From positions 1-52,243 of the forward strand of contig JBKPMK010000018.1 of NCBI GenBank assembly GCA_046732115.1: a stretch of 52,243 bases of DNA, given 5' to 3'. The translations under genes were made by a program, and so were the position numbers. Positions 1 through 52,243 of this stretch are shown here, in pieces; position 1 is the stretch's first letter; each line of letters begins with the position of its first letter. Origin of the DNA: Thermoproteota archaeon. Lineage in GTDB: Archaea > Thermoproteota > Nitrososphaeria > Nitrososphaerales > Nitrososphaeraceae. The notes below the pieces were generated by a model. It had not been told where the DNA came from. It saw nothing but the letters and a program-made list of their open reading frames with translations, and did no database searches.

Positions 1-545
1 AGAGTGTTACGAATAGCTTGGGCTATTACAGCCTTTGCGGTCTCCCTCTTTGTTATCAACTCTTCTGCATTGAACTTTGCAACACTTGCTTTAACTGATT
101 CTTGTATTGTAGGTGCTATTATCCTATCTGCATAGTCTGCACCAAGCTGCTGATATACAATGTTTGCATCATTTGGATCGATATGATAGTTCAGAGCTAT
201 CACAGTAGCTACTTCTTGCAAATCATTTGAGGCAGCTGACGCATCAGCTTGGAATTTAAGCGTACGTACTTCTAGCTGTATAACTTGTTCAGCAAATGGT
301 ATAATAAAATGTAATCCTTCTCCTAGTACTCTTTTTTCAACAGCACCAACATATAGAACAACCCCTCTATGTCCTGCTTGTACAATGACAACAGATTCAG
401 AGATGATTATTGCTATTACAATAAACGTCACTATTGCCGCTAAAATTTTTAGCTTGTTAGCTCCCGCTATAGTCCTTGATGGCTTTGGTGCTCCTCTATA
501 TCCATATGGGTTGGTATCCGGGGTTCCCTTGAAAGGGTTTCTCAT
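1..545 (-). CDS. SPFH/band-7 (prohibitin/stomatin-like) membrane protein, 3' end outside window
   Basis: Absent from the ORF track because it runs off the left edge. Reverse-strand ATG at 543-545 gives MRNPFKGTPDTNPYGYRGAPKPSRTIAGANKLKILAAIVTFIVIAIIISESVVIVQAGHRGVVLYVGAVEKRVLGEGLHFIIPFAEQVIQLEVRTLKF... This is an N-terminal TM anchor followed by the typical SPFH core (V.aGhrGVv...G......GlHf.iPf...v..l.vr). Confidence 0.8.
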   Translation of the reverse strand, partial: MRNPFKGTPDTNPYGYRGAPKPSRTIAGANKLKILAAIVTFIVIAIIISESVVIVQAGHRGVVLYVGAVEKRVLGEGLHFIIPFAEQVIQLEVRTLKFQADASAASNDLQEVATVIALNYHIDPNDANIVYQQLGADYADRIIAPTIQESVKASVAKFNAEELITKRETAKAVIAQAIRNT

Positions 546-717
546 AAAACTATCTTTATATGATAAGTGGAGTCAAAAGGCAATTTAAGTGTGTGGTCTT
601 GTACATGATTTGTTGCTGTAGCGGCATTAGCAACAATACTGTCACCAGTTTCTTCTTAGAATGGGTTCAATGGAAAATACAGGCTTTAATTCAGTGTCAA
701 TATCAGATTCTCAGTCG

Positions 718-1086
718 TCATACAGGATAGAAATCAAGTGGCTTGTTTACTCTCGTGGCAAATCCATAAATGAATATTCCAAATCCTATCACACCAATGA
801 CAACAAACACTACTTCAAGGTCTATAGGTAATACATTATTGATTTTAGAAGGAGCAGTAAATGGCAATTCCGCATCTGCATTTACTTCTTCTTTTACAAA
901 TTGTGATCCAAAAAATATAGTACCGGCAAAACCGATTGCTGCTATTGCTATTCCTACAATAATGATAATCCAGTTACCTCTGAGGATTGAACTACCCCTG
1001 TTAGTGACGTCACTACTTTTCCTCGATGACTCTTCTTTTCTTCCTATCCTTTTCGTGATAAATCTGTCAATATTGCCTAACCTCAA
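718..1086 (-). CDS. hypothetical membrane protein (two predicted TM helices)
   Basis: 122-aa ORF with two long hydrophobic segments (WIIIIVGIAIAAIGFAGTIFFG; VVFVVIGVIGFGIFIYGFA). Same strand as, and upstream of, the SPFH gene. The overlapping + strand ORF 770..1183 looks like its shadow. Confidence 0.4.
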   Translation of the reverse strand: MRLGNIDRFITKRIGRKEESSRKSSDVTNRGSSILRGNWIIIIVGIAIAAIGFAGTIFFGSQFVKEEVNADAELPFTAPSKINNVLPIDLEVVFVVIGVIGFGIFIYGFATRVNKPLDFYPV

Positions 1087-1288
1087 GTTAGTTCAAATTA
1101 CTTTATTTAAAAATAAATTTTGTGTTTCTATTGCACTTGCTAGGCTACGTTTGCATCTATTTGCAATTATGCTTGTAAGGTAAGGACACTAAAGATATTT
1201 GGAAAAGATGATATTTATAATCAAAGAGGGATTTAATGCATAGAAAAATTGTATCCTTGGCATTATTTAATGTCCATCCAAAGAACAG

Positions 1289-1652
1289 TTAAAAAATACT
1301 ACTAATGCAAATCAGAGGATGCAGGTTAAACCCAGTACTTATGGTTGTATAGCCGTTAAGTAATTGCAGAATTCCAGTTCCATTTTTTGTGCTGATATGA
1401 CCACCAATAACTTTGTTTAAATTCATAACATCTATTTCATAAGACAAGGTTCCATTACTATTTGTATGAAATTTTGCTATACCTGTTGCAGAAGTATTTA
1501 CAGGTGGTACTAGATTTTTACCAGATAGATTTGCGACAAAATTAGTTTGCTGTGTATGTCAAAACTGGAACTGTGGATACTATCATAATTATACTTGCAA
1601 TCAGTATTGAAAGAGAATTTAGGCCGTAACATAATAATTCAGACCGTATCAC
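1289..1652 (-). pseudogene. CHRD-domain secreted protein, apparently frameshifted and C-terminally truncated
   Basis: One reverse frame reads NFVANLSGKNLVPPVNTSATGIAKFHTNSNGTLSYEIDVMNLNKVIGGHISTKNGTG. This matches the CHRD pattern LsG..evPPv.t.atG.a.f......tlsY.l.v.nl..v...HIh.g..G. That frame has no start codon. A signal-peptide-like stretch (GTG 1650-1652; ..LNSLSILIASIIMIVSTVPVLTYTAN*) lies in a different frame immediately upstream. Confidence 0.4.
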
Positions 1653-1695
1653 AACATATGTAGAATAGGCCTGTTGCAGGACGATAGAGAAATTC

Positions 1696-2160
1696 TTACT
1701 CGATTCCCATGAGAATTTGTTTTGCTTTTTGTTGTGGAAATATGTCAGTTAACTTCCTAGGCACTCTATCTTCAAATACAATATCAGAATACCATTTAGA
1801 GCCAAAGGCAACTAGCTGCATCAAAATAGGTAGCGTATCTCTACCCTTCTCAGTAAGGATCCAATGTACGCCCACAGCTGATCCCTTCTGCTCCCTGCGT
1901 TCAATGAAACCTTTCCTTTCTAGCTCCTTTAGACGTATAGAAAGGACTCTAGGCGGAATACCACCAACCGACTCCAAAAGCCGATTAAAACGCGTGATTT
2001 TATACACTCCTATGTCTCTGATAATCAACATAGTCCATTTTTTGCCCAATACTCCAATTGTCGTCTTTATCGGGCACTTGATGAATATTGCTTGAGGTAT
2101 AAGGGCACCTTCATAACTGTCCGCTAATTCTTCTTCTTTGCCGGTGATATATTCTTGCAA
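1696..2160 (-). CDS. HxlR-family winged-helix transcriptional regulator
   Basis: CPIKTTIGVLGKKWTMLIIRDIG...ITRFNRLLESVGGIPPRVLSIRLKELERKGFIERRE matches the HxlR signature (CP....l.vigGKW...Il..L....rF.el......is...Ls..Lk.Le..G.i.R). Confidence 0.85.
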   Translation of the reverse strand: MQEYITGKEEELADSYEGALIPQAIFIKCPIKTTIGVLGKKWTMLIIRDIGVYKITRFNRLLESVGGIPPRVLSIRLKELERKGFIERREQKGSAVGVHWILTEKGRDTLPILMQLVAFGSKWYSDIVFEDRVPRKLTDIFPQQKAKQILMGIE

Positions 2161-2214
2161 CTATACTTTTGATCTCTTGCATGTTTATTAACTATACTTT
2201 GAATACTGTTAGCC

Positions 2215-2472
2215 ATGAGTAAATGTACGGCTGCGGAAATTGAGCAGAGGATTGCTAGCGAGGTCGACCAGTTTGTTTATCCGGTACAAAAAAAGAATTG
2301 TGATGCAATGACGCAGCTCAATGAACAATTTGGTAGAATAACTAACAAGTATAGAGTTGCGCATTCAGTTTCCCAACTAAACAACAGAGGGGTACCGGCG
2401 AAGGGTATTATCAATGTGATCAAGACTATCTCAGCTACCGAAGACGATGAGGTATGGATGGAGCTGATATAG
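2215..2472 (+). CDS. hypothetical protein (85 aa)
   Basis: ORF only, divergent from the HxlR gene. No recognisable motif. Confidence 0.3.
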   Translation: MSKCTAAEIEQRIASEVDQFVYPVQKKNCDAMTQLNEQFGRITNKYRVAHSVSQLNNRGVPAKGIINVIKTISATEDDEVWMELI

Positions 2473-2588
2473 GGATAAAGTGGCTGCAAATATGGGAGAT
2501 GATGAAAGAATGGGTCAACTTTGGCAACGCTCCACCGAGCTTGTGAGTTCCGGAACAGGGAGCTTTCAGTCGCATTAGAGTATGAGGA

Positions 2589-3014
2589 ATGATGACGCAA
2601 ATGTCAACAATAGTTCATTTTGAAATACCTGCAAATGATGTTGAAAGGGCTAAGAAATTCTATAATAACCTGTTCGGATGGAATATTGAAAAATTACATA
2701 ATTCCGCAGGTCATAGCCAGCTAACATCGGTAGCAACAGGTCAACCAATTGAATATTGGAGAATCACCACAACAAACGATAAAGGAGATAAAGGTGTGGG
2801 CGGTGGAATTATGAAAAGACAGATGCCAGAACATCATATCACTAATTACATTGGTGTAGATTCAGTCGATGAGTACTCCTCTAAAGTAGAAAAGTTGGGA
2901 GGTAGATTATTTGCTGCTAAGCACGCAGTACCAGGAATGGGTTATTTTGCACTCTGTTCTGATACTGAAAACAATGTATTTGCCATATGGGAGTCTGATG
3001 AAAATGCAAAGTGA
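2589..3014 (+). CDS. VOC-family (glyoxalase/bleomycin-resistance/dioxygenase fold) protein
   Basis: N-terminus IVHFEIPANDVERAKKFYNNLFGW and C-terminal GMGYFALCSDTENNVFAIWE are typical of small VOC proteins. Confidence 0.75.
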   Translation: MMTQMSTIVHFEIPANDVERAKKFYNNLFGWNIEKLHNSAGHSQLTSVATGQPIEYWRITTTNDKGDKGVGGGIMKRQMPEHHITNYIGVDSVDEYSSKVEKLGGRLFAAKHAVPGMGYFALCSDTENNVFAIWESDENAK

Positions 3015-3246
3015 GCGTCTAAATTGGTATTCCAATAATATATAGTTAGGATACACCTCGAGTATGTGCTTCGATTATTGAACGCTATTTTACAAACAAA
3101 CACACGTAAATTTAAATGGCGAGAACATCTAATATCACGTAGATACGATAAAAGCATTGAAAATTCTATGCGTACGTTGAAGAATTACAATAACTCACCA
3201 AGCCAGAACTGATAGGTCCATAAAGGATGATGTTGTAAAACCTCCA

Positions 3247-4665
3247 TTGTCAACAACAACTAGTAATGATAAGAAAAAATTGACGACGATTAATCCATCC
3301 ACAGAAGAGATTCTTAACGAGTATGAACTAATTAGTAAAGAACAATTAAATGATATAGTAGAGAAATCGAAAAAAGCATTCCTAGAATGGAAAGAAGATA
3401 TTGATAAGCGTGCAGATTTCCTCTATGCGTTTGCTAAAGAACTTAGAAAAAATAAAGAAAACCTAGCCAAAACTGCTACACAGGAGATGGGCAAGGTAAT
3501 AAAAGAATCCAGATCTGAGGTAGAAAAATGTGCATGGACTGCAGAGTATTTTGCGGATCATGGCAAGATATTTGTCAATGATGAGGCTGTTAACACAGAT
3601 GCTAGGAAAAGCATCGTAACTTTTCAGCCCCTCGGGGTAATTGGAAGTATAATGCCATGGAATTTCCCTTACTGGCAGGGACTGAGATTTGCTGCTCCCT
3701 CATTGATGGTTGGTAACACAATAGTGCTGAAACCTGCAAGTGCTACAATGCAATGTGGAATAGAAATTGAAAAAACCTTTGATAAAGCTGGCGCGCCACA
3801 TGGAGTTTTCCAAACGCTTGTTGGAGATTCAAGCATTGCAGAGACTCTTATAGATTCAGACGGGGTTAATGCAGTAACCTTTACTGGAAGTGTTCCAGTA
3901 GGGTCCAAAGTCGCACAGAGGGCTACTTCGCAAATAAAAAAAACAGTTTTGGAATTAGGTGGAAGTGACCCTTTCATAGTTTGTGGAGATGCTGATATTG
4001 AAAAGACCTCTACAGGAGCTGTCAAAGGTAGATTTATTAATTGTGGGCAAAGCTGCATAGCATCCAAGCGGTTCATTGTTACAAAAGAAGTGGCAAACGA
4101 ATTCATCGAAAAATTTTTACAAAAAACTGAAAGACTAAAAGTAGGAGATCCTCTATCAGACGATACAGAGATTGGACCGGTCGTCAACCTCAAGAGCCTT
4201 GAGAACATTCAAGGTATAGTAAATAGAACCGTGAAGGAAGGAGCCGAGCTTCTTACAGGAGGAGAAAGAATGAAAGACAAAGGCTACTTCTACGGTCCAA
4301 CTATCTTTAAAAATGTGTCACCTCATATGGAAATAGCTCAGGAAGAAGTATTTGGGCCTGTTGCTCCAATAATCACTGTTGAAGATGAAAAAGAAGCAGT
4401 TAGAATTGCAAATGATTCAAAATTTGGTCTTGGCGCAAGTATATGGACTCAGGATTTAGACAAGGCAGAAGCATTGTCATCGATCGTTCAATCAGGCATA
4501 GTAACTGTGAATAATGTAGTGGTTTCAGATCCACGGGTTCCATTTGGAGGTGTAAAGAATAGCGGATTTGGTAGAGAGTTATCTAGATTCGGAATGCTAG
4601 AATTTGTAAACATAAAGTCTGTAAGGTTCTATGATCAATTAATTTACGAGCATCACGTGGAGTAA
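3247..4665 (+). CDS. NAD(P)+-dependent aldehyde dehydrogenase (succinate-semialdehyde dehydrogenase-like)
   Basis: 472 aa. Carries the ALDH motifs VLELGGSDPFIV (ELGG) and the catalytic-Cys block FINCGQSCIASKRF, plus FTGSVPVGSKV and EEVFGPVAPI. The start is TTG in the track. Confidence 0.9.
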   Translation: MSTTTSNDKKKLTTINPSTEEILNEYELISKEQLNDIVEKSKKAFLEWKEDIDKRADFLYAFAKELRKNKENLAKTATQEMGKVIKESRSEVEKCAWTAEYFADHGKIFVNDEAVNTDARKSIVTFQPLGVIGSIMPWNFPYWQGLRFAAPSLMVGNTIVLKPASATMQCGIEIEKTFDKAGAPHGVFQTLVGDSSIAETLIDSDGVNAVTFTGSVPVGSKVAQRATSQIKKTVLELGGSDPFIVCGDADIEKTSTGAVKGRFINCGQSCIASKRFIVTKEVANEFIEKFLQKTERLKVGDPLSDDTEIGPVVNLKSLENIQGIVNRTVKEGAELLTGGERMKDKGYFYGPTIFKNVSPHMEIAQEEVFGPVAPIITVEDEKEAVRIANDSKFGLGASIWTQDLDKAEALSSIVQSGIVTVNNVVVSDPRVPFGGVKNSGFGRELSRFGMLEFVNIKSVRFYDQLIYEHHVE

Positions 4666-4957
4666 TGAGTATTTTTTAAATAAGTAACAGATAGCAGTGG
4701 CGGCGATGGTGGTGGTATAGGTTCTGTCTTATCAGGTCTAGGAGATCAAATAATGGTATACAAGGTTCAGAACAGGTCAGACAATATACACAGCAAGGAG
4801 TTGATATACTAAACGAGCAATTTAACAATAACCCTCAGGGACTTCAATCTATACTTGGTGGATTCCTGGGAGGAGGAAGTAGCAAGCAGGCTCGACGGTG
4901 GAATCGGAGATATGCTTGGCATCTAAACATAATTCGTATCTTCCTAATATGCAGATA

Positions 4958-5206
4958 CTACATATTTTTCCTTTTCCTCAAATTAATCTTTGATAATGCA
5001 TATTGAATAAGATATTTCTGATCTTCAACTCCTTTATTTTTCCAATAATATCTGCTAACAATATATGATATCCCGTACCAAATAGCACTATTTACTATAA
5101 TAGTAAAAAGAAACCCATAGTAGTACATCATAATTGTACCCGTTATGGTACCGCCTATCAGAAATGGTATTTGCCGTCTTAATATCGACTTTAGAATTAT
5201 ATCCAT
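4958..5206 (-). CDS. small hypothetical membrane protein (82 aa)
   Basis: Two hydrophobic helices (IPFLIGGTITGTIMMYYYGFLF; IVNSAIWYGISYIV). ORF only. Confidence 0.35.
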   Translation of the reverse strand: MDIILKSILRRQIPFLIGGTITGTIMMYYYGFLFTIIVNSAIWYGISYIVSRYYWKNKGVEDQKYLIQYALSKINLRKRKNM

Positions 5207-5861
5207 GTTAAATCGTTCTATTTCTCTCTTGGTATTGATAGTGCTTGATCAGTTATTAAAATTCTATGTGTACTTGGTATTTTTGTTTATATCTTGATAA
5301 TTATATAAAATATTACTGTTTATACTTTATTCATATAGGCATATACTATGAATCACCCGATCTTAAATGGCTTGAAATAGGCCGATCAAAACAATGCTTA
5401 GAAAAGCATGGATTCAATCCATATCTTTTATATTTGCATATCCTAACGGCAGAGGATCTGACAATTCAAAAGTTGTAAATATAGTTTCCAAATACTATGA
5501 TTTAGCCAGAACAGATACCAGATCATCTGCATTGACTCTTTTGCAGTGTGGCGGTGATGGCAGTGGTGGCAATGTGGACAATTAGCAGCAGAGAATCTAT
5601 TGTGGAATGTATCTTAATAACGGTGAAGTAATTCCCGAAAATAGATACTCTATCAATAGCTGGGCTCATGACCCATTGACGAGGGATGCTCTGCTAATAG
5701 CGCCGATAATGTTAACAGTGATAAATGCGATAAGTTTCGCTTTGAATATAACAACGGCTCAGATATTCAGTTGTTAACAGCCAGAATATCCACTACTAGC
5801 GGCGATATCTACTAGTTGTAAACTAGTTTTGGAGATTTATGGATTTGAACCAAGGATTGGA

Positions 5862-5935
5862 TGGACTGGGCGGGATTTGAACCCACGACCCTTCGGATGC
5901 GAACCGAATATTCAACCAAACTAAACTACCAGCCC
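5862..5935 (-). tRNA. tRNA-Ala (anticodon CGC)
   Basis: The reverse complement reads GGGCTGGTAGTTTAGTTTGGTTGAATATTCGGTTCGCATCCGAAGGGTCGTGGGTTCAAATCCCGCCCAGTCCA. It has a 7-bp acceptor stem with the Ala identity pair G3:U70, an anticodon stem TTCGG/CCGAA with loop TTCGCAT, and a T arm GTGGG-TTCAAAT-CCCGC. CCA is not encoded. Confidence 0.93.
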
Positions 5936-5952
5936 TCAGCAACGCTGTAATG

Positions 5953-5964
5953 TTAATATTATTA
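5953..5964 (-). promoter_or_regulatory. TATA-box-like element upstream of tRNA-Ala
   Basis: The reverse strand reads AATAATATTAA about 19-30 nt upstream of the tRNA 5' end (5935). This is the usual archaeal TATA-to-TSS spacing. Confidence 0.45.
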
Positions 5965-6757
5965 CCTATTAAATTATCCCTATCTTGTTGTTCATTTTAG
6001 ATAGTTTTAGACTAGATTTTCGTAGTATAGAAATTAATCTATAAGACAAATCTCCAAATGAGGGTCGGAGTAATGTAAATTAGATCATGAAATACGATAG
6101 GCATTCCAAAATATCAAATGATACATCACCAAAATATCAGGAACATGCTTAAAATTTCGAATAGTGTAAAAGACAGTCCAAAATGACGCTTGAGCCATCA
6201 GAGGTCGTTATAGCCACAGCAACGAGAGTATCCATAAAACATATGATTCTAGTAAAAATATTTCTTATAATGTTTTGATGCAGTTTGACTCACATAAGGA
6301 AAATTGGTTCGGCGTGATTAATTCAATTGGAATGAAAAAGCAGAACCTCAAAAACATTCTCATAATTTGATGACAATGGTGAGGAGCTCAAATCTGATTG
6401 CGAGATGGTTAATCTTGTTACCAAGAATAGAGGCAAAAAAGATAATCGCAATGCTAAACCTAGGATAAACAGCGGAGTTTGAAGCCAAAAAGTCTCTTTG
6501 TAAGAGAGCTAGCACCTGACTGCTCCGGAGCCAGAAATAATACAGATGCATAAATAAAGTTACATGTTTTATCACAATATCATAGACAAATATTGACGTT
6601 CTTGAATTCTATAATCTCTGGATTTGGTCGACATGCGCTAGTCGTGGTTTAGTCTATCATCCAAATAACTCTCCCAATTATTGAATTATGAAGGTTCTTT
6701 AACGTCAAGCCAGTTACGTAGCTGGCTGAGCACATTTTTGTATTACCGTCGTCATTA

Positions 6758-7696
6758 CTAGAACGATATGGCATTGTAAAGTTCGCTATATTCGTTCTTG
6801 CTTATTTCGCCTTTGGCTAGCCTGACCTTTAATATTTGGAGCGGATCGCTGATCTCCTTGCCTTCTGTTTTAAGGCTCCTATTGCCTCCAAATATTATAT
6901 CACCAGGAATTGCAGTACGATCAATTTTATTATTATTATTATTATTGTGGAGTTCCTTCTTATTCTGCGCATCATGTGTATCATGGACATAGGTGAGGTT
7001 TTTCAATTCGTTTAAAAATTTCCATTCTTTTTTAACGTCCACTCTTGTCTTGCCAATGCGGTATAGTGCCCTGGTCAGCCTATTCTTATCCCTTGCAAGA
7101 GTAGACGGGACATGTAAGGCGATCATAAAACCTTTGGTCGCAAATCTATTCTTCCAATCTCCAGGATATGGCAAATGAACAGGTGTAAAATCTAAAGGTA
7201 GCAATTCGTGCGGAGCCCTGCTTTGTCTGTCCTCATTCTTCCGCAAATAGCCAACATATCCTGGACTCCTATTATACGGGCTCCTCTGTTTTGGGCTTGT
7301 TACAGTATCCATTATTGATGGATCGTGCGTCCTACCTATTACCACAAACGTGGTTCCGCCATATCGCCTGACTGCAGCCTTATGTTGTTCTAGCTGTCTT
7401 TGAGAGTACGTTCTTTTATTGAAAAATCCTGTTATATGGACCTGTATAATCGTACGATCAGGTTTATATCCGAATAAGCTCATAAATTCATAAATCTCTT
7501 GCCTTCGATTTTCCGGAACCTCATTTAGGATCTGATTGGCAGATGTGATATGAGAGGCTGTCATCTCCATAGCCGGCAGTGCAGTTTTTCTCTTAGGTTT
7601 GTTATTGTTGCTATCGCCATCATTGTTATAAATAAGTCGCGAAATTCTTGAGCTATCACCTCGACGGCTGCCATTTCCTAAATCTCCATTGCTCAT
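6758..7696 (-). CDS. hypothetical protein with C-terminal SHOCT-like motif
   Basis: 312 aa. The C-terminal DPLQILKVRLAKGEISKNEYSELYNAI matches the SHOCT short C-terminal domain pattern (L..l...GeIt.eEY...k..l). The roughly 250-aa N-terminal body is not recognised. An (AAT)n-encoded poly-Asn run is present. Confidence 0.55.
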   Translation of the reverse strand: MSNGDLGNGSRRGDSSRISRLIYNNDGDSNNNKPKRKTALPAMEMTASHITSANQILNEVPENRRQEIYEFMSLFGYKPDRTIIQVHITGFFNKRTYSQRQLEQHKAAVRRYGGTTFVVIGRTHDPSIMDTVTSPKQRSPYNRSPGYVGYLRKNEDRQSRAPHELLPLDFTPVHLPYPGDWKNRFATKGFMIALHVPSTLARDKNRLTRALYRIGKTRVDVKKEWKFLNELKNLTYVHDTHDAQNKKELHNNNNNNKIDRTAIPGDIIFGGNRSLKTEGKEISDPLQILKVRLAKGEISKNEYSELYNAISF

Positions 7697-8210
7697 ATCA
7701 TAATTTGAGACAATATTTTATATATATATGTCAGGCTGGGTAATATTCCCATTTTGCTAGAACTCGAAAACGAGATCCAGCTCTCTCATATTGCATCTAA
7801 TTAAAACATATAAACGGAAAATTGTAGGTTGCTGGCACTCAACATTTCATGAATTATTTCGAATAATGTTACGTGTTCACAACCTTATATTCTCCTACCT
7901 ATTCCGGATTGTGCTCAGTTGCGACTAGCAGCATTTGAATATTCTTAAAAAATAGCAAAGCCAATGTGCTAAGGTACAGCTGCTAATTCTCTTAGTAATG
8001 TTACACATCTCGATCAACTGCGAATGTTAGGATGTTCGATGAAGCAATACTCTTCAAGCAATTCTTGAAAATATATGTGTGATAATTTAAAACTCCATTA
8101 TTCTACGCGGCAAATACAATGGTTCATCTGATTAAACACAACTTAGCAAGCTTATGTTATTGCAAAAATACAAAGTGTTACCATGAGAAGGGACGGCTAG
8201 GCGTATCGGA

Positions 8211-8507
8211 TCACTGGGCGACATGTGCCTTACCGTTTGAGCCTATCACGCCTTGTGACACATTATTAATAATGCCCCCAAAGTATTGTTTGGCTTCTTG
8301 AGTTGTATTCTTCAGAATAGGATTGGTGTTTATTATCTTCTCTGCTCCTCTGAAGACTCCTGAAACAAAGACCTGCCAACCCAGACCTATAATCGCCAAA
8401 ACTATTATAATCAGTATTACGAACGTGAGAGCTCCCATATAAAAATAAATACATTTGTCTCTTTTAATACTTGTAGAGATTCTTTCTATTCGAAAGCATA
8501 GATACAT
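8211..8507 (-). CDS. small hypothetical membrane protein (start uncertain, possibly ATG 8436-8438)
   Basis: Internal Met gives MGALTFVILIIIVLAIIGLGWQVFVSGVF, a single TM helix followed by a polar tail. ORF evidence only. Confidence 0.3.
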   Translation of the reverse strand: MYLCFRIERISTSIKRDKCIYFYMGALTFVILIIIVLAIIGLGWQVFVSGVFRGAEKIINTNPILKNTTQEAKQYFGGIINNVSQGVIGSNGKAHVAQ

Positions 8508-8752
8508 CTCACAAAGAAAATGGTATTAAAATAAATGACTATATTCTCTATCGGTATGCAATGAAGTCCATCTGTGCGCCAGTCATCATACGATATTGAT
8601 AGCGACGTTCCTGGCAATAAAAGCTGACTTTGCCCGGCGTAGCGTAAGGGGCTGGTAAGATCTACGCGCTTTTCGTCCACTCCCCTCCCCGTCCATAATG
8701 TGGTCCAATCTTTAAAAAGGCACCTGGATCATGAACTTTTGGTTACTATTAT

Positions 8753-9037
8753 ATGATGAGCTTATTTTCAAACAAAGATTTTCTTATCTCGGAATTAGAG
8801 TTGTGGAAGCGGTTTGCAAACAACTTAACAGGACAACAGGACATAGAAATTTTTAATAAATTGTTAAGCGACTATCAACGTTACATAGACGTTGTACTTT
8901 CTAATGATACCAATGAGAGCTTTCCTAGTGAGCATTTAATAATAGCGTTAATTATATCTCAGCAAAAGAAAATGATTAGTTGGTTAATTTATAAACTATC
9001 TGAACATAATGATCAGAATGGAGTATATCTTTGTTAA
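8753..9037 (+). CDS. hypothetical protein (94 aa)
   Basis: ORF only. It abuts the DUF72 fragment. Confidence 0.3.
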   Translation: MMSLFSNKDFLISELELWKRFANNLTGQQDIEIFNKLLSDYQRYIDVVLSNDTNESFPSEHLIIALIISQQKKMISWLIYKLSEHNDQNGVYLC

Positions 9038-9039
9038 AA

Positions 9040-9207
9040 ATGGGTAAGCTGCTTTTAGGTTGCTCAGGATGGAATTACGGCGATACTCCTGACAATGGTG
9101 GGTGGACTGGAGTATTTTATCTTGCTGCCAAAACCAAAAGACTCAGCTATTATTCGCAATTTTTCGATACTGCAGAAATAGACACAACGTTCTATGAAAG
9201 ATTCTAA
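9040..9207 (+). pseudogene. N-terminal fragment of a DUF72 (UPF0759) family gene
   Basis: The 55-codon ORF (below the track cutoff) MGKLLLGCSGWNYGDTPDNGGWTGVFYLAAKTKRLSYYSQFFDTAEIDTTFYERF* carries the characteristic DUF72 N-terminus (GcsGW.Y..W...FYp......rL.yYa..F.tvEin.tFY). Full-length members are roughly 250-280 aa. No continuation is visible downstream. Confidence 0.6.
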
Positions 9208-9497
9208 ACTAATATGAGCAAAGGCACATTCATTGGTATGTCAAGCGATTGAGAATTGACCAGAGAGCCTTTAGCGATGAATTAAAACATGGGTTGTATA
9301 ACTACTACTGTAACCAATCATGGTTCTTGAGTGTTTATTATTTGCCATACTATAATCTATCTCCGATGCACCAGTACCTACATACTATGAACTCTTAAGA
9401 ATGGTAGTATTCCAATAGATAATGACGTCTTATCTATAGTTGTTTTAAGATCGCAGGGAGATTTGTGTAATCTCAAGCCACAGTAATCGCCATCACT

Positions 9498-10433
9498 TTG
9501 ACGGACACATCATTAATGAGAATGAGTGACACTACTTTTTTAACCCACCTATTTCCTTACTACTTTCAGTTGCTCCATCAAATATATTTAGATGCTATTG
9601 ATAGAGCGGAAAGAAACATCTCCATTATAAGGGATTCTAATTATCAATACATCATAGATGCCGCCACGTCGCGTTGGAATGACTACGAACCTTTAACGAA
9701 GGAATGTGAGTCTGTTGGAGTAGATAGTAGCTGGAATAAAAGATCTTTTCAAGGCCTCGATCTATACGCCGTCGATGCGCTATCTGTTAATTCTGAAAAT
9801 GAAATACTGGCAGTTGAATGGGACACTGGACTAAGTATCATTCGAAATGAAATGTTAGAATCAAAAGCCATAATCATGGAATCTAGAGTGACAGAAAGTG
9901 CAACAAAGAATAGAGATGTCGATATTATTTCCATTGATGGTTCACTTGCATACAGATTTAGCCAGAATAACGAAGCGGATATTATGCAGATCAAGGCTAT
10001 TATTAAGAAAAACAGCAATGTGATCTTTGTATCAAAGAATTCGGATACCAAAACACAATTTGGCTCTTTAGGCGCAAAGGCCGCTGATATGTATTACTTC
10101 AATCATATTGGCGATTCGGCTGGTTTTAGTGCTCCTTTCCATAGTATTCAAACAAATCCACGCCACGGAAACATCATGGAAATATTCGCTCGACTAAAAG
10201 AATGCACTCCTATAATAAAAATAGAGATATCTGACCTGACAAATGGTCAAATCAATAACGGAGAGATCAAAAAATTATTGGACATGTTATCATTTCATTC
10301 CGTGGCAGGTTATCCATATTGTCTGAAATTAGCGCATCAAAACTGCAAGATAAGTAAAAGAGATATAGACAGGATAGTTAGTTTCTATGGACTTAAAAAC
10401 GAGTCCAAATCTAGGGATCCTCTCAATGAATAA
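9498..10433 (+). CDS. NurA-domain-like nuclease (tentative)
   Basis: 311 aa. Two acidic motifs, VGVDSSW and DIISIDGSLAY, are spaced about 75 residues apart, with a C-terminal region ending in ..GYPYCLKLAHQNCKIS. This resembles the NurA 5'-3' nuclease layout. Assignment is by eye only. Confidence 0.45.
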   Translation: MTDTSLMRMSDTTFLTHLFPYYFQLLHQIYLDAIDRAERNISIIRDSNYQYIIDAATSRWNDYEPLTKECESVGVDSSWNKRSFQGLDLYAVDALSVNSENEILAVEWDTGLSIIRNEMLESKAIIMESRVTESATKNRDVDIISIDGSLAYRFSQNNEADIMQIKAIIKKNSNVIFVSKNSDTKTQFGSLGAKAADMYYFNHIGDSAGFSAPFHSIQTNPRHGNIMEIFARLKECTPIIKIEISDLTNGQINNGEIKKLLDMLSFHSVAGYPYCLKLAHQNCKISKRDIDRIVSFYGLKNESKSRDPLNE

Positions 10434-10553
10434 ATCCGACCCTTCAATTTTAAACGAGAGGTAGTTGACCGTGTATACATCTAATAGTATTCTGAATCCT
10501 TCTAGAATATAACAGATCTATAATATAATATACTAGGTTAGTGTTACTGCTAT

Positions 10554-11414
10554 CTATAACGTTTGTTCGATCTGATTATATAATGATTTTATAAAGTTAA
10601 GCCCGAATTCTGTATCAGCCCTATACCAGTCGGAGGTTAAATTAGGTTCGAAGCTGATATATTCACTATTATAACCAATTCGATTCAAAGCTTTCATAAT
10701 TGTTTTAAAGTCTATATGCCCGAGGCCAGGCATTTTCCTGTTGTTATCAGCAAAATGAGTATGATGCAGCATTCCCTCTGTACTTATTATTGCATTTTCG
10801 AACGAATCCTCTTCAATATTCATATGAAAAGTGTCCAGCAAAACTCCAAAATTGTCTTGATTTATTTTTTGAGCTATTTTAACTGCATCAGCAGCGGTAG
10901 TGCAGTAGGGGGTACTGTATCTGTTAAGCGGCTCTAACAATGTCTGTATACCTCTATCATTGGCATATCCGGCTAATTCGGATAAGATAGGTAGCACACG
11001 CTGTATAACAGGTAGTTTTTCTTGTTCTGAAATGACCTGGTGGTTTTTGTCTATTAAAGCTAATTTGTCGTCAGCAAAAAGACAAAGGTTTAATTTTTTT
11101 CCGCCCAGCCGATGACACATGTCTATACATTGCATCACATAATTTTGTGAATACCTTATCAAACTTTGGTCTAAGCTTAGTAGTTTTCTTTTCCATCCAT
11201 CTGGACTGATAGAACCCCACATTCCTGTGACGCCACATACAGAAATATCGTATGACTGAAATAGCTCGCGCAGATATTCCAATTTTACGCTTTCTGGTTC
11301 GCCGAACATCTCTATAGCGTCATAGCCTTGATTAAGCAAAGTGTGCAGCGTCTGCTCTAATGGTTCGACTATGCTTCTAAAGGAAGATAGCGTAATAGAA
11401 TATTTTAAAGACAT
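10554..11414 (-). CDS. sugar-phosphate isomerase/epimerase, xylose-isomerase-like TIM barrel
   Basis: 286 aa. Blocks YDAIEMFGEP, TLLEPLNRY, LLDTFHMNIEE and HTHFADNNR are typical of the AP-endonuclease-2/xylose-isomerase-like TIM barrel family. Confidence 0.8.
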   Translation of the reverse strand: MSLKYSITLSSFRSIVEPLEQTLHTLLNQGYDAIEMFGEPESVKLEYLRELFQSYDISVCGVTGMWGSISPDGWKRKLLSLDQSLIRYSQNYVMQCIDMCHRLGGKKLNLCLFADDKLALIDKNHQVISEQEKLPVIQRVLPILSELAGYANDRGIQTLLEPLNRYSTPYCTTAADAVKIAQKINQDNFGVLLDTFHMNIEEDSFENAIISTEGMLHHTHFADNNRKMPGLGHIDFKTIMKALNRIGYNSEYISFEPNLTSDWYRADTEFGLNFIKSLYNQIEQTL

Positions 11415-11508
11415 GCATAATCCTATATTAAAACCAGCTGTTCCAAATTATTTCTTCTCATGTCAGAACCAAAACCGCTATATAATACTAGAATGACAAC
11501 CGAAGCAA

Positions 11509-12939
11509 TCAAGAGGGCTGTACCCATTTGCTAACCGATTTCAGCAGATATTGTCCAATCCCTATACAATCTACGATTCCAGAATTTTTTTGCTCAGGAT
11601 GGTTAATAGCTCCGCTATTTGACTTGTGGCTTGATACGTACAGCGAATATCCCTCCTCAGTGCTGGGATCTACTGGTCTTCCGTGAGAGCCTCTTACTAA
11701 TCTAGTGTCAAGCGGTATTGATCTTGAATGTGGGTCTACGAACAATTCGACTGGATCGTACCCTGGTTTTCTGTGTATATCTACCGTTTGTGCGAACGTG
11801 GGTGCTTTATCTTTGCTATACCACCAGTAGTAGCTAAACCATTTATCCCGATCGGATATTGCAATTAATTCGCCTGATCGTTCATGGTCTATCTTGAGAT
11901 CACTTTTTTCTCGGCCAGAGAGGATCCTATCTACTCCTTTTGTCTCTTCCAATACCCTCTTTGTCTGGTCTAAAAACCCTTCCTTGATATAAATATGAGC
12001 TATTTGGTGGTCTACCATCGCAAATGCATTACTACATTCATAGTCAATATACTCCCTATCATTTATCGTACGTGTAACTAGAAGATTCTCATCTCTTAGC
12101 CCTAGGTTCAAGGGAACGGCTTCCTTTACATCATTAAATCCGTATTCTGACAAGATTATAAATTGTGTATCCTCATGAATACCTAACTGGACTGTCTTGT
12201 CAACTATTTCGCCTACTATATCGTCGGCCTTCTTTAAGTCATCTTGGACTTGTTGGCTCTTCTTACCAAATCTTTGAGCAGAGTAGTCGACATGAGGTAT
12301 GTACGTAAACATCATATTGGGACGTTCATTCTCCAGCGTATATTTGGCCGCATTGCAAATCCACTCGCTGGACTTCGACGAAGCCAAGGGCCCCCAATAG
12401 CTAGCAAGGTCAAATTCTCCTAGCTTTTGTTTTAATTGATTATCATAAAAGCCGATTGGCTTAGAATAACACCACATTTCCATGCGATCTTGGAAATGAA
12501 GAGGTCTAGGCGTGACTACGACGTCCGACCCAGCGTACATGGTATTTTGCCAAAACAATACTGCCGTCTTCACACTGGAGAAAGATGATCCCAATGATGT
12601 GGGAGAAGCCGATGATGAAGGTGATTGAGGCGTGAGATCATTACTCTTTTTGGCTATATCCCAAACTCGATCAGTCTGAACTAGTCTGCTTGACTGTTCC
12701 CAAAACGACACTTCACATTTGATTCGATCATACAACCCATTTGCTATAATCCCATGTCGGCTCGGATATGTGCCTGAAAGTATACTGGTTTGAACAGGGC
12801 AAGTCAATGCCGGAAAAACAGGCTCCATTTTAGCAGCTTCACCATGTGCTGCAATATTTCCAATATTTGGCAATATGTTAGATTCGATATGACGAATTTC
12901 TAATCCAACAACATCAAGCACAATGATATATTTTATCAT
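11509..12939 (-). CDS. alkaline-phosphatase-superfamily nucleotide pyrophosphatase/phosphodiesterase (EboF-like)
   Basis: 476 aa. The N-terminal IIVLDVVGL...LPNIGNIAAHG....FPALTCPVQTSILSGTYPSRHGIIANG matches the type-I phosphodiesterase pattern with a nucleophilic Thr. It contains a Ser-rich low-complexity insert (TPQSPSSSASPTSLGSSFSS). Confidence 0.8.
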   Translation of the reverse strand: MIKYIIVLDVVGLEIRHIESNILPNIGNIAAHGEAAKMEPVFPALTCPVQTSILSGTYPSRHGIIANGLYDRIKCEVSFWEQSSRLVQTDRVWDIAKKSNDLTPQSPSSSASPTSLGSSFSSVKTAVLFWQNTMYAGSDVVVTPRPLHFQDRMEMWCYSKPIGFYDNQLKQKLGEFDLASYWGPLASSKSSEWICNAAKYTLENERPNMMFTYIPHVDYSAQRFGKKSQQVQDDLKKADDIVGEIVDKTVQLGIHEDTQFIILSEYGFNDVKEAVPLNLGLRDENLLVTRTINDREYIDYECSNAFAMVDHQIAHIYIKEGFLDQTKRVLEETKGVDRILSGREKSDLKIDHERSGELIAISDRDKWFSYYWWYSKDKAPTFAQTVDIHRKPGYDPVELFVDPHSRSIPLDTRLVRGSHGRPVDPSTEEGYSLYVSSHKSNSGAINHPEQKNSGIVDCIGIGQYLLKSVSKWVQPS

Positions 12940-13032
12940 AAATTACCAACCTTTATCTTATATCGTAACCTAATACCAATTTGTCATTTAAATTGGTTTG
13001 TTTGTTTGTTTTGCTTGTCTTCTTTTTCGGAT

Positions 13033-13989
13033 TTAGGTCACATAAAGTCGTTTGGACAGGACAACTGCAGGAATGACAAGTATGAGAACGGGCAGCCCAT
13101 AATCTAACCCTGCAACTCCGCTTACAAACATAGAATCAAATATTATGATTGTAATTACCATGTTCTGTACAGTATTCCGCACATGTGAAGAAGAATAACC
13201 GGATTTAGTCTGTATAACAAGAATAGTGATAATGACCGCTGAAAACAGGGCCAAGTTAACGAATAGGTCTTGTCTAAAAATTCCGAGAAAAACTAAAATG
13301 ATAATGCATGCAACTATAAAGAAAATAATCGAAAAGCACTTAACGACAGTCTCTCTGTTGTTACGAAATATTGTTTGTGAATCCTTTTGAAATTCGTCAA
13401 GTTGAACCTCTTTCCTGCTAAGCAGGCTAATTGAAAATATGTACCCGAAGATAAATATAATAATGAACGCCAATCTTGCAAGCAAATTATTATTCTGTAA
13501 TATCAAATACAAAGCTGGACTGCTACCTAGGACAACATTGATGGACCTCGCTAAACCCATCGCAATTGGGCCAAAATTAGTTTTCTTCAGCTTATAATTA
13601 TATGAAATAACTATAACCGAAACAAGACCTGATATCGCATAGCTGTTTGGACCGCCAGCAAAAAAAGCGGCCAAATTGGCAGAAATCATCGACGCTACGC
13701 CGATCGTTATTGCCGTCCGTTTGGAAATCTTTCCCGAAGGAAGTGGTCTGCAAGGACGCTCCTTAAGATCAGTTTGAATGTCAAAATAGTCATTGAACAC
13801 TAGGCCCGATGCGTAAAGTAATATCGATGAAACTGCTAAAAGTGACAATTGTACCATATCGGTATGAATAGGCTTGATTAATGCAAAATACCCGACTAAA
13901 ATATTTGATGGAACAGTAAAGAGGTTAGGTAACCTAATTAAACGTAGATAATCTTCTAACAATAATATTCGCCATGTAAATAATGACAC
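13033..13989 (-). CDS. UbiA-family prenyltransferase (EboC-like)
   Basis: 318 aa, highly hydrophobic with about 8-9 TM segments. The first Asp-rich motif is NDYFDIQTD (NDxxDxxxD). The N-terminal RLIRLPNLFTVPSN is typical of the family. Confidence 0.85.
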   Translation of the reverse strand: MSLFTWRILLLEDYLRLIRLPNLFTVPSNILVGYFALIKPIHTDMVQLSLLAVSSILLYASGLVFNDYFDIQTDLKERPCRPLPSGKISKRTAITIGVASMISANLAAFFAGGPNSYAISGLVSVIVISYNYKLKKTNFGPIAMGLARSINVVLGSSPALYLILQNNNLLARLAFIIIFIFGYIFSISLLSRKEVQLDEFQKDSQTIFRNNRETVVKCFSIIFFIVACIIILVFLGIFRQDLFVNLALFSAVIITILVIQTKSGYSSSHVRNTVQNMVITIIIFDSMFVSGVAGLDYGLPVLILVIPAVVLSKRLYVT

Positions 13990-14083
13990 CGATTGTATAT
14001 CTGAATAACCCTACATCCAATGCAGATCGGCTGGTAGGTCGTACGAATCTTCAGTTGACCGCTAGCCGCACATTCAGTACAAA

Positions 14084-15016
14084 CTATAATTTTTTAATAA
14101 TATTACTCAGATATTCGTATGATGTCTTTGCAGCGGAGAATGGGTCATCCTGGTACGGATAAAGTTCAACAGTTACGAATCCGTTGTAGTTAATTTCACT
14201 GATAGCCTTAAAAATTGAAAGAAAATCAATAGCTCCACGGCCAGGTATTAAATGATTATGTACTCTTGTGTAGGATATATCTGCAAGATGGAAATGTCCT
14301 ATATATCTAGCCAAGCGGTAAATTAGATCAGCTGGGTCTTCTCTAACACAAAAAAAATGAGCTATGTCAAAGTTAAGGCCAACCCAGTCGGAATGTATTT
14401 TGTTGACAAACGTTAAAAATTGCTCTGAATTTTCAATAAGGAGGCCAGGCTCTGGCTCTACAAGTACTTTTACACCACATGATTTAGCAATTTCAGCGCT
14501 TCTGTTGATACCCTCGATAAATAGATCTTCCATTCGATGAAGATCGTAGCGGTTAGTTGCATTATCGTTGATTCTGCCTTCATCATTATCTAAATTAATA
14601 TCTTTATTATAATCTGTTTTTACAGGTCCGCCAGGTTCAGTTGATATGTTTCTGGCTCCTATACTTTTTGCCAGATTGAGGCAATTGTTTGTATGCTCTA
14701 TGCGCAGTTCCCTTAGGCGAACATCTCTTTCTATCCAAGACGGATGATACACATCGGTTATCGCGTAAAGCGTAAAGGCATTAAGGTTAGATACCTGCAT
14801 TTCATTGCTAGAAACAGATTCTTTGATTGAGAGAATATCTTCTTCTTCAAGGTATGGCGGATATGCATGAGGGATATCGCATAGGATCTCTACGCCTTCG
14901 TACCCAATCTTTTTAATTAACCTAATCGATTCTTTCAATGCATATTTTTTAAATGCATTAGTGCTAAAGGCAAGCTTCATGATGGACCAGCAGTTTTTGA
15001 TTCGACCATAGAGCAA
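14084..15016 (-). CDS. xylose-isomerase-like TIM-barrel protein (EboE-like)
   Basis: 310 aa. Contains MKLAFSTNAF (likely true start at Met13, about 14980), YEGVEI, VLVEPEPG, NFDIAHF and HFHLADI. The stop lies 3 nt from the upstream TatD gene. Confidence 0.8.
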   Translation of the reverse strand: MLYGRIKNCWSIMKLAFSTNAFKKYALKESIRLIKKIGYEGVEILCDIPHAYPPYLEEEDILSIKESVSSNEMQVSNLNAFTLYAITDVYHPSWIERDVRLRELRIEHTNNCLNLAKSIGARNISTEPGGPVKTDYNKDINLDNDEGRINDNATNRYDLHRMEDLFIEGINRSAEIAKSCGVKVLVEPEPGLLIENSEQFLTFVNKIHSDWVGLNFDIAHFFCVREDPADLIYRLARYIGHFHLADISYTRVHNHLIPGRGAIDFLSIFKAISEINYNGFVTVELYPYQDDPFSAAKTSYEYLSNIIKKL

Positions 15017-15019
15017 GGT

Positions 15020-15886
15020 TCATGGTTTCCAGGTGAATTTCTCTGATTGTTTGAAGAATTCATATGCATTATAGAATGTTACTTTTTCGATATCGTGTAT
15101 ACTAATTTTGCTGTCCTTTCTCATCTCTCTGGCTACCAATGGAACGCTTAATGGATCGGAAACACCCCAATCAGCAGCACTATGAATCATTATGCGATCC
15201 GGTCCATATTTTCTTATTAATCCAATGGCTCGCTCTGGCGATAGCTTTGTAACGGGATACACGGAAAGGCCGGCCCACATACCTAAATCCAACGTCTTGG
15301 CAATGGTTTCTTCTACATTATGATCTACAAGTATCTTTTTTGTATCGTATTTTCCAGAGGTGTCAGCCTTTAATATATGCTCAATTCGTTTCATTCCTTC
15401 CGATTTATTATTATGAGGTAAATGTATAGAAGTCAGCATTTTTTTCTGAGATGCAATGTCCATCTGTTTTATGAAGACTTCTTCTTCAAGATCATTTATC
15501 ATGTTGTAACCGATTTCTCCTATTGCAACTACCCTTTCCCTGTCAAGATATCTGATCATGGCATCCATCGCATCTAATGCTAAAGGTCTTTCTGTAGCCT
15601 CCTTTGGGTTTACTGAAATGCATACAAAATGTTCTATTGCGAATTCTCTCGCCCTTTTTGTTTCAAAACTGATCATGTGCTCCCAATAATCTACAAACGT
15701 TCCAACTGATGTTCTTGGACTACCTAGCCAAAATGAAGGTTGAACTATAACTTCGATGCCAGCTTTAGACATTGCATCGTAGTCGTCAGTGGTACGGGAA
15801 TACATATGTATATGTGGATCGATTAACCTTGTCAAGATCGTACAGTAAATATGTCTGTTTCTCCTCAATAATAAAAATGTGTGCAA
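15020..15886 (-). CDS. TatD-family metal-dependent hydrolase (EboB-like)
   Basis: Contains IDPHIHMYSRTTDDY (HxH metal motif), AIGEIGYN, SIHLPH and LVDHN. The first 17 residues of the track ORF look non-native. An in-frame TTG at 15833-15835 (M-TRLIDPHIH) is a more natural start. Confidence 0.8.
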   Translation of the reverse strand: MHTFLLLRRNRHIYCTILTRLIDPHIHMYSRTTDDYDAMSKAGIEVIVQPSFWLGSPRTSVGTFVDYWEHMISFETKRAREFAIEHFVCISVNPKEATERPLALDAMDAMIRYLDRERVVAIGEIGYNMINDLEEEVFIKQMDIASQKKMLTSIHLPHNNKSEGMKRIEHILKADTSGKYDTKKILVDHNVEETIAKTLDLGMWAGLSVYPVTKLSPERAIGLIRKYGPDRIMIHSAADWGVSDPLSVPLVAREMRKDSKISIHDIEKVTFYNAYEFFKQSEKFTWKP

Positions 15887-15988
15887 TCTTTTTTATCCCT
15901 GTTAACGTACCCTCGGATGAGAGTAAATAAGAGACACACACCTTAGCAATAAAGTAACATGAGGAGAAGAAATAAGAAGGAGATGTAA

Positions 15989-17122
15989 ATGCGCGCGGCG
16001 GTATTTTATGGACCAGGCAGCATCGCCAATGAGGAGGTAGATTGCGATTTTCGGTATAATCGAATCGATCCATCATACACAAGAATTGAAGGCGATGTTT
16101 TTTTAAAAGTCAAAGCCTGTGCAGTTTGTGGATATGACGTCAGGGTATACAGAAATGGACATCACAAAATTATATCGCCTGTAATATTAGGACACGAAAT
16201 CTGTGGCCAGGTTAATTCAGACATAACAGTCAATAGTTTAAGATCCAACCACGCAAACATTATAAAGCGTGATATAAAGGCCGGCTCAAGAGTAGCGGTC
16301 TCGCCTCTAATCCCTTGTCTGAGTTGCGTGTATTGTCAATTCGAACTCTACAATCTCTGTATTAACCTAAAAGAAATAGGCTCTAGTGTAAATGGCGGTT
16401 TCGCTGAGTTTGTAAAAATACCCCAGCAGCTCTTGAAGATCGGGGGCTTGGTTCCTGTACCTGACAACTTGAGCGATGAGGAAGCAGCTTTACTTGAACC
16501 ACTTGCCTGTTGTTTGAATGGTCTTTATCATTTGAACCCACTTATAAGAAGAAATGAACAAGGCTCCGTGGCTATAATCGGAGATGGACCAATAGGTCTG
16601 CTGCATTTGCAATTAGTAAAAAATATGTGCAACGCAAACGTGACTGTTATAGGAAGAGTCTCACAAAGACTAAACCACGCCAAATGGATGGGAGCAAATG
16701 CTACAATTACCTTTGCTGACGCTCAATTTGATCAAAGCTTGGAAAAAACCATGGAGCTTACAGCCGGAGTCGGCTTCAATGTCATTATAATTGCTACAAG
16801 TAATCCTGTGGCTCTTGATTTTGCACTAAAAATCGCAAGCAAGAACTCACGCATCAACATTTTTGCAGGGATGCCAAAAATAACTAATCCTTCGATGTTT
16901 TCATTAGATCCAAATTTTTTGCATTACAACCAAATTTCTATTACGGGTAGCTTTAGCTCAACCCCATCCACCTTAATGGAAGCTGCCAAACTTGCTTCTC
17001 AAGGAGAAATTAGTTTATCGACACTAGTGACCCACAAGTATCATCTCAGAGATATTGTACAAGCTGTTCTTGATACTGAAACGTACCGAGGTCTGAGAGT
17101 TGTAATCAATAGATTTCACTAG
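15989..17122 (+). CDS. zinc-dependent medium-chain alcohol/polyol dehydrogenase
   Basis: Contains the catalytic-zinc block ILGHEICGQV, structural-zinc Cys cluster CLSCVYCQFELYNLC and Rossmann IIGDGPIGLL. Transcribed divergently from the TatD-TIM-UbiA-phosphodiesterase-TIM gene string. Confidence 0.85.
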   Translation: MRAAVFYGPGSIANEEVDCDFRYNRIDPSYTRIEGDVFLKVKACAVCGYDVRVYRNGHHKIISPVILGHEICGQVNSDITVNSLRSNHANIIKRDIKAGSRVAVSPLIPCLSCVYCQFELYNLCINLKEIGSSVNGGFAEFVKIPQQLLKIGGLVPVPDNLSDEEAALLEPLACCLNGLYHLNPLIRRNEQGSVAIIGDGPIGLLHLQLVKNMCNANVTVIGRVSQRLNHAKWMGANATITFADAQFDQSLEKTMELTAGVGFNVIIIATSNPVALDFALKIASKNSRINIFAGMPKITNPSMFSLDPNFLHYNQISITGSFSSTPSTLMEAAKLASQGEISLSTLVTHKYHLRDIVQAVLDTETYRGLRVVINRFH

Positions 17123-17322
17123 TCGTAGCGAAGCAGAATAGAGTAAGCATTACATATAATATTCAGTACATAGGTATCCTGTTGCTAATGAAATAGCATA
17201 TTCTCAAATAGTACTTGAGTGCCATCACCGACAACTAGAAAAAAACTCGACGGATATGTTGTACTTGCACTAAATGTTTGAATTTAATATTATACTCAGT
17301 CAATTACTCAACTAAGAAGTAT

Positions 17323-17499
17323 TTAGTGTTCTTTTCTCTTTGCTATTTGCTTGTCGTCGGCAAGATTCTCTGCCTCGGCCTTGCCATGACTTTCTGCTTC
17401 TTCCTTTTCAGTTTGTTCCGGAACATTGAATCTTTCGTTGAATTGAACAGCTTTCCTTGCTCTAACTGCGGCATCTTCGTTATTTTCATTGGTAGCCAT
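17323..17499 (-). CDS. small hydrophilic hypothetical protein (58 aa, internal start of track ORF)
   Basis: MATNENNEDAAVRARKAVQFNERFNVPEQTEKEEAESHGKAEAENLADDKQIAKRKEH. The upstream part of the 121-aa track ORF looks non-coding. ORF evidence only. Confidence 0.3.
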   Translation of the reverse strand: MATNENNEDAAVRARKAVQFNERFNVPEQTEKEEAESHGKAEAENLADDKQIAKRKEH

Positions 17500-17781
17500 C
17501 TTTTGTCCAACATTCAATAGACCACATACTAGAAAAGAATTACAATCCAACAAATTGCAATTGTACGTCGCATTCTTTCCATTGCTGTATCCGTACTGCT
17601 CCCGGTAGATAAATGATTTTAAATGAGGTCTAAGCATAGTAGTCTTTGGACTAACCATATTACCAAATTCAAAGTGGCTGATTAACAATTATTTAGCTTT
17701 TTGTTAACATACTATGTACTAGCTCCGTTAAGTTACGACGTGATTATGATAATCTATAAAATCTGAGTTGAGCTTGGATAG

Positions 17782-18294
17782 TTGAGCTTAGGTAAGAAAA
17801 AGATCAAGATAGAAGTTGAGGACGCGGAAGGTGACAAATATAACCTTTCACTAGAGGGTAATATGTCAAAAGAAAAGGTAATGAAAGTAATGGAACTCAT
17901 GGAAGCCATAAATGACGGAAAGTCAGAGCCAACTGAATTTAATAATTATCATACGCCCAACCAATTACAACAAAACCTAAACTCACTATCCTCAAAGATT
18001 TGGTGGATTGTAGAAAGTAAATTCCCTTTTACAAGTTTTACTTCAACTGATATATTGGAGATGTACACCGATGAATACAACGAACCAATCAAGCTTGATG
18101 TAATCGCAACGTATTTGTCGAGATACCAGAAAAAAGGAAAGCTATTGCGAAGTAAAGGGGGCAAGGAATGGATATACAAGCTTTACAAACAATCTGGGTT
18201 AACTCAAGATCCCATTCAGGACAAACCTAGACCTGCTGTGCAGGGCTTCGAAAGTATTTTTAAAGATCTACACGCAAAAAATCTAAACAACTAG
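17782..18294 (+). CDS. hypothetical protein (170 aa, possible C-terminal winged-helix)
   Basis: TTG start. The C-terminal FTSTDILEMYTDEYNEPIKLDVIATYLSRYQKKGKLLRSKGGKEWIYKL is winged-helix-like. No confident family. Confidence 0.4.
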   Translation: MSLGKKKIKIEVEDAEGDKYNLSLEGNMSKEKVMKVMELMEAINDGKSEPTEFNNYHTPNQLQQNLNSLSSKIWWIVESKFPFTSFTSTDILEMYTDEYNEPIKLDVIATYLSRYQKKGKLLRSKGGKEWIYKLYKQSGLTQDPIQDKPRPAVQGFESIFKDLHAKNLNN

Positions 18295-18501
18295 GTACTT
18301 AGAAATATCCGCTCGCTGCTGTAGTTTCATGATAGAGCGAATCATTAACAGATCGTATTCAAGTTGGCCCCCAATAGACAGACGTGTTCGAGATAAAGTC
18401 GCTCTCTAGGGTATTTCAAACTGAGTGAACCTCTTAATTTGTTAACCTCAACACATAGCAAAAGTGACTACCGCAATATTAAGACAGTTTTAATTAGCAA
18501 G

Positions 18502-18708
18502 TCAAATTCTAGCCTCTGATACACCAACGCTATTATATAGCATCTTTACACACTCGGAGTATGTTCTATATTTGAACTTGATTTCATTGACAGGCAAATC
18601 TTGTTTTAAGTGATCTTTCATTGTATCAATCTTGTATTTTTTTGCGATATCATCCAAAATCGAATTGACAGACATATTTCGGTAAGATTCTACAATAAGG
18701 CGAGCCAT
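18502..18708 (-). CDS. hypothetical protein (68 aa)
   Basis: ORF only. Confidence 0.3.
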   Translation of the reverse strand: MARLIVESYRNMSVNSILDDIAKKYKIDTMKDHLKQDLPVNEIKFKYRTYSECVKMLYNSVGVSEARI

Positions 18709-18801
18709 TATTCCTATATATGCTCACCATAATATTTATTATACTATGAACTAAATACAACAGATTCGTTCAAAATAGGTAACTACGATGCTTCTTCTTG
18801 G

Positions 18802-19719
18802 CTAGTTTAACAATTGCAATTTGCCCTTCAAGTCTTTGAACCTATTCCTTAGAGTAACTTCTGTTACTCCTGCAGCATCTGCAATTTGCGCCTGTGTTAC
18901 GCGTTCCCCTACATCGAAACTCGATAAATATAGTACAGACGCAGCTAATCCCATTGGATCTTTACCAGCTGTTATTCCTCTCTTCGAGACCTCATACATT
19001 ATGTCGATTGCCTGTCGTTTCGTTTTCTCTTTCAGCCCTGCTTTATTGGCGACTTTAGCAATACATTTGATAGGATCTGACATTGGAACTTTGAGATCAA
19101 GCTCTATAATCAAGAGTCTATATGTTCTGGATAAATCCTTACGCCTGATATCGACAGCCATGGCGATGTCCTTTAATGTTTTCGAAGTTCCCATCTCTCT
19201 ACATGCAACGTATGCAGCCGCTGCAAGTACTGCAGGGATAGTTCTACCACGTACCAATCCCCTCTCTTGAGCTTTTCTGTACAAATAGGCAGTTTTTTCG
19301 ACTACCACGTCAGAGATCGCTAATCTATCCCTTAGTTTTTGAAGCTGATTGAAAGCGTTCTTTAAATTTCTGTCTGTGGAACTTCTTATTTGTGTCCTGA
19401 TGTCCCATACTCGTAGCCTCTCCATGGTAGTACGCATTGCTGGATCCAATGCGTGTCCACTAGCGTCAACATTTATCCTTCCAATTATAGTGGCGAGTCC
19501 CATATCATGTCTGGCCAACGATGTTGGCATACCTGTTCTATTTCTATTGTTTGCGATGTGCTGTCCAGGACTAGACAAAACACGGCACCATTCTGGTCGA
19601 TTTTCATTATTTCGATCAGTCACTACATGACCACAGTTGCTACAAATTACCTCTCCGGAATCGGGATCCGTTATCAGTGAATCTTTATTACAAGTTAGAC
19701 ACATTATTGATGATTGCAT
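18802..19719 (-). CDS. tfb: transcription initiation factor IIB (TFB)
   Basis: 305 aa. Has the N-terminal zinc ribbon CLTCNKD...CSNCGHV, a B-reader/linker, two cyclin-fold repeats and the C-terminal HTH QAQIADAAGVTEVTLRNRFKDL. Confidence 0.95.
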   Translation of the reverse strand: MQSSIMCLTCNKDSLITDPDSGEVICSNCGHVVTDRNNENRPEWCRVLSSPGQHIANNRNRTGMPTSLARHDMGLATIIGRINVDASGHALDPAMRTTMERLRVWDIRTQIRSSTDRNLKNAFNQLQKLRDRLAISDVVVEKTAYLYRKAQERGLVRGRTIPAVLAAAAYVACREMGTSKTLKDIAMAVDIRRKDLSRTYRLLIIELDLKVPMSDPIKCIAKVANKAGLKEKTKRQAIDIMYEVSKRGITAGKDPMGLAASVLYLSSFDVGERVTQAQIADAAGVTEVTLRNRFKDLKGKLQLLN

Positions 19720-19744
19720 GAGGAGACGACTTTCGCTCTATATC

Positions 19745-19752
19745 TATTTAAA
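19745..19752 (-). promoter_or_regulatory. TATA box of tfb (implies a leaderless or near-leaderless mRNA)
   Basis: The reverse strand reads TTTAAATA, centred about 29 nt upstream of the tfb ATG (19719). Confidence 0.5.
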
Positions 19753-19960
19753 CGGTCCTACTATATTCACCCAACACATCGTTATAGTTATGAGCAAAAA
19801 ATAACTTCTCAAATACTACTACCGTTCGGGGACAGATTCATATTCTTTTGAGAAATATTTGTCGTAATCTTATATTTAATTGACAGACATGCCATCACAC
19901 AAGTATTCCCGGATGTCAATATGACAAAATTAAAATCAAAGCAAGCCAGCTGAGCTAATA

Positions 19961-20512
19961 TTATCTTGGTTGTCTAAGTTTACGCAGCCTTTCTAACAGA
20001 TCCGTAATCTGCTCATGGGTAGGACTGAGAGCTTTTATCACGTCCAAATCTACATTGAACCGTCCTAACTCAGAATATATTGTGTTGTCATCTATGGTAT
20101 CAATTAGGGCATTCACTCCAAAGGGCTTCTCCATAATCTCGACAACTTGATTTAGCCTTTTCACGGAATCTAGCAGAGTTTCTCTAACGTATGCTGACGC
20201 AAAAATTATTCTTTGGTGAGGATTTACCGCCAGGATTTCCTGTGCTACTCGTACTCCGTCAATTTTAGGCATTTTGTGATCTAAAATAACCACGTCGAAA
20301 GGCAATATGTCTCCACTGTTAGAATAAAGGCGCTTGAATCTGAGGTACTGAAACCTTTCATGATATTTATTTAAGCATTCCTCTCCATTATATGCGATAG
20401 AAACTTTGTGATTCCGCTTCTCTAAGGCTATCTTGTAAAGCAGTGCAATATCGAACTCATCTTCACCTATCAATATGTCCAAATTCCTACAGCTGTTAAT
20501 ACTAGTCAACAT
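19961..20512 (-). CDS. response regulator, receiver (CheY-like) domain with short C-terminal extension
   Basis: Contains ILIGEDEFDIA (acidic pocket), FDVVILDHKMPKIDG (phospho-acceptor Asp), IIFASAY and MEKPF (conserved Lys). No output domain is recognised. No histidine kinase lies in the window. Confidence 0.85.
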   Translation of the reverse strand: MLTSINSCRNLDILIGEDEFDIALLYKIALEKRNHKVSIAYNGEECLNKYHERFQYLRFKRLYSNSGDILPFDVVILDHKMPKIDGVRVAQEILAVNPHQRIIFASAYVRETLLDSVKRLNQVVEIMEKPFGVNALIDTIDDNTIYSELGRFNVDLDVIKALSPTHEQITDLLERLRKLRQPR

Positions 20513-20908
20513 GCTTTGTCAGCCCACAAATAGTTGCAAAATGAGGCTATTCTTAAAGAACGTTTAGGTAGCTGGAAGTAGATTAACTTATTAAATAATA
20601 TATATTCATCGGCATACACACCGTGGTTGTGCATGCCGCAGCTTTGGATAAAACTTCAATAGCACGGCCCGAAGAAGAATATTACTGAAAATTGAAGAAG
20701 CTTACACTAGTAAAAATAGGAATGGCTGCGATATCTTTCTCCCTTTTGTGTATAGTTGATCGACTAATATCATTTACCGTAATTTAGCTAATGAAACTGC
20801 TTCATACAGACGATCGTTTTTAGGTTTACTGGACAGGTATTACCTATCATACTTTTCAGTACTGCTCGTTTGTTCGCACAAAATATTTCTATTCCAATTG
20901 TGTTCTAA

Positions 20909-20948
20909 AATCTCATACTTCTCTTCATTTGACTATCCGTATGAGATT
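20909..20948 (-). terminator. hairpin plus T-run downstream of the FtsZ-like gene
   Basis: Perfect 10-bp inverted repeat AATCTCATAC (20909-20918) / GTATGAGATT (20939-20948). On the coding (minus) strand it is followed by TTTT. It starts 10 nt after the stop codon. Confidence 0.4.
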
Positions 20949-20957
20949 GTTGTATCA

Positions 20958-21875
20958 TTATTCCAAATTTGGGATAGCTATTTCTATTTCTGGAGAGGAA
21001 TCCATTTCATCCCAGTCTAATACATTTTCCACAGGGATAATCTGTGCTAAGGGATCATAGTTGTCAAATTTAGTCTTACCTGCAACTGAGGCAATAAGAT
21101 GTGTCTTAGTTTCATTAGAATCTGAAAGATAGGTTGAGATGCCTTCAAATGTATCATTTTCCAAGATTCTGTGTAAATTGTTTACGACAGAATTCACGGT
21201 GCTAAGGTGCCACCTCTGTCCTCCTATCATATGTAAGATCACCTTTTTTGATGATCCTAAATCTACGCTACCAGATAACATACTTAGAGACTCTTTAGCA
21301 GAAGATTCTGCATCCAATTTATTGGGTCTGCTAGTGCACAACAAGCTGAGGTCAGGTTGCACATGTCGCTCGAAAGATGAAGATATCACATCATAAAGTG
21401 CGTCATTACTCACTTGATAACATTGTTCAGCCGATAAATCTGGATTATTTTCCAAAAGCGAATCGTTATCCAGTATTATAGTCGAATCAGAGTACTTCTG
21501 TACCCTGCTTAGCGAAACTCCTGCCTGGAATATCCTGTCCTTTTCGAACCTAAAAGGCATAACTGCTATAGAGAGAGTCGTGTTATTATAAGTCGATTTT
21601 GCTTCTCTACATACGATCGGAGCAATCGCAGTTCCAGATCTACCTGCAAGGTTGGCAAATACTATTACAGTCTTAAATCCCTCGATAGCCGACTTAATAA
21701 TCTTGGCTGACGATTCTGCCAGCGACCGGAGCCTGTAGCTTGATAAGTTGATACATACGTCCGAGTGTATCAGAATGGAAAAATAATTATCGTCTAAATC
21801 TTTCTTATCGTTGCTAATCAGAACACATTTGCAGTCAAGTCGTTTACTTGAATTAATTGCAAGTTTAATACCCAC
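20958..21875 (-). CDS. divergent FtsZ/tubulin-family protein (start probably further upstream, up to 21980)
   Basis: VIVFANLAGRSGTAIAPIV aligns with the FtsZ block F.tAGmGGGTGtGaaPvia. IAVMPFRFE aligns with vvT.PF.FEG, and TIILDNDSLL with i.ipNd.Ll. The beta1/P-loop-like PVLAVGIGGVG is encoded in frame immediately upstream of the GTG used by the track. Confidence 0.6.
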   Translation of the reverse strand: MGIKLAINSSKRLDCKCVLISNDKKDLDDNYFSILIHSDVCINLSSYRLRSLAESSAKIIKSAIEGFKTVIVFANLAGRSGTAIAPIVCREAKSTYNNTTLSIAVMPFRFEKDRIFQAGVSLSRVQKYSDSTIILDNDSLLENNPDLSAEQCYQVSNDALYDVISSSFERHVQPDLSLLCTSRPNKLDAESSAKESLSMLSGSVDLGSSKKVILHMIGGQRWHLSTVNSVVNNLHRILENDTFEGISTYLSDSNETKTHLIASVAGKTKFDNYDPLAQIIPVENVLDWDEMDSSPEIEIAIPNLE

Positions 21876-22042
21876 GCCCCCAATGCCAACAGCTAAGACC
21901 GGTTGTTTGAACCGTAGATAATCCTGATTATCACTATTAGCTATGGTCAGTCTCCCCTTCTTTCTAAATTCACGGTTCAGTTAAAAGATCTGATGATTAC
22001 ATATTAGTATCTAAAGGGTGCAAAAAGATTGAGCTACTTTTT

Positions 22043-23446
22043 CTAGCCTATGGGATTACCTTTTAGGGAATAATCTGAGTAGTCGTATATATGGGTTTCA
22101 ACTTCGGTACCAAGTGAACATGTTCTGCTTTGACCAAAACTGGGTTGAGTAGAAGACAAAGGAGAAATCATTACTGATTTGTATGCATAATTTCTTCCAA
22201 TTATACTGTTATTATTTAATTCATCGACGATTATATCTCCTTGCCATCCGATCCACATACTGTTTCGTGTACTACTAATCTCCTTTACCAAGCGATGAAG
22301 TCTATCTGTGCGCCTCTTGATCGTATCAGATCCTAGTTGTTTGAGATTTGCTGCTGCTGTTTTGGGTCTAGCGCTATATTTTGACGAATTTACTACGTCA
22401 GGCTGCGTATCCCTTATCAGCTGCAGAGTCATTTCAAAGTCGTCCTCCGTTTCAGAGGGGAAGCCTACAATTATATCAGTAGCGATCGTAATTTCAGGAA
22501 TCCGTGACCTGAAGGCATTCACTACTTCTCTATAGGTTTTGACGCTATGACCTCTCTTCATTTTCCTTAATATTCTGTCGCTTCCGCTCTGGACAGGAAT
22601 ATGCAAAAACTTGTAGATATTTTCATTATGTTCATAGACTTCCACTAGATCCTTGATTACGGAGCTAAGATGCATCGGATTCATCATGCCCGTCCTCAAC
22701 CTGTAATGCAAGTCAACACCACAGCATAGTTCTAACAGTTCTGCAATATTTGATCCTATATCCTTTCCATAGCAGCCATTGTCTGTAGAAGTCAACCATA
22801 TCTCTTTACATCCGTCTTGTAAGTCATGTTTTATTTGTCTTAGAATTTCTCCAGGAGGATAGCTCCTTATTTCTCCTTTGGCTAACTTGGTCTGACAAAA
22901 AGTGCATTCGCTCATACATCCTGTTGCAATTTCAACTATTCCGACAATCGGATTGAGTCGTATCTTAGGAATATTGATCTTATTAGATGTAGAGTCATCG
23001 AGAATAGCGATTTTGTTGCCCGCGAGGGCAGATTTTACTACATCTATAGTTCTGTCAATAGATTGAGGTCCCAACAGGCTAACCGATGGAAACATATTTT
23101 CAACTCTGTCTTTATCCGCCTTTGGCAGGCATCCCGCAAGTACTGTAGGTTTTTTGGTTTTAGATAATTCTTGTATTCTATGCAGCATTTTGTGTTCAGT
23201 TGCATCCTTGACTGAGCAAGTTACAATTATATTCAAAGATGAATCTTCCTCAAAATCGGCCAATTCGTAGCCATTTGTTTTCAACTGGCCTGCAATCATT
23301 TCAGAATCTGCTTTACTTGCCGCACATCCATACGTTTCGACCCATATCTTGGTATTGTGCGCTCCCCGAAACTCTGCATGTTTGTTAAAGCTTCCATGCA
23401 TAGATAGTGTATTATTTAACCGCAAGTTCTCTGCATTTGTTGTCAA
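22043..23446 (-). CDS. radical-SAM methylthiotransferase, archaeal MiaB-like/MtaB (CDKAL1-type)
   Basis: 467 aa. Has the N-terminal MTTase domain (VETYGCAASKADSE), radical-SAM cluster motif GCMSECTFC (CxxxCxxC) and a C-terminal TRAM-like region. Confidence 0.9.
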   Translation of the reverse strand: MTTNAENLRLNNTLSMHGSFNKHAEFRGAHNTKIWVETYGCAASKADSEMIAGQLKTNGYELADFEEDSSLNIIVTCSVKDATEHKMLHRIQELSKTKKPTVLAGCLPKADKDRVENMFPSVSLLGPQSIDRTIDVVKSALAGNKIAILDDSTSNKINIPKIRLNPIVGIVEIATGCMSECTFCQTKLAKGEIRSYPPGEILRQIKHDLQDGCKEIWLTSTDNGCYGKDIGSNIAELLELCCGVDLHYRLRTGMMNPMHLSSVIKDLVEVYEHNENIYKFLHIPVQSGSDRILRKMKRGHSVKTYREVVNAFRSRIPEITIATDIIVGFPSETEDDFEMTLQLIRDTQPDVVNSSKYSARPKTAAANLKQLGSDTIKRRTDRLHRLVKEISSTRNSMWIGWQGDIIVDELNNNSIIGRNYAYKSVMISPLSSTQPSFGQSRTCSLGTEVETHIYDYSDYSLKGNPIG

Positions 23447-23680
23447 TTATTTATTCAGTATATTGCACACCTAAATATGACTTGTTGTGATCACGTGGTA
23501 GAACTGTCTACCTATAGCCTAATACTCATACGTATAATACGTATTTAACTTTGGATCTTCTTTTAAACCCTGCTCAATTACGTGCTTATAACAAATACTC
23601 CATTTCATGCATGTATTCGATTTCCGTAGGTACCCACAAGTTTCCAAATAGTTTTAATAGTCAATGTCAACTCGTATTAT

Positions 23681-23986
23681 ATGCCAGACTTCTTTGAAAT
23701 TGAAAGATTAGTAGAAGATCTCGCAAAGATATATTCTACTGCCTGTGCAACAACCTGGTTCAAGCTACAAAAGGTTAATCACCCCTCGATAGAAGAATTT
23801 AGATCAAAGGTAGTCGAATTTATGAAACATTTTAACTATACCCTCTCCGTATATCCAGCTGGCCAAGAATCAGACAATTTTAGGAGCTATGCCAGCCGGC
23901 TGCTGCAACAGGAGATTGAACGGATACTTTCTGGTAATAACAAAGAAGTGGAAAAGCGGTACAAGTATTATGTTGATTATGCATAG
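23681..23986 (+). CDS. hypothetical protein (101 aa)
   Basis: ORF only. Confidence 0.35.
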   Translation: MPDFFEIERLVEDLAKIYSTACATTWFKLQKVNHPSIEEFRSKVVEFMKHFNYTLSVYPAGQESDNFRSYASRLLQQEIERILSGNNKEVEKRYKYYVDYA

Positions 23987-24068
23987 GATCAACACCTAGC
24001 GAAGCAACTGAAACATTAATATACAAAAAGTCCCTTTTAGCAAAGCAATTAGACCAGATATCAGAATA

Positions 24069-24076
24069 TTTTTAAA
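24069..24076 (+). promoter_or_regulatory. TATA box of fbp (leaderless spacing)
   Basis: TTTTTAAA is centred about 27 nt upstream of the ATG at 24099. Confidence 0.5.
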
Positions 24077-24098
24077 GCGTGTTTAATGAATTCACGTT

Positions 24099-25190
24099 AT
24101 GCGTATAACATTATCGGCAATTAAGGCAGACATCGGGGGAATTGGTGGCCATACTCGTCCAAGCGACGAGCTATTCGAGGTTGTAAAAAGTTACATCGGA
24201 ACGAAAGCAAAAGGTCTGCTCATTGACTATTATGTTGGTTACACCGGCGACGATATTCATATTGTCATGACTCATACACTTGGTATTGAAAATGAGAAAA
24301 TCCACCAGTTGGCGTGGGATGCGTTCACAGAAGGAACCAAACTTGCTAAAGAGCAGGGTCTATATGGAGCCGGCCAAGACCTGCTCAAGGATGCCTTTTC
24401 AGGCAATATAAAAGGACTTGGGCCCGGAGTCGCAGAAATGCATATAGAGGAACGACCAAGCGAAGTCTTTTGTGTATTTGCTGCAGATAAGACAGAACCT
24501 GGTGCGTTTAATTTCCCATTCTGGCGAATATTTGTCGATAGCAGAAGCAACACAGGATTATTAATTAACGAAAACCTTGCATCAGGCGTTACGTTCAGGA
24601 TTTTGGATGTCATGTCGGGTAAAATTGCGGATCTGAAGCTGTGGGCTGAAAAGGCAGAGTTAGAAGCGGCGCTTATGTATCCTGGACGCTTCGTTGTGCA
24701 TTCCGTGCTCGCCTCTGATGGAGAACAAATCCTTTCTTCATCAACTGACAGGTTACACAACATTGCAGGCACGTATGTCGGGAAGGACGATCCCATATCT
24801 ATAGTAAGGACTCAGAAAAACTTTCCTGCTACCGAGGAGGCGGGAAGTGCATTTAATGATCCGCATTATGTGGCCGGTAACACCAGGGGCAGCCATCACC
24901 TACCACTTATGCCAGTTAAATTGAATTCTGCGGCGAGTCTTAATTATTCGATACCAATTGTTTCTTGCTTGGTTTTTAGTATGCATGCGGGAAAGTTAAC
25001 TGGCCCACATGACGGTTTTGGTACAGCCGATTGGGATCTACAGAGAACGTGGGCTGCCGAAAGAGCAATGATGATGAGAAATCAGGGATTTATACATCCG
25101 GCTACCCTTGTCCCGGAGGAATTGGAATATAATAAAGGATATCAAGCAAGAATTGATAAACTTAACGAAAAATTTAGAGACTTGAAGTAG
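24099..25190 (+). CDS. fbp: bifunctional fructose-1,6-bisphosphate aldolase/phosphatase (class V FBPase)
   Basis: 363 aa. The N-terminus MRITLSAIKADIGGIGGHTRP and overall length are characteristic of the archaeal FBP aldolase/phosphatase family. Confidence 0.95.
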   Translation: MRITLSAIKADIGGIGGHTRPSDELFEVVKSYIGTKAKGLLIDYYVGYTGDDIHIVMTHTLGIENEKIHQLAWDAFTEGTKLAKEQGLYGAGQDLLKDAFSGNIKGLGPGVAEMHIEERPSEVFCVFAADKTEPGAFNFPFWRIFVDSRSNTGLLINENLASGVTFRILDVMSGKIADLKLWAEKAELEAALMYPGRFVVHSVLASDGEQILSSSTDRLHNIAGTYVGKDDPISIVRTQKNFPATEEAGSAFNDPHYVAGNTRGSHHLPLMPVKLNSAASLNYSIPIVSCLVFSMHAGKLTGPHDGFGTADWDLQRTWAAERAMMMRNQGFIHPATLVPEELEYNKGYQARIDKLNEKFRDLK

Positions 25191-25238
25191 ATGCCTGACA
25201 ATAATTTCATCGCTGATTAATCAAATAAAACAAAGGGG

Positions 25239-25910
25239 CTGAAGCGTCTGCTCATAATCAACTTTAAAAATTATCTCGAGCTCTCCTCAGACAACACTCT
25301 CGAACTAGCGATGGCGGCTCAAAAGGCTGCGCATATGCTGAAGGTTAAAACTGTGGTAGCGCCGCCCCCACCATCACTGTCTTTGGTGGCACAAAATTTG
25401 GATATTCCTGTGTTCTGCCAGCACCTCGACGATATGCAAGCCGGTCAGTCAACAGGATTCTTTATACCGGAACTAGCAAGATCATTTGGTGCATCAGGTT
25501 CGATCTTAAATCATAGCGAGCATCGTTTAGAGTATCAAACTATTCGCAGCCTAGTCCAAACGTTAAGAAAATTGGATATGGTTTCCGTCGTGTGTGCTAG
25601 AACGCCAGACGAGGCTGCAGAACTAGCGAGGTTAAATCCTAACTTTATTGCGATCGAACCCCCTGAATTGATCGGTTCAGGGAAAGCAGTATCAAAAGAA
25701 AATCCTAAAGTTATATTGGATACTGTGAAACTAGTCTCTGCAAATTCAGAATCGACTAGAGTTATTTGTGGAGCAGGAATAGTTGATAAGAGCGATGTAC
25801 GAAGTGCAGTTGATTTAGGAGTAATAGGAATTCTAGTTGCAAGTGGAATAGTTAAAGCAAAGTCTTGGTATGAAAAGATATTAGAGCTAGGTTCAGGATT
25901 GTCAGAATAA
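25239..25910 (+). CDS. tpiA: triosephosphate isomerase (archaeal type); start codon unresolved
   Basis: Contains the catalytic His block ILNHSEHR and catalytic Glu block IAIEPPELIGSG. The conserved N-terminal substrate-binding motif LLIINFKNY is encoded at 25248-25274. This is upstream of the first canonical ATG (25311) but downstream of the in-frame TAA at 25218-25220. The start given here is the first in-frame CTG. Confidence 0.85.
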   Translation: MKRLLIINFKNYLELSSDNTLELAMAAQKAAHMLKVKTVVAPPPPSLSLVAQNLDIPVFCQHLDDMQAGQSTGFFIPELARSFGASGSILNHSEHRLEYQTIRSLVQTLRKLDMVSVVCARTPDEAAELARLNPNFIAIEPPELIGSGKAVSKENPKVILDTVKLVSANSESTRVICGAGIVDKSDVRSAVDLGVIGILVASGIVKAKSWYEKILELGSGLSE

Positions 25911-26059
25911 ATTTATTCAGAACATCCATTTTATCGCAGGGCTTTGTACGGAGGGCTAGGGACTGATCTCTATATTATAGTGCGGATAGAACTATTCTGA
26001 ATTTCAAGTTTAGGCTAATGCAAGAACCTTACTACTAATGTGGAAGATGCCAGCTGCGT

Positions 26060-26380
26060 TCATTTATCGAAGCTCGATTCGTCCTCAGTAAGTTCGCGTT
26101 TCTCTTCGAATCTCGGGTCAGCTATGAATTCATTTCTTTCTTTCTGTAGTTCACTTAGCCTTTCTGAGATCAAATCGCGGCGTTTGGTAATGGAAGCTCT
26201 TCTTGTACTAAAAGCACCTGTATTGAAATAGGCTACGCCTTTCTTGGCCGAAGTTTTTAAAAAAATATATGTACTGTTAAATATTTCCTGCCACGATGCT
26301 TTCTTTATCGTAATAAAGATTCCCGAGGCTAACCCGAAGGAACCCGCAATCAAAAATGCATACAAACGGATGCGACGCAT
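26060..26380 (-). CDS. hypothetical membrane-anchored protein (106 aa)
   Basis: N-terminal TM helix LYAFLIAGSFGLASGIFITI followed by a charged helical tail. ORF only. Confidence 0.35.
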   Translation of the reverse strand: MRRIRLYAFLIAGSFGLASGIFITIKKASWQEIFNSTYIFLKTSAKKGVAYFNTGAFSTRRASITKRRDLISERLSELQKERNEFIADPRFEEKRELTEDESSFDK

Positions 26381-26777
26381 TTATGCCCGAAGCCGCAACA
26401 AGTAAAATCCCTGCACTTGCGACACTCAAGCTAACTACCACAATTATTTGGCCAATTTTCATTTTTGCGGTCACACTAATGTACAACACAAAATTCCGTT
26501 TATTAGAATCTATGTTGAAGACTTTCAGCCAGTTTCAATAACAAGTTTAACTCCACGTAAGTAGCATAAAATACTCTACGATATTGGCAGGTAATTTCGT
26601 AGTTATAAAGAAGACATCAAAAAAACGGTGCAGTTACGCTATAATACGCATTTTATATGAATTTTACTATAGGAAAGGCAAAATTTTTATGGCTATTTGA
26701 AGACGTTCATTTTGCTTACAAAAACGGATCAAAGCTCCTAAACCTAGTTTGAGGTTACTTTAGCTCGTGCTAGTAAA

Positions 26778-27668
26778 TCAATGCATGGTATGCTTTCTTT
26801 GTAATACAATGTCCTGGGAAAAAACTTTTCGTGTCTTTCCATCAATTGTTCTCACAATGAACGCTCCACTAACATCGATATCTTCGACCGTAGCTTCAAA
26901 AACCCTATTGTGTTCCTTTATTAGTACTGCTTTATTGAAATACTCTGACCAGTACTTCCATTTTTGTATTATATCATGGTCAAAACCTTGGTGTAATTGA
27001 TGGTAATAATAGTCCAATTTTCCGATGAGGGATCCTGTAATGTCAACTATGCTTGCATTCGACCCACCTAATTCTTTCTTAACTGAGGTAATACCATAAA
27101 AGCAGTTGTCCTTGATTTTAGATAATTCTGAAATTATTTTCGCGGGCTCGTTATTAACATTGATTCCTAGACCTATGACAGCATAGCAAACCGTTTCATT
27201 TATTGCCGCAATGTCAACGAGAATACCACATACCTTCCTCCCGTTTATGATCACATCGTTGGGCCATTTTATTTTTGGATTCAATCCTGTTTCCGATTTT
27301 AATACTTCACACACGCTTAATGTTGAAAGGAACATGATTAGCATACTCTGCGAGCTTAACAAATTCGGATTTAAGATAACCGAAAGCCATATGCCCCCAG
27401 CAGGTGAAATCCATCTTCTCCCAGCCCTCCCCGTTGCATTTCTTTGACGCTCGGCGATAACAATTGTACCATCAAATCCTGAAGTTGAATTCGTCTCAGC
27501 AAGAGAAAGAGCCAGCTTTTGAGTAGATTTTATCCTCTTGTAACAATAAATTCTCTTGCCGATCAGATTTGTCCGCAGGCGCTGCCTAAGCAGCCACGGC
27601 ATAGACCATTTGCTAGGACAGATAATTAAATAATCGCTAGGTACATTTGAGTTCAAATTGCGTGCCAA
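26778..27668 (-). CDS. birA: biotin--[acetyl-CoA-carboxylase] ligase
   Basis: STQKLALSLAE...GTIVIAERQRNATGRAGRRWISPAGGIWLSVIL matches the BirA biotin-binding loop (Q..GrGR.gR.W.Sp.G.l.~S). KWPNDV and GIGINVN blocks follow. Confidence 0.9.
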   Translation of the reverse strand: MARNLNSNVPSDYLIICPSKWSMPWLLRQRLRTNLIGKRIYCYKRIKSTQKLALSLAETNSTSGFDGTIVIAERQRNATGRAGRRWISPAGGIWLSVILNPNLLSSQSMLIMFLSTLSVCEVLKSETGLNPKIKWPNDVIINGRKVCGILVDIAAINETVCYAVIGLGINVNNEPAKIISELSKIKDNCFYGITSVKKELGGSNASIVDITGSLIGKLDYYYHQLHQGFDHDIIQKWKYWSEYFNKAVLIKEHNRVFEATVEDIDVSGAFIVRTIDGKTRKVFSQDIVLQRKHTMH

Positions 27669-27923
27669 ATGAATTCAGCAGGATTGGTTATTTAAATAGA
27701 CGGACGGACAATAATTTGCATTGCGAGCGAACTTGACTCCAGAAAGCTGCCATCGGTTATCTATAGCTTTGTGACTATCTCACCGATTTGAGTCAATTTT
27801 TATCTGGGCTTTGTAATCAAAACGGTTAACCAAGTTGGATAACGACGCATGCGATACTTGCTATGTGGAGCAGCATATTTAGAAAATGTGTATATATATT
27901 GATAAGGCATATTAGTTATATAT

Positions 27924-28439
27924 ATGAAGCCTGACGAACTTTCAACCAATATAATTTCTCTAGATGGCAGAATCAGATTTGCAGGCATAATTGATAGATC
28001 TGGACGAATCTATGCTAGCACCTTAAGGGAAGGGATAGAGGCGTATCTTAACGAAAAAAATACGCAAATGAGTTTCAATCAGACCGCTTACATTGTAGAT
28101 CTTAGGCAAATCTTCACTCCTGAGTTGGGTAGTTTGCAATACATCCTTTATAGCTATGAGAAAGTAAAGCTTTTTAGCCTTCCCATTAAAGAACATATAC
28201 TTGTCTTTTCGACTGATGATTCTGTGAATGTAGAGGATCTAGTAGGCAAAGTGTCCGGCTATCTCAAAATAGTTGAGGCAAGTGTTCTATTTTATCCGCC
28301 GCATGACATTATAAATAGCGAGAAAAAGCAGATATTGCGAAATCTTTACGAGTCTGGTGTTTCAGAGGAAATTATTGCAGAACATTTGGACCTTGATGTT
28401 GGTACCGTGAAGGTTTTAATTGAGCAGATTAACGTTTAA
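27924..28439 (+). CDS. hypothetical protein with C-terminal HTH-like segment
   Basis: 171 aa. The C-terminal KKQILRNLYESGVSEEIIAEHLDLDVGTVKVLIEQ resembles a LuxR/sigma-70 region-4-type HTH. The N-terminal approximately 110 aa has an alpha/beta pattern (roadblock-like?) that I cannot assign. Confidence 0.4.
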   Translation: MKPDELSTNIISLDGRIRFAGIIDRSGRIYASTLREGIEAYLNEKNTQMSFNQTAYIVDLRQIFTPELGSLQYILYSYEKVKLFSLPIKEHILVFSTDDSVNVEDLVGKVSGYLKIVEASVLFYPPHDIINSEKKQILRNLYESGVSEEIIAEHLDLDVGTVKVLIEQINV

Positions 28440-28543
28440 CCTTTATTCTATAACCAAAAGGACCTCCCAACCGCCTATGATTTATGTCAATTCACAAGTT
28501 ACATCGCTGGGATAAAAAAGGAGTTAGGATTCTTGTATTAGTA

Positions 28544-29095
28544 CTAGGATTTGCGTAATTTCATGCGCACCACAATCATAGCTGCCGTTGAAACGGCAAA
28601 GACCAGGGCACTAAGGGCTCCAAATTCTGGCATTATCTTTGAACCAGATATTTCTATCTGACCTATACCTTTGTCGAAATCGATAGCTAGTGTCCTGGCT
28701 TGACTATTTGTCACGATCTCTTCAGCACTTGTGACTTGACCGTCTTGGAAGACGATATATCGATCATCAAGATCTCCTTCTTTTTTAGAGTCAATGATAT
28801 TCCTTGGAAGCTCAATGGATAATCTCCCGTTTGACTGTGAGAGAACATTTACTAGAAGAGTTGTGTTGTCTGCCTCAGCCGAAATATTGTTGACTCTATT
28901 ACCTGTACCTGTAATCTGATATTTGATCGGATAATTCTTATCAGCTATCGTTAATTGATATATATTGTTGCCATCATCTAATCTTACTTCGCCAAACGCT
29001 GGCAAAGCGGGTGTAATGCTGAGAATCGATATCAGAGAACATAAGAAAAGAACTATTCTTGGCTCACAAACTTTAGCGTTCATGATTTTCATCAC
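28544..29095 (-). CDS. secreted/surface protein with PEFG-CTERM sorting signal
   Basis: N-terminal signal peptide (IVLFLCSLISILSITPALPAFG). The C-terminal tripartite signal is PEFG, then the hydrophobic helix ALSALVFAVSTAAMIVV, then the basic tail RMKLRKS. Confidence 0.7.
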   Translation of the reverse strand: MMKIMNAKVCEPRIVLFLCSLISILSITPALPAFGEVRLDDGNNIYQLTIADKNYPIKYQITGTGNRVNNISAEADNTTLLVNVLSQSNGRLSIELPRNIIDSKKEGDLDDRYIVFQDGQVTSAEEIVTNSQARTLAIDFDKGIGQIEISGSKIMPEFGALSALVFAVSTAAMIVVRMKLRKS

Positions 29096-29363
29096 GATGT
29101 AACAACTCTATATTTGCATTACTGTTTGCTTTTGGTTGTACTGAACAATTCTTTCTTCTATTGTATTTTTTGGTTTATTTAAAGACAGCATATAATGGCA
29201 GTGATTAACCTTTAAGTAATATTTATTGATATAAGCGCCTTCGGCTAAAATACTTATACTTATATATGGTCAGAATAATAAAAAATCGTTCTAACTTGAT
29301 AGAGGATTTGTTATTAGTTAAAAAGTATTCTGAATTAGAACAGATTGCAGGAGGGATTAACAA

Positions 29364-29615
29364 ATGTCTACAGAAAAGAAAATAATAAAAATAACGAACC
29401 ATGTTTATCAACCAAAACATGAAATTTTGAAAAAGCAAGAGGCAGAGCAAATTTTAAAGAAATACAATACGAAGCCCAGCCAGCTACCATACATAATGAT
29501 GACTGACAAAGGCCTCCAAGATTTAGATGTAAGACCCGGAGATGTAGTTAAGATTACGAGGAAGAGCCCAACTGCGGGTGAAAGTGTATATTACCGATAC
29601 GTCGTAGAGGGATAG
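29364..29615 (+). CDS. rpoH: DNA-directed RNA polymerase subunit H (Rpo5)
   Basis: HVYQPKHEILKKQEAEQILKKYNTKPSQLPYIMMTDKGLQDLDVRPGDVVKITRKSPTAGESVYYRYVV is the canonical RpoH sequence pattern. It sits immediately upstream of rpoB. Confidence 0.93.
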   Translation: MSTEKKIIKITNHVYQPKHEILKKQEAEQILKKYNTKPSQLPYIMMTDKGLQDLDVRPGDVVKITRKSPTAGESVYYRYVVEG

Positions 29616-29623
29616 GTATTCTT

Positions 29624-32600
29624 ATGACATCTACTTTTTTAGAAATGTGGCCAATAATTAATGATATTTTGAGAAGAGAGGGTGTTGCGCGACAGCATCT
29701 GAATTCATATAACGAGTTTATGGAACGCGGACTCCAAAGCATTATTGATGAAGTTGGAGAGGTCGAAGTGGAGACTGCTGAATACCCATACAAAATAAGG
29801 TTAGGTAAGATAAAGCTACAACAACCAAGGATTATGGAATTGGATGGTTCTATAACACACGTAGCACCTATGGAAGCTAGACTTAGAAATCTTACGTATG
29901 CATCGCCTATAATGCTTGAATGTAGCATTATAGAGGATGGTAAGATACTCGAATCCCGGTTTATACATGTAGGCGATATGCCTGTTATGGTCAAATCAAA
30001 TGCATGTATTTTGCATAATTTGCCTGAAACTAGACTTATCGAAGTAGGAGAAGATCCACGCGACCCAGGGGGCTATTTTGTAATTAATGGCTCTGAGAGA
30101 GTAATAGTTGGCCTGGAAGACCTTTCGTATAATAAAATTATTGTCGATACGGAGGAGGCCACAGGAAGCTTGGTCTACAAAGCCAAAGTATATTCCTCTA
30201 TAGTAGGCTATAGGGCCAAGCTTGAGCTCATAATGCGGTCTGATGGTTCCGTGGCAGCAAAAATTCCTGGCTCTCCAGTGGACATCCCTTTGGTAACTCT
30301 AGTCAGAGCCTTAGGCTTAGAATCTGATAAGGACATTGCTAATGCCGTATCACTAAATGGCGCGATACAAGATGAACTAGAGCCATCGTTCGAAAAAGCA
30401 GGTGAGATAATTACAAGTAGAGATGCGATCATATATATCAGTAAAAGGATCGCTCCAGGAATGTTGGAGGAATTCCAGATAAAGCGGGCTGAAACTTTGC
30501 TTGATTGGGGACTGTTGCCACACCTTGGTAAAAATCCCGACAATAGGCACGAAAAGGCGCTTTTCCTTGGGGAAGCATCCAGCAAATTGATTGAATTAAA
30601 ATTACAGTGGATTGAGCCGGATGACAAAGACCACTACGGCAACAAGGTTATCAAGTTCGGCGGACAGATGCTAGCTGACCTTTTTAGAACGGCATTTAGG
30701 AACTTAATAAGGGATATGAAATATCAGCTGGAAAGATCTGGACAGAAGCGGGGTATTAATGCAGTAGCTGCAGCGGTTAGACCCGGTATTATTTCAGATA
30801 AGCTAAACAACGCTATTGCGACGGGCAATTGGGGTCGAGGTAGGGTAGGTGTGACGCAACTGCTGGATAGAACAAATTATATGTCAACTATAAGTCATTT
30901 ACGTAGAATACAGTCTCCGCTAAGCAGAAGTCAGCCAAATTTCGAAGCAAGAGATTTACATGCTACACATTTTGGCAGGATTTGTCCGGCAGAAACTCCT
31001 GAAGGATCAAATTGTGGCCTTGTGAAAAATTTGGCGCTCTCAGCCATAATTTCAGTTAGTGTCGCATCTGCCGAAATTGTGGAGAAGCTGTATGAACAAG
31101 GGGTCGAGCAAGTTGATGAGGCTAATGATAGGATACGAAGTATTGGAACTAGGACTTTCGTGGATGGGCGATTAATAGGCTATGCTGAAGACGGACAGCA
31201 TCTATCTGATACATTGAGGGCGATGAGAAGAACCGGAAAAATTCATCCTCACATTGGGATTTATCTATATTCGTCATTGAATGATAATGCCACTAAGAGG
31301 TTATACATTAGTTGTAATGCCGGTCGAGTACTAAGACCGCTTGTGGTGGTTGACCAAGGCAAAGTATTGATGAACCCCGAAATAATAGAAAAAGTCGCAA
31401 AGAAGTTCCTCTCATGGACAGACCTTCTGTATATGGGGATGGTCGAAATGGTTGACGCAAACGAAGAGGAGAATTGCTATGTAGCAATGGATCCTGCAAA
31501 AATCGATAAGTCTCATACTCACTTAGAAATATTCCCATCTGCAATTCTTGGCGTTGGAGCTTCGATTATACCATATCCTGAACATAATCAGTCACCTAGA
31601 AACACTTACGAGAGTGCTATGGCAAAGCAGAGTCTAGGATTTTCTACTCCTCTGATGAATGCTAGTACTTATGTAAGACAACACTTCATGCTTTATCCAC
31701 AGGTTCCAATGGTTAGTACTAAGGCGATTAGCCTACTAGGCCTAGACGACCGTCCGACTGGTCAGAATTGCGTTGTGGCCGTTCTGCCCTTCGAAGGTTA
31801 TAATATCGAAGATGCTGTAGTTTTTAATAAATCCTCCATTGACAGGGGTATAGGCAGAACTTTCTTCTACAGGGTCTATGAAGCTGAAGCGAAACAGTAC
31901 CCTGGTGGAATGAAAGATAATTTTGAACTTCCACCTTCTGATGCTAATATTAGGGGCTACAGGGGAGAAAAAGCCTATCGTCTTCTTGAGCAAGATGGTG
32001 CAATTATGCAAGAATCTGTGGTAGCAGGTGGTGACATACTGATCGGACGAACTTCTCCCCCCAGATTTATGGAGGAGTATAAAGAGTTCGAAGTCAAAGG
32101 ACCTTATCGCAGGGATACGTCAGTTGGCGTTCGACCATCCGAAAATGGCGTCGTGGATTCAGTAATTATGACTCAATCCGTTGAAGGAGGAAAAATGTAT
32201 AAAATTAGAGTGAGAGATATGCGAATTCCTGAAATTGGCGATAAATTTGCATCTAGGCACGGGCAAAAGGGAGTAATCGGAATGCTCGTTAGTCAGGAAG
32301 ACCTACCGTATACAGAGGATGGGATTGTTCCTGATGTGATGATAAACCCTCATGCATTTCCGTCTAGGATGACAGTAGGTCAATTCATGGAGTCTGTTGG
32401 AGGAAAGGCCGCCTCGGCGCTCGGTAGAATAGTAGACGGTTCTGCATTTCTAGGTGAGAAATTAGATGAATTGAAGGGTGCACTGGAGCAGTATGGATTG
32501 AAATATACAGGGAAAGAAATAATGTATGACGGTAGGACTGGAAAGAAATTTCCGGCTGATGTCTACATAGGCGTCGTGTATTATCAAAAGCTACATCATA

Positions 32601-32974
32601 TGGTGGCTGACAAAATCCATAGCAGAGCTAGGGGTCAAGTTCAAATGCTTACAAAGCAGCCGACTGAGGGAAGAGCTCGTGGGGGAGGACTCCGGTTTGG
32701 AGAGATGGAAAGAGATTGTCTTATTGCATATGGTGCCTCGATGATGTTGAAAGATAGATTACTAGAAGAATCCGACAAGGCGGAGGTAAACGTGTGTGAA
32801 CGCTGCGGTTTGTTGTCGTATTACGACATTAAACAACGAAGGTATATCTGCCGAGTTTGCGGGGAGAAGGCAAAAATTTCGTCTGTAGTAATTGCTTACG
32901 CCTTTAAATTGCTCTTGCAGGAAATGATGAGCCTAAACGTTGCACCACGATTGCTAGTTAGGGAGAAGGTATAA
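29624..32974 (+). CDS. rpoB: DNA-directed RNA polymerase subunit B (unsplit, 1116 aa)
   Basis: Contains GDKFASRHGQKGV, FGEMERDCLIAYGA and the C-terminal zinc motif CERCG...CRVCG. Confidence 0.98.
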   Translation: MTSTFLEMWPIINDILRREGVARQHLNSYNEFMERGLQSIIDEVGEVEVETAEYPYKIRLGKIKLQQPRIMELDGSITHVAPMEARLRNLTYASPIMLECSIIEDGKILESRFIHVGDMPVMVKSNACILHNLPETRLIEVGEDPRDPGGYFVINGSERVIVGLEDLSYNKIIVDTEEATGSLVYKAKVYSSIVGYRAKLELIMRSDGSVAAKIPGSPVDIPLVTLVRALGLESDKDIANAVSLNGAIQDELEPSFEKAGEIITSRDAIIYISKRIAPGMLEEFQIKRAETLLDWGLLPHLGKNPDNRHEKALFLGEASSKLIELKLQWIEPDDKDHYGNKVIKFGGQMLADLFRTAFRNLIRDMKYQLERSGQKRGINAVAAAVRPGIISDKLNNAIATGNWGRGRVGVTQLLDRTNYMSTISHLRRIQSPLSRSQPNFEARDLHATHFGRICPAETPEGSNCGLVKNLALSAIISVSVASAEIVEKLYEQGVEQVDEANDRIRSIGTRTFVDGRLIGYAEDGQHLSDTLRAMRRTGKIHPHIGIYLYSSLNDNATKRLYISCNAGRVLRPLVVVDQGKVLMNPEIIEKVAKKFLSWTDLLYMGMVEMVDANEEENCYVAMDPAKIDKSHTHLEIFPSAILGVGASIIPYPEHNQSPRNTYESAMAKQSLGFSTPLMNASTYVRQHFMLYPQVPMVSTKAISLLGLDDRPTGQNCVVAVLPFEGYNIEDAVVFNKSSIDRGIGRTFFYRVYEAEAKQYPGGMKDNFELPPSDANIRGYRGEKAYRLLEQDGAIMQESVVAGGDILIGRTSPPRFMEEYKEFEVKGPYRRDTSVGVRPSENGVVDSVIMTQSVEGGKMYKIRVRDMRIPEIGDKFASRHGQKGVIGMLVSQEDLPYTEDGIVPDVMINPHAFPSRMTVGQFMESVGGKAASALGRIVDGSAFLGEKLDELKGALEQYGLKYTGKEIMYDGRTGKKFPADVYIGVVYYQKLHHMVADKIHSRARGQVQMLTKQPTEGRARGGGLRFGEMERDCLIAYGASMMLKDRLLEESDKAEVNVCERCGLLSYYDIKQRRYICRVCGEKAKISSVVIAYAFKLLLQEMMSLNVAPRLLVREKV

Positions 32975-33000
32975 TAGAATATTCCGTGGAGTGAGAAAAG

Positions 33001-36000
33001 TTGGAAGAATCAATAAAAATTCTCGATGGTATAAAGTTTAGTGTATGGTCACCTGTAGAAATTCGTAAATTTAGCGTAGCAGAAATAACGGCTCCAGAGA
33101 CGTACGACGAAGATGGGATGCCCGTTCAGGGTGGTCTTATGGACAATAGGCTGGGCACGTTAGAACCTGGCCAAAAATGTTCCACTTGCGGTAATACAAG
33201 TGTAAAATGCCCTGGCCATTTTGGCCACATTGAATTGGCAGAGCCGGTGCTGCATATTGCATTTGTTGATGACATACATAAACTTCTCTTAATTACATGC
33301 AGATCATGTAATCGCATAAAATTAAAGGTAGAAGAGCTCTCGAAATATAAGGCTCTCAGAGATAGCAAAGCCGCATATGCTGTAATCACCCTCGAAAATG
33401 CTAAAGACGAAATCATAGAAAAAGCAAAGAAAGTTAAAGTATGCCCTCATTGTAAGAAGGATCAATATGACATAGTTTTTACAAAACCGACTATTTTCGT
33501 AGAAAAGACAGACGCTGGAGAAAATAGGCTTTTGCCAATTACGATCAGAGAAAGGTTAGCCCATATTCCTGATGATGATCTGATAGTCCTAGGTTACAAC
33601 CCTACCACGGCGAGACCTGAATGGTTTGTGTTACAGGTTCTTCCAGTACCTCCTGTCACGGTAAGGCCTTCTATCATATTAGAGACCGGGATAAGATCGG
33701 AAGATGATTTGACACACAAGCTTGTAGACATTATCAGGGTAAACCAAAGACTGAAAGAAAGTAAGGAAGCAGGAACCCCACCTCTAATTGTTCAAGATCT
33801 TGTCGATCTCCTTCAGTATCATGTTACGACGTACTTCGATAATGAGGTATCTGGAATACCGCAAGCACATCACAGATCAGGAAGACCACTTAAGACTTTA
33901 ACCCAGAGATTAAAAGGGAAGGAAGGCCGATTTAGAGGTTCTCTGTCAGGTAAACGAGTCGACTTTTCTAGTAGGACTGTAATTTCTCCAGACCCTAACC
34001 TAATGATTTCAAACGTTGGCGTACCAGTGGATGTTGCAAAAAAGCTCACCATTCCGGAGACTATTTCGCAGTGGAATCTCGATAGACTCAAGAAATTGGT
34101 TATCAATGGACCGAACATATATCCTGGCGCAAATTACATAATCCGGCCTGATGGGGTAAAAATTAGATTGGATTATGTTACCGATAGAAAGATTGTAGCA
34201 GAATCATTAGCGCCTGGATATATGGTAGAACGGCACTTGTCAGACGGAGATATAGTAATCTTCAATAGGCAACCGTCCCTTCACCGGATGTCAATTATGG
34301 CACACTATGTAAGAGTACTACCGTACCGAACATTCAGACTTCATCCCGCTGTATGTCCTCCATATAATGCAGATTTTGATGGAGATGAAATGAATCTTCA
34401 TGTTCCTCAAAGCGAAGAGGCGAGAGCGGAGGCAGCGCTTTTGATGAGAGTTCAAGACCAACTAATTTCGCCAAGATACGGCGGGCCGATTATAGGTGGC
34501 ATTAGAGATTTTATTACTGGGGCGTTCATATTAACCCGAGACGACACCACACTTACCAGAGAGGAATTTGCCAACCTGGCATTGATAGGCGGTTACAGAG
34601 GAGCACTTCCCCAACCAAAGATAGTAAAAGACGGCTCAAAATTGTACTCTGGAAAGCAGCTTTTTTCGCTATTTTTCCCTAACGATTTCAACTTTATAAT
34701 CACCTCAAAATGGAACAAAGCGGCAAAGAGGGAAGGAAAGGATGTGGTTATAAAAAATGGGGAACTGATTAGTGGGGTTATAGACAAAGCCTCAATCGGT
34801 GCAGAGGAACCTGATAGCGTTCTCCATAGGATAGCAAAAGATTATGGTACTGATACAGCAAGGAAATTCCTCGATTCTATACTAATAATGCTGAAAACAT
34901 ACATAACGCATATAGGTTTTACGTATGGATACTCTGACTTGTGGCTGAGTCAGCAAACAAACTCAGAGATTAATGATGTTATTCAAAAGGCATATGATAG
35001 GGTTCACGAGCTAATCCAGCAATACAAAGACGGAACTCTGCCTCTAACAAGAGGGCTTTCTCCTGACGAGGCACTGGAGCTTTACATAGTAAACGAATTG
35101 TCAAGAGCAAGAGACAGGGCTGGTAAAACTGCAGACAGAGCATTTCCTGATGATAATTCTGGTGTTATCATGGCATCGACAGGAGCTAGAGGTTCTACCC
35201 TTAATATTGGACAGATGACTGCTGCATTAGGCCAGCAGTCAATAAGGGGAAAGAGAATCTTTAAGGGGTATCATTATAGGTCACTTCCACATTTCAAAAC
35301 AAATGACACAAATCCCGACGCCAAGGGATTTATAAAATCAAATTACAGAGACGGCTTGAGTCCTTTAGAGTTCTTCTTTCATGCTATGGGTGGCAGAGAG
35401 GGCTTAGTGGACACCGCAGTTAGAACTCAACAATCAGGATACATGCAGAGGAGGTTGATTAACGCTCTCGAACATCTAAAGATAGAGTATGATCAAACTG
35501 TAAGAGATCCACATGGTAACATTATGCAATATGTTTATGGAGAAGATGGAATCGATCCTGCCAAAAGTGACCATGGAGAAGCTGTGAATATCTCCAGGTT
35601 AATTGAAAGCGAATCTGTTATCGACGAGGGCAGAAAGGCTACGGAAAATGATATTAAAAGTATAGTACAAAGATATGCCGATAATCTAAATCCAAGGCTA
35701 AGAAATAATTTGGAACAGGCATTGCTCGAAAACAGATTAAGCAAAGAGGGAATTGAGAAGGTAATGAAAAAAACGATTGACCTCAACGAAAGGGCTCTTG
35801 CTGAACCCGGCGAAGCCGTAGGTGTTGTAACTGCACAGTCAATTGGTGAGCCAGGGACGCAAATGACTCTTAGGACGTTTCATTTTGCAGGAGTAAAAGA
35901 ACGAAATGTCACACTTGGGCTGCCAAGGCTAATAGAATTAGTTGATGCCAGGAAGAAACCAGTAACACCAACCATGGATGTATACTTAGACAATGATTAC

Positions 36001-36792
36001 AAAGTATCTAGAGAAAAGGCACTCGAGGTTGCGAGGGAAATTATTTTGACTCGTGTAAGTGACTTGATCGATAAGACCGATATTGATTATAGCGGTATAC
36101 TTACTTTTTATTTATCAGAAGACAAGCTATCTGAGCGTGGTTGTGAAATAAAAGAAGTCTATGAGGTACTCAAGGGCTCTAAGAAGAAGTATGAAGCTTC
36201 CCTTAACGAAAAGAAGCTATTGATAAAGATAACCTCTACTGACGAACCTGATGCTCAAACACTTTTGACACTAAAAAACAAATTGCTCAGCACGAGGGTT
36301 AAAGGTGTGCCTGATATTGAAAGAGTGACCATAGTAAAGCAAGACGAGGAATGGGTAATTCAAACTGCAGGGTCGAACCTAGCCAAGATAGTAGCAATAA
36401 AGGGCGTGGATACGTCTAGAATCACAACAAATAATGTCTATGAAATTTGGCAGACACTTGGCATTGAAGCAGCTCGTACTGCTCTTGTAAAGGAGATCAC
36501 AAATACACTAGAAGAACAAGGGCTTGAAGTTGATACAAGGCATATCATGCTAGTAGCGGATCTAATGACATCAAAAGGATATTTACAACAAATCGGTCGA
36601 CATGGTATTGCTGGAACTAAGACATCGGTTTTAGCAAGAGCCGCGTTTGAGATTACGGTCCCAACTATTGCTAGGGCGTCTTTGGAGGGTCAGATCGAAA
36701 CGCTCAGGGGAGTAACGGAAAACGTTATAGTAGGAGCTACTGTTCCAGTAGGTACCGGCATGGTAGAGCTCTATATGATGGTGAAGGAATAA
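33001..36792 (+). CDS. rpoA: DNA-directed RNA polymerase subunit A, unsplit (A'+A'' in one 1263-aa ORF)
   Basis: Has the N-terminal zinc motifs (CSTCG..CPGHFGH), catalytic NADFDGDEMN, and trigger-loop/A''-type C-terminal third (GEPGTQMTLRTFHFAG) in the same frame. TTG start. Confidence 0.97.
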   Translation: MEESIKILDGIKFSVWSPVEIRKFSVAEITAPETYDEDGMPVQGGLMDNRLGTLEPGQKCSTCGNTSVKCPGHFGHIELAEPVLHIAFVDDIHKLLLITCRSCNRIKLKVEELSKYKALRDSKAAYAVITLENAKDEIIEKAKKVKVCPHCKKDQYDIVFTKPTIFVEKTDAGENRLLPITIRERLAHIPDDDLIVLGYNPTTARPEWFVLQVLPVPPVTVRPSIILETGIRSEDDLTHKLVDIIRVNQRLKESKEAGTPPLIVQDLVDLLQYHVTTYFDNEVSGIPQAHHRSGRPLKTLTQRLKGKEGRFRGSLSGKRVDFSSRTVISPDPNLMISNVGVPVDVAKKLTIPETISQWNLDRLKKLVINGPNIYPGANYIIRPDGVKIRLDYVTDRKIVAESLAPGYMVERHLSDGDIVIFNRQPSLHRMSIMAHYVRVLPYRTFRLHPAVCPPYNADFDGDEMNLHVPQSEEARAEAALLMRVQDQLISPRYGGPIIGGIRDFITGAFILTRDDTTLTREEFANLALIGGYRGALPQPKIVKDGSKLYSGKQLFSLFFPNDFNFIITSKWNKAAKREGKDVVIKNGELISGVIDKASIGAEEPDSVLHRIAKDYGTDTARKFLDSILIMLKTYITHIGFTYGYSDLWLSQQTNSEINDVIQKAYDRVHELIQQYKDGTLPLTRGLSPDEALELYIVNELSRARDRAGKTADRAFPDDNSGVIMASTGARGSTLNIGQMTAALGQQSIRGKRIFKGYHYRSLPHFKTNDTNPDAKGFIKSNYRDGLSPLEFFFHAMGGREGLVDTAVRTQQSGYMQRRLINALEHLKIEYDQTVRDPHGNIMQYVYGEDGIDPAKSDHGEAVNISRLIESESVIDEGRKATENDIKSIVQRYADNLNPRLRNNLEQALLENRLSKEGIEKVMKKTIDLNERALAEPGEAVGVVTAQSIGEPGTQMTLRTFHFAGVKERNVTLGLPRLIELVDARKKPVTPTMDVYLDNDYKVSREKALEVAREIILTRVSDLIDKTDIDYSGILTFYLSEDKLSERGCEIKEVYEVLKGSKKKYEASLNEKKLLIKITSTDEPDAQTLLTLKNKLLSTRVKGVPDIERVTIVKQDEEWVIQTAGSNLAKIVAIKGVDTSRITTNNVYEIWQTLGIEAARTALVKEITNTLEEQGLEVDTRHIMLVADLMTSKGYLQQIGRHGIAGTKTSVLARAAFEITVPTIARASLEGQIETLRGVTENVIVGATVPVGTGMVELYMMVKE

Positions 36793-36795
36793 TAA

Positions 36796-37143
36796 ATGGT
36801 GAAGACATTAGATAAGGTACTTAAGGACGCTGTTGCTGCTAATAAATATAAATGTGGGACCAAGCAAGTACTGCATTCGATAAAAGGATCAAAGTTAATT
36901 ATATTATCTAATACTATTTCGCCGAACTTTAGGTCGAAGATTGAATCTGAGGCTAACCAGGAAAATGTTCCAATATATCCATTTGACGGAAATTCCTCTA
37001 GACTTGGAAAGCTCTGCAACAAGCCATTCAGGATTAACGTAATTGCCTTAAAGTCTGGAACAGATGCGCAGATTAATTCCATACTCTCAGACATCCAATT
37101 AAAGGAGACCAAGGATCATAAATACCAACGAGCTACCAAATGA
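36796..37143 (+). CDS. rpl30e: ribosomal protein eL30 (L30e)
   Basis: KYKCGTKQVLHSIKGSKLIILSNTISPNFRSKIE...NVPIYPFDGNSSRLGKLCNKPF fits L30e/L7Ae-fold eL30. It occupies the conserved position after rpoA. Confidence 0.9.
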   Translation: MVKTLDKVLKDAVAANKYKCGTKQVLHSIKGSKLIILSNTISPNFRSKIESEANQENVPIYPFDGNSSRLGKLCNKPFRINVIALKSGTDAQINSILSDIQLKETKDHKYQRATK

Positions 37144-37288
37144 GCCGAATCGTTTGCAACAAAATAATAATAATAATAATATCACATCAAGACTTAAATT
37201 ATACTTTATGAATCAGCATGACTTGTTGTTATTTGGTGCTATCAAACCATGGTTACCACTTTCGTTTTATAGGTAGGTATTGCAATAG

Positions 37289-37768
37289 ATGACAGAGAAG
37301 ATAAAGTTAACTTCTGACGAATTACGATTAATATCACTGTTCCAGAGCATTACAAGTGCCATTGCGAGAGATTGTGTGGTAGATGAAAAAATGGATAGAG
37401 TAATTTTCATTGTCAATAAAGGTCAAATGGGTTTAGCAATAGGAAAGGGAGGAGCGACTATCAAACAACTGCAAAATGTAGTCGGAAAAAAGGTCGAACT
37501 AGTCGAGTACTCTGATGATCCTTCTGAATTCATAAGGAACATACTAAATACTGACATGATAAATGAGATCAGGCTAAATGATAAGATCGATGGGACGAGA
37601 CAGGCTATTGTGATCGTAGACGCTAAAAAAAAAGGTGTCGTAGTTGGGAGGGAAGGTCGAAATGCTGAAAAGGCAAGATTGCTTGCAAAGCGATACTTCC
37701 AAATATCCAACGTTCTTATAATGAGTGAGGGTAGATCTGCTATGCATAACGATCAGGTGAATATGTAA
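37289..37768 (+). CDS. nusA: archaeal NusA-like transcription termination/antitermination factor (two KH domains)
   Basis: Contains the KH GxxG motifs GLAIGKGGATIKQLQ and GVVVGREGRNAEKARLL. It occupies the conserved position before rps12. Confidence 0.9.
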   Translation: MTEKIKLTSDELRLISLFQSITSAIARDCVVDEKMDRVIFIVNKGQMGLAIGKGGATIKQLQNVVGKKVELVEYSDDPSEFIRNILNTDMINEIRLNDKIDGTRQAIVIVDAKKKGVVVGREGRNAEKARLLAKRYFQISNVLIMSEGRSAMHNDQVNM

Positions 37769-38206
37769 GTGGCCAAATCTCCATTAGGTCTGTTTGCAGG
37801 CCGTGTGTTAAGATCAAAAAGGAAAAAAGCTAGATGGGCGAATAAGTATTTCAAACGAAGGATGCTGATGCTGGATAAAAAAGCAAACCCGCTAGAGGGG
37901 TCACCGCAAGCGAGAGGTATAGTCTTAGAAAAGGTTGGTATCGAGTCTAAGCAGCCTAACTCTGCAGTGAGAAAGTGTGTGAGAGTACAATTGATAAAGA
38001 ACGGCAAGTCTATCACAGCGTTCCTTCCGCGTGACGGAGCCTTGAATTTCGTCGATGAACATGATGAGGTCATATTAGAAGGGATAGGTGGTTCAATGGG
38101 GGGAGCCATGGGCGATATACCCGGCGTACGATGGCAGGTATTCAAAGTTAATGGTGTATCGCTTAATGAGCTGGTACGAGGAAGAAAGGAGAAACCGAGG
38201 AGGTAG
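37769..38206 (+). CDS. rps12: ribosomal protein uS12
   Basis: Contains [20 protein letters not shown] and GVRWQV. The GTG start directly abuts the nusA stop. Confidence 0.95.
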
Positions 38207-38214
38207 ATGCAATT

Positions 38215-38820
38215 ATGGGTAAAGAGAATGTAAACATGTTATTATTTAACAAGTGGGATACTAGTAAAATTGAGGTAGCGGATCTTGGTTTGCAAAGGGC
38301 CATATCACTGAAGCCTTCTGCAGTTATTCCTATAAGCTTTGGAAGACATGAACATCAAAGGTTAAAGAAGGCTGAAGTGAATCTAATAGAAAGATTAGCA
38401 AACAATATGATGCATTTTGGCAAAAGGTATGCAAAGAACACTGGTAGAATGGGAGGTAAAAAAATGAGGGTATTGAATACAATCAAAACTGCACTTGATA
38501 TCATACATTTGGAGACAAGCAGGAATCCTGTAGAACTATTAGTAAAAGCCATTGAAAACTCGGCACCAAACGAAGACACTACTCGTATTGTCTATGGTGG
38601 TGTGGTTTATCACGTCTCAGTGGATGTTGCACCGTTACGCAGGGTCGACCTTGCACTTCGTTTTATAAGCGTAGGAGTAAAGGAATCAACTTACTCTAAC
38701 CCTCGTGCCATCGAAGAGGCTTTAGCTACTGAAATTATCCTTGCATCGCGTAATGATATGGCAAGTCACGCGGTGAAGAAAAAGAATGAGCAGGAGCGTA
38801 TCGCAATGGCTTCACGGTAG
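38215..38820 (+). CDS. rps7: ribosomal protein uS7
   Basis: 201 aa with a uS7 pattern (..NKKMRVLNTIKTALDIIH.., VDVAPLRRVDLALRFI). A GGAGGT Shine-Dalgarno-like motif lies about 12 nt upstream. Confidence 0.93.
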   Translation: MGKENVNMLLFNKWDTSKIEVADLGLQRAISLKPSAVIPISFGRHEHQRLKKAEVNLIERLANNMMHFGKRYAKNTGRMGGKKMRVLNTIKTALDIIHLETSRNPVELLVKAIENSAPNEDTTRIVYGGVVYHVSVDVAPLRRVDLALRFISVGVKESTYSNPRAIEEALATEIILASRNDMASHAVKKKNEQERIAMASR

Positions 38821-38932
38821 ATAACGAAAAAAAAGAAGAAAAGAAAGAAACAAAGAAACAAAGAAAGAATAAAACAATAATAATAATAATAATAGAGAAC
38901 ATATATAATCAACTCTAATTTCTATTTACGTT

Positions 38933-38977
38933 ACACAAGGTCAATTTTATATAAGATACAAGAAATTGACCTTGTGT
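38933..38977 (+). terminator. strong hairpin ending the rpo-rps operon
   Basis: Perfect 15-bp inverted repeat ACACAAGGTCAATTT (38933-38947) / AAATTGACCTTGTGT (38963-38977) with a 15-nt loop. It lies about 110 nt after the rps7 stop and is followed by T-rich sequence. Confidence 0.55.
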
Positions 38978-39083
38978 TACTTGGTTTCTCTCTGCATGAT
39001 TTTTTTGATTAACAGACCGCGCACTCAGATTGGCTGAATTACGACGTATATCTATTCAATGTCAATAGTTAAATAATTGCTGA

Positions 39084-40262
39084 GTGCTCTCAAATGATAT
39101 AATGAGTACAAAGGACGAGTCTATCTTTACGAAGTCTGCTCTAATGAGCACTGGATCTGGAAAAGCAATATTGAAGCAGATATTCTTCAGACAGATAGGA
39201 TACAAGCAATTTAATAAATATAAAAAGAAAACAGAACAAGAATTCCCTGAATTTACAAAACGATATCTTTTATCTCTCCATGAAATTATTGTTTCTGATC
39301 CTAATCCCTCTAACACTCTAAAAAAATTCATAGAGGAGACAGGTTCAGCTGAATTCGCTTTAGATGAACAAAAGATAAATGATATCAAATCCAGGCTGTC
39401 AAAACCCGAGATACTCGCCGACAGGGTAGGGAGGATTTTGAATTCGAATTTTGTAAAGATGACGTTTCCTGTATTCACAGCTTTATTCGAAGGAGCTTCA
39501 GATTATCTGAAGGAGAACATGCCTTTGGAAACTAGAAACTCGATTATCGACGGCCACATGATTGCAATAGACTTGAGCGAGCCGATGGACAGGATAGTTG
39601 ACAGGGATGAAGACCTGGAATACCTAGACGATTACAAATTGATGAGTCCGTATATTCTTGAGATTGCCAGACGAAAAATATCTGAAGGAGGAGATTCTGT
39701 ATTGAAGGCATTCGAGGATGGATTCAAGGATGCAAGGATCGGACAGTATATTGATTCAAAGTTAAAAAACAAGCCAGAATCGATATCTGACGAAAGTATG
39801 ATTACCTGCTACAAAAAGTATCGTGCTGTGATGGGATCTGCTGGTCGAAATATGGCCTTAAATCACAGACCCCTTGCAGACATTTATCATTTAGGCATGG
39901 CAAGGGCTGGTGAATGCGTAGGCTGCGGTAACGAAATCGAGGACGCAATAAAGAATGGTTCGATCAAAATCCCTTCATGGCCTTTATATTATTCATTAAA
40001 TGTTGGAGACATAAAAAAGGGATTTGAACTTACAATAAAGAAAAGCAAGATTTATTCTGATGATGCGAAGATTGCATTAAGTATGCTGCCGCAGGAATAT
40101 CCTATTTTGCCATTCTTAGAATTTCTATTTCTTACTATAAACCACTACAATGAGTATTGGTACAACGAAATGGTAAGGAGAAATCTGTTTCCCTACTTTG
40201 AGAAAAATACGAACGTACTAGTGGACTATCAGAGAAATGTAAAAGCGCTCATCAACAAATAA
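39084..40262 (+). CDS. hypothetical protein (about 386-392 aa), no recognisable family
   Basis: Long uninterrupted ORF. The track start is GTG 39084. ATG 39102 (MSTKDES) lies about 30 nt downstream of a TTAAATAA TATA-like box (39068-39075) and is the more likely, leaderless start. Confidence 0.6.
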   Translation: MLSNDIMSTKDESIFTKSALMSTGSGKAILKQIFFRQIGYKQFNKYKKKTEQEFPEFTKRYLLSLHEIIVSDPNPSNTLKKFIEETGSAEFALDEQKINDIKSRLSKPEILADRVGRILNSNFVKMTFPVFTALFEGASDYLKENMPLETRNSIIDGHMIAIDLSEPMDRIVDRDEDLEYLDDYKLMSPYILEIARRKISEGGDSVLKAFEDGFKDARIGQYIDSKLKNKPESISDESMITCYKKYRAVMGSAGRNMALNHRPLADIYHLGMARAGECVGCGNEIEDAIKNGSIKIPSWPLYYSLNVGDIKKGFELTIKKSKIYSDDAKIALSMLPQEYPILPFLEFLFLTINHYNEYWYNEMVRRNLFPYFEKNTNVLVDYQRNVKALINK

Positions 40263-40366
40263 TAAATAAAGTGTTTCTGGGATATCGAATTATTATCTAC
40301 CTGTCAGACAAAAACCGTCATGATATAGTATAGGATACAATATAGCAAAGCTTAAAATCTAAAACC

Positions 40367-40603
40367 ATGTTTCTTTATTTCAATCAAGAAATGTCTAGCG
40401 AGTATGAACAAAATGTCTCGAAGTTGTTGAGTGAGAAGCAGGAAATGTTGCAAAAGCTAAATCAGGATCCTCAATCTAACAAAGAAAAAATCGAGACCAT
40501 TTTAACTGAAATAGAAACACTCGAATCCTTGTTTGAAAATTATAATCTTGGACTGAGCTATTTTCGGCGAGCAAAAGGTGGACGTTCCGGGCTGAGGGAG
40601 TAA
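40367..40603 (+). CDS. hypothetical small coiled-coil protein
   Basis: ORF only. Heptad-like charged sequence. Confidence 0.3.
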   Translation: MFLYFNQEMSSEYEQNVSKLLSEKQEMLQKLNQDPQSNKEKIETILTEIETLESLFENYNLGLSYFRRAKGGRSGLRE

Positions 40604-40783
40604 AAAACTATAAATTATAACAAGCAAATAAAATACATCAGCTCTCCGTCTGGAGGTACTTCAATGAAATGGTTTAGTTAATATATGTATTTATGCATGC
40701 TCAAGGGCTGCCTTTATTAAAAAGTGGCTCTAGATGTTTGTGGCCCTACACGCCTTTAGTTAGTCCAAAACACCATGTAATAG

Positions 40784-40817
40784 GATACCAGAGTGGTTGT
40801 AATATGATACCAGAGTG
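40784..40817 (+). promoter_or_regulatory. direct repeat pair GATACCAGAGTG upstream of the carboxylase operon
   Basis: An identical 12-mer occurs at 40784-40795 and 40806-40817 (22-bp period). The pair lies about 30-60 nt upstream of the TATA box of pccB. Confidence 0.35.
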
Positions 40818-40844
40818 ACGATGAAGTATGAATGGTGTAATGAA

Positions 40845-40852
40845 TTTATATA
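40845..40852 (+). promoter_or_regulatory. TATA box of pccB-accC-accB operon
   Basis: TTTATATA is centred about 31 nt upstream of the ATG at 40880. Confidence 0.5.
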
Positions 40853-40879
40853 AGCTGGTCTGGGATACAATCCACAGCC

Positions 40880-42421
40880 ATGCATGAGGATAAAATTAAG
40901 CGTTTGTACAATTTGAAAAAACTGGCTGAAGGGGGAGGCGGAGAGGAGAGGATTGAGGCTCAACATTCTAAAGGTAAGCTTACTGCTCGCGAAAGGATAG
41001 ATCTCCTTTTAGATGAGAACTCCTTTCTTGAAATCGATAAATATGTTACTCATAGAAGCGATGATCCTAACACAAAGAAATTTTATGGCGATGGTGTAAT
41101 TACAGGATTTGGCACAATTAATGGACGGCAAGTCTTCATCTACACCTATGACTTTACAGTTCTAGGGGGCTCGCTAGGCGAAATGGCAGCAAAGAAGATT
41201 GTCAAAGTCATGGATCATGCTATGAAAGCAGGAGCACCTGTAATCGGAATACTTGACTCAGGAGGTGCTCGGATACAAGAAGGAGTGATGAGCCTAGACG
41301 GTTATGGTGATATCTTTTTTAGGAACACTCTCTCGTCAGGTGTGATACCGCAGATCACTGCAAGTATAGGGCCTTGTGCCGGCGGAGCAGTGTATTCTCC
41401 AGCAATGACTGACTTCGTCATTATGGTGGAACATATAGGTCAGATGTTTGTAACCGGGCCGGAAGTAGTAAAGGAAGTACTCAGTCAGGAAGTGTCATTT
41501 GAGGAATTAGGCGGAGCCATGACCCATGCGACAAAATCCGGTGTAGCGCATTTTGTTGCCAAAAATGAATATGACTGTATGGACAAAATAAAGAAACTTT
41601 TGTCATATATCCCTCAAAATAATATCGAGGAGCCGCTGTTAGCCGAGGACACGGACGACCCTAACAGGATTGACCCACACCTGATAGGTATTGTTCCAGA
41701 AAATCCCTACGAACAATACGATATTAAGCAGATCATAAAAAGAATAGTGGACAATGAGGAATATCTAGAAGTCCATGAACTATTTGCAGAAAATATAGTT
41801 GTCTGCTTTGCAAGGATTAATGGCAGATCGGTAGGTATCATTGCAAATCAGCCTATGTATTTGGCCGGCGCTCTGGATATCAATTCGTCTAATAAAGCAG
41901 CACGGTTCATCAGGTTTTGTGATGCATTTAACATTCCTGTTGTTACCTTTGTAGACACTCCCGGCTATCTGCCAGGAAGCGACCAGGAACATAATGGCAT
42001 TATTAGACATGGAAGCAAACTCTTGTATGCATACTGCGAAGCAACCGTCCCAAAGATCACTTGTATTATAGGTAAAGCTTATGGTGGCGCATATATCGCG
42101 ATGGGTAGCAAAAATCTAAGGTCAGACGTTAATTTTGCATGGCCAACTGCGGAAATCGCTGTGCTAGGACCTGAAGCAGCTATTACGATCATTCATCGAA
42201 AGGATTTGAAACAATCAGCAGACGCGGTCTCTACAAAAAAGAAGCTAGCCAAGGAATACCGAGACAAATTTGCGAATCCATACATAGCGGCAGAAAAAGG
42301 TATAATTGATTTGGTGATAGATCCTATGGAAACCCGACCAATGATAATCCGTGCACTTGAATCGCTGGCAACAAAAAAAGATACTAGGCCGTCTAAGAAA
42401 CACGGCAACATGAACTTGTAG
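40880..42421 (+). CDS. pccB: acetyl-/propionyl-CoA carboxylase, carboxyltransferase subunit
   Basis: 513 aa. Contains LDSGGARIQEGV, the duplicated crotonase-like CT domains, and GKAYGGAYIAMG. Confidence 0.95.
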   Translation: MHEDKIKRLYNLKKLAEGGGGEERIEAQHSKGKLTARERIDLLLDENSFLEIDKYVTHRSDDPNTKKFYGDGVITGFGTINGRQVFIYTYDFTVLGGSLGEMAAKKIVKVMDHAMKAGAPVIGILDSGGARIQEGVMSLDGYGDIFFRNTLSSGVIPQITASIGPCAGGAVYSPAMTDFVIMVEHIGQMFVTGPEVVKEVLSQEVSFEELGGAMTHATKSGVAHFVAKNEYDCMDKIKKLLSYIPQNNIEEPLLAEDTDDPNRIDPHLIGIVPENPYEQYDIKQIIKRIVDNEEYLEVHELFAENIVVCFARINGRSVGIIANQPMYLAGALDINSSNKAARFIRFCDAFNIPVVTFVDTPGYLPGSDQEHNGIIRHGSKLLYAYCEATVPKITCIIGKAYGGAYIAMGSKNLRSDVNFAWPTAEIAVLGPEAAITIIHRKDLKQSADAVSTKKKLAKEYRDKFANPYIAAEKGIIDLVIDPMETRPMIIRALESLATKKDTRPSKKHGNMNL

Positions 42422-42501
42422 GTACCAACAAGGGCGATATATGTGCAAGCTTATTATACTAATGCTAATTCAAACCAGCGTGGTACCGGTGAATATTATT
42501 A

Positions 42502-44079
42502 ATGAGTGACAAAATCAAAAGCATTCTAGTCGCCAACAGAGGTGAGATAGCCCTCAGAGTAATACGTGCTTGCAAAGAGTTAGATATAAAATCCATTGCC
42601 ATATATTCAGACGAAGACAGTAGGTCAGTTCATGTGAAAAGAGCTGATGAGGCTTATCATATCGGCCAAGCTGCTGCCTCGGATAGCTATCTTAACATGA
42701 ACAAGATAATCGACTTGTCAAATCAGATCGGAGCAGATGCAATACATCCAGGCTATGGCTTTCTCTCAGAAAATGAAAATTTTGCAGAGCTGTGTGAAAA
42801 AAATGGAATCATCTTTATCGGACCAAAAAGCAAAGCAATGGAGCTGACAGGAGACAAAATGAAATGCAAGGCTATAATGAAAAAAGCCAAAGTACCAACA
42901 GTTCCAGGAAGCGACGGAGTAGTTGACAACATTGAAAAGGCAGCTGATATAGCCCATTCTGCAGGATACCCAGTTCTCTTAAAGTCAGCTTTTGGTGGTG
43001 GAGGACGAGGGATTAGGTTTGCAAATGACGAGAAACAACTTAGACAGGAATTCGAGATGGCCTCGGCTGAGTCAAAAGCTGCCTTTGGAAAAGCTGCTCT
43101 ATTTGTTGAGAAATATCTTCAAAAGATCAGGCATATAGAGTTTCAGCTAATAAGGGACTCTCATGGGAATTCACGCCATTTATTTGAACGTGAATGTTCT
43201 ATTCAGAGAAGACATCAAAAGCTTATTGAAATGTCACCTTCGCCTGTTGTCGACCAAAAGACCAGAGACAATATAGGCCAAATAGCAGTTAGAGCCGTCG
43301 AAGCAGTAAACTACCTTAACGCAGGCACAGCCGAATTTCTGCGTGATGATAATGGGAATTTTTATTTTATCGAAATTAACTCAAGATTACAAGTAGAACA
43401 TCCCGTGACGGAATTGGTAACAGGAGGAATTGATCTTGTGAAACTGCAAATTGCAATTGCTCAAGGAGAAGAAATTCCATTTCAACAAGATAAGCTAAAA
43501 ATGCATGGTTGTGCTATTGAATGCAGAATTAACGCAGAGGATCCCTTTTATGATTTTGCTCCTTCCGTCGGACCAGTTCCCAACTGCAACCTACCTTATG
43601 GGCCAGGTATTAGGGTAGATACATATTTATACCCGGGATGTCTCGTATCAGGATTCTATGATTCTCTGGTTGCAAAGCTGATTGCATGGGGAAGGGACTT
43701 TGAAGAGGCACGGATTCGCACCAGAAATGCATTAGCAGAATTTACCATCGAGGGAATTAATACCACAATACCACTACACAAAACCATGATAGAAGAGCCG
43801 AACTTTATCAAAGGCGACCTTTCAACAGATTATCTTGACAGGTTTAATTTGATGGACAAGATGCACGAAAATGCTAAGAAGCGCACACAGAAGCTTTCCT
43901 CTGCTGCATTAGCCGCCGCGCTCTTGCAGTCAGAATACGTAAAGACTGGTGCTACTATTAATAGCACTAATATTAGTAATACTACTGTCACTAGTAGCAC
44001 CGCTACTAGGAGGTATGACACTAGGCGGCCAACTTGGAAAAGCCATCATGAAGGAAGGAGATCCATGAATGCAAATTAA
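42502..44079 (+). CDS. accC: acetyl-/propionyl-CoA carboxylase, biotin carboxylase subunit
   Basis: Contains ILVANRGEIALRVIRA, the ATP-grasp block LKSAFGGGGRGIR and EINSRLQVEHPVTE. It has an unusual roughly 60-aa low-complexity C-terminal tail (NSTNISNTTVTSSTATRR...). Confidence 0.95.
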   Translation: MSDKIKSILVANRGEIALRVIRACKELDIKSIAIYSDEDSRSVHVKRADEAYHIGQAAASDSYLNMNKIIDLSNQIGADAIHPGYGFLSENENFAELCEKNGIIFIGPKSKAMELTGDKMKCKAIMKKAKVPTVPGSDGVVDNIEKAADIAHSAGYPVLLKSAFGGGGRGIRFANDEKQLRQEFEMASAESKAAFGKAALFVEKYLQKIRHIEFQLIRDSHGNSRHLFERECSIQRRHQKLIEMSPSPVVDQKTRDNIGQIAVRAVEAVNYLNAGTAEFLRDDNGNFYFIEINSRLQVEHPVTELVTGGIDLVKLQIAIAQGEEIPFQQDKLKMHGCAIECRINAEDPFYDFAPSVGPVPNCNLPYGPGIRVDTYLYPGCLVSGFYDSLVAKLIAWGRDFEEARIRTRNALAEFTIEGINTTIPLHKTMIEEPNFIKGDLSTDYLDRFNLMDKMHENAKKRTQKLSSAALAAALLQSEYVKTGATINSTNISNTTVTSSTATRRYDTRRPTWKSHHEGRRSMNAN

Positions 44080-44575
44080 AATCGATGACCTCAAAAATCT
44101 TTTGTCTGGTGAGATAGCAAGGTCATCTACCGATGGAACTGTTTTAATCAAAGTAGATGGAAAAGAGCAAGTCCTTAGAATACTGAAATTCGGTAGCAAT
44201 GAATTTGAGTTTATATTAGGAAATTCCTATCACCATGCCAAAATACTTAGCTCAAGTAGCTCCGAGATCAAGATGATTATAGACGGAGAGCCACTGACTA
44301 TTAAAAAGCACTCTAAATTAACCGAGGTACTCCAAAAATCAATAGTCTATGCCGGCACCGCTGAAAATAATTTAACGAGTCAAATTCCGGGCAGGATCGT
44401 TTCTATAATGGCAAAATCGGGGTCTGCTGTTAAGAAGGGTGATCCAGTAGTCGTGCTCGAGTCTATGAAAATGCAAGTGGCCGTGAAGGCACACAAGGAT
44501 GGCGTTGTAAAAGAAATCAGAGTAAAAGAGGGAGCAAGCATAGCAAGACATGACCTAATTGCAGTAATAGAATAA
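44069..44575 (+). CDS. accB: biotin carboxyl carrier protein
   Basis: The C-terminal biotinyl domain carries the attachment motif VLESMKMQV. There is an 11-nt overlap with accC. Confidence 0.9.
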   Translation: MQIKIDDLKNLLSGEIARSSTDGTVLIKVDGKEQVLRILKFGSNEFEFILGNSYHHAKILSSSSSEIKMIIDGEPLTIKKHSKLTEVLQKSIVYAGTAENNLTSQIPGRIVSIMAKSGSAVKKGDPVVVLESMKMQVAVKAHKDGVVKEIRVKEGASIARHDLIAVIE

Positions 44576-44828
44576 TAATAACAATACTACTCTAATCATA
44601 AACAAAGGATAACGACAACCTATTTAACGAAACGATGCTTTTGTTTTGTGGATATCATTGTTGTTGTTGTTGTTGGGTTAGATTTTTTTGTGTTGTAGGT
44701 ACAAGCCCCTTTTTGTGCAAGGGACCTTTGCCATTGTGTGCTTCGGAACTTCTGAACCAACAGAGGAAAATTAAGACCAAATCAATTAATTAATTTGATT
44801 CAACTAAACTCAACGTCAAAAACCTCGC

Positions 44829-44847
44829 CCAACGTCAAAAACGTTGG
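44829..44847 (-). terminator. hairpin/T-rich element downstream of the peroxiredoxin gene
   Basis: CCAACGT-CAAAA-ACGTTGG (7-bp stem). On the minus strand it is preceded by CTTTTTTATT and has a TTTTT loop. It is also part of a 13-nt direct repeat CAACGTCAAAAAC (44811-44823 and 44830-44842). Confidence 0.35.
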
Positions 44848-44873
44848 TAAGTTTAATAAAAAAGAATTGGTTT

Positions 44874-45386
44874 TTACGAACCTGTCTTTAGCTTTGCAAG
44901 CGCTGCCCTTATCTCTTCGTAATTTGGTTCTACAAGCGGGTTATCCGATATCCACTTGTAGCGAATTTTTCCACCGCTGTCTAATATGAATATGGATCTC
45001 TTTGCTGCATTATAATCCTGTAGCGGGCCAAGGTTAGGCATGACAATCCCATAGTTCTTGATTGTATCTCGCTTGTAATCGCTTAATATAGGAAAGTTAA
45101 GATGCCGATTTTCAGTAAAAATTTTGTTAGCGAAAGGTCCATCCACCGAGATTCCCACGACTTGGGCATCGTAACCTTTTAATTCGTCAAGTGAGTCTCT
45201 GAACGTACACATTTCTTTAGTGCAGACTGGTGACTCAGCCGCAGGAAAGAATGCCAGTACTATAGGTTTTCCTTTGTAATTGCTCAGTTTTTGCATTTTG
45301 AGATCGGCATCAGCTAAATCAAACTCAGGCGCAGAGTCCCCTATGTCAGGAGCCGATCGATATGAATATGATGTTTCGTTTGACAT
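44874..45386 (-). CDS. peroxiredoxin (AhpC/TSA-Bcp family)
   Basis: 170 aa. Contains KPIVLAFFPAAESPVCTKEMCTF (peroxidatic Cys context P...s.vCt.E). Confidence 0.85.
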   Translation of the reverse strand: MSNETSYSYRSAPDIGDSAPEFDLADADLKMQKLSNYKGKPIVLAFFPAAESPVCTKEMCTFRDSLDELKGYDAQVVGISVDGPFANKIFTENRHLNFPILSDYKRDTIKNYGIVMPNLGPLQDYNAAKRSIFILDSGGKIRYKWISDNPLVEPNYEEIRAALAKLKTGS

Positions 45387-45602
45387 ATTCTCATTACACT
45401 AATTCCAAAAATCATAACAATGTTATTAATACTTTTGGCAAATTTAGAGGCAATCATAACAATAACTACTAGTAGTAATAGTGATTACATCCTATTACTA
45501 TCCTATTACTCTCACGGCAGCCTTTCATAGTCCAGGCTCGTATGACTAACGCGTAGGTTGGTATCACGATTGGTGCAAACAAAGACTCTAGCTTTTTTTA
45601 TT

Positions 45603-46457
45603 TCATTCTTCAATGACAACGAGATTTCCACTCCTATACCCTCTGATATCTACTGTTACATACTTAAAGCCGAGATTTCTAAGTTCTACGTCGATCTTCG
45701 CAAGTTTGTCGACGTCAAACAACTTTGGTAATTCCATAGGTGCTACTTCTATTCTTGCGATATCTCCATGATCCCTTACCCTGACCTGTTCGACCGCAGC
45801 TCGTTTTTTGACAATGATTTCAGATTTCTCAATTCTGTGTAGTTTGTCGTGAGTAACACTTATACCTCTTGGAATTCTCGATGCGAGACAAGCATTAGAG
45901 GGCTTGTTGTAAACAGAAAGGCCATACTCTAGTGCAATAGCTCTAATTTGAGACTTGTCTAGTCCTACTTCTATAAAGGGACTTCTGATCCCGTTTTTTC
46001 GAAGTGCCATGATTCCAGGCCTGTAATCGTTTAGGTCACCTACATTAGTACCGTCAACTATTAGGTCTACCCCATACTTTTGTGCCTCACGTACGAGTCG
46101 CTGTCCCAGTTCATTTCTACAGTGGTAACATCGAAGTTCATCATTTTTAACAAATTCCGGATTTTCTAATTCGTTATATTCTATTGTTATGTGCCTGATC
46201 CCTATCTCATTTGCTATCCTTTCTGCACTAGCCAGCTCTTCCGAAGAAAGAGTCTTGTAATTTGCAGTAATGGATAAAGCACAAATTCCAAGTGCCTTCT
46301 TTGCTGCTAAAGCAATAACTGCACTGTCAACACCGCCAGACAACGCAACAATCGCATTATTGGTATTGTTTGAGAACCACTCTATTAGCTTGCTTAGATT
46401 CTCACTAGCACTTGATGTTTCTTTTTGTGACTGCAAACTCAAATCACATTCCTTCAA
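45603..46457 (-). CDS. larE: LarE-like ATP-dependent sulfur transferase (PP-loop ATP pyrophosphatase) of nickel-pincer cofactor synthesis
   Basis: Contains the PP-loop ALSGGVDSAV and the conserved Cys block PSNACLASRIP. There is a 14-nt overlap with the upstream larC. Confidence 0.8.
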   Translation of the reverse strand: MKECDLSLQSQKETSSASENLSKLIEWFSNNTNNAIVALSGGVDSAVIALAAKKALGICALSITANYKTLSSEELASAERIANEIGIRHITIEYNELENPEFVKNDELRCYHCRNELGQRLVREAQKYGVDLIVDGTNVGDLNDYRPGIMALRKNGIRSPFIEVGLDKSQIRAIALEYGLSVYNKPSNACLASRIPRGISVTHDKLHRIEKSEIIVKKRAAVEQVRVRDHGDIARIEVAPMELPKLFDVDKLAKIDVELRNLGFKYVTVDIRGYRSGNLVVIEE

Positions 46458-47697
46458 GTCTTTCCAAAACCTTCGCTGTGACTAGATCCATAGTTCTCTT
46501 AAACGGCATTTTTATCTGCAACGCAATAGCTTTAATATCTTCGAATTCGGGCTTTATACTTATCGTGTTGCCCATAGGGTCTTTTGCAATCTTTACGTTA
46601 ACATTGAATTGTTTGCCATCGATATTGACTTGGGCACTTAGCAATGTTCGTGGAAGCACGAATCTCTGGAGCTCTTGGGTACGAGTTCCTAATGATCCTG
46701 ATTCCTTAACTAGCAAGTCCATAATATCATTCAATTTGCTGTGATCAGTCATTGCTCTAATTACATACACTGGTCTGTTTTTCTTGGAAATACCAGGGAT
46801 TGCAAGAACATCTAGCGCGCCTGCTTTCATCAGTACATCGATCAAGTTTCCAATAACCTCTCCAGAAATATCATCGACATTTGTCTCGAGTAAATGTACA
46901 AAATCCGTTCCGAATTCGCTAATCAGTGAGGATTTTCCAATTACAAGACGGAGAACGTTAGGAACCTCTTTAAATTTTTTATGTCCCGCGCCATATCCTA
47001 CTTTCTCTGCTGAAAAACTTGGATAATGGCTAATTGTTTCAGATGTCAAATTGACGAGCATTGCAGCTCCAGTTGGAGTCGTCAATTCTTCTTCAACCGT
47101 CCCGCCATGCAGAGTAAATGGCCTTTCTTTGAAAATTTCAAGCACGGCGCTACTTGGATTGGCAATCATACCATGGGAAAACTTCAAGTACCCACCACCT
47201 ACGCCGACGCTTGTTGAATATATCCTGCTTTCGAACAGCCCAAGGTCCTGTAATGCAACAGCAGAACCTATTAAATCTGCAAATGTATCTATGCTGGAAG
47301 CCTCATGCAAATGAACGGAACCGATGTCTTTACCGTGGATAATGGATTCTGATTTGATAATGGTTTTAAATGACTCAAGTATGAACGTTTTTGCACGCTG
47401 TTGAAGGTCCAAAGAATCACAGCAGAGCGCAAGTGACCTGTACATTTCGATTCCACGGCGTTGCGAAACAGAATCGAGATATTTGAATTGAAATTCGGTA
47501 GCACTAAAGCCGCCACGTGTTGTCCTTACAAAATCAGCATGTTTGATTTTGCTTCCTTTAAGATAGTTTTGGCATGCATGGACTGCATTTAGCACTTTTT
47601 CTTTGTCTGCCCCTGCATGTACAAGACTTGAGAGTAGCATGTCTCCGGATATGCCACTTAATTGTGAATCAATTATAGCCATTCTCGTAGTCGACAT
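46444..47697 (-). CDS. larC: LarC-like nickel insertion protein (DUF111 family)
   Basis: 417 aa. The N-terminal IIDSQLSGISGDMLLSSLVHAGAD is the family signature (D...GiSGDM.l.AL.D.Ga). Confidence 0.85.
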   Translation of the reverse strand: MSTTRMAIIDSQLSGISGDMLLSSLVHAGADKEKVLNAVHACQNYLKGSKIKHADFVRTTRGGFSATEFQFKYLDSVSQRRGIEMYRSLALCCDSLDLQQRAKTFILESFKTIIKSESIIHGKDIGSVHLHEASSIDTFADLIGSAVALQDLGLFESRIYSTSVGVGGGYLKFSHGMIANPSSAVLEIFKERPFTLHGGTVEEELTTPTGAAMLVNLTSETISHYPSFSAEKVGYGAGHKKFKEVPNVLRLVIGKSSLISEFGTDFVHLLETNVDDISGEVIGNLIDVLMKAGALDVLAIPGISKKNRPVYVIRAMTDHSKLNDIMDLLVKESGSLGTRTQELQRFVLPRTLLSAQVNIDGKQFNVNVKIAKDPMGNTISIKPEFEDIKAIALQIKMPFKRTMDLVTAKVLERLEGM

Positions 47698-47973
47698 AAA
47701 GCGATTACTAGGATGTTTCTAGAAGTGTAAATATAACACTTGCTTAAGTAACGATTGACAATTAGGGTATTGGAGTGTTCATAAAATTAGTTTTTTTGTC
47801 TGCATCAAAGGCTATTTCTGTAGACGTGTGTATGTATATAGTGCCGATATATCTGTCTACTTGTATTGTCATTGTTTCTGGTGATTCTAAAAATTTCTTC
47901 CTGTTGGCGTTCCTGAACGATTGGAAAATTAAATTTATAAGTAGCCAAACAAAAATAGTTTGAAGGTTTTTAA

Positions 47974-48888
47974 ATGAATATTACTATAATAGGCTCCGGT
48001 AAAGTTGGCGCCTACGCAGCGTTAAGCTGTGGTCTTAGAGAATTGGGAAACGTACTTTTGTTAGATATAGTCCAAGGACTTCCTCAAGGCGAGGCCATGG
48101 ACATTAACCACCAATTATCAGAAAGAGGATCAGATTCCAAAATATCTGGTTCCAATAATTATGAAGACATGAAAGGATCAGACATAATTGTACTTGTTGC
48201 TGGTGTAGGGAGAAAGCCAGGAATGACGAGAATGGACTTGCTAAAAACAAACGCTTCCATTATAAAAGATGTAACATCGAAAATTGAAACGTATGCAAAA
48301 GATGCAAAACTGATTGTAGTAACGAACCCTCTAGATCCAATGACATATCTAGTCCTGAAAAAGACAGGCGTGAAGAAGAATAACGTGATGGGTATGGGAG
48401 GAATGCTTGACTTGTCAAGGTTCAAGCAATTTATTGCCGCTAGTACAATAGTTTCTAGAGATTCTATACAAGCAATGGTAATAGGCGAGCATGGGGAGAA
48501 TATGCTTCCGCTCATTAGATTCTCTTCTGTTGGTGGAATTCCGCTGAACCAATTTATTTCTAATCAAGTTGCAGAAGAGATATTCGAAAAAACAAGGAAG
48601 GTTGCTATCGAAGTCATATCTCTTAAAGGCGCAACTGTATTTGCACCTGGAAATGCTATTACAACGATGGTAGAGGCAATAATCAAGGATAAGAAACTGG
48701 TGATTCCAGTATCGACTTTGTTGGAGGGAGAATACGGCGCAAGTGGCATTTGTATAGGTGTCCCTGCTGTTATAGGTGCCAGCGGAGTCGAAAGAATAAT
48801 TGAAGTAAACCTTGATAATTTTGAACGCGATATTTTCAACAAGGGTGTTAATAGTGTTAAGGAAGCGGTAAATGCATTACAAATTTAG
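47974..48888 (+). CDS. mdh: malate dehydrogenase (LDH-like type)
   Basis: Contains [11 protein letters not shown] (Rossmann), VVTNPLD and the catalytic-His block IGEHGE. 304 aa. Confidence 0.9.
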
Positions 48889-49072
48889 CGATCGATCGCA
48901 AAGGCCTTCTTATTGGATTGGACCACTTATCCTGTCCTCTTTTATTTATTTTCTTTGCCATCCTATTTTTTATTATTCTTATTATTACCATTGCTATTGC
49001 ATCATAGTTTATGTGCCTGTCTATGCCCAAGCTGCGGCTAGAACGTCTGTGATTGTGAATGTGATTGCGTAA

Positions 49073-49948
49073 ATGAATCTAAGGAGTCTTCTGACACGAT
49101 ATTCGAGAGGTGAACTTTCGATCGATGAGCTGCAAAAAAAGATTTCCGTTCACTCAATTGAGCAAGTCGCTAACAATGTGGCACAACTAGATGTTAATCG
49201 GGAAATTCGAAAGGAAATACCTGAAGTTATATTCGCGAAAGGCAAGGAATATGCCGATCTTTTGGAGATAACCAGAGCAGCGGTGAATAGAAACGGAAAA
49301 GTGATTGTAAGCAAAGTTCAGCCCCAACAACTTCTTATTAGACTTTGCAAAGCATTAAAAAAAGCTAGACTTGAAATTGAAGTCGGCAAGAAAAGTTCAA
49401 CTATTTTAGTGCTGAATAAATCTCATTTTCCACCAACCGCTGCTAGTAGTCGCAGCCGCAGCCTCAGCGGTAGCAGTAGCTCACCACCAGGAGGAAAAAT
49501 AGGCATTCTGGCAGCCGGTACTTCTGACATTGGTGTAGCGGAGGAGGCCAGGCTTATGGCTAAATCGATGGGCTGCGAAACTATTGAGAGTTATGACGTA
49601 GGAATCGCAGGTATACACAGGCTCTTTCCTGCTCTCCAGCAAATGATATCAGAGAATGTAGGCGCTATAGTAGTTGTAGCTGGAATGGAAGGTGCTCTGG
49701 CATCAGTTGTAACTTCCGTGGTAAACATCCCAGTTATCGGGGTCCCTACATCCGTAGGATATGGATTTGGTTCTGATGGTATCGCCGCACTTGCAAGTAT
49801 GCTGCAGAGTTGTACCCCGGGTCTTTCTGTAGTAAATATTGATAACGGTATTGGTGCTGGAGCTACAGCAGCATTAATTTCTAATCAACTAGCAAAAAAA
49901 CGAAGGCAGGGCCAAGAAAACAAGGAGAAGAACGAAGAAAGGAAATAG
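49073..49948 (+). CDS. larB: LarB-like pyridinium-3,5-biscarboxylic acid mononucleotide synthase (PurE-fold)
   Basis: Contains GILAAGTSDIGVAEEA and VVVAGMEGALASVVTSVVNIPVIGVPTSVGYG. A Ser-rich linker (AASSRSRSLSGSSSSPPGG) separates the N-terminal and catalytic parts. The tail is Lys/Glu-rich. Confidence 0.85.
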   Translation: MNLRSLLTRYSRGELSIDELQKKISVHSIEQVANNVAQLDVNREIRKEIPEVIFAKGKEYADLLEITRAAVNRNGKVIVSKVQPQQLLIRLCKALKKARLEIEVGKKSSTILVLNKSHFPPTAASSRSRSLSGSSSSPPGGKIGILAAGTSDIGVAEEARLMAKSMGCETIESYDVGIAGIHRLFPALQQMISENVGAIVVVAGMEGALASVVTSVVNIPVIGVPTSVGYGFGSDGIAALASMLQSCTPGLSVVNIDNGIGAGATAALISNQLAKKRRQGQENKEKNEERK

Positions 49949-50255
49949 GAAAAGATCCAAGGAAAAAAAAGGAGGATATAGCAACAAGGAGAAGCAAGAC
50001 GGGCCCTCAACAAAATAATCAATTACCAATGGACCTTTCCAAAGAAATCGAGATAAATAATTAATTAATTGATTAAATAGACAAACGAACAAACAAAGAC
50101 GGAAAAACAAACTGTGTATGTAAACACAGGCGTATATGGGATCGATTTGTATTGTTTGAATTTTATTGTATTGTTAAAACGTTTATAAGTGAATAACAAT
50201 GTTTGCCTATAATTGTTACTGAGAATAAGATTAAGAATGATAATAATAGGTGTAA

Positions 50256-50858
50256 ATGAATAATATGACATATAATTTAACGCTAAAGAGGAATCGACAA
50301 CGAAAAACAAATTATAGAAAACGAGCTTCACTATTACTGAGTCGAAGACATTTTATAGTGGCAAAGATAAGTGACCAAAACGTCTCTTGTCAATTTTTAA
50401 AACCTACTCTGAAGGGAGATTTAGTCATTTGTTCGGCACATAGCAGAGAATTACGAAAATATGGCTGGAAGGGATCAATGAACAGTCTGCCTGCATGCTA
50501 TCTGACAGGCTTCCTTCTTGGTAAAAAGAGCATGGCAAAAGGAATGGATAACGCTATTCTTTATACGGGCAGAGACTCATTTACATCACGCGTGGCAGCA
50601 TGCTTGAAAGGAATAGTTGCTGCTGGAGTTAATGTGCCAGTTTCAGAAGACAACTTACCCTCAGATGACCGCACGAATGGAAAACATATCGCAGAATACG
50701 CCAAGATCTTAAAAGAAGATGAGGCAAAATACAACTCGATATTCTCTGCTCTTATTAAGGGAGGGCTAAATCCTGAGGACTATCCTTCACATTCTGAATC
50801 GACCAAGCAAAAAATTTCAGAGGACTTTGGCTCCAAGGCAACATCGGAGCAGCAGTAG
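50256..50858 (+). CDS. rpl18: ribosomal protein uL18
   Basis: LKRNRQRKTNYRKRASLL...IVAKISDQNVSCQF...AHSREL matches archaeal L18P/L5e. Confidence 0.9.
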   Translation: MNNMTYNLTLKRNRQRKTNYRKRASLLLSRRHFIVAKISDQNVSCQFLKPTLKGDLVICSAHSRELRKYGWKGSMNSLPACYLTGFLLGKKSMAKGMDNAILYTGRDSFTSRVAACLKGIVAAGVNVPVSEDNLPSDDRTNGKHIAEYAKILKEDEAKYNSIFSALIKGGLNPEDYPSHSESTKQKISEDFGSKATSEQQ

Positions 50859-51089
50859 CATTGCAAAGACTAAAGAGAACATGGAAGGGGAATAATAGCA
50901 AGTGATATATTATTATAAAGCGTTCAAACCTAACAAAAGTGTACCTATAATCATGAGCATAATAATGATGATTGCAACAATAGCGAATTCGACCATACAA
51001 CCAGCGTCATCAACAAGAACAACAACAACAATTAGAACAAAAAAGAACCGTCATTTTACTTTACATACCAATGGAGAGTAGAATCAAGA

Positions 51090-51719
51090 ATGGTACGACC
51101 TTCATCTAGACATCAACAACAAGAACATCGCGTAGAGTGGAAGCCGCGTACTACACTGGGTTCGCTTGTGGCAAGTGGCAAAATCAACTCTATGGACGAG
51201 GTATATGAAAATGGTATGAGAATTCAGGAGTCCGAGATAGTTCGACATCTCTTGCCAGATATAAAGAGCCAAGTTGTGCACGTCGGCATAGTACAAAAAC
51301 AAACAGACGCAGGAGAAATGACACGATTTAACGCTATTGTTGCAGTTGGGAATGAAGCAGGATGGTTTGGAATTGGCAAGGGTAAGGCATCACAAATGCG
51401 TATAGCCATAGATAAAGCCACGAATGCTGCATATCTTGATGTTATACCTATAAAACTTGGGTGCGGAAGCTGGGAATGCAGATGCAGTCAACTTCATTCT
51501 GTACCTTTTAAAGTGAGAGGAAAAGGCGGTAGTGTTACTTTAGAAATACTCCCTGGTCCACGTGGGCTTGGTCTGGTTGCTGGCGAGAATATCAAGAGTT
51601 TGCTTAAGCTTGCTGGGCTAAAAGATGCATGGACAAAATCATTTGGTTCAACTAATACAATGTCTTCTACAACAAAGGCCGTTTTTAGCGCGCTCAGAGG
51701 CACTTATTCTGCAGGGTGA
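51090..51719 (+). CDS. rps5: ribosomal protein uS5
   Basis: Contains RFNAIVAVGNEAGWFGIGKGKA and HSVPFKVRGKGGSVTLEILPGPRGLGLVAG. Confidence 0.93.
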   Translation: MVRPSSRHQQQEHRVEWKPRTTLGSLVASGKINSMDEVYENGMRIQESEIVRHLLPDIKSQVVHVGIVQKQTDAGEMTRFNAIVAVGNEAGWFGIGKGKASQMRIAIDKATNAAYLDVIPIKLGCGSWECRCSQLHSVPFKVRGKGGSVTLEILPGPRGLGLVAGENIKSLLKLAGLKDAWTKSFGSTNTMSSTTKAVFSALRGTYSAG

Positions 51720-51729
51720 GACAGAAAAA

Positions 51730-52188
51730 ATGGTATATCTAGTTCTAAGAATCAAAGGGACCGTAAACATTCCAGCATGGGCTAAAACGACTCTGGCAAA
51801 CTTAAACCTTGATAAAAAGTTCAGAGCAACCCTTGTGCCTGAAAACTTTGAGACATTAGGCATGCTAAGAAAAGTAAAAGATATCGTTGCTTGGACGTCT
51901 GTTGATGAGGGTTTCATAAAGGAGTTGCTCGAAAGAAGAGGTAAAATTTCTGGCTACAAGCCACTTACAAAAGGTAATCTTCCAACGGGATTTGAGAGTA
52001 TAGAAGAGCTTGCTGCAGCCATAGCGCAAAATAAAACGACGATGTCAAAATTACGGAACATCAAACCTTGGTTTGCGTTGGCTCCTCCTAAAGGCGGATT
52101 TAAACAAAAGACGAAAAAACAGTTTTCTCAGGATGGCGTGCTAGGACAAAATCAAGGGCTGGTCCAGCTAGTAAAGAACATGCTTTGA
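51730..52188 (+). CDS. rpl30: ribosomal protein uL30
   Basis: Internal ATG of track ORF 51625..52188. The sequence MVYLVLRIKGTVNIPAWAKTTLANLNLDKKFRATLVPEN is the typical uL30 N-terminus. It starts 10 nt after the rps5 stop. Confidence 0.88.
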   Translation: MVYLVLRIKGTVNIPAWAKTTLANLNLDKKFRATLVPENFETLGMLRKVKDIVAWTSVDEGFIKELLERRGKISGYKPLTKGNLPTGFESIEELAAAIAQNKTTMSKLRNIKPWFALAPPKGGFKQKTKKQFSQDGVLGQNQGLVQLVKNML

Positions 52189-52243
52189 ACTGTGACTTTG
52201 ACTTTGACCATCGAACTTTGCACGCAGCAAAAGACTTAATTAA

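Follow-up and report, generated by a model that had tools for sequence, protein, structure and literature searches.

Few soil microbes are as abundant as ammonia-oxidising archaea, whose specialised metabolism is, to our knowledge, almost uncharted. A compact gene cluster on a Nitrososphaeraceae contig (JBKPMK010000018.1; the whole stretch analysed, 52,243 nucleotides, is termed the window) raises the question of whether these archaea possess a form of the ebo operon and, if so, what it would produce. The initial annotation described five tightly packed minus-strand genes in the order TatD–TIM–UbiA–AP–TIM together with a divergent MDR, and the ORF listing of the window confirmed the coordinates and strands of all six (Table 1).

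Table 1. Genes of the ebo-type module in the window, with predicted products; coordinates are those of the longest possible ORFs.
Gene	Predicted product	Coordinates	Strand	Remarks
MDR	Zn-dependent medium-chain dehydrogenase/reductase	15989..17122	+	Pfam ADH_N + ADH_zinc_N; divergent from TatD
TatD	EboB-type metal-dependent hydrolase	15020..15886	-	Pfam TatD_DNase, 55.5 bits
TIM1	Xylose-isomerase-like TIM barrel	14084..15016	-	Pfam AP_endonuc_2
UbiA	EboC-related membrane UbiA-superfamily prenyltransferase	13033..13989	-	Pfam UbiA, 75 bits
AP	EboF-type alkaline-phosphatase / nucleotide-pyrophosphatase-family enzyme	11509..12939	-	Pfam Phosphodiest, 188 bits
TIM2	Ketose-3-epimerase / IolO-like TIM barrel	10554..11414	-	Pfam AP_endonuc_2

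The AP_endonuc_2 domain was found twice, in TIM1 and TIM2 (133 and 114 bits). Judging by the N-termini conserved in close relatives, three of the genes probably start later, namely at about 14980 for TIM1 (MKLAFSTNAF), about 13965 for UbiA and about 15835 for TatD. No common motif was apparent by eye in the three ~94-bp intergenic gaps.

The proposed relationship to ebo was upheld by an EboB-type TatD, an EboF-type AP and a UbiA protein nearest to EboC. No EboB- or EboF-specific NCBIfam model was returned for TatD or AP, and these two assignments were therefore made through annotated loci combined with plasmid-wide specificity. Against the corresponding genes of four annotated ebo-type loci, TatD showed 39-43% identity across some 265 aa (E = 8e-66 to 5e-81), with Aureibacter EboB at 39.6% (E = 4e-74), and it shares with EboB the motifs DPHIH, GEIG, HTPH and SAADWG-SDPL. 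AP aligned with the EboF/NPP genes of the four loci across some 420-460 aa at 36-41% identity (E = 1.5e-97 to 5e-123), with the lower values belonging to Aureibacter EboF (36%, E = 1.5e-97), and the nucleophile motif FPA-x-T-x-x-x-Q is conserved. At E <= 1e-10, the TatD search matched only 60 of 72,556 plasmids, and many of the matches listed adjoin EboA-domain genes; AP matched 64 of the 72,556 in the same taxa, at coordinates adjacent to the TatD match wherever both are listed. These plasmid matches (about 60 records) are apparently all ebo-type loci. Judged by sequence comparison, TatD and AP are thus specific EboB and EboF orthologues and not generic members of their families.

The assignment of the adjacent TIM barrel to EboE, in contrast, was not sustained. 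TIM1 scored 33.8 bits on the EboE model (NF035939, NCBIfam cut-off 250), aligned only partially with two genuine EboE proteins, at 25-27% identity (E = 1.5e-4 to 2.5e-9), and falls about 90 residues short of EboE, which was taken as a TIM barrel of roughly 390 aa. Higher similarity was found to a Bacillus TIM barrel adjoining eboC (48.7%, E = 2.5e-102) and to haloarchaeal TIM barrels located beside UbiA (38-41%, with the Haloferax protein at 38%), and the Bacillus and haloarchaeal ebo-type loci ranked first in a plasmid-wide search; the Streptomyces TIM barrel beside the SCO3242 prenyltransferase was more distant (23%, E = 1e-18). The TIM1-UbiA adjacency is kept from Nitrososphaeria to Bacillus, haloarchaea and Planctomycetota. 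TIM1 is accordingly placed, by these similarities, in a separate TIM subfamily, the one found alongside eboC in the eboD-less clusters of Bacillus, haloarchaea and some Planctomycetota.

For UbiA, the earlier EboC assignment held in part: EboC (NF035940) was the best NCBIfam model and housekeeping enzymes were clearly set apart, but the score of 160.8 bits lies under the cut-off of 250. The second-best model was SCO3242 (123 bits, cut-off 260), followed by the housekeeping models PRK12884 (75 bits, cut-off 269), PRK12882 (55.3, cut-off 296) and UbiA (36.3, cut-off 275), and no MenA model was among the NCBIfam matches listed for the window protein; a housekeeping DGGGPS or MenA identity was rejected on these scores. 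An EboC or SCO3242 model was also the best in all ten UbiA representatives sampled from the 150 nearest in an exhaustive search. The protein has multiple hydrophobic segments and shares with EboC and SCO3242 the motifs NDxxDxxxD and ERPxRPxPSG and an invariant E194; N66, D67, D70, D74, R78, P79, R81, Y130, K135, R148 and E194 are invariant among the window UbiA, EboC, SCO3242 and Haloferax UbiA, the haloarchaeal homologue being labelled simply 'UbiA family prenyltransferase' by PGAP. In a midpoint-rooted NJ tree built without bootstrap or proper outgroups, UbiA fell within a clade of 45 tips in which every labelled member belongs to Nitrososphaeria, apart from every tested thallusin-type EboC. 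The PDB held no EboC-type structure for comparison and was unable to supply outgroups, because the sole match was to the N-terminal half of the M. jannaschii DGGGPS (33 bits). DGGGP synthase and the housekeeping UbiA enzymes share the superfamily fold and the NDxxDxxxD motif with the window protein but differ in genomic context. UbiA appears to represent a Nitrososphaeria-only clade in the EboC/SCO3242 group, far removed from DGGGP synthase. Its substrates may differ from those of EboC, since it scores below the EboC cut-off and is the least conserved member of the module.

The remaining two genes are accessory additions confined to the Nitrososphaeria module. TIM2 scored 139.8 bits on IolO and 116.5 bits on D-psicose 3-epimerase, both under cut-off, and its best PDB matches were TM_0416 and D-tagatose 3-epimerases; it had essentially no counterpart in the reference ebo loci and no match to EboE, and its nearest plasmid relatives were generic Sinorhizobium sugar-phosphate isomerases. 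MDR carries the catalytic Cys/GHE motif, the structural-Zn motif CxxCxxCx7C and GDGPIG, scored 136 bits on Tdh and 134 bits on IolM (scyllo-inosose 3-dehydrogenase), both far under their cut-offs, and matched 4ej6, galactitol-1-P 5-DH and RspB best in the PDB. No MDR counterpart was detected in the bacterial or haloarchaeal ebo loci compared, and its nearest plasmid relatives were generic Zn-dehydrogenases, none of them within an ebo-type locus.

The absence of EboA and EboD noted previously was borne out by tblastn. Aureibacter EboD (a DHQS-like sugar-phosphate cyclase, DEI synthase) found no match in the window or any archaeal locus, and two EboA queries matched a single bacterial locus only. 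EboE is likewise absent, with TIM1 under the NF035939 cut-off and TIM2 unmatched. No inositol-3-phosphate synthase (MIPS) gene was found in the window or beside complete modules; a genuine MIPS is encoded in Nitrososphaeraceae genomes.

Conservation across archaea was assessed with an 11-sequence UbiA alignment, as a 31-sequence alignment was too diverse for the genome scan. About 75 Nitrososphaeria species-level genomes, mostly Nitrososphaeraceae, have an ebo-related UbiA, and most of these loci preserve the module wholly or partly. Of the 44 archaeal species-representative loci whose flanks sufficed for a judgement, 20 contain all six genes and the others recognisable sub-blocks or UbiA alone; TIM2 follows AP in 33 of the 44, and MDR adjoins TatD in most complete loci. 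The six-gene layout recurs across Nitrososphaeraceae genomes to UbiA identities as low as 27%, and the same module stands among different flanking genes in relatives at 63% and 47% UbiA identity. Because the module recurs with different flanks, the adjacency is far beyond chance, and conservation of the gene neighbourhood extends across Nitrososphaeraceae. Within the module, TatD is the most conserved member (median identity 77%) and UbiA the least (42%). The arrangement is not rigid: in Ca. Nitrosocosmicus agrestis, it is split by inserts encoding unrelated proteins, and many genomes hold sub-blocks only. Unbiased clustering of all neighbouring ORFs revealed no further widely conserved family; apparent ~100-aa conserved 'families' proved to be antisense shadow ORFs within TIM1, TatD and MDR.

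Compared with known systems, the module most resembles the two-TIM, eboD-less clusters exemplified by the Bacillus cereus-group plasmid pN435-1.1 (TIM-TatD-TIM-eboC-NPP-MIPS) and the haloarchaeal megaplasmid pHV3 of Haloferax volcanii (HVO_RS01025-01055). Both share with the window a TatD-TIM(TIM1 subfamily)-UbiA core in the same order, an NPP/AP-family gene, two TIM barrels and the lack of EboA, EboD and EboE, with identities of 49% (Bacillus) and 38% (Haloferax) for TIM1, 39-43% for TatD and 37-41% for AP. They differ in carrying MIPS, in lacking a divergent Zn-dehydrogenase, and in that both of their TIM barrels belong to the TIM1 subfamily, to which TIM2 is only 17-20% identical. The Actinomycetota-type cluster (MIPS - SCO3242-family prenyltransferase - TIM - EboA - TatD - EboE - AP) also lacks eboD and has an additional sugar-phosphate-isomerase-type TIM barrel distantly related to TIM1, whereas it retains EboA, EboE and an in-cluster MIPS, and its prenyltransferase passes the SCO3242 model. 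The canonical eboABCDEF operon of Bacteroidota, cyanobacteria and eustigmatophyte plastids shares tightly clustered, co-oriented EboB, EboF and an EboC-related prenyltransferase with the window, which lacks its EboA, EboD and EboE, has a UbiA below the EboC equivalog cut-off, and adds TIM2 and MDR.

Two background statements of the initial annotation have been overtaken by a preprint of May 2026 that is not peer reviewed (10.64898/2026.05.21.724671). The ebo product, described as unknown, is there linked to thallusin, an algal morphogen, with eboB, C, E and F as the core gene set; and ebo clusters, given in the annotation as known from bacteria and eustigmatophyte plastids, are counted without description in two archaeal phyla. 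These phyla are not named in its text, and we infer from the ebo-type loci found here that they are Thermoproteota and Halobacteriota. Production of thallusin/saccharoquinoline has been shown experimentally for the Actinomycetota-type cluster (Saccharomonospora), which has been proposed to use an inositol-derived precursor. No publication on the ammonia-oxidiser or haloarchaeal cluster came up in a literature search.

Combined, the three ebo-core homologues (EboB-type TatD, EboF-type phosphodiesterase-family enzyme and EboC-related prenyltransferase) and TIM1 favour, with a probability of roughly 60%, the reading that the module represents the form which an eboD-less ebo-type pathway to a prenylated cyclitol-derived metabolite takes in Nitrososphaeraceae. 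As no EboD cyclase is present, the six-carbon ring precursor would come from inositol phosphate, via a myo-inositol-1-phosphate synthase encoded elsewhere in the genome. MDR and TIM2, possibly with TIM1, would convert it by oxidation followed by epimerisation or dehydration into a deoxy-inosose-type intermediate, which the EboB- and EboF-type enzymes would process further; the bacterial model proceeds by condensation with L-aspartate and aromatisation to hydroxyquinaldate. At the membrane, UbiA would then add a farnesyl group or a longer prenyl chain, giving a meroterpenoid akin to saccharoquinoline or thallusin. The product would not necessarily be identical to either, because EboA is missing, as is EboE, whose deletion alone abolishes thallusin in Stieleria. 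The inositol route is favoured because the Bacillus/haloarchaeal and Actinomycetota clusters pair MIPS with the absence of eboD, and it is consistent with the best or near-best scores of MDR and TIM2 on IolM, IolO and TM_0416; against it, IolM and IolO stay far short of their cut-offs, MDR matches Tdh as well as it does IolM, and MIPS lies outside the module.

The initial annotation had instead envisaged a prenylated cyclitol or sugar phosphate retained in the archaeal membrane, where it would serve as a lipid- or head-group-like constituent. The isoprenoid lipids of the host, the DGGGP synthase as the only solved structure matching UbiA, the absence of the EboE and EboA needed in the thallusin route, and the fit of an AP-family phosphodiesterase and sugar-type TIM barrels to phosphorylated polyol chemistry all speak for such a product. 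However, DGGGPS-type models reach at most 75 bits against 160.8 for EboC, and the patchy spread, partial clusters and fast-evolving UbiA would be odd for a core membrane function. Among the 80 loci listed from the genome scan, archaeal entries mostly carry Nitrososphaeraceae or Nitrososphaera labels, Nitrosopumilaceae or Nitrosotalea MAGs contributing only a few. Since characterised EboC enzymes farnesylate hydroxyquinaldic acids, which are aromatic hydroxyquinoline acceptors, a membrane prenyl-sugar or -cyclitol phosphate is possible but less probable than an aromatic prenylated metabolite derived from a cyclitol.

Authentic thallusin or saccharoquinoline as in bacteria, with TIM1 standing in for EboE, would agree with the presence of EboB, EboC-like and EboF homologues and with the weak, superfamily-level similarity of TIM1 to EboE. 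TIM1 would pass the MMseqs2 threshold of the preprint (E <= 1e-3), which probably explains the counting of archaea there (10.64898/2026.05.21.724671). This outcome is nevertheless distinctly improbable given the EboE model score and shorter length of TIM1 and the separation of the UbiA clade from the thallusin-type EboC proteins. A cluster for the catabolism or salvage of sugars or inositol, with the prenyltransferase as a mere neighbour, would suit the resemblance of TIM2 and MDR to ketose epimerases and polyol or inosose dehydrogenases, but is very hard to reconcile with specifically ebo-type TatD and AP, a TIM1-UbiA adjacency kept from archaea to Bacillus, haloarchaea and Planctomycetota, and the lack of a conserved transporter or kinase among the clustered neighbouring ORFs.

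Of the ebo components, the module retains only EboB, an EboC-like prenyltransferase and EboF, accompanied by a non-EboE TIM barrel. This reduced core also occurs in Bacillus plasmids, haloarchaea and some Planctomycetota and defines a minimal version of the pathway that does not depend on EboE. Genome-mining counts of 'thallusin producers' that rely on loose EboE homology probably take in clusters, this one among them, whose product may be a different one. Experimental handles are available in cultured Nitrososphaera and Nitrosocosmicus and in the genetically tractable Haloferax volcanii. More speculatively, and with the odds still against it, Nitrososphaeraceae might widely make a so far unseen prenylated cyclitol-derived metabolite by an inositol route independent of EboE, EboA and EboD, which might act as a thallusin-like signal or metallophore. 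If true, this would be among the first dedicated natural-product pathways recognised in these globally abundant nitrifiers, and a thallusin-like metal chelator might mediate iron or copper acquisition or cross-kingdom signalling with soil plants, algae or cyanobacteria.

The six open reading frames (ORFs) of the module were all present with the coordinates and strands assigned to them in the initial annotation, and all six families passed the Pfam gathering threshold with a wide margin. Comparison with close relatives suggests that three true starts lie slightly inside the longest ORF: ~15835 for TatD, ~14980 for TIM1 (MKLAFSTNAF) and ~13965 for UbiA. In a hydropathy scan, multiple strongly hydrophobic segments were detected only in UbiA, with no segment of the other five proteins exceeding the threshold used.

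Genes of the module in the window
Gene	Coordinates	Strand	Remark
TatD	15020-15886	-	Pfam family
TIM1	14084-15016	-	Pfam family
UbiA	13033-13989	-	Pfam family
AP/NPP	11509-12939	-	Pfam family
TIM2	10554-11414	-	Pfam family
Zn-MDR dehydrogenase	15989-17122	+	divergently transcribed; Pfam family

G+C content is uniform throughout the module region, and the flanks consist of ordinary chromosomal genes encoding NurA, TFB, a response regulator, FtsZ-like and MiaB-like proteins, an FBP aldolase/phosphatase and a triosephosphate isomerase. The intervals 24099-25910 and 29624-36792 contain the latter two genes (the archaeal FBP aldolase/phosphatase matching PF01950) along with a pair of very long ORFs (1116 and 1263 aa). 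On the minus strand, 6758-7696 encodes 312 aa that include poly-Asn runs, the only domain match being a weak one to SHOCT at the C-terminus. Within the module, three successive intergenic gaps (11415-11508, 12940-13032 and 13990-14083) are of near-equal length (94, 93 and 94 bp) and have no common motif visible by eye, whereas TatD and TIM1 nearly abut. Each gene of the module may have a separate promoter.

The six-gene module is conserved across related genomes. When species-representative genomes were scanned, 80 loci were retrieved, ~75 of them from soil ammonia-oxidizing archaea. The labels of these are Nitrososphaeraceae, Nitrososphaera, Ca. Nitrosopolaris or Ca. Nitrosocosmicus and, for a few MAGs, Nitrosopumilaceae or Nitrosotalea; the other loci comprised four Planctomycetota and one unclassified bacterium. 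Gene content was scored by tblastn with the six window proteins in the 44 archaeal loci with enough flanking sequence. All six genes were found in 20 of these, followed by UbiA-AP-TIM2 (7 loci), MDR-TatD-TIM1-UbiA (6), TIM1-UbiA-AP-TIM2 (3), the module lacking MDR alone (3) and TatD-TIM1-UbiA (1), with UbiA lacking the other module genes in 4. The layout of a divergent MDR followed by TatD-TIM-UbiA-AP-TIM is the same on contigs whose UbiA is 63% and 47% identical to that of the window and whose surrounding genes differ; the adjacency of the six genes is meaningful. In one MAG, UbiA-AP-TIM2 occurs again in addition to the full module (loci L021 and L065), and therefore paralogous partial copies exist. 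The cluster is carried by two cultured ammonia oxidizers, Nitrososphaera sp. AFS (L063) and Ca. Nitrosocosmicus agrestis SS (L077); in Ca. Nitrosocosmicus agrestis unrelated inserts break the module into three two-gene blocks. Median identity to the window protein was 77% for TatD, 59% for AP, 56% for TIM1, 55% for TIM2, 52% for MDR and lowest, at 42%, for UbiA. Clustering all ORFs of the loci in an unbiased manner revealed no additional neighbor family with wide conservation; short recurring ORF "families" were antisense shadows of TIM1, TatD and MDR. In one Nitrososphaeraceae sublineage (L046, L050, L053, L054, L055, L066 and L079), an ergothioneine-type gene pair comes directly after the module, ~3.3-5.6 kb downstream from where UbiA starts; it consists of an EgtD-like histidine methyltransferase (PF10017) and an EgtB-like FGE-sulfatase/DinB protein.

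The ebo operon (eboABCDEF) was defined in 2016 (PMC5133447) and tied to scytonemin export in 2018 (PMC6282210). Because no NCBIfam model specific for EboB (TatD) or EboF (AP/NPP) was returned, the window TatD and AP were compared with four ebo-type loci taken from PLSDB: the canonical eboA-B-C-D-E-F of Aureibacter pAT1, TIM-TatD-TIM-eboC-NPP-MIPS of Bacillus cereus pN435-1.1, TatD-TIM-UbiA-TIM with divergent myo-inositol-1-phosphate synthase (MIPS) and NPP of Haloferax volcanii pHV3, and MIPS-SCO3242-TIM-EboA-TatD-EboE-AP of Streptomyces. TatD matched all four reference TatDs (39-43% identity, ~265 aa, E = 8e-66 to 5e-81) and AP all four EboF/NPP proteins (36-41% identity, ~420-460 aa, E = 1.5e-97 to 5e-123), with family-specific motifs in common. 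Among 72,556 plasmids, TatD and AP matched only 60 and 64 records, respectively, at E <= 1e-10, a striking specificity; the taxa were the same, and where both matches were listed the coordinates were adjacent, often next to EboA-domain genes. The assignment of these two proteins to EboB and EboF in the initial annotation is thus borne out by 36-43% identity to four ebo-type loci and by plasmid-wide specificity, and TatD and AP are EboB and EboF orthologs. The window AP also carries a Ser/Pro-rich low-complexity insertion, TPQSPSSSASPTSLGSSFSS, at residues ~103-125 (window 12570-12640) that is missing from the aligned bacterial and haloarchaeal EboF proteins.

For UbiA, the top NCBIfam model was EboC (160.8 bits vs. 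a cut-off of 250); the SCO3242 family came second (123 bits vs. 260), and DGGGP-synthase-type models reached <=75 bits. Of 1.84 billion representatives searched exhaustively with HMMER, only 42 proteins were matched at E <= 1e-30. EboC or SCO3242 was the best model for all 10 representatives sampled over clusters of the top 150, none of which reached either cut-off. Aligned with the Aureibacter and Bacillus EboC, Streptomyces SCO3242 and the Haloferax and planctomycete homologs, UbiA shares the invariant NDxxDxxxD, ERPxRPxPSG, Y130, K135 and R148, together with a single invariant Glu, E194, at the site where other UbiA enzymes have the second Asp-rich motif. The sole solved structure matched was the DGGGP synthase of M. 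jannaschii (33 bits, N-terminal half). In a midpoint-rooted neighbor-joining tree without bootstrap, one 45-tip clade takes in all labeled Nitrososphaeria sequences, apart from every labeled bacterial and haloarchaeal sequence. Therefore, UbiA does not group with DGGGP synthase or MenA, in line with the initial annotation, but strict EboC membership fails at the curated cut-off.

TIM1 had been read as EboE. On the NCBIfam EboE model it scored 33.8 bits against a cut-off of 250, and its identity to two genuine EboE proteins was 25-27% over partial length (E = 1.5e-4 and 2.5e-9), which rules out that reading. In contrast, the Bacillus TIM directly upstream of eboC is 48.7% identical to TIM1 (E = 2.5e-102), the TIM adjoining planctomycete UbiA ~41%, the Haloferax one 38% and, in Streptomyces, the barrel next to the SCO3242 prenyltransferase 23% (E = 1e-18). 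TIM1 is a cluster-specific TIM common to other eboD-less clusters. TIM2 belongs to another subfamily: its top models were IolO at 139.8 bits and D-psicose 3-epimerase at 116.5 bits, its top structures TM_0416 and D-tagatose 3-epimerases, and its closest plasmid relatives generic Sinorhizobium isomerases, with no counterpart found in the reference ebo loci. MDR scored equally on Tdh (136 bits) and the scyllo-inosose 3-dehydrogenase IolM (134 bits), both far under cut-off; its PDB neighbors are polyol and sugar-phosphate dehydrogenases, and its closest plasmid relatives are generic Zn-dehydrogenases outside ebo loci. The protein has catalytic and structural zinc motifs and a GDGPIG motif, and the Gly-Arg replacing the Asp of NAD-specific relatives hints at NADP(H) as the cofactor. 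As the initial annotation had indicated, EboA and EboD were not found in the window, nor in any archaeal locus.

Among archaea other than Nitrososphaeria, the reduced core has its closest relative in the pHV3 cluster of the genetically tractable H. volcanii DS2 (L087, record 242688-249367, HVO_RS01025-01055), which adjoins a multicopper oxidase and a PVC-type heme-binding protein; a literature search found no functional study of it. The B. cereus pN435-1.1 arrangement (L086) is found on five further plasmids of the B. cereus group, with FAD-dependent, PQQ-dependent and TPP-binding enzymes at its flanks, and represents an eboA/D/E-less form in Bacillota. In the four Planctomycetota loci (L078, the Tundrisphaera lichenicola chromosome, and L080, L081 and L083), a TIM1-type barrel 41-42% identical to window TIM1, rather than an annotated EboE, lies directly upstream of UbiA, with an EboB-type TatD 3-4 kb away in L078 and L083.

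The ebo product, described as unknown in the initial annotation, has since been tied to thallusin: a May 2026 preprint reports that ebo genes determine its biosynthesis, that the core eboB, C, E and F are each essential in Stieleria, that the ring scaffold originates from a cyclitol and L-aspartate, and that an Actinomycetota type without eboD uses ino1-3 (10.64898/2026.05.21.724671). EboC (Ubi-297) farnesylates 8-hydroxyquinaldic acid (PMC9235831). The Streptomyces TIM beside SCO3242 probably corresponds to one of the isomerase/dehydratase genes named "Ino2/Ino3" in the preprint. The restriction of ebo to bacteria and plastids is likewise outdated, since archaeal clusters are counted in the same preprint; TIM1 would pass its EboE threshold, which is probably why.

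Genuine MIPS is encoded in Nitrososphaeraceae outside the module, 4-6 kb upstream of UbiA-AP-TIM2 "type B" loci. In L059 (4420-7779) it is grouped with a GNAT acetyltransferase and a 380-aa class-I Cys-tRNA-synthetase-like (MshC-like) protein, a set resembling mycothiol-type biosynthesis genes. The set precedes the partial UbiA-AP-TIM2 locus by 2-6 kb, and L048, L057, L061, L065 and L074 are similar. In the proposed pathway, inositol phosphate would replace the EboD product as ring precursor; MDR, TIM2 and TIM1 would carry out oxidation and epimerization or dehydration to a deoxy-inosose-type intermediate, which the EboB- and EboF-type enzymes would process, by analogy with the bacterial model, toward a hydroxyquinaldate using aspartate, and the membrane UbiA would prenylate the product in the last step. 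With EboE and EboA missing and UbiA in a fast-evolving clade of its own, the end product may be other than thallusin.

Overall, the observation in the initial annotation was confirmed and its interpretation borne out in part. Three module genes are homologous to the ebo core. Archaeal ebo clusters were already counted in passing in the preprint, which lowers the surprise; a literature search found no paper describing the ebo-type cluster of ammonia oxidizers or haloarchaea, and neither the specific architecture, nor its lack of a genuine EboE, nor its relation to the reduced clusters of Bacillus, haloarchaea and planctomycetes has been described before. The cluster is a reduced, embellished new variant of the known ebo kind, widespread in soil ammonia-oxidizing archaea.
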